DNA of 64,000 bases from an uncultured Actinomycetes bacterium. GTDB lineage: Bacteria > Actinomycetota > Actinomycetes > Streptosporangiales > Streptosporangiaceae. Shown one piece after another: positions 1-64,000 of the stretch. Both the position numbers and the translations under genes were made by a program. The stretch lies in assembly GCA_963755815.1 (NCBI GenBank), contig CAVWLF010000001.1, positions 1 through 64,000 of the forward strand, given 5' to 3'. Within the stretch, counting starts at the first letter, position 1. Every line of letters begins with the position of its first letter. A model generated the notes under the pieces. The model was not told the origin of the DNA, did not search any database, and saw nothing but the letters and a program-made list of their open reading frames with translations.

Positions 1-170
1 GCAGGCGCGCTAACCAAGCTGCGCCACATCCCGTCAAGCCAGCCGAAGCCTATCCTGTCCGATCAGCCCAGGACGGGCACCGGGTCTCGCCCGCCCCTCG
101 CGCGCCTGCGGGCGCGGCTACTGCGGCCGTGCGGGAACGGTACGCTACGGTGTGGCGGCCAAGCCGCTGC

Positions 171-244
171 GCGGGCGTAGCTCAATGGTAGAGCCCCAGC
201 CTTCCAAGCTGGTCATGCCGGTTCGATCCCGGTCGCCCGCTCCA
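171..244 (+). tRNA. tRNA-Gly (anticodon TCC)
   Basis: Cloverleaf read by eye. Acceptor stem GCGGGCG/CGCCCGC. D-arm TAGCTCAATGGTAGAGC. Anticodon stem CCAGC/GCTGG with loop CTTCCAA (U33, TCC, A37). T-arm CCGGTTCGATCCCGG. Encoded 3' CCA. Confidence 0.85.
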
Positions 245-484
245 CCGCTCCTCCGCAGGTCAGCGCTATAATCCTCGCACCGCTGACCTATGTCACGACG
301 CGTTCCTCGTGCCCATGCCCGGTACGGTCAGCGATCATCAGGGATGAACTCGATCGGGGCGACATCAGCAAGCGGGCCGCCATTGAGGCAACGCCGGTCC
401 AGTCACTACAGGCATCTGGCCCGGGCGGGCACGACGCGGTGCCAGCCGGGCCAGAACGGGGTCGCTACAAGCTGCAGCTCGCCG

Positions 485-1114
485 TCACGATGTTCCGCCC
501 CTGAGGAAGATCGCAATGGTGCGGGGCTGCAGCGGAGTGGCGTGAGCAGTGCAGGTGTAAGAGCCCTTGTCGATGAGCGCGAAGTTGGTCTGCTCACCGT
601 TCGTCAGCTGGAAGTTACCGAAGCTCAGCTCCGTTCCGGCTGGCATTGCCGCGGGATTGATCGTGATGGTCCGAACGTAGCGGGTCCGCGGGATGGACAC
701 GACGTGCAAGAGACCGGCCGGGGCCGGGTCGGAGGAGCAAAAGCTGCCCACCGTGACCTTGGCGGAGATGCCGTCTCGCGCGAGGTCGCGTTGCAGGGTG
801 CCGGGCTCGAGGAGCACCTTCGGCTTGATGGTCAGCGTGGCCGTGCCGTTGGCGTTGCTGACCAGCGTGAAGGCCGCGGTTTGGATCGTGCTTGTGCCGT
901 GCACCGGTGCGGAGCTGGCCAGGCCAACGGCCAGCACCGCGGTCACCGCCACCGTCCCGGTTCCGGCCAGGCCAATGAGCCTGCGGCGCCTGCGTGTTGT
1001 CCGGCCCTGCCGCACGATGGTATCCAGCGGCGTGCTCATCCGAACCTCGGAGAGGGAGTCCTTGGCCGTGGTGAGAGAGTCCTGGACGGTGCCGAGCGCG
1101 CTGTCGTCGTTCAT
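485..1114 (-). CDS. putative anti-sigma factor, single-pass membrane protein
   Basis: ORF directly downstream of the ECF sigma gene with an ATGA start/stop overlap. Basic RRRRR stretch followed by a hydrophobic segment (TM). No recognisable enzymatic motifs. Confidence 0.5.
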   Translation of the reverse strand: MNDDSALGTVQDSLTTAKDSLSEVRMSTPLDTIVRQGRTTRRRRRLIGLAGTGTVAVTAVLAVGLASSAPVHGTSTIQTAAFTLVSNANGTATLTIKPKVLLEPGTLQRDLARDGISAKVTVGSFCSSDPAPAGLLHVVSIPRTRYVRTITINPAAMPAGTELSFGNFQLTNGEQTNFALIDKGSYTCTAHATPLQPRTIAIFLRGGTS

Positions 1115-1623
1115 TTCCGTATCTCCTGATCATCGTGATGCGGGATCGCGGATCGCAGCGTCGCTACCGCTTTGTGCAGGTGGGCGCTGACGGTCCCGGG
1201 GGCAATGCCTAGGAGCTTGGCCGTGGTCTCGGTGTCCAGGTCGAGCAGCAGCCGCAGGGTGACGACCTCGCGCTGACGCAACGGCAGCCGGCGAAGCGCG
1301 GCTACCAGCTCGCCGCTCATCACAGAGTCCTGATCTGCCGGAATCGCGCTGTCGTGGCTGCCCAGGGCGACCTCGCGCCGGTGGCGCCGCCACCGGGACA
1401 CGTTCACGTTCAGCGCCGCGCGCACCACCCAGGCCCGCGGCGCCTGCAGGTCGCGCACCTTCCGCCATGCCATCCACGCCCGGGCGAACCCCTCCGCGAC
1501 CAGTTCCTCGGCAAGCAGCCGGTCACCGACGTTGAGCAGCACGATCCGCAGGCAGTCATCACGGGCGGACTCGTAGAACTCGGCGAACTCCATCGACGTT
1601 TGCTCCACACCCCATACACGCAT
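1111..1623 (-). CDS. ECF-family RNA polymerase sigma-70 factor
   Basis: Region 2 and region 4 motifs (LVAEGFARAWMAWRKV; TLRLLLDLDTETTAKLLGIAPGTVSAHLHKA). Alternative start at internal Met about 1593, which has GGAG 9 nt upstream. Confidence 0.8.
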   Translation of the reverse strand: MRVWGVEQTSMEFAEFYESARDDCLRIVLLNVGDRLLAEELVAEGFARAWMAWRKVRDLQAPRAWVVRAALNVNVSRWRRHRREVALGSHDSAIPADQDSVMSGELVAALRRLPLRQREVVTLRLLLDLDTETTAKLLGIAPGTVSAHLHKAVATLRSAIPHHDDQEIRK

Positions 1624-1740
1624 CAGCCGCCGGATTCCTTTATCTCCCCTCCGGCTCCTGGCGCAGTCAATCGGCCACCGGTGATGAGGGCGTGTCCTAC
1701 CACCTCTGCCGCACCCTCAGCAATGGGGGACGGCAATGTA

Positions 1741-1953
1741 GCCGGTCAGGACTCCAAGTAGCGGAGGACGGCGAGTACCCGGCGGTGGTCGGCGTCTGGG
1801 GGGGCAGGCCGAGCTTGCTGAAGATGTTTCCCACGTGCTTTTCGACGGACCGCTCGGAAACACCAGGATCGCGGCGATCGCGGCGTTGGAGCGGCCTTCG
1901 GCCATCAGCGCCAGCACCTCGCGTTCCCTGGTCGTGAGCGTGCCGAGCCCGTC
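1741..1953 (-). pseudogene. gene fragment: LuxR-type HTH C-terminus, near-identical copy of the 3' end of the response-regulator gene at 4275-4489
   Basis: About 213 bp nearly identical to 4275-4489, with a 1-nt indel and a few substitutions. Encodes LTTREREVLALMAEGRSNAAIAAIL, then the reading frame is lost. No receiver domain upstream. Confidence 0.5.
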
Positions 1954-1955
1954 AT

Positions 1956-2329
1956 TTAGCGCGGGTACAGTCCGCGGATTGCTGGCTCGGTTTCCGTCAC
2001 GCCCTTGGCGGCCTCCCAACGCCACAGGGCAATGTCGCTGGTGAGATCGGCAAACCAGCAGTCAGCTATCGTTCCGGCTGGCTGCAAGTACCAGGCGTCC
2101 CGTGCAGCGCCGCCGCCGTCAGGTTGCCGTCGAGAAACCGGAACAGGCGGGAACTTCCGCGGGCAGTGCGCCTCCGGGTCTTGCTGGGCCAGGTCATCGA
2201 GCCCTGCCTGCATCGCCGGGGTGGCGTAAACACGGATGGCCGAGACAACCGAGTTGGCATGGAATAGAAGGCCTTGGCCCGGTCCACGTCGGAGACCGGG
2301 ATGACGACTACCTCAAGGTGGGTGTCCAT
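1956..2329 (-). pseudogene. VOC/glyoxalase-family gene remnant (frameshifted)
   Basis: N-terminal peptide MDTHLEVVVIPVSDVDRAKAFY is typical of glyoxalase/bleomycin-resistance (VOC) proteins. The frame then breaks. A second frame carries a plausible C-terminal segment. Confidence 0.3.
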
Positions 2330-3306
2330 GGTCCGGTCATATCCGGCTCGGGAAGAAATCCGAACACTGCGAGCAGGCCAGGATTTCCGAACGAGGTAAC
2401 CTGGCTGATCCCGCGGTCGGTCACGGTCAGCACGCAGACGCCGTAGGGCTGCAGCTGCCCGTCAGCGTCCCGCGCGTACACCGCTGCGGCGGGCTGCCCG
2501 TTGGCGCCGGTGGCCAGCATCCGCCAGTCGCCGGCGGCGCCGAGGACGCGGTCGCGCAGGAACGGGATGCAGGCACGGCGGCCCGAGAACCAGGACCGCA
2601 GCGGCGTCGCCTCCAGGATGACGTCCTCGACCAGCAGCCGCTCGAGGGCAGCGGCGTCGGCGTTCTCGAACGCGGCGATGTACTCATCCAGCAGCGCCCG
2701 CGCCTGCGGCATGTCCGGCTCGGTGATCTGATCAGCTGCGGGGGCTACTTCCTCCAGCCGGGCCCGGGCCCGCTGCAGCGCGCTCTTCACTGACGCCGTC
2801 GTCGTTTCGAGCATGACCGCGACCTGCGCGGCGGGAAACTCGAGCACGTCGCGCAGGACGAGCACGGCGCGCTGCCGGGGCGGCAGATACTGCAGGCTCG
2901 CGATGAGTGCCAGCCGCAGGCTCTCGCGGGCGGTGACGATGACCGCCGGGTCGGCCGCCTCCGGGATCGCCAGCGTGTCCGGGACCGGGTCGAGCCACGC
3001 GACGGCCGGTCCGGCGTCCTCGGGCCATACCGCCGGATCCGGCTCCGCATCGTATAGTCCCGACGGCAGCACCCGGCGATCGCGACGGGACAGCGCCGTG
3101 AGGCACGCATTGGTGGCGATCTGGTACAGCCACGTGCGCACCGAGGACCGGCCCTCGAAACTGTCGTACGAGCGCCACGCGCGCAGGTAGGTCTCCTGGA
3201 CCAGGTCCTCGGCGTCCGCTACCGAGCCGAGCATCCGATAGCAGTGCGCGAACAGCTCGCGCCGGAACGGCTCCGTGTCCCGGCCGAACGCCGCGCTATC
3301 CGGCAT
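2308..3306 (-). CDS. ECF sigma factor, SigJ-type with C-terminal SnoaL-like domain
   Basis: 332 aa. N-terminal sigma-70 region 2 (DLVQETYLRAWRSYDSFEG, WLYQIATNACL), region 4 HTH and a long C-terminal extension, as in the TIGR02960 SigJ-like family. Confidence 0.8.
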   Translation of the reverse strand: MPDSAAFGRDTEPFRRELFAHCYRMLGSVADAEDLVQETYLRAWRSYDSFEGRSSVRTWLYQIATNACLTALSRRDRRVLPSGLYDAEPDPAVWPEDAGPAVAWLDPVPDTLAIPEAADPAVIVTARESLRLALIASLQYLPPRQRAVLVLRDVLEFPAAQVAVMLETTTASVKSALQRARARLEEVAPAADQITEPDMPQARALLDEYIAAFENADAAALERLLVEDVILEATPLRSWFSGRRACIPFLRDRVLGAAGDWRMLATGANGQPAAAVYARDADGQLQPYGVCVLTVTDRGISQVTSFGNPGLLAVFGFLPEPDMTGPWTPTLR

Positions 3307-3309
3307 CAG

Positions 3310-3900
3310 TCACACCGGCCGGCCGAGGTAGGCGGCGAGCTGGTCCGCGGGCCCGGCCCCGGCCGGCGCGGGCGCGACGGGCCCGAACGGGGCCTGCCCG
3401 TCCGGCCCGCGGAAACCGTCGGTGATCGCCAGCCGTGCCGAGGCGAGCAGCCCGGTCGCCAGCTCGGGGTCCAGGTCGCTCGGGTAGCCGATAGCGCGGG
3501 CCAGGTCCCAGCCGTGAGCGAACTGATCGAGGGCTGCCATGCTCCGCACGGCAGCGCCCGGGAACTCGCCGAACGGCAGCCGGATCATCCGGCCGAGCAC
3601 GCCATCGGCCTCGAACGCCGCCGCCGCCATCCGGGCGCTCTCCTCGTAGGCGGCGACGAAATCACCGGCCGTGTAGTCCGCGTCGGTGGGCTCGCTAGTG
3701 CCGCTGACGACACCGGCCCACCAGCGGGCCGTGTCGGTGAAGTGGTTGATCAGCGCGCGAACGTCCCAGGATGCACACGGCGTGGGTGCATCCAGGTCGC
3801 CGGGCTGCACTTTCTGAAGGACTGCCAGGGTGCTGCTCAGGGCTCTATCCAGTTCGGTCACGTGCTCGCTCCTGATTCTCTCGCCTGCCAAGGCCGTCAA
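3310..3900 (-). CDS. DinB_2 / mycothiol-dependent maleylpyruvate-isomerase N-terminal-domain family protein (TIGR03086-like)
   Basis: 196 aa. Motifs TPCASWDVRALINHF and the later segment resemble the actinobacterial TIGR03086 family. Assignment from memory of the family, not computed. Confidence 0.65.
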   Translation of the reverse strand: MTALAGERIRSEHVTELDRALSSTLAVLQKVQPGDLDAPTPCASWDVRALINHFTDTARWWAGVVSGTSEPTDADYTAGDFVAAYEESARMAAAAFEADGVLGRMIRLPFGEFPGAAVRSMAALDQFAHGWDLARAIGYPSDLDPELATGLLASARLAITDGFRGPDGQAPFGPVAPAPAGAGPADQLAAYLGRPV

Positions 3901-4279
3901 TCAGGTAGACCTGGCCGCCCGGCGAAAGGAATCGGTACCGTTCGATCAGGTCTCGGTGATGATCTTGACGGGCTGGCCCGTGACGGGCTGCGATGCCCAG
4001 GCCGGGCATACCCCAACTCCCGGAGCGCGGGCGCTACCTGCTCACGCATCATCAGGTCATACGCCTGCTGCACCCCCGTTGACGCTGACCCAGCCTGCGA
4101 CTTGCTCGACACCAGCACCGCCCCTTCGCGGAACGCGCATTCGCAAATGCCAGCATCGACCCTAGGCCCATCTGCATCGATCAGGCCAGCCGCTCAAGTC
4201 GGCCGGCGACCGTTCCTGCCACCGCGCAGCGACCCAGATCCCGCAGACATTTTGCGAATGGTGTGGGCAATGTGGCCGG

Positions 4280-4936
4280 TCAGGACTCCAGGTAGCGGAG
4301 GACGGCGAGTACCCGGCGGTGGTCGGCGTCTGAGGGGGGCAGGCCGAGCTTGCTGAAGATGTTCCCCACGTGCTTTTCGACGGACCGCTCGGAAACCACC
4401 AGGATCGCGGCGATCGCGGCGTTGGAGCGGCCTTCGGCCATCAGCGCCAGCACCTCGCGTTCCCTGGTCGTGAGCGTGCCGAGCCCGTCGTTGCGGCGGC
4501 TGGCGCCGAGCAGTTGCGTGACGACCTCCGGGTCGAGGGCGGTGCCGCCGGCGGCCACCCGGCTCAGCGCCTCGACGAACTCCTCGACGTCGCCGACCCG
4601 GTCCTTGAGCAGGTACCCGACCCCCGCTGCACCGCCGCCCGACGCCGCGCCGAGCAGGTCAGCCGCGTAGCGGGTCTCGATGTACTGAGAGAACACCAGC
4701 ACCCCGGTCTTGGGGTGGTCGCGGCGGATGGCGATCGCGGCGCGCAGGCCCTCGTCGGTGTAGCCGGGCGGCATCCGCACGTCCACCACGGCGGCGTCTG
4801 GGTGGTGCTCGTCCACCGCCGCTAGCAGATCGTCGGCGTTACCAACGGCGGCCGCCACTTGGTGGCCGCTGTCGGTCAGGATTTCGGCCAGGCCCGCTCG
4901 CACTACGGCCGAGTCTTCGGCGATCACGATCCGCAT
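4280..4936 (-). CDS. two-component response regulator, NarL/LuxR family
   Basis: Receiver domain (MRIVIAEDSAVVRAGL, DAAVVDVRMP, LVFSQY) plus LuxR HTH (LTTREREVLALMAEGRSNAAIAAILVVSERSVEKHV). Start set at MRIVI with GGAGC 6 nt upstream; the longer ORF 5' extension is low-complexity. Confidence 0.85.
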   Translation of the reverse strand: MRIVIAEDSAVVRAGLAEILTDSGHQVAAAVGNADDLLAAVDEHHPDAAVVDVRMPPGYTDEGLRAAIAIRRDHPKTGVLVFSQYIETRYAADLLGAASGGGAAGVGYLLKDRVGDVEEFVEALSRVAAGGTALDPEVVTQLLGASRRNDGLGTLTTREREVLALMAEGRSNAAIAAILVVSERSVEKHVGNIFSKLGLPPSDADHRRVLAVLRYLES

Positions 4937-4952
4937 GGGGGCTCCGGTTCGG

Positions 4953-5801
4953 TCAGGCGTGGGACGGCAGCTCGACGGTGACCGCGGTGGGGCCTCCGGG
5001 CGGACTGCTGATGCCCAGCTTGCCGTCCACGGTCCGGACCCGCTCAGTGAGCCCGGCCAGGCCGCCGCGGGCGACGACTCCGGCGCCGCCGGTGCCATCA
5101 TCGCTGACCCGCATCCGCAGCAGGCCAGGCACATGGACCGCCTCCAGCCTGGCATGCCGGGCGCCGCTGTGCTTGGTCACGTTGGTGAGCAGCTCGGCTG
5201 CGCAGAAGTAGGCGATGGTCTCGATCGCGGCCGACGGGCGCTCGGGCAGGTCGATAACGAGGTCGACGGGCAGGTCGCTGCGCGCGGCCAGGGTGGTGAG
5301 TGCGACGCCCAGGCCCTGGTCGAGCACTGAGGGGTGAATGCCGCGGGCTAGGTCACGCAGCTCGGTGATGGCCTCCTTGACCCCGCGGTGGGCAGCGGCG
5401 ACCAGCTCCAGGACCCGGTCCAGGTCGGTCTGCCCGGTCCCGTCGACCATGCCGCCGAGCTTCTTGGCGGCCAGCCCCAGCTTCATGGTGACAGCAACCA
5501 GCTGCGCCTGCGCGCCGTCGTGAAGGTCCCGCTCGATCCGGCGCAGCCTGGCGGCCGACTGGTCCACCAAATGCGCCCGGGACTGCTCCAGATCACGAAC
5601 CCGCTGCGGCAGCGGAGCAACGAGCAGCCGGTAGGCGATCCAGAGTTCCAGCGCTCCCACCGCTATCAGCGCCGCGCCCCACCAGAAGCCGTAAGAGCAC
5701 AGGATGACGCCAAGGATGAACAACCAGAGACTGACGGCCAAGCACGCGCGGCCCCAGGCCTTGGGGTGGCGATATGCGGCGGGCCGCAGCAGAATTCTCA
5801 T
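4953..5801 (-). CDS. sensor histidine kinase (HisKA_3/HATPase_c), partner of the NarL-type regulator
   Basis: Two N-terminal TM helices. H-box ERDLHDGAQAQL. HATPase motifs (ELLTNVTKHSGA, DDGTGG, GGLAGL). Start MRILL chosen because the ATGAGAaTtCTG context is conserved with the paralog at 6346. The ORF can extend to 5897. Confidence 0.8.
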   Translation of the reverse strand: MRILLRPAAYRHPKAWGRACLAVSLWLFILGVILCSYGFWWGAALIAVGALELWIAYRLLVAPLPQRVRDLEQSRAHLVDQSAARLRRIERDLHDGAQAQLVAVTMKLGLAAKKLGGMVDGTGQTDLDRVLELVAAAHRGVKEAITELRDLARGIHPSVLDQGLGVALTTLAARSDLPVDLVIDLPERPSAAIETIAYFCAAELLTNVTKHSGARHARLEAVHVPGLLRMRVSDDGTGGAGVVARGGLAGLTERVRTVDGKLGISSPPGGPTAVTVELPSHA

Positions 5802-6130
5802 GATCAGAGGTTCCGAGGGAGCACTGTCGTCACTCGGCGCGTATGTCGAGATGCCGTCAGCGACCTGGGATGCCTTGGCCATTCGGGTCACCCACATCTC
5901 AATGCTCGCCGGGCCCGCGAAGCCTGGGAGGAATTGGTATCAAGAGTGAATATGCCGCCTCGCGCTGGCACAGGAGGGCTGGACCGCTGATCAATCGCCG
6001 GGCTGGCGCACCTGTCCATCGCGCTCCTCGCTCCTTTAGTATCCGCCGCAAGCTCGCGCCACGAGCATGAAGCATCTCCCCAAGCGGGCCGGGGGTTGCT
6101 CGGTCCCCGTTACGGGGAGATGCTTCCAAG

Positions 6131-6346
6131 CTAGGTCTGGACACTGGCCTGCAGACGGTAGGCGGTCCAGAAGATCAGCGCCGCCCCCGCCAGCGGCAGC
6201 ACGCCCAACCAGGCGAGCGGGCCCAGCCAGGGGCCGGAAGTGAGCAGGAGCACGGCCAGGGCGACGTTGAAGACGCCACAGGCAACGCGCACACGAACCC
6301 ACACATGGGGGTAGCGGTATTCGCGTGACCTGACCAGAAATCTCAT
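6131..6346 (-). CDS. small two-TM membrane protein, paralog of the sensor-kinase N-terminal module
   Basis: MRFLVRSREYRYPHVW followed by two hydrophobic helices, aligning with kinase residues MRILLRPAAYRHPKAW... The 5' leader is conserved with the kinase gene. No kinase domains follow. Confidence 0.45.
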   Translation of the reverse strand: MRFLVRSREYRYPHVWVRVRVACGVFNVALAVLLLTSGPWLGPLAWLGVLPLAGAALIFWTAYRLQASVQT

Positions 6347-7014
6347 GAGGGCAGATCGCGAGGAAGCGGTCTTGTCATTCGGCGGGAACATCGGAATGCC
6401 TCCTGGGAGCTGCGGTACCGGGCCACCCCGGTCACCTGTATCTCAATGCTCGCCGCCCGCGAACAGGACATCCACCGTGCGGATACCCGAACCTGAGGTG
6501 GGGCTAGCACGGTCCCCCGGCTCACCCGGCAGCTACGAGGAGGACGAGGGCCAGCACGACAAATATGGGCACGGCTGAGTCATTCGGAATCGCAGTCACT
6601 GAAGGCTGGGTGTTTCGGTAAATGCTTGCCGTCTAACAGTCGACGGCAAAGCATCGTCTGCGTGACGTAACTTCAGGCCGCGCCTTGGGGGCCACAGAGG
6701 TGCTCTGCCAGCAGTGCGGCGACACCGGCAGCCCGGTCGACGGGCACTTCGAAGCGGGCGCAGGGACAAGCGGAACAGGCCGACGCGCGGGTGCTTAGCC
6801 TGGCATTACCGGCGGATAAAGCGCGCGAAAACGTCACTCGGGGTAGCGATAGCCTCACCTAGAAGAACAATGGACGCCTTCATCTTCTCATTACCGAATC
6901 TTTACCAGGTGAAATTCTTGCCCGAAAGGTCCCTGCTGATAGAAAGGAAATTGGTACTGCCCTAGCCCCTGGCAGCCGCAGAGAACTCACCCGGCACAGT
7001 GAGCAGGAGCAGCC

Positions 7015-7359
7015 ATGAATGCCGTGACCAGTACCGGGAAGGCTGCCCATCCGGCCAGGTCACCGCGCAGCGCCCGCGGCACGCGGCCAGGCACGGACAC
7101 CCCGGCGGTCCCTCCCGCGGGCCAGCCCGGTCACGGTCTTAACGCGAGGCTGCGGCGCCAGCCGGTCCGGATCGTGGACGGCCGGATCGAAGGCGGCTAC
7201 ACCGACGCGTTCGAGGTCATCTGCCCCGACTGCGGCGACCATCAATACCTGGATTACGGCGAGGTCATACCCCGGCTCCGGCGCCTGCGCGGGCCCCGCA
7301 CGCTGGAGGCGGGCCTGGCGGAGTATGAACGACACCTCGGACTCGGACTGACTGGCTGA
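7015..7359 (+). CDS. hypothetical protein with a CPDCGDH metal-binding-like motif
   Basis: 114-aa ORF with GGAGCAGCC RBS immediately upstream. Basic low-complexity N-terminus. ATGA overlap with the following regulator gene. Confidence 0.5.
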   Translation: MNAVTSTGKAAHPARSPRSARGTRPGTDTPAVPPAGQPGHGLNARLRRQPVRIVDGRIEGGYTDAFEVICPDCGDHQYLDYGEVIPRLRRLRGPRTLEAGLAEYERHLGLGLTG

Positions 7360-7685
7360 TGGACGTGCTCCGGGCTCGTCATGCCCGGGACCACGTGCAT
7401 CGCATCGAGGCCGGGAAGGCGGCGACCATACCTCCGACCGGCCAGGCCCGGCACGCGAACGAGCGCGATTCAAGTGCACCCGGAGCATCGGCGCTGACCG
7501 GTGCCGAACTGCGCCTGCTGCCGCTGCTCTCCACCCACCTGTCGCTTCCGGAGATCGCCGGGGAATTCTCGCTGTCCCCGCACACCATCAAGTCGCAGGC
7601 GTCGTCGATCTACCGGAAGCTGGGGGCCTCCTCCCGCAGCCAGGCGGTCGCCCTATCCCGCGAGCTTGGACTCCTGGAGGTTTGA
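7359..7685 (+). CDS. small LuxR-type HTH transcriptional regulator (HTH only)
   Basis: C-terminal LTGAELRLLPLLSTHLSLPEIAGEFSLSPHTIKSQASSIYRKLGASSRSQAV matches the GerE/LuxR HTH signature. Confidence 0.55.
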   Translation: MDVLRARHARDHVHRIEAGKAATIPPTGQARHANERDSSAPGASALTGAELRLLPLLSTHLSLPEIAGEFSLSPHTIKSQASSIYRKLGASSRSQAVALSRELGLLEV

Positions 7686-7766
7686 CCATCCGGTCGTTCA
7701 CCCATCAGCGGATGAACGGCAGACCCAGGGGCGACTTCAAAGCTGACTGCAGGAGTTCGTCCTTTG

Positions 7767-8294
7767 CTAGCTGGGCTGCTGGAGGAGCTTGACCATTATC
7801 AGGCACGGGTTTTCGGGCCATAGGCCGTGAATCTCCTCCAGCGGCCGGAAGCCCATGGCCGCGTAGAACTGCCGCGTCCGGTCGTAGCCAGCGTCAGGCC
7901 GGGACGGACCGAGGGTCTTGACCTGGAGCAGCTCAACCCCGTCGGCGATCAGATCGGCCTCCAGGGCTTCGACCAGACCCCGGCCGACACCGCGGCGATG
8001 CGTGGCGGGCTCCACGGCCATCAGGTAAATCTCGGCTGCGCCGGGGAAATGGCGAGCCGCCAGTAGCACCCCCACCGGCGCGCGCTTCCCCACCCGGGCC
8101 TGCGGCGCAGCACTAGGCCACGCCAGGTAGGTGGGCAGCTCGCGGGCCATCTCGACGTACTCGATGATCGCGGACTCGATTCCGAACCAATCAGGCAGCG
8201 AGCGCAGCAGCCGGTCGACCGCATCGGGGTCCTGCTCGCCCGAGGTCACGTGCCACGGCGGGGATGCCGGAACTTGCCCGATGCCAGAAGTCAT
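7767..8294 (-). CDS. GNAT family N-acetyltransferase
   Basis: Acetyl-CoA binding motif region YLMAVEPATHRRGVGRGLVEAL and C-terminal FYAAMGF. Confidence 0.75.
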   Translation of the reverse strand: MTSGIGQVPASPPWHVTSGEQDPDAVDRLLRSLPDWFGIESAIIEYVEMARELPTYLAWPSAAPQARVGKRAPVGVLLAARHFPGAAEIYLMAVEPATHRRGVGRGLVEALEADLIADGVELLQVKTLGPSRPDAGYDRTRQFYAAMGFRPLEEIHGLWPENPCLIMVKLLQQPS

Positions 8295-8342
8295 TCCCGC
8301 ACGCTAGCCTGACCCCCGCCGCGGCGGTGATGAGGCCTCGCC

Positions 8343-9041
8343 TCATTCGGTCCACGACTCGGTGCGGCATAGACGATCCCGCCACAGCCGGACGCCATCC
8401 CCCTTCGGCTGCCATCGCTCGCACCGGCGAAGCATGGCGCGGCATCGCGCGAGCATGGCCTGCTGGCGTGATGCCCAGGCAGGAGCAGAGCCGTACGCGT
8501 CGAAGAGCCCGTCCAGGGCCGAGGCGTGCTCAGGGTGATGCATGCGGACGATCCACTCGCACCAGGCCAGGTCCTCGACTGGATGTCCGAGGTGGGCCCA
8601 TTCCCAGTCCAGGACAGCTGTGATCGCATCGGCAGCCGGGTCGAGCAGGACATTATTCGGCCCATAGTCGCCGTGGACCAGGACACTAGGAGCCTGGCCC
8701 GGACCGCCAGCAATGACTAGCGCGGGATCAATCGAGTGGATGCGCCTGAGCATCTGCCCGCACGCCCGCAGGACGTGTTCAGCCAGGCCAGCCTCGATCA
8801 GGTCCTGACCGTGGACACCGACCATGAAGGCCATGCACAGCCAATCGGCACCGGCGTCTACGACCCTGGGAATGGGCAGGCGGCCCGCAAGCCCGCGCAG
8901 CACCGCAGCCTCAAGCGCGCACCGGTCGACGGCGTCAGGCCCCTGATAGCCCTTGATCACCGTGAACCCGGCACGAGTGGTGCGGTTCGTGTAGCCATGC
9001 GGCATCCGCTCAGAGATCGTCCGGCCGCCCTCGAAGTCCAA
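8343..9041 (-). CDS. phosphotransferase enzyme family protein (APH-like kinase)
   Basis: Catalytic Brenner-type motif HGDYGPNNVLLD and a downstream DWEW segment typical of aminoglycoside/choline-kinase-like phosphotransferases. Confidence 0.75.
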   Translation of the reverse strand: MDFEGGRTISERMPHGYTNRTTRAGFTVIKGYQGPDAVDRCALEAAVLRGLAGRLPIPRVVDAGADWLCMAFMVGVHGQDLIEAGLAEHVLRACGQMLRRIHSIDPALVIAGGPGQAPSVLVHGDYGPNNVLLDPAADAITAVLDWEWAHLGHPVEDLAWCEWIVRMHHPEHASALDGLFDAYGSAPAWASRQQAMLARCRAMLRRCERWQPKGDGVRLWRDRLCRTESWTE

Positions 9042-9054
9042 CTAGCGCGGGCCG

Positions 9055-9885
9055 CTAGAGATCGACGGTGCCGGAGATGCAGGTAACGGTCGAGCCGCCG
9101 ACCCAGACCGCGCCGTCGGGGCCGCTGGTGATGCGCACCTGCCCGTTCCGGCCGAGGACGGTGCCCTGCCGGGCCAGGTACGGGGCCTGCGCGCGGCCGG
9201 TGGCCAGCAGCCACTGCGCCAGCGAGGCGTTAAGGCTGCCCGTGACCGGATCCTCGGCCGTGCCGCCGTCGCTGGCGGTGAAGGCCCGCACCTCGAACGC
9301 GGCCGGTCCGCCGGGCGGGTGCGGCCCGGCGACGCCGATCTCGAGGTCGGTCGCGCCGGGCCGGAGCGCGAGCACGGCGTCGGCGCTGGCCAGCAGCACG
9401 GCGATCCAGCCGGGTCCGTTGTCCGCCCACTGCAGGTCGACGATTTCCTCGCGGCCGATCCGGAGGATGTCAGCGATGCGCTGCGCCAGCGGCTCGTCCA
9501 CCGGGCCGCTGCGCAACAGCGGGGGCGCGGCGAAGGCCAGCCCGCCGTCATCCTGGCGGATCGTGATCAGGCCTGCTTCGCACTGCTGCACCACAACGCC
9601 GGCCCGGCGGGGCTGGCCGCCAGCCTCCAGCCAGGCGTGACACGTGCCAAGCGTCGGGTGCCCGGCGAATGGCAGCTCCCGGCTGGCCGTGAAGATCCGC
9701 ACCTGGTAGTCCGCGCTGTCATCGTCAGGCACCAGCAGGAACGTGGTCTCAGACAGGTTCGTCCAGTTAGCGAAGCGCTGCATCTGCTCAGTCGTCAGCC
9801 CGTCCGCGCCGAACACGACGGCGAGCGCGTTGCCCCGATAGGGAGTTGAGGTAAAGACGTCGACCTGGCGAAACTGTCGCAACAT
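9055..9885 (-). CDS. PhzF family phenazine-biosynthesis-like isomerase
   Basis: MLRQFRQVDVFTSTPYRGNALAVVF and ETTFL motifs, two-domain architecture at 276 aa. Confidence 0.85.
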   Translation of the reverse strand: MLRQFRQVDVFTSTPYRGNALAVVFGADGLTTEQMQRFANWTNLSETTFLLVPDDDSADYQVRIFTASRELPFAGHPTLGTCHAWLEAGGQPRRAGVVVQQCEAGLITIRQDDGGLAFAAPPLLRSGPVDEPLAQRIADILRIGREEIVDLQWADNGPGWIAVLLASADAVLALRPGATDLEIGVAGPHPPGGPAAFEVRAFTASDGGTAEDPVTGSLNASLAQWLLATGRAQAPYLARQGTVLGRNGQVRITSGPDGAVWVGGSTVTCISGTVDL

Positions 9886-9966
9886 GATTCGATTCTGGCA
9901 TCCGCGCCCGGAGGCGAGGGCGTCACCGGCCGGTATCCGCCAACGGCAGGCCGAAGACCTCCGTCA

Positions 9967-10479
9967 CTACGCGGGCACGGCCAGGCGCTGCATCCATAGC
10001 GAGCTGATGTACTGACCATCCTTAACCGCGTACTCGCAGAACGTGCCCACCTCGGTAAAGCCGAACTTCCGGTGCAACGCGACCGACGCGTCGTTGGGCA
10101 GGGCGATGCCGGCCAGGGCGACATGAATCTTCTCGCCCGCCAGGCAGCTGAACAGCTCGCGGTAGAGCGCGGTCCCAGCGCCCTGCCCCCGGCAGCCGGC
10201 CTGCAGCGCGATGGTGACTTCGATGGTTTCCGAGAAGGCCTCGTGCCGCCGGTAGCGCTGGCTGCCGGCGTAGCCCATGACCTGGCCGTCACGCCGGGCC
10301 ACGAAGAGCCGGTAGCAGCCGGCCGGGGAGAACTGCCCGAACCAATCGCGCCGGTCAGCCACGCTGACCGGCCGGGTGCCGAAGTTGGCGATCGAGTTCG
10401 CCGCCGTGTAGTTGAAGATCTCCACGATTCCGGGCAGGTCAGCTTCGACCGCAGGCGCGATCCGCACGGGCGTCATCAT
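9967..10479 (-). CDS. GNAT family N-acetyltransferase (PAT-like)
   Basis: 170 aa. Motifs IVEIFNY, RGQGAGTALY, HRKFGFTEVG. Four-nucleotide overlap with the upstream peptidase gene. Confidence 0.8.
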   Translation of the reverse strand: MMTPVRIAPAVEADLPGIVEIFNYTAANSIANFGTRPVSVADRRDWFGQFSPAGCYRLFVARRDGQVMGYAGSQRYRRHEAFSETIEVTIALQAGCRGQGAGTALYRELFSCLAGEKIHVALAGIALPNDASVALHRKFGFTEVGTFCEYAVKDGQYISSLWMQRLAVPA

Positions 10480-12455
10480 GCTTGCCCTTCCGCCGGATCA
10501 GCGAGCCACCGGTCGAACCACGCGCGGGCCCGCCGGAGCAGGTCGAGCTGATGATTGCGTTCCGCCAGCCCGTGACCCTCCCTCGGGTAGACGACAAGCT
10601 CATGCTCGGCCCCGAACCAGCTGAGCGCGCGGTGGAAGTAGATGGCCTGGCCGAGCGGCACGTTCGTGTCATCCTCGCCGTGCACGATCAGCACCGGGGT
10701 ACGGACCTTCGAGGCGAACGAGATCGGGCTGACCTGGTCGTGCGGGTGCGGGCCGGTGCCCTCCCAGCCGCAGCTGCCGCCGTACTCTGCCTCCAGGGTG
10801 CCATTTTCGCCGGTCGCGACGAGCATCCCCCAGTCGCTGATCCCGGCGCTCATCAGCGCGGCCCCGAACCGGCCGGTCTGCCCGATCGCCCACGCGGTCA
10901 TGAACCCGCCGTGGCTGCCTCCCTCGATCCCGAGCCGGCCGGAGTCCGCGACCCCGTCCGCGATCAGCAGGTCGATCCCGCTGACGATGTCGGTCCACTC
11001 TTCGCCGCCGATCGAGCCGGTGATCGTCGCGGCGAAGTCGTTGCCATGGCCCTGCCCGCCCCGCGGGTTGGGCAGGAACACCGCGTAACCCGCGGCGGCC
11101 AGCCACTGCCCCGGGGCGTGCGCGTGCAGCATGAGCCGGTCGGACCACCGATAGTAGGGACCGCCGTGCACCATCGTGACCAGCGGAAACGGGCCGTCCG
11201 TCCGGCGCCGGCCAGGCGGCAGGATCAGCAGGCCGTCCAGGCCGAGTCCGTCGGACGCGGTGTAGGAGAGGCGCTCCTGAGTCCCCCAGCTGATCTGGCG
11301 CAGCTCCGGGCTGGTGTCGCTGACCCGGACGAGCCGGCCGCCGGGCGGCCCGGCCTGAACGTCGGCCGGCTCGTACGACGTGGTCACCAGCACGGCGACC
11401 CGCTCACCCGAGCGGCTCACGGTCAGCGAGGCGGCGTCGCCGGCCAGAACCGACACCCGGTCGAAGCGCCGCAGGCCGGCGTCGAGCCGGTAGATCGCGG
11501 TATCGAGCCCGTCGGCGAACAGCGCCAGCGGCGGGCCGGCCGATACCTGCGCCAGGCCGAGCGGGCAGACGGTCATGCCCTCGGTCAGATTGACCTGCTT
11601 CCCGGCGGCACCGGCAGCGGGCACCGGGACGTCGAAGACGGCAAAGCCGCCATTCGGCCCGGGCATCGCCAGGTAGCTCAGGTGCCAGCCGCCATCGGCA
11701 TTCCACCAGGCCAGCGAGTGCGCCTCCGCTGCGATCTGGCCGAGATCGCGGACCGCGCCGGTCTCCGGATCGATCACGTGCAGCTCGTTAGTAGACATGC
11801 CGGGATCGATCTCCGGCGAGACCCAGCTGATCACCGCCAGCGGGCCGCCGTCCGGCCGCTGCGTCACCTCGGCCACGTGCCGGTCGCCGAGCCCGTCCAC
11901 CACGCGCAGCTCCCGGGTGGCCAGATCGAGCAGCCGCAGCCGCTCGCGGGGGAACTGTTCTCCCCAGACGAACGCGTCGTCGAATTCGGCGCGCCTGCGC
12001 TCCTCCTGCTCGGTCGGCTCGTCCGTCGCGACCACGGCCGCCAGCCGGGCGCCCGCGAGCGGGCAGGCATCGGAGATCGCGCCACGCCAGCTGGTCAGAG
12101 CCTGGGCCTCGCCGCCGTCAAGCGGGATCCCGTGCAGCTGGACGGAGCCGGCCCGGTCCGACCGGAAGAACAGCGACGCCGAGTCCGGTGCCCAGCGCGG
12201 GCCGGAGTCCGCCGCCGTACCGGCGGTCAGCTGCCGCGCCGGTGCGCTCCCGTCCGCGGCGGCGACCCAGAGCGCGCTGAGACGGCGCTCCCCCCGCCGG
12301 CCGACCGGGGCGACCACGTAGGCGACCCAGCGCCCGTCCGGTGAGATCACCGGCTGCAGCGCCGTGGCCCGGTCCACGATGAGCTCCGCGGTCAGTTCCG
12401 GTGTCTCCTCGCTCATGCAACGCGTCCTTTCGCCGACCGTGGGTACCAGCCACAT
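10476..12455 (-). CDS. S9 family peptidase (prolyl oligopeptidase/acylaminoacyl-peptidase-like) with N-terminal beta-propeller
   Basis: Catalytic nucleophile motif GGSHGGFMTAWAIG. C-terminal alpha/beta hydrolase domain with Asp and His (REGHGL). N-terminal TolB-like WD/propeller repeats. Confidence 0.85.
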   Translation of the reverse strand: MWLVPTVGERTRCMSEETPELTAELIVDRATALQPVISPDGRWVAYVVAPVGRRGERRLSALWVAAADGSAPARQLTAGTAADSGPRWAPDSASLFFRSDRAGSVQLHGIPLDGGEAQALTSWRGAISDACPLAGARLAAVVATDEPTEQEERRRAEFDDAFVWGEQFPRERLRLLDLATRELRVVDGLGDRHVAEVTQRPDGGPLAVISWVSPEIDPGMSTNELHVIDPETGAVRDLGQIAAEAHSLAWWNADGGWHLSYLAMPGPNGGFAVFDVPVPAAGAAGKQVNLTEGMTVCPLGLAQVSAGPPLALFADGLDTAIYRLDAGLRRFDRVSVLAGDAASLTVSRSGERVAVLVTTSYEPADVQAGPPGGRLVRVSDTSPELRQISWGTQERLSYTASDGLGLDGLLILPPGRRRTDGPFPLVTMVHGGPYYRWSDRLMLHAHAPGQWLAAAGYAVFLPNPRGGQGHGNDFAATITGSIGGEEWTDIVSGIDLLIADGVADSGRLGIEGGSHGGFMTAWAIGQTGRFGAALMSAGISDWGMLVATGENGTLEAEYGGSCGWEGTGPHPHDQVSPISFASKVRTPVLIVHGEDDTNVPLGQAIYFHRALSWFGAEHELVVYPREGHGLAERNHQLDLLRRARAWFDRWLADPAEGQA

Positions 12456-12663
12456 CCTGCCGTAGCGGAGAGAACCTTCCGCGCCGCTGCGGCAAGCTCA
12501 GCGCGGGGCCCGGCCTGAGCCAGTGGGATGCGGTCCGAGGGAATCCGCCAGCGCCCGCGGCGCCTGGCCGCGCCAGGCATCCGTGATCAGTTCCGCGAGC
12601 AGTGTAGGCACCAGCCGGAGCATCGCCGGCCGGCAGCGGGCTGCCGATAATTTTTAACGGATG

Positions 12664-12861
12664 GCCCGGCGTCGGTCGCCCGGCCCGGCGACCCCGCCCC
12701 GCGGGAGTGCCATCCCGGCCCGGGCAGGTTGACCTCCAGCGCACGTGAGGTACGACGATGGTCCGGCGCCGGTCGCCCGGCCAGGCGGCCCGCCCCGCGG
12801 GAGTGCCGTCGCGGCCCGGGCAGGTTGACCTCCAGTGCACATGAGGTACGACGATGGGCCG
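12664..12861 (+). repeat. tandem duplication (2 x ~98 bp) of the promoter and start region of the MFS transporter gene
   Basis: Two near-identical units, each ending in caggTTGACCtccag(c/t)gcac(g/a)tgaggTACGACgatgg. A short spurious ORF on the opposite strand shows the same peptide repeat. Confidence 0.7.
12825..12861 (+). promoter_or_regulatory. putative sigma-70-like promoter (TTGACC-N16-TACGAC) driving a leaderless mRNA
   Basis: -35 TTGACC at 12825-12830 and -10 TACGAC at 12847-12852. The predicted transcription start coincides with ATG 12862. No Shine-Dalgarno sequence upstream. Confidence 0.45.
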
Positions 12862-14088
12862 ATGGCAGCGGCGGCGGGTGATGCCGGGGAGTGGTCGTAC
12901 TGGCGCGCACTGCGCAGCGGCCGGCTGGGTGCGCTGCTGGCCGGCAACCTGATCTCCAGCGCCGGTAACGGCATGATCATCAGTGCCCTGCCGCTGCTGA
13001 CCCTGCAGATCCGCGGCGGAATTCCGGCCGGACTGGCCATCGCGCTGGTCCAGGCGTCGCCGTACATCCTGGCCAGCGTGCTGGCCCTGACGCTGGGCCT
13101 GTCCCGGCTGCGGATCCCGCCGCGGGCACTGCTCATCTGGGACAGCATGCTGCGGAGTGCCACGTTTATCCTGCTCGGCACGCTCGCGGTGACCGGGACG
13201 CTCACCTTGTGGATGCTGGTGGGCGGGCTGCTGGCCGGATCGGTCTTCCAGATCGCCTCGAACAGCAGCCGGCGGCTGCTGGCCACCGGGATGACCGGCG
13301 CCGCTGGCCAGTTCGCGGTCAACGGGCTGCTGGGGACGAGCAGCAGCGTGGCCGCCTACGCGGTGGGCCCGGTCCTCGGCGGCATCGTGGCGACGGCGGC
13401 CAGCCCGGGCGTGGCGCTGATCGTCGACGGGCTCACCTTCGTGCCGATGCTCGGCGCCGTCTGCTTCGCGGTCTCCGCCACGTCCCGGCCGGCGCGCGGT
13501 CGTTTTGCTCCGGAGTCCGGCCTGCGCATCATGCGTGCCGTCCCGCCCGCGGCGCGGCTGTTCGTGGTGGTGTTCTGCTTCAACCTGTTCTACATGCCGG
13601 TCGAGGTCGCGCTGCCGCTGCTGGTGCACGGGCAGTTGCACGGCAGCGGAACGGCGCTCGGCCTGATCTGGTCCGGGTTCGGGGCCGGGGCGCTGCTCGG
13701 CGGGATGGGCACGTTGCTGCTGCGCCGGGTCCGGAGGCAGCGCGTGCTGGTCACGATCATCGGGGCGTGGGCCGCGGCGGTGCTGCTGCTCGCGTTCTCG
13801 CCGGCCGTGATCTTCGCGGTGGGGGCGTTCTTTCTCGGCGGGCTCATCTACGCGCCGTTCACGCCGATCGCCTATACCTACGTTCAGTCCATGCTGACGC
13901 CCGATGAGCAGCAGCCGGTCATCACCCTGTGGGCGGCGGGCGCCGTGCTCGCCGCGCCGGTCGGCCTCGCCCTGGCCGGGCCGCTGGTCAGCGCCGCGGG
14001 GGCCAGGAACGCCATGATCATCTCGGCATTGCTGACGGTCGCGCTCGTGCCCCTGGCCGCCGGCAGCCTGCGCCGGGCCCGACCATAG
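12862..14088 (+). CDS. MFS transporter
   Basis: About 12 predicted hydrophobic helices. MFS signature loop GxLxDRxGRR-like (LLRRVRRQRVL) between helices. Start set at the leaderless ATG; ORF finder started at GTG 12835. Confidence 0.8.
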   Translation: MAAAAGDAGEWSYWRALRSGRLGALLAGNLISSAGNGMIISALPLLTLQIRGGIPAGLAIALVQASPYILASVLALTLGLSRLRIPPRALLIWDSMLRSATFILLGTLAVTGTLTLWMLVGGLLAGSVFQIASNSSRRLLATGMTGAAGQFAVNGLLGTSSSVAAYAVGPVLGGIVATAASPGVALIVDGLTFVPMLGAVCFAVSATSRPARGRFAPESGLRIMRAVPPAARLFVVVFCFNLFYMPVEVALPLLVHGQLHGSGTALGLIWSGFGAGALLGGMGTLLLRRVRRQRVLVTIIGAWAAAVLLLAFSPAVIFAVGAFFLGGLIYAPFTPIAYTYVQSMLTPDEQQPVITLWAAGAVLAAPVGLALAGPLVSAAGARNAMIISALLTVALVPLAAGSLRRARP

Positions 14089-14245
14089 GCTGGCTTCCGC
14101 CGGATTCGGCCAGGACATATCCCGGGCCAGGCCCTGGATCCGGCATCGAGCACTCCGGTACGGCCGCCATGGGCCGCTTGACACCGGTACTCGCCGTTGC
14201 CACGCTGGCGGCGGGCCTGCCCGGCGCTGCTGACGGGGGGACGAG

Positions 14246-14653
14246 ATGCGCGACGGCCGCTGGGAAGTGGCATCCGGCGACGCCGACTTCGGCCCGTACC
14301 TCGCTGGCCAGCCGGCCGCGAGCGCTGAGATGTTCCTGCGCTTCATCGAGATGGCCCGGGCCTGCGGGCCGGTCACCTTCGAGCTGCAGAACGGACGCGT
14401 CGTCCTGCGCGGAACCCGCCGGATCTTCGCCTCCGTCCGCGCCAGCAAGCAGGGGCTGGACGGGCATATCAATCTCGCGCGCAGCGTCGCCGATCGCCGG
14501 TTCCGCAAGGTCGAGATGCTGACCAAACGCCTGTACTTCCACCGTTACGCCGTCACCTCCCTCTCCGAGCTGGACGAGGAGTTCGGGCGGTGGCTGTGCG
14601 AGGCCCGCGCGATCGGAGACGGGAGCCATCTGACGGACTCGGACGTGACGTGA
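14246..14653 (+). CDS. hypothetical protein (conserved actinobacterial DUF-type)
   Basis: 135-aa ORF with ordinary codon bias. No catalytic motifs recognised. Confidence 0.5.
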   Translation: MRDGRWEVASGDADFGPYLAGQPAASAEMFLRFIEMARACGPVTFELQNGRVVLRGTRRIFASVRASKQGLDGHINLARSVADRRFRKVEMLTKRLYFHRYAVTSLSELDEEFGRWLCEARAIGDGSHLTDSDVT

Positions 14654-14723
14654 TCTCCTTCGAGTTACGTCCGGCCGCACCCGCCGACCGCGAATTATGC
14701 CGGCGGCAGGCCGGAGGCCGCCG

Positions 14724-15227
14724 TCAGGCGAGGTACTTACGGAAGATCACCCCGTGCCGCGCGTAGCCCATCCGGTCCTCGTAGAAGGGCACCGACAGCG
14801 GGCTGCGCAGGTTGGTATCCAGGGCGACCAGAACCGCGCCGCCGGATCGTCCCCACTGCTCGACGGCCGCCATCAGGGCCGTGCCCACGCCGGCCCGCCG
14901 GTACCTTTCGGCCACCATCAGCGCGTTGACGTAGACGCGCGGGCTGGCTGCCGCGCGGGTCAGCTGCCACTGCGCACCGGGTACCGGAGGCTCAAATACC
15001 GCCACCACGAATCCGGCTACCTGCTCGTCGACGGTGGCGACCAGCCGCAGCACGGTCTGGCTGCCGTCGGCGTGGTCCTGCTCGAACCAGCCGGCCAGGC
15101 CTGCCTCCGCGGGCAGCTGGAAGTTCGCCGGGTCCAGCTCGACGTAATAACGGGCCGCATCGAGCCAGGCCCGGGCACAACCCGCTCCGTCACCCGGCTG
15201 GATTCCGCGAACCTTCACCTCGGCCAT
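14724..15227 (-). CDS. GNAT family N-acetyltransferase
   Basis: Motifs YVNALMVAERYRRAGVGTALMAAVEQW. Start set at MAEVKV with AGGGGGA RBS; the ORF extends to 15269. Confidence 0.75.
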   Translation of the reverse strand: MAEVKVRGIQPGDGAGCARAWLDAARYYVELDPANFQLPAEAGLAGWFEQDHADGSQTVLRLVATVDEQVAGFVVAVFEPPVPGAQWQLTRAAASPRVYVNALMVAERYRRAGVGTALMAAVEQWGRSGGAVLVALDTNLRSPLSVPFYEDRMGYARHGVIFRKYLA

Positions 15228-15447
15228 TGACAATCCCCCTCCCCGGCACCGTATCTCTGGCTGCCGCATGCCTGGCGGCGCCGCGACCTGCTGTCGCTTT
15301 CTGGCAACCTCGGAATTGCGTTCCGCATGGTGGATATGGTCGATTGGTGTTGCCAGGGCAACAGCAAGGCGCCATCGATCAGGAGGAATGCTCCCCGCAC
15401 ACCGGCCGGCCGGGCGGGCTGGGGCGCATTGGCGGGGCTGGAGAGGT

Positions 15448-16755
15448 TCATGGCTGGTCGGCGTCCACGCAGATCAGGGCCCAGGGCCGGTCCTGGACCC
15501 GGGTCATCACCAGGGTCGCCCGGCGGGATCCGGAAAGCTTGAGGCGCCGGTGCAACTGGTCCACATCGCCGGCCAGTCCGCGGCGCCGGATGTCGACCGC
15601 GCCGATATCGAGTGCGCGCAGCCGGGCCGGGAGCTGCTTCTGGTTCCACGGGGCGGAGTCGATGACCCGCAGCCCTCGCCCGAACGGGGTACGCAGCGGC
15701 ACGTCAGCGGACAGGAAGGCGATCTGATCATCGATCTTCCAGGCGCCTAGCCCGCGCGCCAGTTCCGCCACCAGGCTGGCGCGGGTGACGGCCGGGTTGG
15801 GGTCGAGCAGGAACTCGCCGGGCATCCGGACCTCCACCGGCGGCCCGGGCTCGGGAACCAGGGTGTGACCGCCGGGCAGGAGGGTGGCGCGGGTGGCGCG
15901 GCCGGCTCCGGCGGCCGGCCTGGGGGCCGTCGCGAGCGCCGGAGACCAGGCGACCGCCTCTTTCAGCGCGCGGCCGATGGCGATGAACTCCAGCTCCCAG
16001 CCGGGCGGCACCGCCTCATGCGGCAGGCCGGGCGCGGCCTTGATGCCGACCGCCTCGACCCGCTCAGCCAGGCCGAGGCACCACGCCAGCGGTGGTTCGC
16101 TCTGGCCGGCCCGGAGCCGCCGGCCGCCGGCCCGCCGGGCGGGATCGACGAAGATCGCGTCCAGGCCGGCCAGGCTGACCTCCCGGACGTCGCCCTGCAC
16201 CGGTGTCAGGTTCCCGGCGACGCCGCAGACCTCGGCATTGGCCCGGGCGACGCGCAACTGCAGCGGGTCGCGGTCAACGGCGAGCACCTGACGGCTCCCG
16301 GCCGGCCCGCGGAGATCCTCGCCCGGCACCCGGTGGTCCTCGGCCGACGCGCGGAGATCCCCGGCCCGTACCCGGGGATCGTCGGCCGGCATGCAGGGGG
16401 CCTCGGCTAGGACGATGAGGTCGCCGCCGATCCCGCAGCACAGGTCCGCGACCCGGCCCGCGGCGCGGTAGCGGGCCGCCCGGTGCCGCGCCACTACCTC
16501 CGAGGACGCTTGCTCCAGGCCGGGCCGGGTGAAGAACATCTCCATGGCCCGGCTGAACTTGGCTCGCGCCAGCAGCCGCAGCTCATGCTGGGCCAGCGCT
16601 TCGGCCACGAGATCGGCCGGGTAACGCGAACGCAGCACCGTGCCCAGCCGCAGCGGCGTGTCCGCGGCGGCCGCCTCGGTGGCGAGATGATCGAGTAGCT
16701 CCCGGCCGCGCGGGGCCAGCAGGGACTCGAATCGCTCCACGCTTGCGTCAGCCAT
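15448..16755 (-). CDS. class I SAM-dependent methyltransferase with C-terminal THUMP-like domain
   Basis: SAM motif I VADLCCGIGGD. Internal low-complexity tandem repeat DPRVRAGDLRASAEDHRVPGEDLRGPAG. Start MADASV has GGAAGAGG RBS 4 nt upstream. Confidence 0.75.
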   Translation of the reverse strand: MADASVERFESLLAPRGRELLDHLATEAAAADTPLRLGTVLRSRYPADLVAEALAQHELRLLARAKFSRAMEMFFTRPGLEQASSEVVARHRAARYRAAGRVADLCCGIGGDLIVLAEAPCMPADDPRVRAGDLRASAEDHRVPGEDLRGPAGSRQVLAVDRDPLQLRVARANAEVCGVAGNLTPVQGDVREVSLAGLDAIFVDPARRAGGRRLRAGQSEPPLAWCLGLAERVEAVGIKAAPGLPHEAVPPGWELEFIAIGRALKEAVAWSPALATAPRPAAGAGRATRATLLPGGHTLVPEPGPPVEVRMPGEFLLDPNPAVTRASLVAELARGLGAWKIDDQIAFLSADVPLRTPFGRGLRVIDSAPWNQKQLPARLRALDIGAVDIRRRGLAGDVDQLHRRLKLSGSRRATLVMTRVQDRPWALICVDADQP

Positions 16756-16864
16756 GTCCTCTTCCCCGGGCGGGCCGGGCATAGGCCCCGGCCGCAGCGC
16801 GGCGAGGCAGCAACAGCCAGGCCGGCGGGCGGCCCGTGCTACAAAATGCTATGAGCGAGATGCG

Positions 16865-17497
16865 ATGAGCGAGCCATCGGAGGAAGCCCGGCCGAGCCTG
16901 TCCAGGAGCCCCCGGACGGTCAGGGACTTCGATTCCTCCTACGCGGGCACGCCACCGTGGGATATCGGGCACCCGCAGCCCGCGTTCTTGCGGCTGGCCG
17001 AGTCCGGCCAGCTGACGGGACGCGTGCTCGATGCGGGCTGCGGGACGGGCGAGCACGCGCTCATGTGCGCGGGCCTGGGGCTTCGGGCCACGGGCATCGA
17101 CGCGGCGCCGGCGGCTATCGGCCTGGCCAGGCGCAAGGCGGCCGAGCGCGGACTCGATGTCCGCTTCCTGGTCTGGGACGCGCTGGACCTGGGCGGGCTG
17201 GGCGAGCAGTACGACACGGTCATCGACAGCGGGCTCTTCCACACCTTCGAGGACGACGATCGGGCCCGGCTGGTGCACAGCCTGCGGGCCGCGGTCGCGC
17301 CGAGAGGCCATTACTTCCTGCTGTGCTTCACCGATCAGCAGCCCGGCGACTGGGGTCCCCGCCGGGTCAGCCAGGACGAGATCCGGGCCAGTTTCGCCGA
17401 TGGCTGGCGGGTCGAGAAGATCGAGGCCGCCACCTTCGAGATCACCCTGGATCCCGGCGGTGCGCTCTCCTGGCTGGCGACGATCACCCGGACGTGA
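16865..17497 (+). CDS. class I SAM-dependent methyltransferase (Methyltransf_11/25-like)
   Basis: Motif I VLDAGCGTGEHAL, motif II DTVIDSGLFH. Divergent from the upstream methyltransferase gene. Confidence 0.75.
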   Translation: MSEPSEEARPSLSRSPRTVRDFDSSYAGTPPWDIGHPQPAFLRLAESGQLTGRVLDAGCGTGEHALMCAGLGLRATGIDAAPAAIGLARRKAAERGLDVRFLVWDALDLGGLGEQYDTVIDSGLFHTFEDDDRARLVHSLRAAVAPRGHYFLLCFTDQQPGDWGPRRVSQDEIRASFADGWRVEKIEAATFEITLDPGGALSWLATITRT

Positions 17498-17628
17498 GGG
17501 ACGAGACGGGCGGCCGGGCCGTCCCGTAACATCGCTGCCATGGGATTCCTTTGACTGTGACCTAGCTCCGCGGCACGTGGGCCGCCTTCCTCATCTGACC
17601 TGGCCGGTGAGACGAGGAAGGACAACAC

Positions 17629-18837
17629 GTGACACGCCTGAATGCAGCCGACGGGCCAGCGCGAGCGCGACGGTCTGCGCTGGTCGGGGCGTCGGTACTC
17701 GCGGCGGCGCTCGCCGTCGAGCTTGTCGATGAGCTGGTCGGCGGTACCCAGGGCGCGGCGATGCCGCTCATCCGGCACGCACTGGCGCTGAGCTACGGGC
17801 AGATTGGCTTGCTCGCGTCGGTTCCGCTGCTGCTCGGGAGCCTGCTGGAACTCCCTATTGGTGTACTGGCCGGGCATGGCAGGCGGCAGCGGATAGCGGT
17901 CCTGACCGGCGGCCTGGTGTTCATCGCGTCGCTGGCCGCCGCGGCCGCGGCGGGCTCGTTCGCGGCGCTGCTCGTCGCCTTGGTGGCCTTCTTCCCGGCC
18001 TCCGGGGCGTTCGTCGGGCTGACCCAGTCCGGCCTGATGGACGCCGATCCGGCGCGGCAGGAACAGCACATGGCGCGCTGGAATCTGGCCGGGTCAGCGG
18101 GCGCGGTGGCGGGCCCGTTCCTGCTCATCGCGGTGCTGGCCGCCGGGGGCAGCTGGCGGACGGCTTACCTCGTGCTGGCCGCCTGCTCGGTGCTGGCCTG
18201 GCTGGGCGTGGCCGGCCGCGGTCCGCGCCCGTCGTCGCCGCCCGCGGCCGGCGAAGACGGCGACGCTGACCGGGCCGGCGCCGTGCGGCGGGTGCGGGCC
18301 GCCCTCCAGCAGCCCGGGGTATTCCGCTGGCTCGTCCTGCTGCAGCTCTCTGACCTGCTGCTCGACGTACTGACCGGCTTCCTGGCGATCTACCTGGTCG
18401 ACGTGGTCCACGCCAGGCCGGCCGAGGCGGCGCTCGGCGTCGGGGTCCGGCTGGTGGCCGGGCTGGCCGGGGATATCACCCTCGTCCGGGTGCTGGAGCG
18501 GACAGCCGGGCGCCGGGTCCTGACCGCGAGCGCGGCCGCGGCGGCGGTGCTGTACCCGGGCTTCCTGCTGGTGCCCGGGTTCTGGCCCAAGCTCGCGATC
18601 CTCGCCGTGCTGAGCATCGCCACCGCACCCTGGTATCCGGTGCTGCAGGCCGGCCTGTATGGCAGCCTGCCCGGTCGCAGCGGAGTGGCGGTGACGCTTA
18701 GCAGCGCGGCCGCGCTGGCGGGCGGGGCCGGGCCGCTGGCCGTCGGGTTCCTGGCCGAGCGCTTCGGGCTGGCCTGGGCACTGGCCGGCCTGGCGCTCGC
18801 CCCGGTAGGCCTGCTGATCGGGCTGCGCAGGCGATAG
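17629..18837 (+). CDS. MFS transporter
   Basis: GTG start with GAGGAAGGA RBS. 12 hydrophobic segments. MFS motif GHGRRQRIAVL after TM2. Confidence 0.8.
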   Translation: MTRLNAADGPARARRSALVGASVLAAALAVELVDELVGGTQGAAMPLIRHALALSYGQIGLLASVPLLLGSLLELPIGVLAGHGRRQRIAVLTGGLVFIASLAAAAAAGSFAALLVALVAFFPASGAFVGLTQSGLMDADPARQEQHMARWNLAGSAGAVAGPFLLIAVLAAGGSWRTAYLVLAACSVLAWLGVAGRGPRPSSPPAAGEDGDADRAGAVRRVRAALQQPGVFRWLVLLQLSDLLLDVLTGFLAIYLVDVVHARPAEAALGVGVRLVAGLAGDITLVRVLERTAGRRVLTASAAAAAVLYPGFLLVPGFWPKLAILAVLSIATAPWYPVLQAGLYGSLPGRSGVAVTLSSAAALAGGAGPLAVGFLAERFGLAWALAGLALAPVGLLIGLRRR

Positions 18838-19193
18838 CGGACCGGCCGGGGCGGCGTTCGGCCAGGCGGGGGCGGCCGGCGCCGATTACTGCGTTTAATC
18901 CAAAGTAGGCCAGGCAGGGCGGCAGGCCGCCTATCTCGACCGGGATGGCCCGGTGGGCCTCCCAGGCGGCCCGGTCCAGGCGCAGCCGACGACTCACCAC
19001 CGGGCGGCCCCGGACGACCAGTCGCTCGATGCCGTCGTCGGCCGGGGCGTGGTCAGTCGCAGGCCGGTCAGCGGCCAGTGCGGCGTTGTCATGCCGTTGA
19101 TTCTGCGTTACCGGGCTCGCGTCCGAAACGTGTTATCGGCACGCGGCCGGTAGCTCCCGGGCTGGCCGCTGAAACGGCAGCGCCGGAGGGGCC

Positions 19194-19514
19194 TTAGAAA
19201 GCGGGCCCTGGCTCCGTGGTGAACTGCTGGAAGTCCTGCACCAGCCCGCCACTCGGGTTCTCCCGGTCGACGCCCAGCTGGTTGGTCGGGCCGTGACTGC
19301 CAGTGTCAACAGTCAGTGCCAGCGGGTGCGAAATGAAGGTGTCGCTGGCCGCGACCCACGGGCAGTAGTTGCCGGCGATCCGGCAGTCGCCGCCGAGGCC
19401 CTGGGCACGGTCGCCCACGAACAGCGTGCGGGTGGTGGCGCCGCAGGGAACAGATTCAGCAAATTCAGGGAGTTTATTTTGGCACACGAATTTGTCGACG
19501 GAAATCGTACGCAT
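19194..19514 (-). CDS. small Cys-containing hypothetical protein with AT-rich 5' end
   Basis: 106-aa ORF. AAGG RBS 6 nt upstream of ATG. The first 25 codons are A/T-ending, atypical for this genome. Four Cys residues. Confidence 0.4.
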   Translation of the reverse strand: MRTISVDKFVCQNKLPEFAESVPCGATTRTLFVGDRAQGLGGDCRIAGNYCPWVAASDTFISHPLALTVDTGSHGPTNQLGVDRENPSGGLVQDFQQFTTEPGPAF

Positions 19515-19888
19515 TTACCTTGATTTAGTCGCCGGAATTTCATCTGATATCGCAGCCATAAACGATATGCATTCATCTCATGAGGATTGCCAATACAAGA
19601 TCACGCAACATTAAAATAATACGTAATCATATTTAGAGGGCATATAGCCGGCATCTTGATGGGCCCGGGCAGGCCTGACGCCAGGCGGCCGGGCGGCCAG
19701 ACGACGTAGGTAGGGCCAGAACGCGCGGCCGTAAGTCGTGGATGCGCTCAGGCGCCCGGGCCGCGACACGCCGGGCCGCAGCGCCGAGGCCAGGTACGCC
19801 GCCGGAATTACGTGATCCCGCCGGGGTCCGGCCGGGGCGCAGCGTGCCTGGCCGGGACGCAGCACCGAGGCCAGGCACGCCGCCGGAA

Positions 19889-21076
19889 TTACGTGATCGC
19901 GCCGGGGGTTCCGGCCGCCTCCTGACTGTCGTTCGCCGGACCGGAGATCTCATTCTCCCGGCCGGAGAGCTCATAGGAGGTGCCGACCTTGTCCGTCGAG
20001 CCGCTCAGGCTCTTCTTCACCGACTCGAGAATCGTCAGGCCCTGGCCGACGAGGCCGGCCGCGATCTCGCTGAGGCCGTCCGCGCCGTTCAGCACGCTCA
20101 GGTTCGCGCCCGCCAGGCCGCCGGCCGCCTCCCGTACGATCTGCGGGAGTTGCTCGATCAGCATCCGGTCCAGGGCTATCCGCTGATGCGAGGCCGCCGC
20201 CTCGGCCTGGAACTTGACTCGCTGGGCATCGGCCTGCGCGAGGATGCGCACCTTCTCCGCCTCTGCCTCGGCCGGCCTGATCACCTCGGCGACGAGCTGG
20301 CGCTGGCGCAGTTCAGCCTGCCGGTGGGCCAGCTCCGTCTGAGCGGCGAGCACTCCCATGGTGGCCTGCGCCTGCGCGAGCGGCCCGGCCTGGGCCGCCT
20401 CGGCCTGCGCTTTGTCGATCTCCGCCTTGTACTGCGCCTGCACCACCGAGGTCTGCCGGGCGTACTCGGCCTGCTTGCGCTGTGACTCCTGCTGCGCCTC
20501 GGCCGAGGCCTGGTTAGCCTGCGCCTGGGCGATCTGCGCCTGCCGCTGGATCGCGGCGTTATGCGGCGCGGCCATCGCGTCGATGTAGCCGGAGTTCATG
20601 TCGTCGATCGACTGGATCTGCAGCGAGTCGACGGTCAGCCCGATCTTGACCATCTCCGCCTTGGAGCCGTCGAGCACCTCACTGGCCAGCTTCTGCCGCT
20701 CGGTGACGATCTCCTCGACCGTCATCGAGCCGATGATGGAGCGCAGGTGCCCGGCAAAGATCCGGCCGGTCAGCGTGGACATCTGGTCCTGGTCGGACAG
20801 AAACCGCTGCCCGGCATTGACGATGCTCTCCTCATCGTTGCCCACCTTGAACGCGATGACCGAGCGGACATTCAGCGAGATGCCCTGCTTGGTGACGCAG
20901 GTCTCGGCGACCTCGGCCTCGCACATGGCCAGCGTAAGGAATCTCGTTTTCCGGACAAACGGCACGATAAAAGCACCATGGCCGGTCACGACCCGGAACG
21001 GCGCACCGTTGCGGCCATATCTCCCACCGGAGACCAGCATGGCCTCATCCGGTGCTGGAACGCGGTATCCGAACAT
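19889..21076 (-). CDS. flotillin-like SPFH/band-7 domain protein
   Basis: N-terminal SPFH domain followed by a long Ala/Gln/Glu-rich coiled-coil (AQAQANQASAEAQQESQRKQAEYARQ...), the typical flotillin (YqiK/FloT-like) architecture. Confidence 0.85.
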   Translation of the reverse strand: MFGYRVPAPDEAMLVSGGRYGRNGAPFRVVTGHGAFIVPFVRKTRFLTLAMCEAEVAETCVTKQGISLNVRSVIAFKVGNDEESIVNAGQRFLSDQDQMSTLTGRIFAGHLRSIIGSMTVEEIVTERQKLASEVLDGSKAEMVKIGLTVDSLQIQSIDDMNSGYIDAMAAPHNAAIQRQAQIAQAQANQASAEAQQESQRKQAEYARQTSVVQAQYKAEIDKAQAEAAQAGPLAQAQATMGVLAAQTELAHRQAELRQRQLVAEVIRPAEAEAEKVRILAQADAQRVKFQAEAAASHQRIALDRMLIEQLPQIVREAAGGLAGANLSVLNGADGLSEIAAGLVGQGLTILESVKKSLSGSTDKVGTSYELSGRENEISGPANDSQEAAGTPGAIT

Positions 21077-21312
21077 CTCTCATCTCCAAGCGCATTGCCG
21101 GGTTCTGGCCCGGCACCCTCAATTGTTGTCACTCTGGCCTATCGCGCTGGTGCCAGCTCTATAACATTCGCGGCCGGGCCGACCCGCGAGGTTCACCGCT
21201 AGCCGCCATGAGGTCCACCGCTGACCAGACCGGCCGGATCGCTGCCTGCCAACCCCGGCCGGTTGACTGCCCGCCAGTCGCGGCTCGCTCGCTAGTCACT
21301 GGCCCGGCCGGC

Positions 21313-21561
21313 TCACTGGTCACCGGCTTCTCCCGGAAAGGGACCAACCGGGTCGGTCCATTCGCTGACATCGACGGACCTGGCCCCCCGGGATTCGATG
21401 ACCAGGACCGTGGCGCCCTTAGGTATCGGCTCGGGCGACCAGGCGATGTAGGCCTCTGATCCGCCCCGGATCTTGACCAGTACCTCTCCCGGGCCCTTGG
21501 TGCCCCGCGTGGCGATGAGGATGACACCGATGGATCCGATCACTGACTCTTCCCGAGGCAC
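21313..21561 (-). CDS. NfeD-like C-terminal OB-fold domain protein (flotillin partner)
   Basis: 82 aa with GEVLVKIRGGSEAYIAWS...GATVLVIE beta-barrel motif. Located directly upstream of the flotillin gene, as in nfeD-floT pairs. Confidence 0.6.
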   Translation of the reverse strand: MPREESVIGSIGVILIATRGTKGPGEVLVKIRGGSEAYIAWSPEPIPKGATVLVIESRGARSVDVSEWTDPVGPFPGEAGDQ

Positions 21562-21876
21562 CGGCAGCCACTCCTCATACCACCCAGACCTGGGTGCTCA
21601 CACTATCCCCGCCGCCGGCATCCGGGCGACTGGCGCTACCCGGGTCAGGCCGCCAACTTCGCCGGACGCGACCCGGAATAGGGCCGCGGCCGGGTGCGTT
21701 CACTCCACCGTCGGTGTGATGTGTCCCCCGGGCCTGATCACTGCCGTCGCGGAATACCGTCCGGCTGGAACCGCGTCGCGCCACTCGCCGAGAGGCGACC
21801 ACGCACCGGCACCGGGTAACGCCCTCGCCAGCGCGATCAACGCTGACGGGGGTGTTCTCATGTCCGCCGCTGGTCA

Positions 21877-22806
21877 TCAGCCTTTCAGCGCGCCGGAGAT
21901 GAGCCCGCGCACGTAGTACCGCTGCAGCGCGACGTAGACCAGGATGCAGGGAATCATCGCGATGACGGCGCCGGCCAGCAGCAACCCGAAGTTGACCGCG
22001 CCATAGGTGCCCGTCTCGACGTTGCTGAGCGCGACCGGCAGGGTGAAGAGGCTGTCATTGGTCATGAAACTCAGCGCGCCGATGAGTTCCGTCCACGAGA
22101 ACAGGAACGCGAACAGCGCGGCGGTCGCGATCCCGGGCAGGACCAGGGGCCGGAGCACGGACACCAGCGTCCGCGTCACCGACGCCCCGTCCACCCGGGC
22201 GGCGTCGACGATCTCCCGGGGCACCTGGAGGAAGCTGTTCCGCATCACGTAGACGCCGACCGGCAGATTAAACGTGGTGTAGAACAGCGCCAGGCCGATC
22301 AGGCTGTTCAGCAGGTGCAGGAAGTGCAGCTCAAGGAACAGCGGCGTCAGCACGGCCTGGAACGGGATCATGAACGCCAGCAGCACGAGGCCGAAGGCGA
22401 GGCCCGACAGGCGGAACTTGAAGAGCGCGAAGCCATACCCGGCGAGCGTCGCCACCAGGGCCGTCAGCAGCGCGGTGAGAACGGCCACGATCAGGCTGTT
22501 CACGACGTTGCGGATGATGTCATCCTGGCCGGTCAGCAGCGCCTGGTAGTTCGCGATCGTCAGGTGGCTGAAGCTCTCCCCGGACAGCGGCGCGCCGATC
22601 GCGGACTCGGGCTGCAGGGAGCGGACGATCTCCCAGAGCAGCGGCACGACGAACACCGCGCTGATCGCCACGCCCGCGACCAGGAAAGCGGCCAGCCCGC
22701 CGCGGCCCCGGCGGCCGCTCCGGGACGCGCCGCGGGCGGGCGGGCCGGACGGCGGCCGGGGACCGGTCGTGGCCCGCTGATCCCGGCGGCTGCGCACGGA
22801 TGCCAT
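21877..22806 (-). CDS. carbohydrate ABC transporter permease (MalG-like)
   Basis: EAA-like loop DAARVDGASVTRTLVSVLRPL. Six TM segments. Overlaps the upstream permease gene. Confidence 0.85.
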   Translation of the reverse strand: MASVRSRRDQRATTGPRPPSGPPARGASRSGRRGRGGLAAFLVAGVAISAVFVVPLLWEIVRSLQPESAIGAPLSGESFSHLTIANYQALLTGQDDIIRNVVNSLIVAVLTALLTALVATLAGYGFALFKFRLSGLAFGLVLLAFMIPFQAVLTPLFLELHFLHLLNSLIGLALFYTTFNLPVGVYVMRNSFLQVPREIVDAARVDGASVTRTLVSVLRPLVLPGIATAALFAFLFSWTELIGALSFMTNDSLFTLPVALSNVETGTYGAVNFGLLLAGAVIAMIPCILVYVALQRYYVRGLISGALKG

Positions 22807-23765
22807 TAGTAGTCGTCCTCCCCCTGGAGGAAGTGGAACTGAATAAAGGTGATGAGCCCGACGACCACGACGAGCACGACCGACATCGCGCTGGCCAGGC
22901 CCACATCCGTCTGCGGGAATGCGGTGTCATAGATCGACATCACGACGGGTACCGTGCTGGTCCCCGGCCCGCCGTCGGTAATGATGAAGAACTGATTAAA
23001 GGCCAGAAACGAGCCCACCACCGAAATGATCAGGCTCAGCGCGATCGACCTGCGCAGCAGCGGAATCGTGATCCGCCGCTCGGTCATCCACCAGGAAGCC
23101 CCGTCGACCCGGGCCGCCTCGTAGAGTTCGGTCGGGATCGCCTGCATTCCGGCCATCAGCAGCATCATGGTCAGCCCGGCCGCGAACCAGATAACGAGAC
23201 CGCTGATCGCCGTCAGCGCCAGCCCAGTATGCACGGTCCACGCGGTATTGATGCTGGCCAGGCCGAGCTTCGACAGCACGAAGTTCGCCGTCCCCGAGCC
23301 GGGCTGCAGCTCCACCACCGCCATGTAGCTCTCCGCCACCAGCCCGACGATGTAGGGCAGGAAGATCATCGTCCGGAACAGCGACGAACCGCGCCGGTTC
23401 GACCGGACGAACAGCGCCAGGGCGTAGCCGAGCACGAAGATCGGGACCGTGACGATCGCCGTGTACTTCAGCGTGAACACGATCGACTGGATGAACACCG
23501 TGTTATGGATGAGCCCGCTGTAGTTCGACAGGCCGATGAAGTGATACGCCCCGATGAGCGGCCAGTTCGTCAGCGAGATGTAGATGCCGAACCCGAGCGG
23601 GAAGAGGGCGAAAACGCCGACGAACAGCAGCGCGGGCGAGACCAGCAGCAGGCCGGTCCGGGCGTCCCTGCGGGCTCGCGCACTGGGCGGCGACGCAGGC
23701 CGGCCCCTTCGCCGTAGCAGCGTGGCTCTGGCCGGAATCGCGCCCGGCGCCTCTGTCCGTGCCAA
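22806..23765 (-). CDS. carbohydrate ABC transporter permease (MalF-like)
   Basis: EAA loop EAARVDGASWWMTERRITIPLL. Multiple TM helices. Confidence 0.85.
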   Translation of the reverse strand: MARTEAPGAIPARATLLRRRGRPASPPSARARRDARTGLLLVSPALLFVGVFALFPLGFGIYISLTNWPLIGAYHFIGLSNYSGLIHNTVFIQSIVFTLKYTAIVTVPIFVLGYALALFVRSNRRGSSLFRTMIFLPYIVGLVAESYMAVVELQPGSGTANFVLSKLGLASINTAWTVHTGLALTAISGLVIWFAAGLTMMLLMAGMQAIPTELYEAARVDGASWWMTERRITIPLLRRSIALSLIISVVGSFLAFNQFFIITDGGPGTSTVPVVMSIYDTAFPQTDVGLASAMSVVLVVVVGLITFIQFHFLQGEDDY

Positions 23766-23858
23766 CGGTCCTCTTCCTCCGCTTGTCGCGCCCTGCGCCC
23801 GCTTGCGCCGCGTCCGGCCTGGCTCCCGGCCAGGCCGGACGCGCGGCGCAAGGTCCGG

Positions 23859-25184
23859 TCAGCCCTTCACGGTGTCCAGTGTGCTCTGGACACCGGACTG
23901 GCCTTCCTGCAATCCGGCGCTGAGATTGCCGTTGTAGACCGCATCCTCGAACATCTTGAACCACGGCGACCCTGGCTCGTTGAATACCGCGTCGTAAGCG
24001 AGCGTGTACTCGACCGATCCCTTGGCCAGTGCCTTTAGTGCCACGGCGTCGTAGGGGAACTTGGCCGCGAAGGCAGGCGTCAGCACGTCGCTGCGGACCG
24101 GCGTGTCGCCCAGCGTCGGGTACTCGGCCTGCTGCTTCGGCTCAAGCGCCCACTTGACGAACTCCCAGGCACCGGACGGATTCGGAGCGCCGGCCGGGAT
24201 CACGAAGTTGTCGCCGCCGTCGAAGGTGCTGTAGCCGCCGCCGTTGACCGCGGGGAGCGGCGCGTCGGCGAAATCGGCCTTATCCTGCTTGCTCGTCATC
24301 GCGGCCGCGAATCCGTAGTCGCCAGGTAGGATGCCGACCTTGCCTGCTTCGAAGTCCTTGCCCCAGGTGAGGCCATTCTGGGTCTGGTCGGCCACGGGCA
24401 CGAGGTGCTTGGCCCACAGCGTGTGGTAGTCGGCCAGCATCGTCTTGAGCGGAGCGTCGTTAGCGACGTTGGCCTTCTGCGTGCCGAGGGGCCCGACAAT
24501 GAGGTGCTGGCCGGACGCCCACAGCGAAGGCAGCATCACGAACCCGAGGCAGCCCTGGCAGTCGCCGGCGAACGAGAATCCGGAGATGCCGTGGCCGAGC
24601 GCACTGATCTTCTCGGAATCCGACACAATCTGGGCGTAGCTCGTCGGCGGGGCGTTCGGGTTGAGCCCGGCCCTCTTGAACAGGGCCTTGTTGTACCAGA
24701 GGACCGAGAGGTCGGCCAGGTAGGGCACGCCGTAGTACTGGTTGCCGATGGTGGCGAGCTTCAGGTGGCCCGGGCTGAGCTGGTTCTTGTACGGCAGCGC
24801 GTTGACGTACTTGGTGATGTTCAACAGCGCGTGCTCACGGGCAAAGGCTGGCACGTCGATGTCGTTCAGCCCGACGACGTCGGGCACCGAGCCGGCCCGG
24901 ATGGCCGTCGCCAGCTGGCTGGTGTCATCGTTGGGCGGGGTGAGGTGAAGCACTACCTTCAGGTTCTTGTGCGTCGCGTTGAACTGGGCAGTCAGTGCCT
25001 TGGCCGGGCCGTCAGTGGCCTGCCTCGCCCAGAAATGCACCACGCCGGTGGCGTTCACGCCGAACGTCTTGGCCGACTGCCCGGTCCCTGATGATGACGA
25101 CGACCCGCCGCAGGCCGCGAGCACCAGCGCTGCGGCGGCGCCAGCCGCGATGACCGCAAGCGATCTGGAGTGGGCATGTCTCAT
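23859..25184 (-). CDS. ABC transporter extracellular solute-binding lipoprotein (sugar family 1)
   Basis: Lipoprotein signal ...AALVLAACGGSSSSSG. Long periplasmic-binding domain. Heads the permease operon. The ORF can start 2-20 codons earlier. Confidence 0.85.
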   Translation of the reverse strand: MRHAHSRSLAVIAAGAAAALVLAACGGSSSSSGTGQSAKTFGVNATGVVHFWARQATDGPAKALTAQFNATHKNLKVVLHLTPPNDDTSQLATAIRAGSVPDVVGLNDIDVPAFAREHALLNITKYVNALPYKNQLSPGHLKLATIGNQYYGVPYLADLSVLWYNKALFKRAGLNPNAPPTSYAQIVSDSEKISALGHGISGFSFAGDCQGCLGFVMLPSLWASGQHLIVGPLGTQKANVANDAPLKTMLADYHTLWAKHLVPVADQTQNGLTWGKDFEAGKVGILPGDYGFAAAMTSKQDKADFADAPLPAVNGGGYSTFDGGDNFVIPAGAPNPSGAWEFVKWALEPKQQAEYPTLGDTPVRSDVLTPAFAAKFPYDAVALKALAKGSVEYTLAYDAVFNEPGSPWFKMFEDAVYNGNLSAGLQEGQSGVQSTLDTVKG

Positions 25185-25280
25185 GGCCATCCGCCTTTCG
25201 TGCCTAGTGCTCGAACCGCGGGCGGGTGCCGCCCGGGTGTTACGCCCTTGCATGTCGATGAGCCTCCTCGGTGAGGGGTC

Positions 25281-27434
25281 TTACGCTTCTTCTGCTGACA
25301 GCGGGGCCCGGCCAGCGGCCGGGTGATCCCTGGTGGCCGGCTGGCCGGACCGGCTCAATGGCATCCAGACCCGCATGGCCTGGCCGTCGCGGTTGTCCCA
25401 CTGGAAGTAAGGGACGGCAACCGCCGTTACGGGACCGCCGCCGGGCTCGTCCGGCAGCGGGGCATAGGGCAGTCCGCCGCGGCTGACTGACGGCAGCCGG
25501 ACCGCGGCCGCCTCGATGATCACGGTCGGGCCCACGCCCGGCAGCCTGGCCTCGCGCTCGGTGAGGCCGCCCGCGCCCGGGCCGGCGGAGCCGCCGCCGG
25601 CGCCCTCCGGGCTCTCGCCGCCAGCGCCCGCCGGGCTGAGCGCGAGATCTTCGACACTCACCCCGCTGGGCTGGTCGGCCTGCTCGAAGCAGTAAGTGAG
25701 CGGGCCCCGTTCTACCGCCACGGTGCCCCGCAACGCGTCAATCCGCCGGTTCGGATACGTCAGGCGCGGCCTGACGTCCATCGACAGGGACAGCACGTCA
25801 TCCGGCTGCCAGCACCGTCGCACGATCAGGTAACCGTGGTCATCGGCGGCCGAGGCAACCGGCTGGCCGTTGACGCTGACGGACGCATCGCGGCACCAGC
25901 CCGGGATCCGCACCGCCAGCCCGCACTCGGCGCCGGGCGCACGGCGCACCCGGAGGTCAGCGGTGCCGGTCCAGGGGTAGCTGGTGGCGACGTCCAGGGC
26001 GAAGTCGCCCTCCGGCAGCCGCGCGCTGACCTGCGAGCCGGTTAGCTGGTGCAGGTACAGCACGTCGCCGGCCACGGTCGCGATGTAGTGCTCAAGCGAC
26101 GCCATCAGCCGCATGATGTTCGGCGGGCAGCAGGCGCAGGAGAACCATTCCCGGCGGCGCCCCGGATCGTCGTCCTCGAAGTGATCATCACGCCGCTGCA
26201 GCGGGTTGACGTAGAAGAACCGCCGCCCGTCCGCGGACAATGCCGCGGCGAAGCCGTTGTAGAGCACTCGCTCCATCAGGTCCGCGTACCGTGCGTCGCC
26301 GGTCGCGAGCAGCAGCCGCCAGCTCCACTGGAAGCTCGCGATCGCGGCGCAGGTCTCGTTGTAGGCGCGGTCCGGCGGCAGCTCGAAGGCGTCGCCGAAT
26401 GCCTCGCCCGAATGCCGGGACCCGTTGCCGCCAGTGAGCGCGGTCTTGGTGGCGACCATGTCCTCCCAGCGGGCGATCGACGCGGCCAGCAGTTCGGGGT
26501 CGCCGGTCTCGACGGCCACGTCGACGACGCCGCTCTCCAGGTACAGTGCCCGGACGACATGCCCGACCTCGGTCGGGGACTCGCGGACGGGCAGGTGATC
26601 CTGCAGGTAGCGGATGCCGAAGCCGGAGTCGCCGATCATGCCGTGGCCGCGCTGGTTGATGAACTGCGTGGCCAGCTGGAGATAGCCGGGCGTGCCGGTC
26701 TGCCGGTATAGCTCCACCAGGGCCGTCTCGATGATCGGGTGACCGTCCAGCCCGGCTTCCTGGCCGAGGAAGACGTCCACCAGGTGATCGGCGAAGCGCC
26801 GGGCCACCTCCAGCAGCCCATCATCGAACGTCCTGCTGGTTGCGACCGCGGCCTGGATCAGGTGGCCCGCGCAGTACAGTTCATGGCTCGACTCAAGCCT
26901 GGCGTAGCGCCGGGCTCCGCTGGCCTGGATGCAGGAGTTCAGGTATCCGTCCGCCTGCTGCGCCTTCGCCAGCAGGGACGTGACCTCGGCGGCGAAGGCG
27001 GCCAGCCCGGGATCTGCCGCGTGACCGAGCTCCCAGCCGATCGCCTCCAGCGTCTTGTAGATATCGGAGTCCATGAACGCCGGGCCGCGGTACCCCTCGC
27101 CGGTCCCGGCGATAGCCAGCCGCAGGTTGTCGAGGTTGCCCGCCGCCTGCAGCTGGCGCAGCGCCAGCGGAAGGCTCGCCGCGCGATTCCGCTGCTGCCA
27201 GTCGTACAGCAGGCCGCTGGTAAGCCGGACACCGCTCCCGACCGCACTCGTCGTGCCCGCATCATCCCCGGCCGCACTCGTGCCGTCGGCGCCCGTGCTG
27301 GCCAGCGGCCGGTGGGCCACGGCGGCCGACGCCGTCGGGTGTACCGGACCGCGGGCCGGTACTGCTCTCTCCGCATTAGCCACGTGCGCGACTCCGCTGC
27401 TGCTGACCGGGTGACCCTGGCTGCCGGAAGCCAC
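25281..27434 (-). CDS. glycoside hydrolase family 127 (beta-L-arabinofuranosidase, HypBA1-like)
   Basis: Conserved GH127/DUF1680 segments (YNETCAAIASFQWSWRLL, FYVNPLQRRD). Cys-rich catalytic/zinc region WFSCACCPPNIMRL. The N-terminal ~60 aa and the C-terminus are low-complexity; the true start may be an internal GTG. Confidence 0.85.
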   Translation of the reverse strand: MASGSQGHPVSSSGVAHVANAERAVPARGPVHPTASAAVAHRPLASTGADGTSAAGDDAGTTSAVGSGVRLTSGLLYDWQQRNRAASLPLALRQLQAAGNLDNLRLAIAGTGEGYRGPAFMDSDIYKTLEAIGWELGHAADPGLAAFAAEVTSLLAKAQQADGYLNSCIQASGARRYARLESSHELYCAGHLIQAAVATSRTFDDGLLEVARRFADHLVDVFLGQEAGLDGHPIIETALVELYRQTGTPGYLQLATQFINQRGHGMIGDSGFGIRYLQDHLPVRESPTEVGHVVRALYLESGVVDVAVETGDPELLAASIARWEDMVATKTALTGGNGSRHSGEAFGDAFELPPDRAYNETCAAIASFQWSWRLLLATGDARYADLMERVLYNGFAAALSADGRRFFYVNPLQRRDDHFEDDDPGRRREWFSCACCPPNIMRLMASLEHYIATVAGDVLYLHQLTGSQVSARLPEGDFALDVATSYPWTGTADLRVRRAPGAECGLAVRIPGWCRDASVSVNGQPVASAADDHGYLIVRRCWQPDDVLSLSMDVRPRLTYPNRRIDALRGTVAVERGPLTYCFEQADQPSGVSVEDLALSPAGAGGESPEGAGGGSAGPGAGGLTEREARLPGVGPTVIIEAAAVRLPSVSRGGLPYAPLPDEPGGGPVTAVAVPYFQWDNRDGQAMRVWMPLSRSGQPATRDHPAAGRAPLSAEEA

Positions 27435-27523
27435 GATCGGAGGAATAGGTTTTCCTCAGCAAGGTAGAGTCTGCGAATGTTGCCGTCAAGCCTGTACAGG
27501 TTCTCTTTTATTACGATATTAAG

Positions 27524-28663
27524 ATGGTGGCCGAGGCGTTAGATGGGAGCAACCGTTTGCCTGGCAGGGAAGCTGACCCGAAGCGGGCGACCATCAGGGA
27601 CGTCGCGGCGCAAGCCGGCGTCTCGATCGGCACTGCCTCGAAGGCACTCAACGGTCAGGGAAAGCTGCGCCCGGAGACCCGGGACCGGGTCGCCGCGGCG
27701 GCGCGCAAGCTGGACTTCGCGCCGAATGTCCTGGCCCGGGGTCTGCTCGCAGGAAGAACCTACACCGTGGGCGTCATCACCACGGATAGCTTCGGGCGGT
27801 TCAGCATCCCGGTCATGCTCGGTGCCGAGGACGCCCTGGGAGCGGGCCAGATTTCGGTCTTCATGTGTGATACCCGCGATGACCCGGCCCGGGAGCGGCA
27901 GTACCTGGAGATGCTGCTGAGCCGCCGGGTGGACGGCCTGATCGTGACCGGCCGGCGGATCGAGCCGCGGCCGAGCATCGGCCGGACGCTGGGAATCCCC
28001 GTGGTCTACGCGATGACGCAGTCCCTCGACAGCGACGAGCCGGCGATCCTGCCCGACGACTATGGCGGCGGCATGATGGCGGCCAGGCACCTGCTGGCCG
28101 ATGGCCGGACCCGGATCGGGCATATCACCGGTCCCGAGCGATTCCTGGCCGCGCGCAAGCGCGCGGGGGGTTTCTGCGAGGCCGTCGCCAGCGCCGGCGT
28201 GCAGTTCTCGCCGCATGATGTCCTGTACGGCGAGTGGAGCGAGCGGTGGGGCCGCGAGGGGGTTCGCATCCTGCTGCGGGGTTCCCCGGACGTGCAGGCC
28301 ATCTTCTGCGGCAGCGACCAGATAGCCCGCGGCGTCTCCGAGACGCTGCGGTTGCTCGGCCACCGGGTGCCTGATGACATCGCGCTGGTGGGCTTCGACA
28401 ACTGGGAGCCCATGGTTGCCGGCGCGGATCCGCCGCTCACCAGCATCGACATGTGCCTGGAGGACGTCGGGCGGACGGCGGCCGAGCACTTGCTCGCAGC
28501 GATCAACGACGAGCCGACGCATGGCGTGCATACCGTGCCGTGCCGTCTGGTCATCCGCAGATCAGCCGGCCTGGCCGAGAACGGGCCCGCTGACCTGGCC
28601 GGCAGCAGGTCCGGTGAGCGGCCGGATGGCGGGCCGGCCGTCCAGCCCGGCGGCGCCGGATGA
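27524..28663 (+). CDS. LacI family transcriptional regulator
   Basis: N-terminal HTH ATIRDVAAQAGVSIGTASKALNG plus a periplasmic-binding-fold effector domain. Divergent from GH127. Confidence 0.8.
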   Translation: MVAEALDGSNRLPGREADPKRATIRDVAAQAGVSIGTASKALNGQGKLRPETRDRVAAAARKLDFAPNVLARGLLAGRTYTVGVITTDSFGRFSIPVMLGAEDALGAGQISVFMCDTRDDPARERQYLEMLLSRRVDGLIVTGRRIEPRPSIGRTLGIPVVYAMTQSLDSDEPAILPDDYGGGMMAARHLLADGRTRIGHITGPERFLAARKRAGGFCEAVASAGVQFSPHDVLYGEWSERWGREGVRILLRGSPDVQAIFCGSDQIARGVSETLRLLGHRVPDDIALVGFDNWEPMVAGADPPLTSIDMCLEDVGRTAAEHLLAAINDEPTHGVHTVPCRLVIRRSAGLAENGPADLAGSRSGERPDGGPAVQPGGAG

Positions 28664-28720
28664 CGCGGTGGCGCCGCAGCGGCGGCACGCTGCCCGGCGC
28701 CATCGCGGGCTGGAACCATC

Positions 28721-28845
28721 GGCACGATCGCGGATCACAACTACCAGCACGATCACAGATCAGAACCACCAGCACCGCCGCGGGTCAGAGCTCCGGGCAC
28801 GATCACGGATCAGAGCTACCGGCACGATCGCGGATGAGAACTTGC
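28721..28845 (+). repeat. five imperfect ~25-bp tandem repeats (gGCACGATCrCrGATCAsArC) upstream of the ABC ATPase gene
   Basis: Units at about 28721, 28746, 28771 (degenerate), 28795 and 28821. They end 12 bp before the GGAGGG RBS of the ATPase gene. Confidence 0.6.
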
Positions 28846-28857
28846 GGAGGGACGGCA

Positions 28858-30143
28858 TGTCCACGGTGACAGCCGAAGGGCTGACCAAGGTCTACGCGGG
28901 TGGCGTCGAGGCAGTCAACGACCTTGACCTGCAGGTCGACGACGGAGAGTTCGTCGTGCTCGTCGGGCCGTCCGGGTGCGGCAAGACCACGGCGCTGCGC
29001 ATGGTAGCGGGGCTGGAGGAGATCACATCGGGCACGCTGCGGCTCGGTGACCGGGTGGTTAACGATCTCTCGCCGCGCGAGCGTGACGTCGCCATGGTCT
29101 TCCAGAACTACGCGCTTTACCCGCATCTGAGCGTGCACGAGAACATCGGCTTCGCGTTGCATAGCAGGAAGGTTGCTAAGGTCGAGCGGGACTCGAAGGT
29201 GCGCGCCGCGGCGGCCGTGCTCGGCCTGACCGGGGAACTCGATCGCAAGCCGCGGCAGCTCTCGGGCGGTCAGCGGCAGCGCGTCGCGATGGGCCGGGCG
29301 CTCGTGCGCGAGCCCTCGGTCTTCCTGATGGACGAGCCGCTGTCCAACCTCGACGCCAAGCTGCGGATCCAGATGCGCTCGGAGGTGCTGCGGGTGCACC
29401 GGCGGATCGGGGTCGCGACGCTGTATGTCACGCACGATCAGACCGAGGCCATGACGATGGGCGACCGCGTCGCCGTGCTCCGCTCCGGAACGCTCCAGCA
29501 ATGCTCGGCGCCCAGGGAGCTTTACGACTCGCCGGCGAACATCTTCGTGGCTACGTTCATCGGCTCGCCATCGATGAACCTCTACCGGGCCGGCCTCGAA
29601 TCCGCCGGCGAATCCGGCACCATCGTGCTCGGTTCGCAGCGGCTGACGCTCCCGGCCGCGGTCATGCGGCAGAACCCTGGCCTCGCCCGTTACCAGGGCC
29701 GCGCAGTCATCGCCGGGATCCGGCCTGAGCACCTGGTCGACCAGGCGATACTCGGCACCGCGCCAGAGCCGGGCGCGAGTCTCACCGCGACGGTCGACCT
29801 CGTCGAGGTCCTCGGCAGCGAGCAGCTTGTCCACTTCACCATCGACGCGCCCGGGGTTCGCGGGGAAATGGAAGAGCAGGACCAGTCCTTGGCCGGAGCC
29901 GCGCCCGGGCCCGGGACCGGGACCGGAGCCGGGCCCGGGACCGGAGCCGGAGCCGGGACTGGGGAGGGCGAGATCGTCGCCGCGGCGGTAGCGGAGGGTG
30001 TGGCCAGGATCGACCCGCGCTCGGGGATCCGCGCCGGGGAAAGGGCGGTCTTCGGAGTGGACGTCCGGCGGATCCATTTCTTCGACCCGGACAGTGGAGT
30101 CGCGATCGCGCCGGCCAGCCCGACGACCAGCACTGCCCGCTGA
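28858..30143 (+). CDS. sugar ABC transporter ATP-binding protein (MsiK/UgpC/MalK-like)
   Basis: Walker A GPSGCGKTT, Q-loop, signature LSGGQRQRVAMGRAL, Walker B VFLMDEPLSNLD, H-loop. C-terminal TOBE domain with a Gly/Pro-rich low-complexity insert. GGAGGG RBS upstream. Confidence 0.9.
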
Positions 30144-30161
30144 CTGCTGGCACCGTCGCCC

Positions 30162-30296
30162 CGACTGCCAGCACCGCCCCGGACGGCTAGCACCGCTCGG
30201 ACTGCCACCTCGGCCCCGGATTGCCCCCCGCCCGGATTGCCAGCACTGGGCCGGATTGCCAGCACTGGCCCGGCCCGCCCCGGATTGCCAGCACCT
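30162..30296. repeat. array of about 7 degenerate 16-18-bp direct repeats (CCGGAyTGCCAGCACyG) in an intergenic region
   Basis: Copies at roughly 30162, 30181, 30197, 30216, 30232, 30250 and 30278. The three 3'-most copies are perfect (ccggattgccagcac). Confidence 0.6.
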
Positions 30297-30498
30297 CCCG
30301 GCCGCGGGCCGGGCACGACCGGGGTTTGCGAGGAGCAGCGCGGACCGTGTGCAGCCGATTCGCGAGGAGCGGGAAGGCCACGAGACCGGACGGCGTTGAC
30401 GCTGGCGCGGACGGGTGCCCACCCGGTGGTGGGCCGGACCGCCCCGGGCGGCCGCTGGCTCCGGATGACCTCGCCGATCGCGGAAAGGCTGAATGTTC

Positions 30499-31293
30499 AT
30501 GGCTGATGTCCTGCCGGACCCCTCGAAGATGACGCTGGACGACCCATTCGCCGTGCTGTCCGGACCGCTGGCGGGGACGTCCCGGCTATCGCTGCAGGTC
30601 GTCGAGGCGGGGCTGCTCACGCCGCATATGCGCCGGCTGCGACTGACCGCGCCGGAGCTTGCCGGTTTCAGCTATGCCGCCGGCCAGGACGTGATGCTGC
30701 TCGTCGACGTCGAGGGCAATCGCCCGGTCCGCCGCCGGTACACCATCCGCGCGCTGGAGGCGGCCAGCGCGATGCTGACCCTCGACATCGTCCTGCACGG
30801 AGACGGCCCAGGTGAGCGCTGGGTACGGGACACGAGCCCGGGAGACCGGATCGAGGGGATCGGGCCCCGGGGGAAGATCACGACGGCGGGAGGCGCCGAC
30901 TGGCACCTTTTCGTCGGCGATGAGTCGGCACTGCCCGCGATCTTCCGGATGGCCGAGTCGCTGCCCGGCGGCACCCCGGTGCGGGTGCTGCTCGAGATTC
31001 CCGGACCAGAGGACGAGCAGGACCTGCAGGCGGCAGCGAGCACGCAGGTCACCTGGCTGCACCGCGGTGACGGGCGCGCGGGCGAGCCGGGTGCGCTGGC
31101 CGCGGCCGTCGGCGAGGTGCCGCTCCCGGCCGGGCGCGGACATGCCTACCTGCTGGGCGAGGCAAGAGTCGTGTCGCGGCTCCGCGAGGTGCTGGCAGCG
31201 CGCGGGCTCGAACCGGATCAGATGTCCCCCAAGGCCTACTGGGGCCGCGGGCGGGCGAACGCCAGCCACGGCGAGCCGGCCAGGGACGCCTGA
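30499..31293 (+). CDS. siderophore-interacting protein (FAD-binding 9 / SIP family reductase)
   Basis: FAD-binding motifs RRRYTIR and HGDGPG-ERW. NAD-binding C-terminal domain with HAYLLGEARVV. GGAAAGG RBS 9 nt upstream of ATG 30499. Confidence 0.8.
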   Translation: MADVLPDPSKMTLDDPFAVLSGPLAGTSRLSLQVVEAGLLTPHMRRLRLTAPELAGFSYAAGQDVMLLVDVEGNRPVRRRYTIRALEAASAMLTLDIVLHGDGPGERWVRDTSPGDRIEGIGPRGKITTAGGADWHLFVGDESALPAIFRMAESLPGGTPVRVLLEIPGPEDEQDLQAAASTQVTWLHRGDGRAGEPGALAAAVGEVPLPAGRGHAYLLGEARVVSRLREVLAARGLEPDQMSPKAYWGRGRANASHGEPARDA

Positions 31294-31352
31294 CGCGAGA
31301 CGCGGAGACTTAAGGCCCAGGGGCCCCAGTCCGCAGCGGAGGCACCGCATTC

Positions 31353-32294
31353 TCAGCCGAGTGCGGCCGGCCATTCCGCGCCGGTGGCCGCGCGGATCTC
31401 GGCCGGGCGCGGCAGCGCTACCTGAGTGCCCCGGCGGGTAGTCGCGGTGGCCCCCGCCGCGCACGCGGCCCGCAGCGCTTCGGCCGGAGTTACCCCCGCC
31501 GCCAGCATCACGCCGAGCGCGGCCACGAAGGCGTCACCGGCTCCGACGCTGTCCACGCTGCGGACCCGGAATCCGGGTACCGACTCGGCCCCGGCGGCCC
31601 CGGCCAGCACCGCTCCGTGCGACCCCGCCGTGACCACCGCGTGGCGAGCGCCAATGAGAGCCAGCGCGGCGGCCGCGCTAGCCGCGTCCCGCAGGCCGGC
31701 CACGGTCCGCCCGAGGATCGCGGACGCCTCTGACTCATTGACCACCAGCCAGTCAACGCCCGCCGACAGCAGGGACTCGGGCTCCGCCGGCACCGGCGCG
31801 AGGTTGAGCAAGCAGGTCATGCCCCGGTCGCCGGCCTGGCTGAGCACCGCCGCGAGGACTTCGGCGGGGATCTCGGCGGAGAGCACCAGCAGGCCGGCCG
31901 GGCCGGAGAGCGCCGCGGCGGCCTCTTGCTCTCCGGCCTCGCCGTTTGCCCCCGGCGCGACCGTGATCATGTTCTCGCCGGCCGCATCGACGGTGATCAG
32001 CGCCAGGCCGGTAGCGCAATCGGGCACCGCCCGCACTGAGGCGAGACCGATATCCTCCGCCCGCAGCGCTGCGGTGATCCGGTCGCCGAACTCGTCCTCG
32101 CCCACGCAGCCGACCATCCGCACCGCCGCGCCAAGCCGCGCCGCGGCGACCGCCTGATTGGCGCCCTTTCCGCCCGGCGCGATCACCGCCCCGGCACCCA
32201 GGATCGTCTCGCCCGGCCCTGGCAGCCTGCGGACAGACACCGAGATGTCCATGTTCAGGCTGCCCAGAACAGTCAGCCGGGGCTGGCTTCGCAT
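31353..32294 (-). CDS. rbsK: ribokinase (PfkB family)
   Basis: N-terminal LTVLGSLNMDISV. Di-Gly GG motif APGGKGANQAVAAARLGA. C-terminal anion-hole motif DSVGAGDAFVAALG. Confidence 0.85.
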   Translation of the reverse strand: MRSQPRLTVLGSLNMDISVSVRRLPGPGETILGAGAVIAPGGKGANQAVAAARLGAAVRMVGCVGEDEFGDRITAALRAEDIGLASVRAVPDCATGLALITVDAAGENMITVAPGANGEAGEQEAAAALSGPAGLLVLSAEIPAEVLAAVLSQAGDRGMTCLLNLAPVPAEPESLLSAGVDWLVVNESEASAILGRTVAGLRDAASAAAALALIGARHAVVTAGSHGAVLAGAAGAESVPGFRVRSVDSVGAGDAFVAALGVMLAAGVTPAEALRAACAAGATATTRRGTQVALPRPAEIRAATGAEWPAALG

Positions 32295-32693
32295 GATCCT
32301 CCTCAGGGCCGGGCTGGGGCCGGGGCCAGGGCCGACCCCTGGGCCAGGACCGACCCCGGGGGCCAGGGCCGAGCCGGGACCAGAGCCGAACCGGGGCCAG
32401 AGCCGGGCCGGGCCGGCCTAGCCGGGCACTGCGCCCGCCTCCGCCGACCTGCCCGCCCCGGATCTCATCATTGTCTGGCCTGCCGCCGCTGGCCCGGTGC
32501 CCGGGTCACCGGCCGGGCACCAGGCCGGGGCACCAGGCCAGCTACCCGCCCGGGATGGAACGGGCAGGAGCCCGGTTCTGGATAAATAACAGCGAGTCAT
32601 GCCAGAACAACTGCCCGTTCTTTCTCGATATGAGCAAAGCTGCTCCATAATTGGACGATCCGCTAGCAATCGGGGTCGGAGGGAGCGCAACCC

Positions 32694-34751
32694 GTGACGT
32701 CTGGGATTAACACCGAGATCTCCGCGCTCCTGTCGCACACCTCAGCCCCGACCTTGCTGCTGGGGATCGACAAGGCCGGGCGGATCATCCAGCATGATCG
32801 CAATGCCGCGGATATCCTCGCGTACCCGCGGGACGCGCTGCTCGGCGTTGAACTCAGCAGCCTGATAACCGACTCCCCCGCGTCGGCCGCGGCGCTTGAG
32901 GGCCTGCTCAGCGCCGCCTTGGCTGACCGCGAAGGCACCGCGGTCCTGACCCTGCAAACCGGTAAGGGCGATCAGGTCGACTCGGTGGTCACCATGCAGC
33001 CGATGCGATCCTCCGATCCCCAGCTGGCCGCGCTGGCCGTCGTGCGCATCCCGCAATCGGAAGGACGGTTTCTCGACCCGGCGGTGATGCGCCGCGCCCT
33101 CCTCGATAGCGCCTTCAAGCGAATCGGCGAGGCGCTCGACATTGACCAGCTGGCCAGCGAGTTCGTCAATATCGTGGTCCCGCACTTCTCCAACTCCGCC
33201 GGCCTGCTGGTACTGGAGAGCCTGGTCGGCGGCGACGAGCTCCCGAGCAGCGCCCCGGACGGATCGCACCTGCTCCGGCGGCTGGCGATTGCCTACGACG
33301 ACGGCGAGCCAGGCTGGGACGCGGCGTTTCCTACCGGCGAGATCCTCCGCTATCCGCCGGACACCCCCTTCGCGCGGTGCATGGACTCGGGCGAGCCGGT
33401 CCGGGAGATCAGCTTCGCCGCGGAAAGCGCCCGCGCTCTCGCTGAGGCCTGGCTGCGCCCGCCGGTCGCCCAGCTGCTTTCCAGCACCTCGATGCTGCTG
33501 CTGCCGCTGGTGGCCAGGGACGTCACGCTGGGTTTTATCGTCTGCACCCGCACCGAGGGCTACCGCCGGTTCGACGCGTACGACACCGAGATCGGGATGG
33601 AGTTCGCTTCCCGCTCGGCGATCTTCATCGATAACGCCCGCCGGTACAACCGGGAACGCGCGACCGCGCTCACCCTGCAGCGCAGCCTGCTGCCGACCGG
33701 GCTGTCCGCGCCCTCGTCGGTGGAGGTCCGGCACCGCTACCTGCCGGGCAGCAAGATGATCGAGGTAGGCGGCGACTGGTACGAGTCAATCGCCCTGCCG
33801 GGCGGCCGGGTGGCGCTCATTGTCGGGGACGTGGCCGGGCACGGCGTGCGCGCCGCCGTCACCATGGGCCGGCTGCGGACCGCGATCCACACACTGGCCA
33901 TGCTGGAGCTGCCGCCCGCCCAGACCCTGCAGCAGCTCGACGAGCTGATGCAGGAACTCGGCGAACGCGAGCCGCACTTCGCCACCTGCGTCTACGCGGT
34001 ATTCGACGCGGTCTCCGGGACGCTGGAGGTCGCGTCCGCCGGTCACCTCCCGCCGCTGCTGGTCCGGCCGGATGACACGATCGAGTTCCTCGACGTCTCG
34101 CCCGCACCGCCGCTCGGCGTCGGCACGGGACCGATCCTGAGCCGGACGATCAAGATCGACGATGGCAGCCTGCTGGTGCTCTATACCGACGGGCTGGTGG
34201 AGAAGAGGACCCAGGACATCGACGAGGGCCTGCGGCTGCTCGGCGAGGTCTTCGGCCCCGGCGCGACCAAGCGCCCGCTGGAGGATCTCTGCCGGGCGTC
34301 GCTGGCCGATGTCTACGGCGATGAGCAGCGTGACGACATCGCGCTGCTCGTCGCGCGGCTGAGCCGGATCTCACCGGACCGCCATGTCAGCTGGAAGCTG
34401 GCGCCCGAGCTGACGTCAGCGCGGCGCGCGCGGGAGCTCATCCGGCGCCCGCTGACCCGCTGGAACGTCGCCGAGCTCATCCCCGTCACCGAGCTGCTCG
34501 TCTCCGAACTCGTCACCAACGCGGTCAGGTACGCGCAGGGCGCGATCGAGCTGCGGCTGGTGCTGGAGGGCGGGCTGGTGTGCGAGGTACTGGACAATTC
34601 GGCCGCGCTGCCCCGGCTCCGGTATCCCGGCAACGAGGATGAGCGCGGCCGGGGACTCCAGGTCGTCAGCCGGATGGCACAGCGCTGGGGCGCGCGGCGG
34701 ACAACCGCTGGCAAGATCGTCTGGACCGAGCAGGCCCTCCCCCGCCACTGA
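32694..34751 (+). CDS. multidomain signalling protein: PAS - GAF - PP2C (SpoIIE-type Ser phosphatase) - HATPase_c (anti-sigma-type kinase domain)
   Basis: GTG start with GGAGGGAG RBS. PP2C motifs GGDWYE, GDVAGHG, YTDGLVE. C-terminal HATPase_c resembling RsbW/SpoIIAB (ELVTNAVRYA..., GRGLQVV). Confidence 0.85.
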   Translation: MTSGINTEISALLSHTSAPTLLLGIDKAGRIIQHDRNAADILAYPRDALLGVELSSLITDSPASAAALEGLLSAALADREGTAVLTLQTGKGDQVDSVVTMQPMRSSDPQLAALAVVRIPQSEGRFLDPAVMRRALLDSAFKRIGEALDIDQLASEFVNIVVPHFSNSAGLLVLESLVGGDELPSSAPDGSHLLRRLAIAYDDGEPGWDAAFPTGEILRYPPDTPFARCMDSGEPVREISFAAESARALAEAWLRPPVAQLLSSTSMLLLPLVARDVTLGFIVCTRTEGYRRFDAYDTEIGMEFASRSAIFIDNARRYNRERATALTLQRSLLPTGLSAPSSVEVRHRYLPGSKMIEVGGDWYESIALPGGRVALIVGDVAGHGVRAAVTMGRLRTAIHTLAMLELPPAQTLQQLDELMQELGEREPHFATCVYAVFDAVSGTLEVASAGHLPPLLVRPDDTIEFLDVSPAPPLGVGTGPILSRTIKIDDGSLLVLYTDGLVEKRTQDIDEGLRLLGEVFGPGATKRPLEDLCRASLADVYGDEQRDDIALLVARLSRISPDRHVSWKLAPELTSARRARELIRRPLTRWNVAELIPVTELLVSELVTNAVRYAQGAIELRLVLEGGLVCEVLDNSAALPRLRYPGNEDERGRGLQVVSRMAQRWGARRTTAGKIVWTEQALPRH

Positions 34752-34789
34752 CATACGGCAGAACGGGGCACTACTGGCCAGTGAGCCGC

Positions 34790-36279
34790 CGCCAGTTGGG
34801 CACCGACGGGTGCTGGCGGCAGGCCGGCCCGGTGCCGAACGCACGCAGGATGTTGCCGGTGATCCGCCGCACGATCGCTGACGCACAGGTCCCGGCCGCA
34901 GTCTTCCCGCCTGGCCTGTTCCCGGTCCTGTCCCTGGTCGTGTTCCCGGTCCTGTTCCCGGTGTTGCTCCCCGGCCGGTCTCTGGCATCGCATCCGCTCC
35001 GGCCGGCGAGCGCGGGAATCCAGTTGGTGGTCCCGGTGTCCAGCACGCCCGCGCCGCCGGCCGCATCGGTGTAGTACGTCATATCCGAGTAGAACGGCCC
35101 GATGTCCGTCTGGCCCAGGCCCGCCGGGATCGGCGAGTGCGACAAGACCTGAAGGCCCGCCGGATGGATCATCGCCGGGTAAAAGCGATCGACGTCCGAG
35201 CCGATGACCCCCGGCACCGTCGACCCGTCATGCAGGCCGGTGCCGCGGTACACCCAGGATGATGCGTCGGACACCACCAGGCTGGCCCGCAGGCCGGGCT
35301 CCAGGAAGCCGGCGTACATCTCGCCGACGAAGTCACTTTCCGGCCAGTTGGTGGGCGGCGACCCCCAGGTGTTAGCGGTGACCTTCAGCCGGCTGCCCTT
35401 CCCGTCGAGCGGGTCCTCCGCGGCATCCCGGTAGTCGACCTCCTCGCGGCCGGGCCCGAGTGGCGAGGGCTGCAGCCGGACATGCCGCAGGATCGGCTGG
35501 CCCCGAAGAAGACGATGTTCATGCCTGCGTCGTGGGCGGCCACGACGGCGGTCCGCTCGGACAGTGACCAGCATTCGTCGTGGCCGAGGGTGAGCAGGAC
35601 GCGATGACGCAGCAGGTAGCGCGGATGCTGGGCGACCGCCTGATCCGTCACGTAGGTCACGTCCAGGCCATGCTGCTCGGCGAACCGGACCAGCGGATAT
35701 TCCAGGGTCAGGAAGTTCCCTGACCCTTCCTCGGCGGCATAGGGGCGGCGTCCAGTTGGCGCAGGACACCATATTTATCCCGGCCGTCACCGGGCAGCGC
35801 TGCTGCACCTTTCCGGCTATTTCCGCCGACTGCCATACCAGCCGGGCACCTTTGCCCTGGTAGTAACCCATCCGGAATGCCTCAGCGCGGAATTCGGCGG
35901 CGGCGGTGGTGACGTAGAGCCTGACCTGCTGGCCGCGGTGAGCATAGGTGCGGCTCGCGAATCCGGCGATACTGCCTTTCGGGTGCCGTATCTTCCATGC
36001 GGTCGTACCCGGCCGGTTATTCTCGGTGATAACCCACTGGGCTTTCCTGCCGTCCGGCCCCGGCCACGTCGCCGCCGCCGTCCTGGCGCCGGGCGGACCG
36101 CCGCGGCCGGCCCGCGATCCGGTGCCGCGCCCGGTGGCCGGGCCCGGGCCTCCGCCCGGAGGCGCAGCCTGCGGGCGGCCATTGGCCGGCGCCGCCACAT
36201 CGCGCAGGCTGTGCCGGATAAGGACCACGCCGGCCGTGACGACGACCGCTAACAGCAGGATCCCGGCCACGCCCGCCAT
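34790..36279 (-). pseudogene. N,N-dimethylformamidase-beta-subunit-like secreted protein gene disrupted by several frameshifts
   Basis: Recognisable segments in three frames (WVITENNRPGTTAWKI...; LGHDECWSLSERTAVV...; GTGLHDGSTVPGVIGSDVDRFY...GTTNWIPAL). N-terminal membrane anchor MAGVAGILLLAVVV. May instead reflect sequencing errors. Confidence 0.4.
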
Positions 36280-36684
36280 GCCCGCCCGGATACCGGGGCG
36301 CCCGGGTTTGCCGCGGTCCCGCCAGATCCCGGAGTTAATGACTGATCCTCCTGCCTGCCGCTGCCCGGGGGGAGCGAGGATGCCGCCCCGTGCATCAGCG
36401 CGACGGAAGAGGGCAGCTAGGGAATGAGCCCGGCCGTACGCGAGCAGCACGCACATGATCTTCGCTGCATTAATTCTAACGGCAGGCAAATCAAACAACA
36501 AAGAACTCCGGCGGCTTATTCAGCTCGGCTCGCAGCCGGGCGAAAGCCATTAGCCGGTATTTGCCTGAATATAACTAATGACGGCGCTGTGCGGGACTAC
36601 GGCTATTGCCCGATACATGTACCAGTTAGCCGCGGACCAGGTAAGCTCGCGGAAAATCCTCCTGGCCGGACTGGACGGCGGCAG

Positions 36685-37953
36685 ATGCATCGGTGGACGT
36701 GGCTGGCCGGGACGGAGCGGCCGCAGGCGCACCGCCGGACCTGGCTGGCCCGGACGGGACAGCCGCAGGCGCACCGCCGGGCCTGGCTGGCCGGGACGGT
36801 AACCGCCGCCGCCGTGCTGTGCGTTACGTCGGTTGCCGCCTGCGCGGCTCCGCCGCCACGGCTGCTGCTCGGCGGGATCACCGCGGAGCGCTCGGCGCCG
36901 GACGGTATCAGGGCGTTGCCGCCGGACCCGTCATCCCCGGCCAGCTCCGCATCCCGGGACGGTTCCGCATCCCAGGGCGGCTCCGCGTCCGCGGCTGGTT
37001 CCGCATCCGCGGCCGGCCCCGCATCACCGGCCCGCACCGCGTCGCCGGCCGGACTCGCGCTCCCGTCCCTGGCCGGACCGCCGCATAGCGCGGCGCAGCG
37101 CTGGCTGGCGGCCGGCTCGGTGCCGGGCCGCACCCCGGCGCAGCGGCAGCTGGCCGAGGGCGCGCTCATCGACCTGCGGCTGCTTACCCGCCCGGACGGC
37201 GCGGTCGCCGCCGCCTGGTTCGGTCCGTGGAAGTTCGCCTGGCCGCGTGACTCCAGCTGGGTGGCCGCCGCGTTCGCCGCCACCGGCCATTCCGGCGACG
37301 CACTGCGCATCCTGCGCTTCCTCGCCCGGGTGCAGGGCCCGGCCGGCACCTGGGCCGCCAAGTACACGCTGGCGGGCGGGCCGGCCCCGGCCGGGCCAGG
37401 GGCCGAGCTCGATGCCAACGGCTGGTTTCCCTGGGCGGTCTGGATCTGGTACGCCGAGCAAGGCGGCCGGGCCGGGGCGCGGCGGGAACTGGCCGCCCTG
37501 TGGCCCGCCGTCCGCCGCGCGGCGGACGCCACCGCGGCGTCGCTGTCGGCCGGCGGGCTGCCACCGCCATCGCCGGACTACTGGGAACAGCCGGTCAGCC
37601 AGCCGACGATCGGTACCGCCGGCCCGCTGCTGGCCGGGCTGCGCGCCGCCGCCCGGCTGGCGGCCGGCCTCGGCGACGTCAGTGACGAGCGCCGCTGGGC
37701 ATCCTCCGCGGCGCGGCTTGACCGGGGAATCCAGGCTGCGTTTGGCCCGGAATTCAATCGGTTCCCGAACTCGGCCGGGGGCACTGGCACCTGGCTGGCC
37801 CTCTTCGGTACCGGCCCCGGCCCGGCCCATGACGGCCTTTCGGCCGACTCGGTGCTGAACGGGCCCGATGCCGCGGTGACCTTTCTCGGCCCGCCATTCG
37901 GCCGGCCAGCGCGGCGGTCAGCGCGGCGGTCGCGCGCGCGGCCCGGGTCCTGA
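36685..37953 (+). CDS. glycoside hydrolase family 15 (glucoamylase/trehalase-like) lipoprotein; reading frame shifts near 37900 and continues to about 38240
   Basis: GH15 signature FGPWKFAWPRDSSWVAAAF. N-terminal basic region with 33-bp tandem repeats, then a VAAC lipobox. The conserved C-terminal segment (LPEQVNASGQPVSVAPLGWTCA) lies in another frame up to the stop at 38240. Confidence 0.7.
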   Translation: MHRWTWLAGTERPQAHRRTWLARTGQPQAHRRAWLAGTVTAAAVLCVTSVAACAAPPPRLLLGGITAERSAPDGIRALPPDPSSPASSASRDGSASQGGSASAAGSASAAGPASPARTASPAGLALPSLAGPPHSAAQRWLAAGSVPGRTPAQRQLAEGALIDLRLLTRPDGAVAAAWFGPWKFAWPRDSSWVAAAFAATGHSGDALRILRFLARVQGPAGTWAAKYTLAGGPAPAGPGAELDANGWFPWAVWIWYAEQGGRAGARRELAALWPAVRRAADATAASLSAGGLPPPSPDYWEQPVSQPTIGTAGPLLAGLRAAARLAAGLGDVSDERRWASSAARLDRGIQAAFGPEFNRFPNSAGGTGTWLALFGTGPGPAHDGLSADSVLNGPDAAVTFLGPPFGRPARRSARRSRARPGS

Positions 37954-38252
37954 CGCTGCCGGACGGCGGCATCCTGCCCGGCACTACCTGGCGGGGCGAC
38001 CGCACCGTCGCCTGGACGCCGGCGACCGGTTTCTTCGCGCTTTACGACGCGGCCACCGGCCACCGGGCCGCGGCGGCCGGCTGGCTGGACTGGCTGGCCG
38101 CGCATCGCACCGCGGACGGGGCGCTGCCCGAGCAGGTCAACGCCAGCGGGCAGCCGGTGTCGGTCGCCCCGCTCGGCTGGACGTGCGCCATTGTGCTGCT
38201 GGCGCTCACCGCGATGCGGCACCCGCTGCCGGTCCCGTGAGCCGGGCCGGCC

Positions 38253-38945
38253 TCAGCTGGCCTGCGGCCGGATGTCCTGCTTGATGGACAGCTTGCCGTC
38301 CCTCATCACCCCGACCCGCTGCGCCCGGCGCGCGATCGAGCTGTCATGAGTGATCAGGACCATGGTCAGCCCGAGTTCGCGCCAGAACTTCTCCAGCAGG
38401 GCGATGATCTCGTCTCTGGTGTCCTCGTCGAGGTTGCCGGTCGGCTCGTCGGCCAGCAGCACCTTGGGCTTCTTCACCAGCGCCCGGGCGATGGCAACGC
38501 GCTGCTGCTGGCCGCCGGACAGTTCCGAGGGCAGGTGCCGCAGCCGGTCGCCGAGCCCGAGATCGGTCAGCGCCTCGGCCGCCCGGGCCCGCCGCTGCGC
38601 GGCGGGCAGCCCGGCCGGCACCAGGGCCGCCTCCACGTTCTCCTGCGCGCTGAGCGTGGGTATCAGGTTGAACGTCTGGAAGACGAACCCGATCGACCTG
38701 GCTCGCACCGTCGTGACCTGGCTCTCACGGATGCTGGCTAGGTCCTGGCCGTCGAAGTCGACGAGGCCGGCCGTCGGCCGGTCCAGCCCGCCGAGTATCT
38801 GCAGCAGCGTGCTCTTACCGTGGCCGGTCGGGCCCTGGATGGAGAGCCACTCGCCGTCCTCGATGACCAGGTCGATCCCGCGCAGCGCGGCCACCGTGCC
38901 GCGGTCCTTCCGGTAGTCCTTGGTCACGCCAGTGAGCTTGTACAT
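38253..38945 (-). CDS. ABC transporter ATP-binding protein (MacB/LolD-like)
   Basis: Walker [10 protein letters not shown], signature [15 protein letters not shown], Walker [25 protein letters not shown]. The longer upstream ORF extension is low-complexity. Confidence 0.85.
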
Positions 38946-39000
38946 CTGCTTCCCCTCGTCGAGGTCCGCGGAATCCGCCGCCGGGTCCGGCCGCTGCCCG

Positions 39001-40521
39001 TCACGCGACCCTGGCCAGCGCGTCCGCCGGGCGCAGCCGTGCTGCCCGCCAGCCGCCGAACGTCCCGGCGATGAGGCCGCCGGCCATGGCCAGGACCACG
39101 GCCAGCACGATGACATCGAGCGTTACCTGAGCGGTCAGGTGCACCGGCACGGTGTGGCTGGCATTCGCGGCGGCCCGCCGGAAGCCGCCGCCGAAGCCAC
39201 CGCCACCACCACCGAAACCGCCGCCGAAGCCGCCGCCACCGCCACCGCCGAACGTGCGCGCGCCGCCCGGCGTCGCGCTGCCGGTCGTCGGGCCGATCGA
39301 TGCCGACAGCGGCCCGGACAGCCGGGTTACCAGCGTGGCGCCGAGGAAGCCGAGCGCGACGCCGGCGATGCCGCCCGCCAGGCCGATCACGAGTGACTCG
39401 CCCATCACCTGGCTGACCACCCGCCGGCTCCGCCAGCCGAGCGCCTTCAGCGTGCCGAACTCCCTGACCCGGCGGGCAACCGCCGCCATCGTCAGCAGGC
39501 TGGCCAGCAGGAACGCGGCGGCGAGCACGGCGATGGAGAGCCAGCGGCCGAGGTTGCTGGCCAGGCTGGACGCGCTGGACAGCGAGCCGGTCACCTCGCT
39601 GGCCAGGTCGCTGGAGTTGGTCACGGTGGCCTTGGGCATGAGCCCGGAGATTTCCTGCGATACGGCGGTGATGTCCGACGCGCTGCTGGCGGCCACGTAG
39701 ACCGTGTTCACCTTGTTCTTCAGGCCGGCCAGGGCCTGCGCCCGGGCCAGCGGAATGTAGGTGTCCGCGGCACTGGCGCCGGCCGGCACGCCGACCACCC
39801 CGATCACCTTGAAGCTCTTCTTGGCGATCGTGATCGAGGAGCCGACCTTGAGCTTGGCCTGCTTGGCGTAGTCGGAATCCACCACGGCGACGTTCGAAGT
39901 CGCGTCGGCGGCGGTGAACGTCCGCCCGGCCGTGACCTTGCCCGAGCTGAGCGGGCCAAGCTCGCCCTGGGACAGGTCAACGCCGGAGACACTGAACGAG
40001 CTCGGGGTAAAAGCGCCGCGGAACCTTCCGCCTCCGCCACTTCCGCCTCCGCCACCACCGCCGCCGCCGAATCCGCCGCCGCCCCCGCCGCCGGCGTTGA
40101 TCGACGGGATCTTTCCGGTGATCTTGGTGTCGGTGAGGGTCAGCCCGCCCGCGGCGGCCGCGACGTCGTGCAGCCTGGAGACGGTCGTCACCGACGCCGA
40201 ACTCAGTGTCCCGAGCCCGAAGTTCCCCAGGGTGTCGATGTCAATCTTGGTGCCGGGCGCGGGCCGGGTCCGCGAGCCGGTTGTCCCCCGGAACCCGAAC
40301 GAGCGGGGCCCGCCGGCGCTGGCCGCCGGGGCCTGCGTGACGGTCACGTCCGTGCCCACCCCGTACAGCGAGTGCAGCACGGTGCCCTGCGCGGTCCGCA
40401 CCCCGGCCGACAGCGCCGCGACCGTGATGACCAGCCCGATCCCGACGGCCAGGCCGGACGCGATGAGAATGGCCTGGCGCATCCGGCGGCGTAGCTCGCG
40501 CCGCAGGTAGGTGAAGAACAA
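39001..40521 (-). CDS. ABC transporter permease, FtsX/MacB family, with poly-Gly/Phe inserts
   Basis: N-terminal TM, large extracytoplasmic domain, then three C-terminal TM helices (FtsX fold). Two glycine runs: GGGGGGGFGGGGGGGGGSGGGG and GGGGGGFGGGFGGGGGGFGGGF. Confidence 0.8.
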   Translation of the reverse strand: MFFTYLRRELRRRMRQAILIASGLAVGIGLVITVAALSAGVRTAQGTVLHSLYGVGTDVTVTQAPAASAGGPRSFGFRGTTGSRTRPAPGTKIDIDTLGNFGLGTLSSASVTTVSRLHDVAAAAGGLTLTDTKITGKIPSINAGGGGGGGFGGGGGGGGGSGGGGRFRGAFTPSSFSVSGVDLSQGELGPLSSGKVTAGRTFTAADATSNVAVVDSDYAKQAKLKVGSSITIAKKSFKVIGVVGVPAGASAADTYIPLARAQALAGLKNKVNTVYVAASSASDITAVSQEISGLMPKATVTNSSDLASEVTGSLSSASSLASNLGRWLSIAVLAAAFLLASLLTMAAVARRVREFGTLKALGWRSRRVVSQVMGESLVIGLAGGIAGVALGFLGATLVTRLSGPLSASIGPTTGSATPGGARTFGGGGGGGFGGGFGGGGGGFGGGFRRAAANASHTVPVHLTAQVTLDVIVLAVVLAMAGGLIAGTFGGWRAARLRPADALARVA

Positions 40522-40618
40522 AGGAACTCCTCAGGGTCGCGGGCGCCAGGGCCAGGACGGGGCGCCGGGACACGAGCCGGGCGGCGACGTCGCGGCCGGG
40601 CTTGCGCCAGGCGCGCAG

Positions 40619-42544
40619 TCAGGAACCTGAGGAGATCCTGGCCAGCGATTCTGAACGGACCCTGTAAGGAGTCTGCAAAATTACCGGGTTCCGGCGAGGG
40701 ACGCCGGGCCGGTATACCTTCACGCCGTCCGCGGTGTAGCCGAGCCGGAAGCCGGTCTCGTGCAGATAGCGGATGGCCGGCCGGGTCCGGCCATGCCATC
40801 TCCAGACCAGCACCCAGCCGATGTCCAGGTGGCGCGCGTCCAGCCGGGCCGCCGCCAGCTGCGCCGGGGTGACCTGCTGGCCGTGCTGGACGGCCACCAG
40901 CTCGGCGAAGAAGGCATGCTTCCTGGCCGCGGCCAGGGTGGGACCGGGTATCCGGGACAGGAAGCCCACCGCGCGCGGGTGCCCGTCGGCGGTCGCCAGT
41001 ACCTGCGCCTCCGGGTCGAACCGGCCTCCGTAGACCGGGGCTCCGCCGCGGAGGCCGTACGGGACGTCGACGACGAGTGACCCGGAATGGTCGGCGGCGA
41101 TCGGCCGGTCGACGGCGGGCAGCGAGGTCGGCATGGAACCGATGCGGGGATTGCCGGACCAGCCGGCTTCCAGCATTCCGAGCGCCAGCACGACGACGAT
41201 GGCGGGGGCTGCGTGGTAGCGCAGCCAGTTCACCGCCGCGCCGGCCAGCAGGGCGGCGGGCACCATGCCCAGCATCAGGATCCGGGCCGGCTCCCGGAAG
41301 CCGGACAGCCCGGGGATGCGGACGAACCAGGTGTACGGCATCACCGCGGACACCCGCACCCCGTCCAGGGTGGTGGCGTCGGGAACGTAGACGTGCGGGC
41401 CGATCCGCAGCACCGGACCTAGGGCCAGCGCGGCGCAGCCGAGGCACAGCAGCGCCAGCAGCCATGCGCTGCGCCGCCGCCAGGCGGCCAGCAGCCCGAG
41501 CAGGGCGAGCAGGCTCAGCACCAGGCCGTAGGTGGGAACCCCGTCGATGAGCCGGCCAGAATAGATGAGCCCGGCGGGGACGTGCAGCCTGAGCTCGGTC
41601 ACCCGCGGGGAAAGCTCGAACATGCCGGGGAGCGGGACCGAGTAGGCCAGGTAGGAGGTGCCCAGGTCACCCGCCGGGGTGGTGGCGCCGCCGGATCTGG
41701 TCTGCTGGGCGATGGCGATGAGCTGCGGGCTGGCGACCAGCAAGGTCACCAGCCCGGCCAGCGCGGCCGGCCACAGCTTCGCCACCACCGGACGCCGCAC
41801 CAGCCACGGCACCAGCGCCGCGCACGCCAAGATGACCACCAGCACGGCCATCTCCTGATCAGTCAGCAGCGCCCCGCCGGCCACCACCCCCAGGACCACC
41901 GCCCGCCGCCACCCCGGCCGCCGCGTCAGCCGCACCGCGGCCTCCAGCGCCAGCGGCAAGAACAACGCCCCCGCGGCCAGGTTCAGGTGATACCAGGACC
42001 GCCACGTCAGCATCGACGACAACCCGAAAAACGCCCCCGCCGCGATCGCGCCCACCTGCGAGGGCAGCCACAACCGCGCCACCCGGTACATCGCATAACA
42101 CAGCAACCCCGGCATCACCACCGACAGCAGGTTGTACGACGCACTCGGCCCGAACACCACCGTCACCGGCATCATCACCACGCCCGGCAGCGGCATCAGC
42201 GCATGCAACCCCAGCTGAGCCCCCGCCGGAGCATCGATATAACGGGTAAACCACGGATTACCCAGATGCTCCACCTGCCGCGCAACCCACCAGAACCCCC
42301 ACACGTAACTACCCGCATCACGCGTCGCCGGCAACCGGCCCGCCAGATACGTCACCCGCGGCCAGCTCACCGCCATCCCCGCCGCCACAAACCCAGCCAG
42401 CACCCCCAGCTGAACCGCCACCGGACCACGAACCACCCGGAAAACCCGCCACCACCCGAACCCGCCCGGCCCGGGACCACCCGCCGCAACGCCCGGCAGC
42501 CTCCGGCCCGGCTCCGGCCCCGACCGGAGCCCTGACCGCCGCAT
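40619..42544 (-). CDS. large polytopic membrane protein, putative GT-C-fold polyprenyl-phosphate-sugar-dependent glycosyltransferase (copy 1, intact)
   Basis: 641 aa. About 11-13 hydrophobic helices in the first 450 aa, followed by a soluble C-terminal domain. Clustered with a Dpm1-like GT2. Family assignment not computed. Confidence 0.6.
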   Translation of the reverse strand: MRRSGLRSGPEPGRRLPGVAAGGPGPGGFGWWRVFRVVRGPVAVQLGVLAGFVAAGMAVSWPRVTYLAGRLPATRDAGSYVWGFWWVARQVEHLGNPWFTRYIDAPAGAQLGLHALMPLPGVVMMPVTVVFGPSASYNLLSVVMPGLLCYAMYRVARLWLPSQVGAIAAGAFFGLSSMLTWRSWYHLNLAAGALFLPLALEAAVRLTRRPGWRRAVVLGVVAGGALLTDQEMAVLVVILACAALVPWLVRRPVVAKLWPAALAGLVTLLVASPQLIAIAQQTRSGGATTPAGDLGTSYLAYSVPLPGMFELSPRVTELRLHVPAGLIYSGRLIDGVPTYGLVLSLLALLGLLAAWRRRSAWLLALLCLGCAALALGPVLRIGPHVYVPDATTLDGVRVSAVMPYTWFVRIPGLSGFREPARILMLGMVPAALLAGAAVNWLRYHAAPAIVVVLALGMLEAGWSGNPRIGSMPTSLPAVDRPIAADHSGSLVVDVPYGLRGGAPVYGGRFDPEAQVLATADGHPRAVGFLSRIPGPTLAAARKHAFFAELVAVQHGQQVTPAQLAAARLDARHLDIGWVLVWRWHGRTRPAIRYLHETGFRLGYTADGVKVYRPGVPRRNPVILQTPYRVRSESLARISSGS

Positions 42545-42634
42545 CCACGCCGGCCGCCACGGTCGAGCCGGCCCGGTCAGCGGCCGTCTCCGGTCCCGCC
42601 TCGCGGGAATCGATCACGCTCTGATCGGCCGCTT

Positions 42635-44736
42635 TCATCGCCGGGCAGCGCCGCCCGCGCGGTATACCCGCACGCCGCCCGCGCGGTATACCTTCACGCC
42701 GCCCGCACGGTGTACCTTCACGCCGTCCGGCCGGTATACCTTCACGCCGTCCGCGATGTAGCCGAGCCGGAAGCCGGTCTCGTGCAGATAGCGGATGGCC
42801 GGCCGGGTCCGGCCGTGCCATCTCCAGACCAGCACCCAGCCGATGTCCAGGTGGCGCGCGTCCAGCCGGGCGGCCGCCAGCTGCGCCGGGGTGATCTGCT
42901 GGCCGTGCTGGACGGCCACCAGCTCGGCGAAGAAGGCGTGCTTCCTGGCCGCGGCTACGGTCGGGGCCGGTACCCGGGACAGGAAGCCCACCGCGCGCGG
43001 ATGCCCGTCGGCAGTCGCCAGCACCTGCGCCTCCGGATCGAACTGGTCACCGTAGGCGCCAGTTCCGCCCCGGAGGCCGTACGGGATATCAACCACGAGT
43101 GACCCGGAATGGTCCGCGGCGATCGGCCGGTCGATGGCCGGCGGCTGGTGGCGATGGACCCAATGCCAGGATTGCCGGACCAGCCGGCTTCCAGCATTCC
43201 GAGCGCCAGTACGACGACGATGGCGGGGGCTGCGTGGTAGCGCAGCCAGTTCACCGCCGCGCCGGCCAGCAGGGCGGCGGGCACCATGCCCAGCATCAGG
43301 ATCCGGGCCGGCTCCCGGAAGCCGGACAGCCCGGGGATGCGGACGAACCAGGTGTACGGCATCACCGCGGACACCCGCACGCCGTCCAGGGTGGTGGCGT
43401 CCGGGACGAAGATATGGTTGCCGACCCGGATTACGGGGCCAAGGGCCATGACCGCGCAGCCGAGCCAGAGCAGTGCCAGCAGCCACGCGCTGCGCCGCCG
43501 CCAGGCGGCCAGCAGGCCAGCCACCGCCAGGACGCTCAGCACCAGGCCGTAGGTGGGGATCCCGTCGCCGATCCGGCCGCCGTAGATGAACCCCGGCGGG
43601 CCGTGCAGCCCGAACGCGGTCACTCGCGGGGAGAGCTCGAACATCCGGGGGAAGATGACGTCGTTCCCGAGATACGACCCGCCGAGGACGAGCTTCGGGA
43701 TAGTGGCGCCGCCGGATCTGGTCTGCTGGGCGATGGCGATGAGCTGCGGGCTGGCGACCAGCAAGGTCACCAGCCCGGCCAGCGCGGCCGGCCACAGCTT
43801 CGCCACCACCGGACGCCGCACCAGCCACGGCACCAGCGCCGCGCACGCCAAGATGACCACCAGCACGGCCATCTCCTGATCAGTCAGCAGCGCCCCGCCG
43901 GCCACCACCCCCAGGACCACCGCCCGCCGCCACCCCGGCCGCCGCGTCAGCCGCACCGCGGCCTCCAGCGCCAGCGGCAAGAACAACGCCCCCGCGGCCA
44001 GGTTCAGGTGATACCAGGACCGCCACGTCAGCATCGACGACAACCCGAAAAACGCCCCCGCCGCGATCGCGCCCACCTGCGAGGGCAGCCACAACCGCGC
44101 CACCCGGTACATCGCATAACACAGCAACCCCGGCATCACCACCGACAGCAGGTTGTACGACGCACTCGGCCCGAACACCACCGTCACCGGCATCATCACC
44201 ACGCCCGGCAGCGGCATCAGCGCATGCAACCCCAGCTGAGCCCCCGCCGGAGCATCGATATAACGGGTAAACCACGGATTACCCAGATGCTCCACCTGCC
44301 GCGCAACCCACCAGAACCCCCACACGTAACTACCCGCATCACGCGTCGCCGGCAACCGGCCCGCCAGATACGTCACCCGCGGCCAGCTCACCGCCATCCC
44401 CGCCGCCACAAACCCAGCCAGCACCCCCAGCTGAACCGCCACCGGACCACGAACCACCCGGAAAACCCGCCACCACCCGAACCCGCCCGGCCCGCCACCC
44501 CGCGGCCCGGCATCCGGCCCCCCGACCGGAGCCCTGACCGCCGCACCCACGCCGGGCGGCCGCACCTCAGCCGGCCGCACACCGGCCGGCGTTACCGGCG
44601 AGCTAGCCGCCGGACCCGGCCCGCTCAGTGCGGCCGGCCCGGGACCACCCGCCGCCACGGCCGAGCCGGCCCGGTCAATGGTCTGTGCCGGGCCGGAGGC
44701 CAGCGGCCCCTGCCGGTCACTGTCCGCCCGGTCCAT
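42635..44736 (-). pseudogene. tandem paralog (copy 2) of the GT-C-like membrane protein, interrupted by a 1-bp frameshift near 43150, with a C-terminal DGVKVYR repeat expansion
   Basis: N-terminal part ORF 42955-44736 and C-terminal part ORF 42635-43846 are in different frames. Each part aligns with copy 1. 790 bp (43704-44492) is identical to 41683-42470. Confidence 0.5.
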
Positions 44737-44769
44737 CCGTTCCCTCGCTTAGCTCGTCGCGTGCGCGGC

Positions 44770-45801
44770 TTACAGTCGTCCTTCGCTAACGGCCTGCTCA
44801 ATCCACGGAATGACCTCGTCGAGCATCTCGTCGAGCGTGGTGGTGGCCCGGTAGCCGAGCACCCGCCGGGCCTTCTCGACGTCAGGAACCCGCCGTTGCA
44901 CGTCGTGCTCGTACGGCTGCTCAGCCACGAAGCGGAACGGCACATCCGGGCCCTTGACCTTGCGCCAGATGAGCCCGGCCAGGTCGAGCACGGTCGTCGA
45001 CTCCGCGGTCGACAGGTTGAAGTCCTCATTGACCGTGCCCGGGTGCAGCAGCGTGGCGACGATCCCGCGGGCCAGGTCACCGCCGTAGGTGTAGTGCCGG
45101 ATCTGGTCGCCCTGACCGAGGATGCGCAGCGGATCCTGGCCCTTGAGCACCTTCTGCACGAGATCGGGAACGACATGCGACATGGCCAGCCGGACGTTTC
45201 CGGACAGCACCTCGGCCTGGCCAAGCGCCCGTCCCTCGCCGATGCCAACGCAGTTGAACGGGCGCACGATCGTGTACGGCAGCTGGTACTGGTCCCACGC
45301 GGCGCGGGCGAAGTACTCCACGGCGAGCTTCTGGAAGCCGTACGAGGAGCGCGGCGGCGGGATCCGCCGCTCGTCCCCCTCCCGGGACGGCCAGTTGTCC
45401 GTGCTCTCGTACACCATGGAGGAGCTGACATAAGTCATCTTTTGCAGCGTGCCGGATTTATGCGCCCGCAGCGCCGCGTCGCAACTCGACGCGATGATCC
45501 GCTCGTTAGTGGCGAGCAGATCGTAGGCATAGGCGTGAAAGTAGCTAATTCCTCCGATCATCGCGGCTCCGGCGATGAAGTGATCGCACCCTTCCAGTAG
45601 CTCGGCCAGCAAGCCGGCCTCAGCGGCGTCGCCTTCAACAAAATGGTGGTTCGGGTGGTCATCGAAACTATGCTTCACCGGCCCGTACTTGGAGAAGTTG
45701 TCGACCCCGACCACGGTGTGGCCCTGATCGAGCAACTCCTGAACCACGTAGCCGCCGATGAAGCCAGCCGAGCCGGTGACAAGAACCTTCGCCACGAACA
45801 C
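44770..45801 (-). CDS. NAD-dependent epimerase/dehydratase family protein (SDR, nucleotide-sugar modifying)
   Basis: Rossmann motif VLVTGSAGFIGG. Catalytic YxxxK (SSYGFQKLAVE). Extended SDR length. Confidence 0.85.
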   Translation of the reverse strand: MFVAKVLVTGSAGFIGGYVVQELLDQGHTVVGVDNFSKYGPVKHSFDDHPNHHFVEGDAAEAGLLAELLEGCDHFIAGAAMIGGISYFHAYAYDLLATNERIIASSCDAALRAHKSGTLQKMTYVSSSMVYESTDNWPSREGDERRIPPPRSSYGFQKLAVEYFARAAWDQYQLPYTIVRPFNCVGIGEGRALGQAEVLSGNVRLAMSHVVPDLVQKVLKGQDPLRILGQGDQIRHYTYGGDLARGIVATLLHPGTVNEDFNLSTAESTTVLDLAGLIWRKVKGPDVPFRFVAEQPYEHDVQRRVPDVEKARRVLGYRATTTLDEMLDEVIPWIEQAVSEGRL

Positions 45802-45852
45802 TCCTTCGTCGCAGTACTCGTATCTGGTCTCAGTACTCGCATGTAGGTCAGT

Positions 45853-46605
45853 TCAGCGCGGTGCCGCGGCATCGCTTTCCCGGCGCGCGGTCAGTTTCTC
45901 CAGGGTCAGCCGCGGGCCGAAGGCGAAGCGATACCAGTGCAGGTAGCCAGGCAGCCATTGCACCAAGTCGAAGCGGGACTCCCCGAACGAGCGATCCAGC
46001 CAGATGGTCGGGATCTCGGCGACCGGGCGTCCCAGCCTGGTGGCCTTCGCGGTGAGCTCGAGGCCGATCTCGAATCCGGCTCGCGAGTCAATTCCTACCT
46101 GCCGCACGAACTCGGTCGAGTAGGCCTTGAAGCTATTGGTGGCGTCCCTCGTGCCGACCCGGGCGAGCAGCCGCAGTGACTTGCCCGCCGATCTGGACAG
46201 CAGGCGCTTGAGCTTCGGGCCGCCAACCTGCTGGCCGCCCGGCATATACCGGGATGCGGCGGCGACCGCAACCCCCCGTTCCACTAGCCGGGCCAGGTCG
46301 TCGATCTGCCGCGGGTCGTCGCTGCCATCCGCCATCGTCACCACGGTGACCGGCGACCGCGCCTCGTCGAAGCCGGCCCGGATGGCGTTCGCGGGACCGG
46401 GACCGTAGCCATTGAGCACGCCGCGCACGCGCGCGTCCGCGCTGGCCACCTTCTCGATGTAGGGGACCGTGGTGTCGTCTGGCCGGTCGTAGACGACGAG
46501 TACCTCACACGGCGACGTCACCGCGGCCAGCACCCGGTCCAGGCACGGGCGAATGGCCTCGCCCTCGTTGTAGACCGGAATCACCACAGTGATCTCGGGA
46601 CTCAT
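45853..46605 (-). CDS. GT2 family polyprenyl-phosphate sugar synthase (Dpm1/GtrB/Ppm1-like)
   Basis: VVIPVYNE start motif. DxD (TMADGSDD). QxxRW-like region. Size and motifs match dolichyl/polyprenyl-phosphate hexose synthases. GGAAGAGG RBS. Overlaps the upstream dehydrogenase gene. Confidence 0.85.
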   Translation of the reverse strand: MSPEITVVIPVYNEGEAIRPCLDRVLAAVTSPCEVLVVYDRPDDTTVPYIEKVASADARVRGVLNGYGPGPANAIRAGFDEARSPVTVVTMADGSDDPRQIDDLARLVERGVAVAAASRYMPGGQQVGGPKLKRLLSRSAGKSLRLLARVGTRDATNSFKAYSTEFVRQVGIDSRAGFEIGLELTAKATRLGRPVAEIPTIWLDRSFGESRFDLVQWLPGYLHWYRFAFGPRLTLEKLTARRESDAAAPR

Positions 46606-47816
46606 ACCCGCATGCCTCTTCCGGTCACGCCCCACAGGTCCGCGACCGGCTTGTCGGTGACCAGGTCGCGATATTCCGGATGAGGTGCGGCAACGATCAG
46701 CAGGTCGGCGCGCTCAAGCACCTCGGCCAGCGATGTGAACCGCTTATCGGTGATGTAGGGGTCCGAGCACAGGACCTCGTTCGCCTTGAGAATCAGAATT
46801 TTACGGAGCTTATAGGACAAACTCTCCCGCGAGTCATCGCTGCCGGCCTTGAAGCCCATTCCCAGGACCCCGACGGTGAGTGCGGCGAGATCGTAGCGGG
46901 TCTCCAGCCGGGAGACGAGGTAGAGCGGGAGACCCTCATTGATCAGCATTGCCGAGTGGCCGAGCACGAATTTGTTCTGGTTGAATGCCGCGAGCTGCAT
47001 CGTGTCCTTGAGCAGGCACGGGCCGGCCGCGAAGCCCGGCCCCGGCATATCGGCGGCCCGCGGATAGTCGTGCCGGATGGCCCAGCGTATCCGCTCAAAA
47101 TCTAGCCCGTAGTCATTCGCCATCATCCAGAACTGATTGGCCGTCGCGAATTTGATGTACCGCCAGGTGTTGGTGAAAAGCTTAGCGAGCTCGGCTTCCT
47201 CGGGTTGCAGCCGGACGACCTCATTAGTCAGGATGCGGAAGAACTTTTCCGCCCGGTCGCCAGCACGGTCAGTGCGGGCACCGACGATTTGCGGCAGGTC
47301 GAACAGCTCCTCCATGGCATGTCCCTCGGCGATGCGCTCGGGGCAGAAAGCTATATCCACGTCGATGCCGCGTTTGCTGAGCATGCGCTCGGTCAATGCG
47401 GTGACCGTCGGGTGAATGGTGCTGCGCAGAATGACGAGCTGGCCGTCGACCAGATATTCGGCGCACCGGTCCAGGGCGGCCGGCACCGCGCCCAGGTCCG
47501 GGTTGAGATGCTCGTCAACCGGGGTCCCGACGACGACAACGAGGATCTCGGCGGTACCGACCACCGCCGGGTCGGTCGTGGCCGTGAGCCTGCCTGCGCA
47601 CACGGCCGCGCGCAGCGGCTCCTCGGCACCTTCCTCGGTGAACGGCATGCGCGCATTGCTGACAATTTCTACCGCAGCCGCGTTGAGGTCATATAGGCGC
47701 ACCGATAGGCCGCGCGAAGCCAAGGCCACGCCAAAGGGGAGGCCGACGCGCCCGCAGCCGCCAATGATCGCCACATCGGCCGAGAAGGATGGGGGGGCCT
47801 GCTTGTCCGTTGGCAT
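46602..47816 (-). CDS. UDP-glucose/GDP-mannose dehydrogenase family protein (nucleotide-sugar 6-dehydrogenase)
   Basis: N-terminal NAD motif VAIIGGCGRVGLPFG. Catalytic Cys region GPGFAAGPCLLKD. Three-domain layout. GAGGAA RBS before ATG 47816. Confidence 0.85.
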   Translation of the reverse strand: MPTDKQAPPSFSADVAIIGGCGRVGLPFGVALASRGLSVRLYDLNAAAVEIVSNARMPFTEEGAEEPLRAAVCAGRLTATTDPAVVGTAEILVVVVGTPVDEHLNPDLGAVPAALDRCAEYLVDGQLVILRSTIHPTVTALTERMLSKRGIDVDIAFCPERIAEGHAMEELFDLPQIVGARTDRAGDRAEKFFRILTNEVVRLQPEEAELAKLFTNTWRYIKFATANQFWMMANDYGLDFERIRWAIRHDYPRAADMPGPGFAAGPCLLKDTMQLAAFNQNKFVLGHSAMLINEGLPLYLVSRLETRYDLAALTVGVLGMGFKAGSDDSRESLSYKLRKILILKANEVLCSDPYITDKRFTSLAEVLERADLLIVAAPHPEYRDLVTDKPVADLWGVTGRGMRV

Positions 47817-48038
47817 GCTGTTCCTCGTCCGTTGGCATGCTGTTACTCGTTCGGGCGCAGACATAACGTCATCCGGCGGCTAGTTAAACTGCTGCGGAAA
47901 ACTACCGCAGCAGTCCCGCACCGCCTCGATGGTCCGCAGGCACCGGATTTCCCCGATTCCTTCCGAAGCCGAAGTGTACCTACCGGCGGCGTAACGTAAA
48001 AATCCATTACTTTACCGAGATCTGCACTTGGGGCGCAC

Positions 48039-48052
48039 TTGACGTACGTCAA
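48039..48052. promoter_or_regulatory. perfect 14-bp palindrome TTGACGTACGTCAA in the AT-rich region upstream of the nucleotide-sugar/GT operon
   Basis: Self-complementary over all 14 positions. Lies 220 bp upstream of the dehydrogenase start in a locally AT-rich spacer. Confidence 0.35.
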
Positions 48053-48067
48053 TATTCCAGTGGTGAT

Positions 48068-48709
48068 CTATTTACCCAGGCCGGGAGGCGGCGGGCAATG
48101 CTTTGCCAATAGCACCGGCGCCGAATCCGCCGGCCGGCCCGGAAGCGGCCCGCCGACCCGGTAGCGGCGGCCGTCGAGCGCCGAGCACCCCGACCAGCAG
48201 GTAGCTCGCCGTGGTGGCGAGCGCCGTGACGATGGCAAACGATCGTGCGTCCTGGCCGTACCAGCTGATCTCCGGCAGCGCGGCGAAGAAACCAGCCCGG
48301 CGAAGAGCCCGGCCCGCGGCGACACCAGCCGCCGCCCGATCGCCGCCACCCCGGCCGCCGCCGCGGCCATCGCCAGCGCCGACGGCAGCCGGGTGGTGAA
48401 CTCGCTGCTGCCGCCAAGCCGCACCACGACCCAGATGATCATGTAGTAGGCGCCGTGCACGGCGTCAGTGTGGCCCAGTATCCGGATCAGGGCGCCGAAC
48501 GGGCGGCGCACCGCCGCCAGGGTGGCGCCCTCATCCCGCCAGTACGACGGGGTAGTGATCCGCCAGAGCATCAGCGTGAGCGTGGCCGCCGGCGGGACGG
48601 CCCGCATCCAGAGCGGGCCGCCGGCGGCCTGATCCGGCGGCCGCCGGGCCGCTCCGGCCGTCTCCCCGGCTGGCCTGTCCAGGACGGCAGGCCGGCCAGC
48701 TGACGACAT
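48068..48709 (-). pseudogene. N-terminal fragment of a GT-C (PMT/ArnT-like) glycosyltransferase, truncated
   Basis: First ~130 aa (WRITTPSYWRDEGATLAAV...HGAYYMIIWVV) resemble the first TM helix plus DE-containing loop of GT39/83 enzymes. The remainder is low-complexity and there is no catalytic core. Confidence 0.35.
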
Positions 48710-48796
48710 GATGCGGTTCCTCCCGGCACGTCAGGCTACGACGAACGGGCCAGAACTAGCTACTGCCCGCAATCGGGAGAATACAAGAAGTGACGG

Positions 48797-49801
48797 TCAG
48801 GCTCCGCGCATGGCCCGGATTGATTCCCGCAGTGACCCCATCGTGGCGAGCACGGCGGACGGCTCGTACCCGCAATGGGCCATGCAGTTGGAGCACCGCT
48901 CGTCCTTGCCGCGGCCGTAGGCGTCCCAGTCGGTGGTCTCGATGAGCTCCTTGTACGTCTTCACGTAGCCGTCGGCCATCAGGTAGCACGGCTTCTGCCA
49001 GCCCAGCAGGGAGTACGACGGGATGCCCCAGGCGGTGCAGCCGAAGTCGGTCTTGCCCTCCAGGAAGTCCAGGAACATCGGCGAGTGATTCAGCCGCCAG
49101 CGCTTCCGGTTGCCGTTGTCGAACGCCTTGCGGAACAGCTCCCTGGTCTCGGTCACGCCGAGGAAGTGCTCCTGGTCCGGTGCCTTCTCGTAGGCGTAGG
49201 CCGGCGAGATCATCATGTCGCTGACCTTGAGGTCGTCGTTGAGGTAGTCGAGCACGTCGATGACGGTCTGCGGGGTGTCGGTGTTGAAGACCGTCGTGTT
49301 CGTGGTGACCCGGAAGCCGCGGCGCTGGGCTTCCCTGATCGCCGCGACCGCCTCGTCGAAGACACCGTCCTTGCAGACCGATGCGTCGTGCCGCTCGGCC
49401 AGGCCGTCAATGTGCACGGTCCAGGCGAAGTACCGGGACGGCGTGAACTTGTCGATGTGCTTGGGCAGCAGCAGCGCGTTAGTGCACAGGTAGACGTACT
49501 TCTTGCGCTTGACCAGTTCTTCCACCAGCACGTGGATCTGCGGGTGCATCAGCGGCTCACCGCCGGCCAGGGAGACCATCGGCGCGCCGCATTCCTCGAT
49601 CGCCGCCAGCGCCTGCTCCACCGGCATCCGCTGCTTCAGCAGGCTGGCCGGCTGCTGGATCTTGCCGCAGCCGGCGCACTTCAGGTTGCACGCGAACAGC
49701 GGCTCCAGCTCAACGATCAGCGGGAACTTCTCCCGCCGGGCGAGCTTCTGGCGGGCTAGGTACGCCCCGACCCGGATGCTCTGGCGCATGGGGATACTCA
49801 T
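48797..49801 (-). CDS. hpnH: hopanoid biosynthesis associated radical SAM protein HpnH (adenosylhopane synthase)
   Basis: Radical SAM CxxxCxxC ([10 protein letters not shown]). Length and conserved C-terminal Cys motif ([11 protein letters not shown]) typical of HpnH. Adjacent to shc. Confidence 0.9.
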
Positions 49802-51303
49802 GTTTGCCTTACCTCCTTGGGCAGGCCGAACCGGATGTTCTCAGTAGCGACGACGCGCTCGCTCACCTCGACCGGGCCGAGGCCGCCGAGCGCGGCGATA
49901 ATCTCGTCGACGACGGACGGCGGCGCCGAGGCGCCGGCCGTGAGCCCGATCGTCGACACTCCAGCCAGCCAGCCGAGCTCGATGTCCTCAGGGCCATCGA
50001 TCAGGTAAGCGGGCCTGCCAGCCCGCTCCGCCGTCTCCACCAGGCGGCGCGAGTTGGAAGAGTTGGCCGACCCGGCCACGAGCACCAGGTCGGATTCGGC
50101 GGCCACGGCACGGACCGAGAGCTGCCGGTTGGTGGTGGCGTAGCAGATGTCGTCGCTGCCGGGCCCGCGGGCGGCCGGGAACCGTTCGAGCAACTCCCCG
50201 ACGAGCCCGCCGGCCTCGTCGGCCGACAGCGTGGTCTGCATCAGGTAAGCCACCTTGCCGGGATCCTCGGGGCGCAGGCCGGCCACGTCGGCCTCGTTTT
50301 CGACCAGGACAGTTGAACCGGGCGCCTCGCCCAGCGTGCCCTCGACTTCCTCGTGGCCGGCGTGCCCGATGAGCGCGACCAGATAGCCGTCGGCGGCGAA
50401 CCGGCGGGCCTCCACATGCACCTTGGACACCAGCGGGCAGGTGGCATCGACGGTTTCCAGCCCGCGCCGGGCCGCCTCGTCCCGCACCGCCGGCGACACG
50501 CCGTGCGCGGAGAACACCGTCACGGCACCGTCCGGAACCTCGCTCAGCTCGTCCACGAAGATCGCGCCGCGGCGCTCCAGGCCCGCCACCACATGGGTGT
50601 TGTGCACGATCTGCTTACGCACGTAGACCGGCGGACCGTGCTGATCAAGCGCCCGCTCGACGATCTCGATCGCCCGCTCGACCCCGGCGCAGAAGGACCG
50701 CGGCCCGGCCAGCACCACCCGCCGCCGCCCGGCCGCGGCCGCCCAGCTGGCGAGCGCGGGCGCGGCCAGCCGCAGGGAGCGCAGCGCCGCGACCCCGCCG
50801 GCCAGGCCCGCCGGGCTCAGCAGCGGCCGCTGCGGCGTATCCGATACGGCCCGGAGCACGATCGCGGGCCGGTCGGCGGCCGCCGCGAGCAGCTGCGCCG
50901 ATTCCATATCGGCCACCAGCGCGCCGGTGCGCGCGAGCCGCTCCCGCTCGGCGCCGTGCACCAGGTGATCGACGGTGACGATCTGGCCGGCCCGGGCGTT
51001 CAGCCCGGCCCGCCGCAGCTCGCCCGCCAGCAGCGGGGCCGACGGGCAGCTGATGGCTGCCGCCCCGGAGCCACTGACCTGCGTGCCAACGACGAGGTCG
51101 CCGGGCGACAGGTCGCCGGAGAGGCCGCCGCCGGTTCCGGCGATGGCCAGCATCCCAAACGAGCCCGGGCGGAGCTTCGCCGCCGCCGAGGCCGATTTCA
51201 CCGGCCCGTAGCCGGTCTGCCTGACCTCGGCGCCGGAGCCGATGCCGCGCCGCACGGCGCGCGCTTCCAGCCGGAGCGGCGAGCAGACGAGCAGCCGGTT
51301 CAT
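49798..51303 (-). CDS. ispH: fusion protein: HpnG-like hopanoid-associated phosphorylase/nucleosidase domain + IspH (4-hydroxy-3-methylbut-2-enyl diphosphate reductase)
   Basis: N-terminal PNP/MTAN-family fold ([14 protein letters not shown]..., ADMESA). C-terminal LytB with the three cluster Cys ([24 protein letters not shown]). Start at MNRLL has GGAGGAA RBS. Confidence 0.8.
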
Positions 51304-51385
51304 CGCATTCCTCCGCTCGGCCCGGCGGGCGCGCCGGGGGCCCGCCCGCCCGCGATTAGCCCGCCCGCGGTCAGCGACGGCCGGC

Positions 51386-53443
51386 TCATCCCGCACCGGC
51401 CAGGTAGCGGCCCAGCGCGCTGACCGGGAAGACCAGGCGGTACAGGTGGTAATTGATGTAGAAGTCACCCGGGAACCCGGTGCCGGTGTACTGCGGCTCG
51501 TCCCAGGTACCGTCCGGGCGCTGATGACTGGCCAGCCAGCGGACGCCGCGCTCTACGCAGGCCGCGTCATCCGCGCTGTCCCCGTCCCCGCTGGCCCCGT
51601 CCCCGTTGTTCCCGGCGCGGCCGGCCGCGCCGTGGCTGCTGCCGGTCTCGCCGTGGCCGGGTCCGGCGGCCGTGGAGCCCTGGCTCGCGGCCAGCAGCGC
51701 GAGCAGCGCCCATGCCGTCTGCGACGCCGTCGACTCGCCGCGCCCGGCCAGGCCCGGGTCGTCATAGGACCGCAGGTCCTCGCCCCAGCCGCCGTCCGGA
51801 TTCTGGTGCTCCCGGAGCCAGGCCACGGCCCGCCTGATCGGCGGCTTGCCGGGCAGCACGCCCGCGGCGATCAGCGCGGGCACCACCGCGCCGGTACCGT
51901 ACACGTAGTTCGCTCCCCACCGGCCGAACCAGGACCCGTCGTCCTCCTGCGCCCGCAGCAGCCAGGCCACGCCGCGGCGCACCGCCTTGCTGCCCGCCAG
52001 GCCCGCCGCGGCAAGCGCCTCGATGGTGTGCGCCGTGACATCCGCGGACGGCGGGTCGATCACCTCGCCGAAGTCGCAGAACGGCAGCTTGGCCACGATC
52101 TTCCTGGTGTTGTCCGCGTCGAAGGCGCCCCAGCCCCCGTCCCGGGACTGCATGCCGGTCAGCCAGCGGAGGCCGCGCGCCGTGGCCGCGGCCGACCGCG
52201 GCTCGGCGGCCGGGTCGACCCGCCGGAGCGCGAGCACCACCTCGGCGGTGTCGTCGATGTCCGGGTAGCCGTCGTTGTCGAACTCGAAGGCCCAGCCACC
52301 CGGGCTGAGCCCGGGCCGGCGGGCCTGCCAGTCACCCGGCCCGCGGATCTCCTCGCCGGCCACCCAGCGGGCCGCTGACGCCAGCGCCGGATGGTCGGCC
52401 GGAAGGCCGGCGTCGGAAAGCGCGATCATCGCCAGCACGGTGTCCCAGACCGGCGACTGGCATGCCTCCAGCCGCCTGGTCGGGCCGTCCGGCCCGTCGG
52501 CCCAGATGGTGAACCGGTCCAGCCCGGCCAGGCCGCGCTTGATCACCGGATGCTCCAGGCCGTAGCCCAGCAGGTGCAGCGCGATCAGCGAGTACACCCA
52601 GGGCGGCTGAATCCCGCCCCAGCAGCCATCGGCCTCCTGCCGGGCGATGATCCACTCCGCGCAGCGCCGCAGGGCCGCGGTCCGGACCGCGCGCATCGGG
52701 CGGGTTTGCTCGCCATGCCGGTGGTAGGCGTGCAGCACGCGGTCAAGCCCGCCGAAGAAGGCCGGCCAGCCCGGCCGCGGCAGGCCCCCGGCGCGGGCCG
52801 CGGCCGGCCCGGGGCCCGGATCAGGCGCGGCCGGCCACAGCTCGGGCAGCGCAAAGGGCAGCGAGCGGACGGGGCGCAGCGATCCGACAATGGTCAGCGG
52901 GACGATCGTCTGCCTGGCCCAGCAGGCCCAGTCCTGCACGTTCAGCGGGAACCAGCCGGGCAGGTAGATCATCTCCGGCGGCATCACCGGGAGCTCGTCC
53001 CAGGACCACTCGCCGAAGAGGGCCAGCCAGATCCTGGTGAACACGCGGGTGGCGGGAATGCCCCCGGCCGCGCGGATCCAGCCCGCCGCCCGCGCCATGT
53101 GCGCGGCGTCCGGCGAGTCGCCGGCCAGCCGCAGCGCGACGTAGGCCTCGACGGTGGTGGAGAGGTCAGCGTCGCCCTGGTAGTAGTTCGCCCAGGTCCC
53201 GTCCGCTCGCTGCCGGGACCTGATCCACCGCGCCGCGGCCGCCGTCTCCGGCTCCGCCCGGATGCCGAGGAACTCGCGGAGGAGCAGGTCCTCCGCATCC
53301 ATGGTGACGTTGGTCTCCAGCTCGCCCTGCCACCAGCCGCCGGGGTGCTGCAGGTCAAGCAGATGACGGGCGGCCAGGTCCAGCGCCGTCCGCGCGACCT
53401 CGGGCGCCGCCTGCCCGCCGGGGCGTGCCTGCGTCACCGTCAT
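51386..53443 (-). CDS. shc: squalene-hopene cyclase
   Basis: Multiple QW motifs (QxxDGxW/GGW). DxDD-type catalytic region (DIDDTAEV). C-terminal [16 protein letters not shown]. Confidence 0.9.
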
Positions 53444-53524
53444 GTCGCCGTCCCGCTCATCTCGCCGCTCTCCGCTTCGTCTGCCCTGCGGTACTCGGCT
53501 CAGCCGCGTACCGGTCCGTCATGA

Positions 53525-54556
53525 TCAGCTCTGCCGCGCCGTGATGAACTCGGCGATCCCCGCGAACTCCGCCCGTACGTCATCGGGCATGTCGGTCGCG
53601 GCCAGGCACTCGCCGGCCGAGGCGAGCTGCACATCCGCCTCCGCCTCGACCCAGGCCCGGCCGCCGGCCGCCTCGACCAGGTCAGCGGCCCGCAGCAGGT
53701 CGTCCTCGCCGAGCGGCCCGGTGGAACTCAGCAACTCGCCGAGCTCAGCGCCCGCCTCGGTGCCGCTGGTCAGCGCCGCGACGACCGGAAGTGACTTCTT
53801 CCTGGCCCGCAGGTCGGAGCGGACCGGCTTGCCGGTGACCTCGGGGGCGCCCCAGATGCCGAGCAGGTCGTCGGTGAGCTGGAACGCGAGCCCGGCGTGC
53901 GCGCCGAACCCGGCCAGGCCCATGGCCAGCTCGGCCGGGGCGCCGACGTAGATCGCCCCGATGCTGCAGGCGCACGCCATCAGCGCGGCGGTCTTGTCAC
54001 CCGCCATCTCCAGGCACTCATCCAGCGTCACGTCATCGCGCCGCTCGAAGGCCAGGTCCGCGCCCTGGCCCGCGATCAGCCGCTGGACCGAGGCGGACAG
54101 GCAGCGGGACGCCCACAGGCCCTGCGGCGCCGGGCCCTCCAGCAGCATGTCCTGGGCGAGCACCAGGAGGGCGTCGCCGGCCAGGATGGCCGCTCCCACG
54201 CCGAACACCGTCCACGCCGTCGGCCGGTGCCTGCGTTCGGTGTCGCCGTCCATGATGTCGTCGTGCACGAGGGAGAAGTTGTGCACGAGTTCCACCGCCG
54301 CCGCGGCGGCCACCCCGCGCTCGGGCGCGGTTCGGGCCGCCCGGGTGGACAGCAAGGCGAATGCGGGCCGCAGCGCCTTGCCCATCCCGCCGGGCCGGCC
54401 GTCGGTACCGGTCGGCTGGCCCGCCGCGTCCGCCAGGCCGAGGTGGTAGGCGGCGACGGATCGCACGTCCGGGCTCAGCCGGCTGACCGCGGCGGCGATC
54501 GCCGGTCCGACCAGATCGCGGGCCGTCTCAACGCCGGCCGGCATGGTGGCCGTCAT
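53525..54556 (-). CDS. polyprenyl diphosphate synthase (farnesyl/geranylgeranyl diphosphate synthase, hopanoid-cluster type)
   Basis: First and second Asp-rich motifs LVHDDIMDGDTERR and FQLTDDLLG. Start MTATMPAG overlaps the hpnE stop (ATGA). Confidence 0.85.
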   Translation of the reverse strand: MTATMPAGVETARDLVGPAIAAAVSRLSPDVRSVAAYHLGLADAAGQPTGTDGRPGGMGKALRPAFALLSTRAARTAPERGVAAAAAVELVHNFSLVHDDIMDGDTERRHRPTAWTVFGVGAAILAGDALLVLAQDMLLEGPAPQGLWASRCLSASVQRLIAGQGADLAFERRDDVTLDECLEMAGDKTAALMACACSIGAIYVGAPAELAMGLAGFGAHAGLAFQLTDDLLGIWGAPEVTGKPVRSDLRARKKSLPVVAALTSGTEAGAELGELLSSTGPLGEDDLLRAADLVEAAGGRAWVEAEADVQLASAGECLAATDMPDDVRAEFAGIAEFITARQS

Positions 54557-56004
54557 GACGGCGCTCCGGCCCCGGCCGGCGCAGGCGTGCCCGCCGGGCA
54601 GGCCAGCTCCCGGCCAGGCGGCCAGGCCAGGCCTCGTCTCAGTTCCCGCGCCGCATTCAGCCCGCTTCGCACTGCGCCCTCCATGGTGTCCGGCCAGCCG
54701 GTATCGGTCCACGCGCCGGCCAGCACCAGCCCGGGCAGGCCGGTGGCCGCGGCCGGCCGTAGCTGACCGCACCCCGGCGCCTGGCGGAATGTCGCCTGGC
54801 GCTCCCTGGTCACGAAGAAATCGGTAATCTGCGCCTGCCGGGCCGCCGGGAATAGCTCCGCCAGCGCGGGCACGAATTGCTCGCGCAGCCGCGCGGCGGG
54901 GACGTCGATGTAGTCGTCCGCGGCCGACAGCGACACCGCGAGGTACTGGCCGCCCGGCTGGCCCGAGGATGCGGTCTTGTCGAAGACCCACTGCACCGGG
55001 GAGTCCACCGCGGCGGCGAACGGCAGCCTGGTGACCCGCCGGTCGTAGATGACATGCACATTGACGATCGGCGATGAGCCGAGCGCGGCCCACCGGGTTT
55101 CGCCGGCCGCGGCCGGCATCAGGCGCGCGGCCGGCCCGGGCGGCACGGCGATCACCACGCCGTCGGCGGGCAGCGACGACTGCGCGCGATCGGCGCCGGC
55201 CGCGGCGGTGACGCTCAGCCCGCCGCCTGGCCCGGGCGTGACGGCGACCGCGGCCGTGCCGAGCCGCACCTCGGCTCCGAGTTCCGCCAGCAGCGTCGCG
55301 GCGGCGGTGCCGTGCAGTTCGCCGAGCGGAACCGCCGGCACCCCGATGTCAGCGGCATCCCGGGCGCCGAGCAGGGCCATCCGGACCACGGTGGCGGCCA
55401 GCGCCAGGCTCGCGTCATCGCCGGCGATGTTCAGGGCCGAGACGACGAAGAGATCCCACAGCACCCGGCGGGCCCGCTCGCCCTGGCCCCGGGCGGCCAG
55501 CCAGTCCCCGAGCCGCTCGCTGTCCAGGCCGGGCCGGGCCGGGTTGAGGAAGCGCATGGCCAGCGCGGCCCGGGCCACGCCGAGCCGCGCCGCGGGCGAG
55601 AGCAGCGAGTATCCGGCCAGCGCCCGGCCCATCTGCAGCGGGCCGGGCAGTGCGGTCCGGCGCAGCCGGGCCGTGCCGCCGGGGGAAAGCACGGTGATGT
55701 CAAAGCGATCCTGGATCGTGGCCGAGCCCGTCATGCCGAGCCTGGCCAGCAGGCCCCGGTAGGCACTGCAGCAGCGGAGGAAGACATGCTGGCCGTTGTC
55801 GATGACCAGGCCGTCCCGGCTGAAGGAGCTGGTCGCCCCGCCCAGCCTGGGCCTGGCCTCCAGCAGCGTGACGCCGACGCCCGACTCCCGCAGCGCGATA
55901 GCGGCGGTGATCCCGGCCAGACCGCCGCCGATCACCACCACGCTGCGGCCGGGCGCGGCATCGCCTGGCCGGGGGGCGGGCCCGCCGCCGGCCGGGGCGC
56001 TCAT
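54553..56004 (-). CDS. hpnE: hydroxysqualene dehydroxylase HpnE (FAD-dependent amine-oxidase fold)
   Basis: Dinucleotide motif VVVIGGGLAGITAAIAL. Amine-oxidase-like C-terminus. Position between hpnD and the FPP synthase, as in hpnCDE operons. ATGA overlap with hpnD. Confidence 0.85.
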   Translation of the reverse strand: MSAPAGGGPAPRPGDAAPGRSVVVIGGGLAGITAAIALRESGVGVTLLEARPRLGGATSSFSRDGLVIDNGQHVFLRCCSAYRGLLARLGMTGSATIQDRFDITVLSPGGTARLRRTALPGPLQMGRALAGYSLLSPAARLGVARAALAMRFLNPARPGLDSERLGDWLAARGQGERARRVLWDLFVVSALNIAGDDASLALAATVVRMALLGARDAADIGVPAVPLGELHGTAAATLLAELGAEVRLGTAAVAVTPGPGGGLSVTAAAGADRAQSSLPADGVVIAVPPGPAARLMPAAAGETRWAALGSSPIVNVHVIYDRRVTRLPFAAAVDSPVQWVFDKTASSGQPGGQYLAVSLSAADDYIDVPAARLREQFVPALAELFPAARQAQITDFFVTRERQATFRQAPGCGQLRPAAATGLPGLVLAGAWTDTGWPDTMEGAVRSGLNAARELRRGLAWPPGRELACPAGTPAPAGAGAPS

Positions 56005-56909
56005 GCCGCCGCCACCGGGCCGGCGGGCGGCAGCACCACTGGCATCACGCCCGCCAGCGAGCGCACCGCGACGATGGCCTTCTCCCCCGCCGACAGCGAC
56101 AGCCGGCGCTGCAGCGCCGCGGCCGGCTCCGCGCTGATGTGCCCGAGCAGCCGGACGTAGATGCCGGCCATCGCCCCGGCGCACGCCGCGCTGCGCCGGT
56201 CAAGCAGCGGCAGCAGCCGCAGCCCGGTGGCATACCAGCCGCGGGCGCGATCGGCCTCGAACCGCACCACGTCCTCCAGCTGGGCGCTGGCGGGCAGGCC
56301 GGTGGTGCCATCCGGGGCCAGTGCCGTGCCGAAGCGCGCGAGGTCGTCGGCGGGCAGATAGACCCGGCCGGTGCCGAAATCCTCCCGGATGTCCCGCAGG
56401 ATGTTGGTCAGCTGCAGCGCCACGCCCAGCGCATCGGCCAGCGGCGCCGCCACGGCCGTGTCCGGGCAGCCGAACACGCCCAGCGACAGCCGCCCGATCG
56501 AGCCGGCCACGCACCGGCAGTAGTGCTCAAGGTCGTCAAACGTGGCGTACGTGGTGCCCCGCACGTCCGCCTCGCAGCCGTCGATGAGCTCACCGAAGGC
56601 ATCGAGCGGGATCGCGAACTGGGTGGCCGCGTCGGCCAGCGCGACGAGCACCGGGTCAGCGGAGGTGCCCGCGGCCGGCCCGGACAGTGCGGTCACGCTG
56701 GCCCTGGCCTCCGCGAGCGCCGCCAGCTTGCTGGCGGCGGGCAGGGTGCCGTCACCGATGTCATCGACCCGCCGCGCGAACGCGTACACGGCGGACAGCG
56801 CGCGGCGCTTGGCCGCGGGCAGCAGCCGGATTCCGTAGGAGAAATTCCTCGCCTGCGTCCTGGTGATCTGCTCACAGTGCTGATACGCGGCACGCACCTC
56901 GATCGGCAT
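56001..56909 (-). CDS. hpnD: presqualene diphosphate synthase HpnD (squalene/phytoene synthase family)
   Basis: SQS/PSY motifs (YCRCVAGSIG, NILRDIRED, DxxxD Asp-rich segments). Start placed at MPIEVRAAYQHC; the longer ORF extends to 57122. Coordinate uncertain by +/-1. Confidence 0.85.
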   Translation of the reverse strand: MPIEVRAAYQHCEQITRTQARNFSYGIRLLPAAKRRALSAVYAFARRVDDIGDGTLPAASKLAALAEARASVTALSGPAAGTSADPVLVALADAATQFAIPLDAFGELIDGCEADVRGTTYATFDDLEHYCRCVAGSIGRLSLGVFGCPDTAVAAPLADALGVALQLTNILRDIREDFGTGRVYLPADDLARFGTALAPDGTTGLPASAQLEDVVRFEADRARGWYATGLRLLPLLDRRSAACAGAMAGIYVRLLGHISAEPAAALQRRLSLSAGEKAIVAVRSLAGVMPVVLPPAGPVAAA

Positions 56910-56931
56910 CGGAACCCGGGTGTCCACCGCG

Positions 56932-57903
56932 TTACCGTCCCGTCGCATAGCAGCGCAGCAGTTCCGCCACGGTCCGGCGCGCGCGGGGGCGCGGCGTGGC
57001 CCTGAGCACATCGTGATCGGCGGCCGCGATCGCGGCCAGCGCGGCCCGGCCGCCGGCCACGTATCCGGCCACGGCCGCCCGGGCGAACCCGCGCAGCGTG
57101 CCGACCAGCGGAGCGCCGGCATCGAGCAGCGCCCGGGCCCGCTGCGTCTCGAACCCGACCAGCGCGCGCAGCGCGGGCGACGACCGGGGCGCGGAAAGGT
57201 CGGACTCGGCGCAGCCGTACCTGGTCATGTCCTCGCCGGGCAGGTAGATACGCCCGGCCCGGAAGTCCTCGCCGACGTCCTGCCAGTGCTCGGCCAGCTG
57301 CAGCGCGGTGCAGACCTGATCGGAGAGCGCGGCCCGGGCCGGGGAGAACGCGCCGAAGGCATACAGCACAATCCGGCCGACCGGATTGGCCGAAAGGCGG
57401 CAGTATCCCTGCAGGTCATCGAATGTCGGATAGCGGGTGACCAGCTGGTCCTGCCGGTTGGCCTGGATCAGGTCCAGAAAGGGCTGCGGCGGGATCGCGC
57501 ACTGGCTGACGACCGGGCCGAGTGCGCGGATCACGCTCAGTTCCGGGCCGCCGCCCTGGCCCGCGTCCCGGTGGCCCGCCTCGTCCCGGTGACCCGCAGC
57601 GGCCTGATCCGCAGCGGGCCCCCCAGCGCCCGCCCGGTCCGCATCCGGCAGGCCCGCGCCCGCCTGGTCCGCATCCGGCGGGCTCGCACCCGCCCCGTCC
57701 GCATCCGGCAGGCCCGCGTACAGCCTGCCCAGGTCGGCCTCCAGCTCATCGAGCAGGCGGGCCCGCTCGGCGACCGGAGCGCGGTCCCCGATGTCATCGG
57801 CCGTGCGGGCGAAGCCGTAGACGGCCATCAGGTGCTGCCGGTGGCGCGCGGGCAGCAGCCGGAGGGCGACCGGGAAATTCTCGCCCGCCGACCGGGCCGC
57901 CAT
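56932..57903 (-). CDS. hpnC: hydroxysqualene synthase HpnC (squalene/phytoene synthase family) with internal low-complexity repeat insert
   Basis: ENFPVA start region. Asp-rich motif FARTADDIGD. YCRLSANPVGR. Start placed at MAARSAGENF. Internal Met at 58026 is an alternative. The ORF extension to 58110 runs into AT-rich promoter DNA. Confidence 0.75.
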   Translation of the reverse strand: MAARSAGENFPVALRLLPARHRQHLMAVYGFARTADDIGDRAPVAERARLLDELEADLGRLYAGLPDADGAGASPPDADQAGAGLPDADRAGAGGPAADQAAAGHRDEAGHRDAGQGGGPELSVIRALGPVVSQCAIPPQPFLDLIQANRQDQLVTRYPTFDDLQGYCRLSANPVGRIVLYAFGAFSPARAALSDQVCTALQLAEHWQDVGEDFRAGRIYLPGEDMTRYGCAESDLSAPRSSPALRALVGFETQRARALLDAGAPLVGTLRGFARAAVAGYVAGGRAALAAIAAADHDVLRATPRPRARRTVAELLRCYATGR

Positions 57904-58087
57904 CGCCGCCTGGATACCCGGCCCGGTGGCCGGCGAAGGGCCGGTTGATGCCGGGCCCCCGTCGGCCGCGACCGCGATTGTGTCAGCCGACAGGCCGGAT
58001 TCCCGGTCGGGGAACCCGGTGCCCATTGGCGTCCGGTCGCGTGTCACGGTCCCTATTTCTGCACAGTTCTCATGGATTTGCAAATAA

Positions 58088-58176
58088 ATGACATCGACGT
58101 CATATGACATGCGTGTCGCTCTTCCCGGAAATCATGACGCGGACGTCACATGACGTCCGTGTCGCCTTTCCGCGTG
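58088..58176 (-). promoter_or_regulatory. two ~42-bp direct repeats, each containing ATGAC-N6-GTCAy-ATGAC palindromic half-sites, upstream of the hpnC operon
   Basis: Unit 1 atgacatcgacgtcatatgacatgcgtgtcgctcttcccg. Unit 2 atgacgcggacgtcacatgacgtccgtgtcgcctttccgcg. Unit 2 contains GACGTCA-ca-TGACGTC. The region is AT-rich relative to the genome. Confidence 0.45.
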
Positions 58177-58271
58177 ACTCCCGCCAGATCGCGGCGGTGC
58201 GCAGATCATATAGGCCGGCCGGGCTGGCGGGAGCACATTATTCCGTTCGTGACCGATTGTCGGCACCGATT

Positions 58272-58300
58272 GCAATAAACCCGCCGCGGCGGAATTAATC
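58272..58300 (-). terminator. putative intrinsic terminator of the PP2C phosphatase gene
   Basis: On the minus strand, the GC palindrome CCGCCGCGGCGG (stem) is immediately followed by GTTTATTG, about 90 bp downstream of the stop at 58389. Confidence 0.5.
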
Positions 58301-58388
58301 TGCTAAGTAAAATTCATATCGCCGGAGCGGTCCCCCGATCGGGCCGCGCCGTCGCGATCAGGGCCGCCGCCAGGTGCCGCTGGGCAGC

Positions 58389-64000: not shown

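Follow-up and report, generated by a model that had tools for sequence, protein, structure and literature searches.

The 64,000-nt window of an uncultured Actinomycetes bacterium analysed here carries two tandem paralogs of a GT-C-like membrane enzyme, and the 792-bp stretch of complete identity between them is the footprint of recent gene conversion. For the locus as a whole, the explanation that we hold with good, although not full, confidence is an old duplication followed by recurrent conversion of the N-terminal part, with a frameshift in the upstream copy that is probably a consensus error and a 24-bp repeat that does not act as a switch. The initial annotation had offered homogenisation by gene conversion as one option for the identical segments, and this option is borne out by the sharp tract, discordant segment trees, and substitutions common to both copies.

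Structure of the tandem pair

According to the ORF list and translation, the locus comprises two ~2-kb paralogs arranged in tandem, both on the minus strand:

40619-42544, minus strand: copy 1 (downstream paralog), intact ORF, 641 aa counted from the first ATG
42635-44736, minus strand: copy 2 (upstream paralog), 2102 nt, which is 1 base short of a 700-aa ORF
42488-42537, minus strand: length-variable, GC-rich leader of copy 1, delimited by frames and comparison with sibling assemblies
41682-42473, unstranded: copy 1 part of the conversion tract (codons 24-288, which span TM1 through the helix with its end at residue 283 and contain the invariant R75-D76)
43703-44494, unstranded: copy 2 part of the conversion tract, matching 41682-42473 at every position and apparently the recipient of the last conversion
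41190-41359 (= 43211-43380), unstranded: second exact tract, 170 bp, from alignment, identity profile, and segment trees

As assembled, copy 2 consists of a 593-aa ORF (42955-44736) and a C-terminal part in a different frame (42635-43141), joined by a single frame switch; in near-identical assemblies, the intact gene encodes 699 aa (L001) or 700 aa (L081). As for copy 1, the gene in intact relatives starts farther upstream, at an ATG overlapping the copy 2 stop (42636-42638 in the window), and measured from this ATG it encodes 669 aa in L081 and 678 aa in L092. In the window, the leader of copy 1 sets the conserved ATGA-coupled start (MKAADQSVIDSRE...) out of frame with respect to the enzyme core. 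Sibling leaders depart from that of the window in net length by +6 nt (L001), -10 nt (L081), and -12 nt (L084).

The exact repeat (41682-42473 = 43703-44494, offset 2021) slightly extends the identical segments first reported at 41683-42470 and 43704-44492. The remainder of the two units has 89% identity (97 mismatches and 4 gap columns in 934), and by an arithmetic estimate the chance probability of a 792-bp run at 11.5% divergence is ~1e-42. Outside the exact tracts, identity forms a mosaic of 72-100% per 100 bp, which includes a 98% C-terminal tract; the 170-bp exact tract points to a mosaic built up by several conversions. Tract edges are sharp, since 792 bp at 100% adjoin codons ~289-385 (the loop and membrane segment after the tract), where the copies are only 72-82% identical. 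The 792-bp tract is found base for base in L001 and L081, two other assemblies of the same species, and is thus not an accident of the window assembly alone.

Recurrent conversion and its direction

The number of mismatches between upstream and downstream tracts varies among assemblies of the species, being 0 in the window, L001, and L081, 2 in L091, 8 in L084, and 9 in L088. The two copies of L091 are 16 and 18 sites from the window, yet only 2 from each other, and strain SNPs occur as pairs in both copies (41880/43901 and 40779/42801). Independent long exact tracts are also present in other genomes (1191 bp in L002, 1547 bp in L016, and 370 bp in L017). Neighbour-joining trees of separate segments place the two window copies as sisters with 100% bootstrap for codons 30-288, 386-470, and 546-612. 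For codons 289-385, the upstream copy of the window groups with the upstream copy of L003 (74% bootstrap) and then with L059, and the downstream copy clusters with the downstream copy of L003 and the L002 pair. Bootstrap values for the upstream and downstream clades of this unconverted segment, obtained from 285 sites, are moderate (54-83%).

Regarding direction, the copy 1 tract of L084 is 1 site off the window tract and its copy 2 tract is 9 sites off, because of which the downstream copy appears to have been the donor, and the upstream copy the recipient, in the last conversion event. In our explanation, the downstream copy overwrote the upstream one by non-reciprocal homologous recombination between direct repeats 2,021 bp apart. 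Such conversion has been repeated and patchy, holding the N-terminal module (TM1 to ~TM7, with the invariant Arg75-Asp76) nearly identical, and codons ~289-385 escape it and retain their ancestral upstream or downstream identity.

The frame break in copy 2

43135-43146, minus strand: frame-break site of copy 2, coding strand AGCC-GCCGGCCATC; intact alleles read AGCCGGCCGGCCATC (Ser-Arg-Pro-Ala-Ile)

Relative to copy 1, the break is a 1-nt gap at ~43141 within a cluster of substitutions. In frame, this site of copy 2 would read AGCCGGCCGGCC, and the site falls in the motif MPTALPAVDRPIAADHS, which is conserved family-wide. Among seven same-species assemblies, the length of the site is 0 (L081 and L092), -1 (window), -2 (L084), or -3 nt (L001, L088, and L091, with CAG or CTG variants), so that the frame at the GGCCGGCCGG site is kept in 5 of 7 and lost only in the window and L084. 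The frameshift described for the second copy therefore stands for the sequence as given and is not supported as a biological feature; L081 and L092 encode the full-length form, with a 700-aa ORF in L081, and an in-frame copy 2 is an outcome that the initial annotation itself had named as refuting. Most likely, the 1-nt frameshift is a long-read consensus error in the GGCCGGCCGG context, in which case the real copy 2 is probably an intact 700-codon ORF. The -3 allele, recurring in three assemblies, may be a real in-frame allele, and the site would then be truly variable.

Frame-changing indel discrepancies among the assemblies of this species amount to 65 distinct cases over roughly 46 kb, and a conserved neighbouring gene is also broken in the window, at 37899. 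Related MFD MAGs are nanopore-only and were produced with Flye and one Medaka round (PMC12313526); the sequencing technology of the window and the ENA/JGI contigs was deduced from contig naming and the error pattern. Every one of the 3 differences that break the frame between the window and L001 is at most 3 nt from GCCGGC, a zone that covers 4.8% of positions, and SNPs show no enrichment in this zone (4/65). GCCGGC, a possible methylation motif, was not adopted as the cause of the indel errors and is kept as a hint only: the pooled assemblies give 10 of 65 sites, a weak enrichment with a looser definition. Scanning the complete window for frame switches by GC3 returned ordinary gene boundaries only and missed the known break, and this approach was abandoned.

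Were the frameshift real, copy 2 would be either a pseudogene of very recent origin or a 593-aa truncated enzyme without the C-terminal extracytoplasmic domain, and the cassette would be undergoing decay, which we consider unlikely. The break does stand in the sequence as given, L084 is out of frame at the same site (-2 nt), and the third GT-C gene of the cassette (PMT_2 type) is a 177-codon remnant here and intact in L002 and L003, which means that gene loss does occur in this cluster. However, the five in-frame assemblies and the 65 sites of frame-changing indels argue against a real mutation, and four lengths at one 10-nt site are unlikely to be real mutations in a population at most 3% divergent. 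Exact-product look-ups found the 593-aa product in no assembly of the collection, the 585-aa copy 1 and another ORF being likewise unmatched. Copy 2 also has no non-synonymous excess, with dN/dS of 0.14-0.30 against the L003 ortholog, which suggests that it has been functional over time.

Age of the duplication

Judged from synteny and segment trees, the duplication is old and predates the split of this species from the L002 and L003 lineages. The recent tandem duplication claimed at first is not borne out by the related genomes: the tandem pair occurs with unchanged gene order in L002 and L003, the upstream copies cluster across genomes in the unconverted segment, and substitutions are common to both copies across strains. 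A truly recent duplication of a single 2-kb gene, with the 792-bp tract as an undiverged remnant and flanks diverging fast under, e.g., relaxed or positive selection, is thus a distinctly improbable reading, and the view of a single recent event is largely refuted.

Several values are consistent with recent duplication. Over most of the gene, the window copies are mutual closest relatives, their dS outside the tract (0.21-0.30) falls below that to orthologs, and a single copy is present at the locus in L004 and L059, the nearest genomes at species level. One event, however, cannot yield 0% divergence over 792 bp beside 18-28% over the adjoining 300 bp. Besides the tandem arrangement in common with L002 and L003, the upstream copy groups at codons 289-385 with its L003 counterpart and L059 and not with the neighbouring copy. 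Moreover, L084, L088, and L091 already have two copies, with differing tract identity and substitutions common to both.

The C-terminal repeat

42649-42755, minus strand: 24-bp tandem repeat at the C-terminus of copy 2 (Tandem Repeats Finder: period 24, 4.5 copies, 87% matches)

The repeat reported in the initial annotation is confirmed; it lies just ahead of the copy 2/copy 1 junction and extends the C-terminus. The array encodes DGVKVYRP DGVKVHRA GGVKVYRA GGVRVYRA, repeating the conserved terminal DGVKVYRP strand, and is absent from all 17 aligned homologues. In all 7 assemblies of the species it is in frame with four units, and the break site shifts by 1, 2, or 3 nt and not by the repeat unit, which speaks against the suggested active turnover or phase-variation-like behaviour. 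We regard the array as an old quadruplication of the last beta-strand, fixed and in frame, that lies at the junction.

A contingency locus, in which slippage at GGCCGGCCGG and/or the 24-bp repeat toggles the upstream glycosyltransferase and thereby varies the cell envelope, is accordingly very hard to sustain. Length heterogeneity across assemblies does occur at exactly one short repetitive site, the predicted product is an envelope-modifying enzyme, and enzymes of this class are phase-variable in some pathogens. The changes of 1, 2, and 3 nt, however, are not multiples of the 4-nt unit, the GGCCGGCCGG repeat has fewer than 3 units and is well below tracts that slip at useful rates, the copy number of the 24-bp array is invariant, and similar indel discrepancies occur in unrelated neighbouring genes. 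Neither of these two repeats changes its unit number in a frame-shifting manner among the seven assemblies.

Other origins of the identical tract

It is hardly credible that the 792-bp identity arose as an artefact of assembly or polishing, i.e., consensus cross-talk between similar repeats, or a repeat collapsed and then re-expanded. The assemblies are error-prone, and the downstream gene of the JGI contig L092 has a copy-2-type body resembling assembly path switching inside identical tracts. Against this, the same tract with the same boundaries is found in three assemblies from different samples (window, L001, and L081), and other strains retain 2-9 differences there, so the pipelines do not erase differences; in every assembly the flanks and the junction are unique and collinear, and analogous tracts are present in unrelated ones. 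As for L092 itself, conversion of nearly all of copy 1 by copy 2 was not adopted as its explanation, since the switch points lie within identical or near-identical tracts and an assembly path chimera is equally likely.

An independent recent duplication was considered because the dS between the window copies is lower than to orthologs, and is rejected as the main explanation in view of the mosaic identity, the synteny in common with relatives, and the strain data. In the middle region, the dS between the window copies (0.30) is still lower than to any ortholog (0.36-0.41), and taken by itself this segment would also fit an independent duplication of less recent date in the lineage, followed by divergence.

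Protein family and fold

The assignment as a GT-C-like membrane protein is upheld by fold and not by HMMs. Classification against GT39/PMT, GT83/ArnT-PMT_2, GT87, YfhO, and DUF2079, as had been proposed, yielded no family HMM above its curated threshold, and Pfam and NCBIfam gave nothing at E<=1 on the window proteins except a sub-threshold DUF7887. The PMT_2 match is weak (11 of 57 homologues, best E=1.7e-6), and neither a PDB sequence search nor a family profile search found a chain. With nothing usable from HMM, sequence, and profile searches, only fold comparison worked. For the AF2 model of copy 1 (pLDDT 72, pTM 0.77), the top 21 Foldseek matches in PDB are all GT-C enzymes (STT3 with E=1e-5, AftA, AglB, DPY19, AftD, and ArnT). 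The model predicts the multi-spanning N-terminal membrane domain of the GT-C architecture. R75 and D76, invariant in 57 homologues, lie 8 residues past model helix 41-67 (TM1), and D76 would be the conserved acidic residue of the first extracytoplasmic loop, a putative catalytic position. The family has 2,779 matches at E<=1e-3, mostly in uncultured Streptosporangiaceae-like soil actinomycetes. In comparison with ArnT and PMT_2 (GT83/GT39-like), the window proteins fall below every Pfam and NCBIfam threshold, and neither the C-terminal ~170-aa domain of the family nor its motif MPTALPAVDRPIAADHS has a named counterpart.

The sugar-activation cassette

The genes around the pair are as follows:

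46602-47816, minus strand: nucleotide-sugar 6-dehydrogenase (TIGR03026, 252 bits against a cut-off of 190; Pfam UDPG_MGDP_dh)
45853-46605, minus strand: GT2 resembling polyprenyl-phosphate sugar synthases (DPMS, ArnC, dolichyl-P-hexose transferase), from PDB match 5mlz and sub-cut-off HMMs
44770-45795, minus strand: SDR nucleotide-sugar epimerase/dehydratase (Pfam Epimerase), immediately upstream of copy 2
38253-40521, minus strand: MacB/FtsX-type ABC transporter downstream of copy 1 (permease 39001-40521, ATPase 38253-38945)

By predicted function and gene order, the two GT-C paralogs close the biosynthetic part of a conserved cassette (dehydrogenase, GT2, SDR epimerase, and two GT-C genes), and the order dehydrogenase-GT2-epimerase-GT-C recurs in about 17 species-level genomes. 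The GT2 matches dolichol-P-mannose synthase 5mlz with E=7.7e-15, all its HMM matches being far below equivalog cut-offs. The best PDB relatives of the SDR protein include UDP-glucuronate 4-epimerase and UDP-glucuronate decarboxylase, and its NCBIfam matches are all sub-cut-off. No GtrA, SMR, or MATE flippase domain was found among called genes within 10 kb (L001, L080, and L081), where the sole transporter is the MacB/FtsX-type ABC system. The cassette adjoins hopanoid genes and this transporter.

Discussion

Multi-component transmembrane glycosylation is known from GtrA/GtrB/Gtr* O-antigen glucosylation, Ugd-ArnA/C/T lipid A modification, and Gram-positive CsbB/GtcA/YfhO-type systems (PMC11127046; PMC8035078). 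Like these, the cassette has a GT2 resembling polyprenyl-phosphate sugar synthases beside a GT-C enzyme, with nucleotide-sugar-modifying genes ahead, and by analogy a lipid-linked monosaccharide donor would be used at the membrane's outer face. Unlike them, it has no recognised flippase and carries a pair of GT-C genes (ancestrally three) where those systems have one, and its GT-C proteins match no curated family HMM (YfhO, PMT, ArnT, and DUF2079 are absent at E<=1).

The mycobacterial EmbC/EmbA/EmbB proteins are also adjacent GT-C paralogs with a common lipid-linked donor, in which EmbA and EmbB form a heterodimer and acceptor roles differ. The window pair resembles them as adjacent GT-C paralogs of an actinobacterium with a putative common lipid-linked donor, and 7bvf, which we take to be the EmbA-EmbB structure, is among the fold matches. 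Emb proteins, however, measure about 1,050-1,100 aa, carry large carbohydrate-binding domains, and diverged long ago, and we know of no gene-conversion tract in their genes. A heterodimer of the window pair as in EmbA-EmbB would be pure speculation. Regarding conversion, the bacterial duplicates tufA/tufB and rRNA operons undergo concerted evolution by this process. As in these duplicates, paralogs within a genome are closer than orthologs between strains, tract edges are sharp, and strain-specific substitutions appear in both copies. In contrast to them, conversion here is regional, affecting mainly the N-terminal catalytic module, and an internal segment escapes and retains paralog identity.

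Donor, acceptor, and sugar are proposed from genomic context. Both enzymes would use one lipid-linked sugar donor from the adjacent GT2, and their diverged second half would give them a different acceptor or linkage. A doubtful extension is that conversion is confined to the donor-binding and catalytic module and acceptor-facing codons ~289-385 are protected, so that the pair, as separate enzymes or as a heterodimer, would combine a common lipid-linked donor with two acceptor specificities. If true, such module-wise concerted evolution might be a rule that holds generally for tandem GT-C arrays in actinobacteria. In a bolder version of this extension, the GGCCGGCCGG site would be truly hypermutable and would turn the upstream enzyme on and off.

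Overall, the case is an ordinary one and does not overturn current understanding. It carries the warning that frameshifts of nanopore-style MAGs at GC-rich GGCCGG-type sites need a check against sibling assemblies before they are read as pseudogenes or phase variation. It also offers a clear case from nature of concerted evolution limited to one region of a membrane enzyme, in which donor, recipient, and relative timing can be read from strain-level assemblies. Finally, it defines a widespread unnamed GT-C family within a conserved sugar-activation cassette, which is a candidate for envelope glycan modification.

Organization of the tandem pair

The two paralogs lie head-to-tail on the minus strand of the window (G+C content 71%), with the following features.

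40619-42544, minus strand: copy 1, downstream paralog, intact ORF of 641 codons
42635-44736, minus strand: copy 2, upstream paralog, 2102 nt with one change of frame, the cause being a single-nucleotide gap versus copy 1 at ~43141
41682-42473 and 43703-44494: the tract, exact identity over 792 bp at an offset of 2021
41190-41359 and 43211-43380: second exact stretch, 170 bp

By our own arithmetic, the chance probability of a 792-bp exact run is ~1e-42, given 89% identity over the ~930 aligned bases outside the tract. Along their length the two units match as a mosaic, with identity of ~98% near the gene 3' ends, 84-92% farther inward, and 72-82% in 41404-41707, which adjoins the tract at 100%. 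Regarding the units, their identity, the break, and the repeat, the factual statements of the initial annotation are all right to within a few bases.

Gene conversion between the copies

At least 7 public assemblies belong to the same species (ENA ERZ250394xx, ERZ25039518, ERZ25039553, and one JGI contig). The upstream and downstream tracts have no mismatches in the window, L001, and L081, but 2, 8, and 9 in L091, L084, and L088, respectively; in L002 and L003, relatives with the tandem pair, the values are 1 and 92. Each copy in L091 is 16-18 sites off the window tract, so the copies evolve jointly within strains. Strain SNPs are also paired at homologous positions of both copies, namely 41880/43901 (L084) and 40779/42801 (L001). 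As for direction, the downstream tract of L084 equals that of the window at all sites except 1, whereas its upstream tract differs at 9, so the last conversion in the window lineage probably ran from the downstream to the upstream gene. By sequence comparison, conversion between the copies is both recurrent and recent, and this part of the initial annotation is borne out by mosaic identity, strain substitutions common to both copies, and segment trees.

Exact tracts also connect paralogs of the family elsewhere, reaching 1191 bp in L002, and 1547 and 370 bp in two other family-bearing MAG contigs (L016 and L017). Tandem arrays of the family, with 2-3 copies each, are frequent in other Streptosporangiaceae MAGs. 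L016 carries three tandem copies, of which 8128-9951 and 10346-12064 have the 1547-bp run in common; in L017 the 370-bp run connects copies 6001-7752 and 11305-13041 although these two copies lie on either side of the dehydrogenase-GT2-epimerase genes. In the same-species JGI contig L092 (Ga0643817_0020108, 5361 bp), the FtsX-adjoining gene at 253-2289 combines the start and tail of copy 1 with a copy-2-type body. This hybrid reflects either an assembly path that jumped between copies within the identical tracts or a strain with reverse conversion across nearly the entire gene.

Age of the duplication

The initial annotation described the duplication as recent. However, the same tandem pair occupies the same place in L002 and L003, the two closest metagenomic relatives; L004 and L059 have a single copy. 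Protein identities and segment-wise neighbour-joining trees with bootstrap conflict along the gene. For codons 30-288, 386-470, and 546-612 the window copies are sisters (bootstrap 100%). Codons 289-385 place the upstream copy with the L003 upstream copy (74%) and next with the single-copy L059; the downstream copy falls with its L003 counterpart and the two L002 copies. An old duplication overwritten in patches would be expected to produce this conflict. We regard such a duplication as fairly probable but not certain, tree support being moderate and dS lower between the two window copies than to orthologs; a recent origin is not supported.

Frame break in copy 2

According to the initial annotation, copy 2 carries a meaningful frameshift. 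L001, 99.1% identical to the window across 21.8 kb, has copy 2 in frame with 699 codons, and L081 has 700 codons with exactly one base more than the window at the break site (43135-43146; in-frame allele AGCCGGCCGGCC, broken allele AGCC-GCCGGCC). The site lies inside the family-wide conserved motif MPTALPAVDRPIAADHS, whose spacing is kept by the full-length allele.

Break site in copy 2, coding strand (assembly; sequence; length change)
L081, L092; AGCCGGCCGGCCATC; 0
Window; AGCC-GCCGGCCATC; -1
L084; AGC--GCCGGCCATC; -2
L001, L088; AGC---CAGGCCATC; -3
L091; AGC---CTGGCCATC; -3

Neither unit slippage nor ordinary mutation would be expected to alter a single GC-rich site of 10 nt by 1, 2, and 3 nt in a population at most 3% divergent. 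Frame-changing indel disagreements among the same-species assemblies occur at 65 distinct sites in ~46 kb, and copy 2 has a dN/dS of 0.14-0.30 when compared with its L003 ortholog. The related MFD MAGs were assembled from nanopore data only, with one Medaka polishing (PMC12313526). Contig names are Flye-style, and the window is presumably of the same nanopore/Flye/Medaka origin. Given the in-frame copies in L001, L081, L092, L088, and L091 and the 65 disagreement sites, the frameshift is unlikely to be real, and assembly errors are the main practical lesson of the locus.

The initial annotation did not include a further frame anomaly in the copy 1 leader. An ATG that overlaps the stop codon of the upstream gene (ATGA; window 42635-42638) is the start of the downstream gene in L081, L092, L002, and L003. 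In the window, the GC-rich leader at 42488-42537 has a length shared by none of the other assemblies, and the overlapping start is therefore out of frame with the copy 1 core.

Other genes show similar differences. A 1-nt deletion at 37899-37900 (plus-strand ORF 36424-37953) relative to L001, L084, and L085 shortens a conserved hypothetical protein of 518 aa; the longer frame is backed by homologues in L003, L004, and L059, and the window's state also occurs in L081. The minus-strand DMFA2_C-domain gene (~34771-35871) has 1-nt (35054) and 12-nt (35278-35289) differences from L001, L081, and L085. Its L001 version runs 195 nt into the convergent SpoIIE gene, and the window frame aligns to L004 in a single piece. 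At 35054, judged by homology, the window appears to be correct and L001 broken, yet L081 and L085 match the base count of L001. Several genes are split in L078 (ERZ25039460 contig_27225, matching window 9791-31076) and whole in L077 and L079: GH127 into 620+84 aa and a THUMP-like gene into 135+94 aa, with a methyltransferase truncated, which exemplifies the indel-proneness of some sibling assemblies.

24-bp repeat

Tandem Repeats Finder reports a 24-bp array of 4.5 copies at 42649-42755, so that copy 2 ends in four DGVKVYRP-like units. The repeat is found in 0 of 17 aligned homologues. Its units are 87% alike and in frame, and all 7 same-species assemblies have four of them. Such constancy does not support the suggested phase-variation-like turnover; the repeat is a fixed lineage-specific extension at the two-gene junction rather than a variable tract.

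Gene neighbourhood

Gene calls on L001, an ENA contig nearly identical to the window, and on relatives show one conserved order: hopanoid genes (squalene-hopene cyclase, PNP_UDP_1/LytB protein, HpnH-like radical SAM), in some genomes a PMT_2-type GT-C gene, nucleotide-sugar dehydrogenase (above the TIGR03026 cut-off), GT2, SDR epimerase, GT-C paralog(s), and MacB/FtsX ABC transporter. The GT2 is similar to dolichol-P-mannose synthase, ArnC, and dolichyl-P-hexose transferase, and the SDR to UDP-glucuronate 4-epimerases and decarboxylases. The dehydrogenase-GT2-epimerase-GT-C block is found in ~17 species-level genomes. Such a gene set follows the logic known from extracytoplasmic glycosylation systems with several components (PMC11127046; PMC8035078). 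None of the cassette genes was recognised as a flippase.

On its upstream side the sugar cassette directly adjoins a hopanoid-type cluster, an adjacency kept in L002, L003, L004, and L059.

48797-55776 and beyond, minus strand: HpnH-like radical SAM/DUF3463, polyprenyl synthase, squalene/phytoene synthase with amine oxidase
Within this cluster, minus strand: PNP_UDP_1+LytB fusion, 501 aa
51386-53443, minus strand: squalene-hopene cyclase

The third, PMT_2-type GT-C gene is a remnant at 48177-48709 (minus strand, within the gap 47817-48796), with residues 1-177 of 516 left and 76-87% identity to L002. It is intact in L002 and L003, present at the edge of locus L088, fragmented in L004, and almost gone in L059. 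Window and L001 disagree most strongly over 48059-48611 (44 mismatches and 50 indel columns). On the other side, the FtsX/MacB permease gene (39001-40521) contains Gly-rich low-complexity repeats at 39146-39283 and 40007-40099, GCC/GCCGCCGAAGCC-type arrays with periods 3, 12, 15, and 33, and at 40041-40057 the L081 gene differs in length by 15 nt, in frame.

Enzyme family and the converted module

Neither copy reaches a Pfam or NCBIfam threshold, and the family is none of the HMM families listed in the initial annotation. PDB sequence search and profile search with the family gave no match. A large protein database contains 2,779 relatives at E<=1e-3, almost all without a name and a few labelled "ArnT-like" by JGI; weak PMT_2 matches occur in 11 of 57 sampled homologues. 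The "GT-C-like" label, however, is supported by fold. For an AlphaFold2 model built from 57 homologues (pLDDT 72, pTM 0.77), the top matches in both fold searches are GT-C enzymes only, with STT3 (E=1e-5), AftA, AglB, DPY19, AftD, and ArnT reported by Foldseek. In GT-C enzymes the catalytic acid follows closely on the first transmembrane helix. Arg75-Asp76, invariant in 57/57 sequences and placed by the model directly after that helix, is a putative catalytic-acid site of this type.

In the protein, the tract corresponds to codons 24-288, reaching from ahead of TM1 to where model helix 254-283 ends. In GT-C enzymes the N-terminal membrane helices form a structurally conserved module, contrasted with a variable one (PMC10154233), and in the model the tract would roughly correspond to the conserved module. 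The lowest similarity between the copies falls in the loop and membrane region after the tract. One reading is that both putative enzymes may have donor chemistry in common and differ in acceptor recognition. The process seen at this locus is a well-known evolutionary one, and the locus itself is a new, unnamed, and uncharacterised member of a known enzyme class.

Follow-up and report, generated by a model that had tools for sequence, protein, structure and literature searches.

Hopanoids are sterol-like lipids that stiffen bacterial membranes and leave abundant molecular fossils, and to our knowledge the control of their synthesis is poorly understood. Papers on hopanoids in S. griseus and S. 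coelicolor describe only effects of growth phase and ppGpp, together with an internal transcript end. In full-text literature searches, no described regulator or binding motif was found for an actinobacterial hopanoid operon.

Proteins of the TetR family are for the most part repressors, and two dimers of QacR, a member of the family, together read an inverted repeat of ~28–30 bp from different faces of the DNA. Palindromes with arms of four or five bases around a six-base centre are typical of TetR regulators, with RutR, McbR, and AmtR serving as precedents. For example, the RutR box, TTGACCAnnTGGTCAA, contains TGAC-N6-GTCA exactly (PMC2475637), and the sites of McbR and AmtR are TAGAC-N6-GTCTA and CTAT-N6-ATAG, respectively, with the 6-bp spacing being essential in the latter (PMC2723105). 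HrtR binds a 15-nt operator (PMC7200772), hrtO, which is a palindrome with a 1-nt centre in which G11 and T12, towards the outside of the palindrome, are contacted by residues R46 and Y50 of the protein (PMC5389471). Binding by members of the family can respond to the product of a pathway, as in AibR, where the product isovaleryl-CoA drives DNA binding (PMC5389471). A further point of reference is the BldD box, a pseudo-palindrome of 13 bp, TNAC-N5-GTNA, which marks ~167 targets in Streptomyces (PMC4151990).

Direct repeats in the upstream region of hpnC

The window, which is the whole 64-kb stretch of DNA that was analysed, contains a hopanoid operon whose first gene, hpnC (56932–58047, minus strand), encodes the squalene synthase HpnC (Pfam SQS_PSY, E 3e-61; its homologues are named ‘squalene synthase HpnC’). 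It is followed by hpnD, hpnE, a polyprenyl synthase gene, shc, an hpnG-ispH fusion, and hpnH, all on the minus strand, with sugar-modifying enzymes and an ABC transporter encoded 3′ of the operon. The upstream neighbour is the gene of a membrane PP2C phosphatase of the SpoIIE type (58389–59498, minus strand), a protein that is not DNA-binding and whose gene is syntenic in ~48 related loci. Between the stop of this gene and hpnC is a minus-strand intergenic gap (58027–58388), in which the repeats sit. The upstream limit of the hpnC control region is marked by a terminator-like hairpin with a T-run, located 3′ of the SpoIIE/PP2C gene (58280–58293, minus strand) and conserved in the related locus L001. 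No conserved small open reading frame that might be a hidden regulator gene was found in the gap.

The initial annotation of this DNA described two direct repeats upstream of hpnC, each with ATGAC and GTCAT half-sites in inverted orientation. Both were found, as 38-nt copies at 58088–58125 and 58134–58171 that are 79% identical and have a period of 46 bp; a repeat finder reports the pair, unstranded, over 58088–58171. Each copy is a 13-2-13 inverted repeat. In the second, the arms (58136–58148 and 58151–58163) are 92% complementary, and the 7-bp inverted repeat that had been picked out there, GACGTCA-CA-TGACGTC, is exact at 58142–58157. The AT enrichment remarked on around the repeats is also present, with a G + C fraction of 0.47–0.65 over 58000–58350 compared with 0.70–0.84 on both sides. 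When the 15-mer core GACGTCAYATGACRT was searched for with up to two mismatches, four strand-hits were obtained in the 64 kb, all of them at this place, against 0.28 expected, and none of 100 shuffles reached four.

A better description of the unit is a set of four invariant 4-bp blocks with a spacing of 6-2-6, covering 30 bp at 58089–58118 and again at 58135–58164. In the direction of hpnC the element is CGAC-N6-GTCA-N2-TGAC-N6-GTCA, in other words two adjacent 14-bp palindromes, (C/T)GAC-N6-GTCA, with their centres 16 bp apart. The predicted promoter-proximal composite operator (58089–58118, minus strand) reads CGAC-ACGCAT-GTCA-TA-TGAC-GTCGAT-GTCA and extends from −71 to −42 relative to the GTG start codon discussed below. 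The predicted distal composite operator (58135–58164, minus strand; −117 to −88) is a lineage-specific tandem copy and reads CGAC-ACGGAC-GTCA-TG-TGAC-GTCCGC-GTCA. The duplication also took in part of the −35 region, of which a remnant is left (GTCATGATTTCC compared with GTCATTTATTTGC). With a weight matrix built from orthologous sites, the only matches of 12 or above in the window are these four 14-mers, where 0.13 would be expected.

Predicted promoter layout and start of hpnC

Immediately downstream of the proximal composite is a −35-like hexamer, TTGCAA in the window and TTGCAW in the clade (58078–58083, minus strand; −36 to −31), which belongs to a tail found in all 77 of the hpnC-linked matches listed from related genomes. 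It agrees with a TTGACA-like −35 at four of six positions, and is separated from the last GTCA block by 4 nt typically and by 5 nt in the window. Further downstream, a candidate extended −10, TGC-AGAAAT (58055–58063, minus strand; −16 to −8), is a poor match to TANNNT. A position profile of 82 species has an A-rich block with AT at −9 to −7 and TG before it, the TG lying 1 nt upstream of the −10 hexamer. Whether read as AGAAAT or as GAAATA, this −10 region is without either the A at −11 or the T at −7, and it is the canonical A at −11 that is missing in the window. A generic promoter scan of this region of the window reported nothing.

The start of hpnC is placed by comparison with relatives. 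In 83 of 84 sequences a GTG (rarely ATG) is found 35–37 nt after TTGC; it opens the HpnC frame in ~75 of the 84 species, and in several it is the sole possible start. Because this in-frame start is conserved, hpnC in the window is taken to begin at GTG 58047 (58045–58047, minus strand), which is probably also the start of transcription. An ATG at 58026 was rejected in favour of this conserved and often sole possible start, and an ATG at 58110 was rejected because a 1-nt indel relative to L001 breaks the frame. The hpnC start is without a Shine-Dalgarno sequence, as indicated by a mean anti-Shine-Dalgarno duplex energy of −3.8 kcal/mol compared with −8.8 kcal/mol for hpnD across 64 loci. The full layout, consisting of a −35-like hexamer, 17 nt, an A-rich hexamer that ends in AT and is preceded by TG, 6–7 nt, and then GTG, fits a leaderless mRNA made from an extended −10 promoter with a non-canonical −10. 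A transcription start upstream of the repeats had been named as evidence that would count against a role as operators; the repeats lie upstream of the start that this layout predicts. Some relatives have TATAAT upstream of the operator, and a second promoter may exist in them.

Several other promoter types were considered and set aside. An ECF-sigma promoter, GAGAAC-N17-CGTGA, is plausible in the window and its close relatives, and its AAC is not conserved across the clade. A SigB/SigF-type promoter (GTTT...GGGTA), suggested by the PP2C neighbour, was rejected on the misfit of its spacing and −10, and the resemblance to a WhiG-type −10 is only loose.

Conservation and distribution of the four-block element

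Conservation of the motif upstream of hpnC in related genomes was examined in two sets of sequences. Homologues of HpnC are abundant, and the first set consists of 10 distinct hpnC loci retrieved by protein (L001, L003–L006, L008, and L130–L133), with HpnC 61–98% identical to that of the window. The composite is next to TTGC at the same position in all 10, and while the rest of the intergenic region and the bases between the blocks drift across these loci, the four blocks and their spacing are kept. The second set was retrieved by pattern and comprises at least 120 exact four-block matches in contigs representing one genome per species. Of the 120 matches listed, 77 carry the tail GTCAT-TrT-TTGC, which was not in the search pattern, and in 76 of these 77 an hpnC homologue starts less than 700 nt downstream. 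The 77 hpnC-linked matches listed are all metagenome-assembled genomes (MAGs) from soil and peat labelled Streptosporangiaceae, Trebonia, Nocardiopsaceae, or ‘uncultured Actinomycetes’, and Streptomyces, Frankia, and cultured Streptosporangiaceae are absent among them; the closest genome among the matches listed is palsa_506 (L090), with HpnC ~90% identical. The window is accordingly assigned to an uncultured, Streptosporangiales-like clade and not to Frankia.

The four blocks are invariant by construction in the 83 pattern-retrieved sequences, so that independent support for conservation comes from the 10 protein-retrieved loci and from flanking positions that were not searched for. At these positions a G follows the second TGAC in 82 of 84 sequences and a T follows the last GTCA in 84 of 84, in addition to the TTGC tail. 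Both sets, 10 of 10 loci in the one and at least 77 matches in the other, hold the motif at a fixed distance from the start. On this comparative evidence the element is a real, strongly conserved cis-regulatory element, and the proposal that the hpnC promoter region carries an operator-like binding array for a dimeric regulator is supported across species.

The variable bases are informative about the type of element. Across 84 species, an average of 2.61 of the six positions in the N6 spacers are complementary; shuffling the partners among species gives 2.48 ± 0.11. In the middle of the spacer most positions are mismatched as CC or GG. No Rfam match was found in 57900–58500. We infer a protein-binding site and not a hairpin, because the spacers vary without covariation and because short blocks that do not vary, set apart by spacers free in sequence but constant in length, are characteristic of a protein site; the reading as a hairpin, terminator, or riboswitch was rejected on the lack of covariation and of an Rfam match.

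In most species there is just one composite. Tandem arrays of two or three, with copies 45–60 bp apart, occur in the subclade of the window (L001, L003–L005, L026, L078, and L090) and have arisen independently in L050 and L085. All four blocks are intact in the extra copies of the window, L001, L003, L004, L005, L078, and L090, and their spacers have diverged. Other species carry single 14-mers 150–550 bp upstream, with the consensus gaATATGACAyTnrCGTCAGctaat or aaaCTGACry..GTCAGGT; these are often arrayed 25–27 bp apart, and there are four copies in L095. Upstream single sites are intact in L004, L005, and L130, and the homologous site has decayed in the window, where alignment identifies the remnant ATGAATTTTACTTAG (58303–58317, minus strand) opposite ATGACATTGACGTCAG in relatives. 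The alignments indicate that the tandem duplication is specific to the lineage of the window and that the ancestral state is one composite with distant single sites. The tandem composites appear to have replaced the far-upstream single site.

We scanned 81 oriented loci (654 kb) with a weight matrix for the 16-mer nTGAC-N6-GTCAn. This gave 183 matches within 600 bp upstream of hpnC, compared with four in the remaining ~600 kb of the 81 loci, and no further motif sites are present in the 64-kb window outside the upstream region of hpnC. The initial annotation had suggested that similar palindromes elsewhere might define a regulon, and this was not borne out, since neither the window (no matches) nor the ~600 kb of related DNA (four matches) is enriched. 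Within the ~720 kb examined, the motif looks like a dedicated hpnC operator and not a regulon motif.

Candidate regulators and comparison with known operators

A link to a regulator family comes from the matches that are not at hpnC. There are 43 of these among the 120 listed, and seven lie directly upstream (5–20 nt) of mutually homologous TetR-family genes. Their hosts are Archangium, a deltaproteobacterial MAG, Anaerolineales, Muiribacterium, Caldisericia, Clostridium akagii, and a high-GC MAG labelled Enterobacterales, which together span at least five phyla. The products of this subfamily are ~210–230 amino acids long, start MPKETFFNLPEEK...KGSFYQYFEDK, and belong to the TetR family by Pfam TetR_N; no named NCBIfam family scored above its cut-off, and the same was true of the RutR, McbR, and AmtR models. 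Over their full length they match an uncharacterised structure, 3nrg (E 1e-47), and over their first 69 residues they match HrtR (PDB 3vok; E 5e-22), with the same recognition helix.

An independent test used 80 TetR loci fetched from metagenomes by protein alone, without the DNA pattern. The four-block sequence TGAC-N6-GTCA-N2-TGAC-N6-GTCA, with at most two mismatches in 16, is at the gene start in 49 of the 80. Defining the gene-start zone by an element end between −130 and +15 of the start, there are 53 matches in 11.3 kb of this zone compared with 10 in 203 kb elsewhere.

The sites at hpnC share the blocks and the 6-2-6 layout of these predicted TetR-subfamily operators, in both copies in the window and in 84 orthologous sites, and the CGAC outer block of hpnC also occurs at some of the TetR genes. 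They differ in their inner bases, which are TGAC-R...Y-GTCA at hpnC and TGAC-Y...R-GTCA at the TetR genes. They differ also in placement: the putative operators of the subfamily are at the start of their own TetR gene, where they overlap its −10 region or start codon, whereas the element at hpnC is upstream of the −35 of a biosynthetic operon. From these comparisons, the hpnC element resembles a TetR-subfamily operator, yet lacks two features that mark its members. Since the inner bases depart from those of the autoregulatory operators, the cognate protein may be a divergent paralogue or may come from another family; a paralogue encoded elsewhere whose specificity has changed is the probable candidate, and a member of another family is less likely. 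No TetR helix-turn-helix gene was found in the window by hmmsearch, or in ~90 hpnC loci by tblastn.

Overall, we consider it probable that the repeats are tandem operators for a sequence-specific regulator of the hopanoid promoter, most likely of an unlinked TetR type with an HrtR-like DNA-binding domain. In such a model, one helix-turn-helix dimer would bind each 14-bp palindrome, and a composite would hold a pair of dimers on roughly opposite faces of the DNA. The proximal operator would end 4–5 bp upstream of TTGCAW, and the TG-extended, non-canonical −10 would drive a leaderless transcript from GTG. The regulator itself would be a TetR-family protein with an HrtR-like DNA-binding domain and the helix (R/K)GSFYQYF, encoded elsewhere in the genome. 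The second copy and the far single 14-mers may provide higher local occupancy, cooperative binding, or looping.

With regard to the sign of regulation, we lean towards a ligand-responsive repressor, because a pair of dimers ending at −41 would leave little room for sigma region 4 and the alpha C-terminal domains, because repressors predominate among TetR proteins, and because an operator downstream of the TATAAT in some relatives would also block read-through. By analogy with FasR, an upstream activator is the other reading, somewhat less favoured and still a serious contender, and the weakness of the −10 speaks for it. An operator upstream of the −35, as at hpnC, is more typical of activators. 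Only tentatively can the model be taken a step further, to a TetR-type protein with an HrtR-like DNA-binding domain, unlinked to hpnC and dedicated to the pathway, that might sense a lipid or membrane signal and adjust hopanoid synthesis by occupying the four-block operator as a ‘pair of dimers’. The TetR proteins AibR and FasR, which sense products, suggest squalene, a hopanoid, or a polyprenyl intermediate as candidate signals.

The alternative that fares best is a dimeric regulator of another family, for example of the XRE, GntR, MarR, or LacI type, with the likeness to TetR operators arising by convergence. We regard this as rather unlikely, though it accommodates the departure of the inner flanking bases from the TetR autoregulatory consensus and the lack of a TetR gene linked to hpnC, and an XRE-type gene (HTH_31/DUF5753) does lie divergently 1.3 kb upstream of hpnC in L132. 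Against convergence, the 6-2-6 four-block geometry is identical and unusual, and 49 of 80 genes in a single TetR subfamily show it again. Apart from this XRE-type gene, the neighbours of hpnC do not encode DNA-binding proteins, and they vary: besides the SpoIIE/PP2C gene, ~22 loci have a divergent conservon-like set (a NIT/HATPase sensor, Roadblock, and a GTPase). An Eis-like acetyltransferase is a further type of neighbour among relatives. No conserved DNA-binding gene adjoining hpnC was found among these neighbours (SpoIIE/PP2C, the conservon-like set, and the Eis-like acetyltransferase). Being non-DNA-binding and variable in this way, the neighbours give no support from gene linkage to any one regulator family.

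A second alternative concerns the array and not the regulator, namely that the duplication is neutral, with a non-functional distal copy and the proximal site alone being of importance. Most species do manage with one composite, and the range of 45–60 bp in copy spacing among relatives implies no strict helical phasing. However, distal and third copies keep all four blocks despite their diverged spacers, and the far-upstream single site is gone from lineages that have extra composites, which suggests functional replacement. Neutrality is judged unlikely, and slightly more so than a regulator of another family.

Much weaker is the suggestion that the sites are BldD boxes, through which BldD, a developmental repressor of actinomycetes that depends on c-di-GMP, would hold the hopanoid operon off in vegetative growth. 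TGAC and GTCA satisfy the TNAC and GTNA half-sites (PMC4151990), and such control would fit the formation of hopanoids at the substrate-to-aerial transition in S. coelicolor, as cited in PMC2374992. The spacer, however, is six bases long at all of the more than 180 sites and never the N5 of BldD, and no pairing of palindromes at a 16-bp distance is described for BldD (PMC4151990). BldD has ~167 targets in Streptomyces, yet the motif is near-absent from ~660 kb outside the hpnC upstream regions, a comparison in which the scanned DNA (64 kb and ~600 kb) contains no known BldD target genes. Literature searches found no link between BldD and hopanoid genes, and we judge this explanation to be very unlikely.

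Least credible of all is a structural role for the palindromes, as an RNA hairpin (a terminator, or an attenuator within a long leader), as a DNA cruciform, or as a mobile repeat of the REP or MITE kind. Each unit is indeed a 13-2-13 inverted repeat followed by the T-rich stretch GTCATTTATTTGC, with perfectly complementary spacers in three species, but the CC and GG mismatches and the lack of covariation beyond shuffled partners in 84 species, the lack of an Rfam match, and a start codon 40 nt downstream without a Shine-Dalgarno sequence make it highly improbable. A mobile repeat, in addition, is at odds with an element that keeps its place next to one gene in at least 77 species and is absent elsewhere in the DNA scanned.

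Returning to the TetR-type reading, the analysis provides a defined 30-bp probe, conserved in at least 77 actinomycete species of acid soil and peat, together with a predicted promoter layout and a candidate regulator family, and with this probe the control of the hopanoid operon becomes directly testable. The analysis also yields a predicted operator for the uncharacterised TetR subfamily to which the solved structure 3nrg belongs. If the reading is correct, the protein would be the first pathway-specific hopanoid regulator in Actinobacteria, and the four-block code would be what this large subfamily (3nrg), present in at least five phyla, recognises on DNA.

Among known systems, HrtR is related to this subfamily through its DNA-binding domain and recognition helix, RGSFYQYF, which is the same helix as in the 3nrg-type proteins. 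The sequence of hrtO, which we take to be ATGACACAGTGTCAT, would have a half-site, ATGACAC, equal to the hpnC-type ATGAC(A/G)(C/T), and on this sequence the contacted G11 and T12 would presumably be the GT of a GTCA block. HrtR is the haem-sensing TetR repressor of its own hrtRBA efflux operon in Lactococcus lactis, whereas the sites at hpnC serve a biosynthetic operon. The ‘pair of dimers’ of QacR offers an analogy in the length of its site, which is like that of the hpnC composite; the QacR sites overlap and have another sequence, whereas the composite would be made up of two discrete 14-mers. In hrtO there is a single palindrome with a 1-nt centre, TGAC-N5-GTCA, whereas the hpnC sites have N6 and are paired and arrayed (PMC7200772, PMC5389471). 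The McbR box has GAC-N6-GTC in common with the hpnC sites. The boxes of RutR, McbR, and AmtR are, however, single palindromes with other inner bases that serve multi-gene regulons, whereas the hpnC sites are paired and, in the DNA examined, restricted to hpnC. The operators of AibR, FhtR, and Nur differ from the hpnC motif, and in full-text searches neither TGAC-N6-GTCA nor GTCANNTGAC was found described as a bacterial motif. In comparison with these systems, the operator type itself is already known, and what is new here is a predicted TetR-like operator array attached to the hopanoid pathway.

Genes of the hopanoid operon and its flanks

Within the SQS_PSY domain, HpnC has a low-complexity insert (PDADQAGAG / LPDADRAGAG ...) that stems from a 30-nt tandem repeat of 3.4 copies with 82% matches in the coding sequence (window 57602-57718). 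The HpnC proteins of relatives are 287 to 382 aa long. Another feature of the operon is an hpnG-ispH fusion, in which a nucleoside phosphorylase-like domain (PNP_UDP_1, HpnG-type) and LytB/IspH share one ORF (window 49798-51468). Immediately 3' of hpnH lie genes for a UDP-glucose dehydrogenase, a family-2 glycosyltransferase, an NAD-dependent epimerase/dehydratase, and a PMT_2-like membrane glycosyltransferase (window 46602-47864, 45853-46635, 44770-45801, and 48068-48709), an Arn-like sugar-lipid modification set whose substrate might be hopanoids or some other lipid of the envelope.

On the other side, 5' of the PP2C gene that neighbours hpnC, window positions 59718-63368 encode a TGT-like tRNA-guanine transglycosylase homologue, an FmrO-like rRNA methyltransferase, QueD (PTPS), a radical-SAM QueE-like protein, and QueC. 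The pairing of a TGT-like enzyme and a methyltransferase with the 7-deazaguanine pathway is an unusual combination; its synteny with the window extends to two retrieved loci, L001 and L003, and not to more distant relatives. Within one branch of the clade, in ∼22 loci (including L008, L016, L022, L023, L038, L063, and L095), the PP2C gene is replaced by a conservon-like set comprising a NIT/HATPase sensor, Roadblock/LC7, and a GTPase, divergent from hpnC and 150-3400 nt upstream of it. Single 14-mers, the lone (C/T)GAC-N6-GTCA palindromes, fall in the intergenic region common to both, a placement from which they could control transcription in both directions. The only DNA-binding neighbour of hpnC among ∼90 loci is a divergent XRE-type HTH_31/DUF5753 regulator, 1.3 kb upstream in L132 (340-1221); its partner is a DUF397 protein, and the two form a WhiJ/BldB-like pair.

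Four-block elements at TetR genes

A four-block element, TGAC-N6-GTCA-N2-TGAC-N6-GTCA, is present at the start of their own genes in a widespread TetR subfamily, as seen in 49 of the 80 metagenomic loci retrieved by TetR protein (L134-L213). This uncharacterised subfamily is represented by the structure PDB 3nrg and has an N-terminus reading MPKETFFNLPEEK...KGSFYQYF and an HrtR-like DNA-binding domain. Further examples at the start of such genes occur in L070 (5019-5048), L114 (4515-4544), L111 (1436-1465), L112 (1480-1509), L128 (2706-2735), L094 (7083-7112), and L029 (153-182). A literature search found no account of a four-block operator for this 3nrg-type subfamily. The element is predicted to be an autoregulatory operator.

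Further motifs upstream of hpnC

The intergenic gap holds two copies of TTTGCAA(A/T), TTATTTGCAAAT adjoining the composite operator (window 58078-58084) and TTTATTGCAAT adjoining the terminator-like hairpin (58270-58276). RamB boxes also have TTTGCAAA as their core, and the half-site of the Nur box reads TTGCAA, resemblances of sequence letters that link neither regulator to this locus. A perfect TATAAT (GTATAATC), kept within one subclade (L006, L131, and L133), lies ∼-110 from the hpnC GTG and 5' of the composite operator, a hint of a second, canonical promoter from which transcription would cross the operator.

Closer to the gene, at -19 to -6, the minus-strand block CTGTGCAGAAATAG (window 58053-58066) has the form CT(A/G)T-N6-ATAG, which is kept in 36 of 84 species, seven of them with exact CTAT-N6-ATAG. 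The block could be a second operator covering the hpnC -10, or it could simply be the TG-extended -10 of hpnC itself. The core of the box bound by AmtR, a TetR-type nitrogen regulator, is the same as the CTAT-N6-ATAG of the hpnC promoter.
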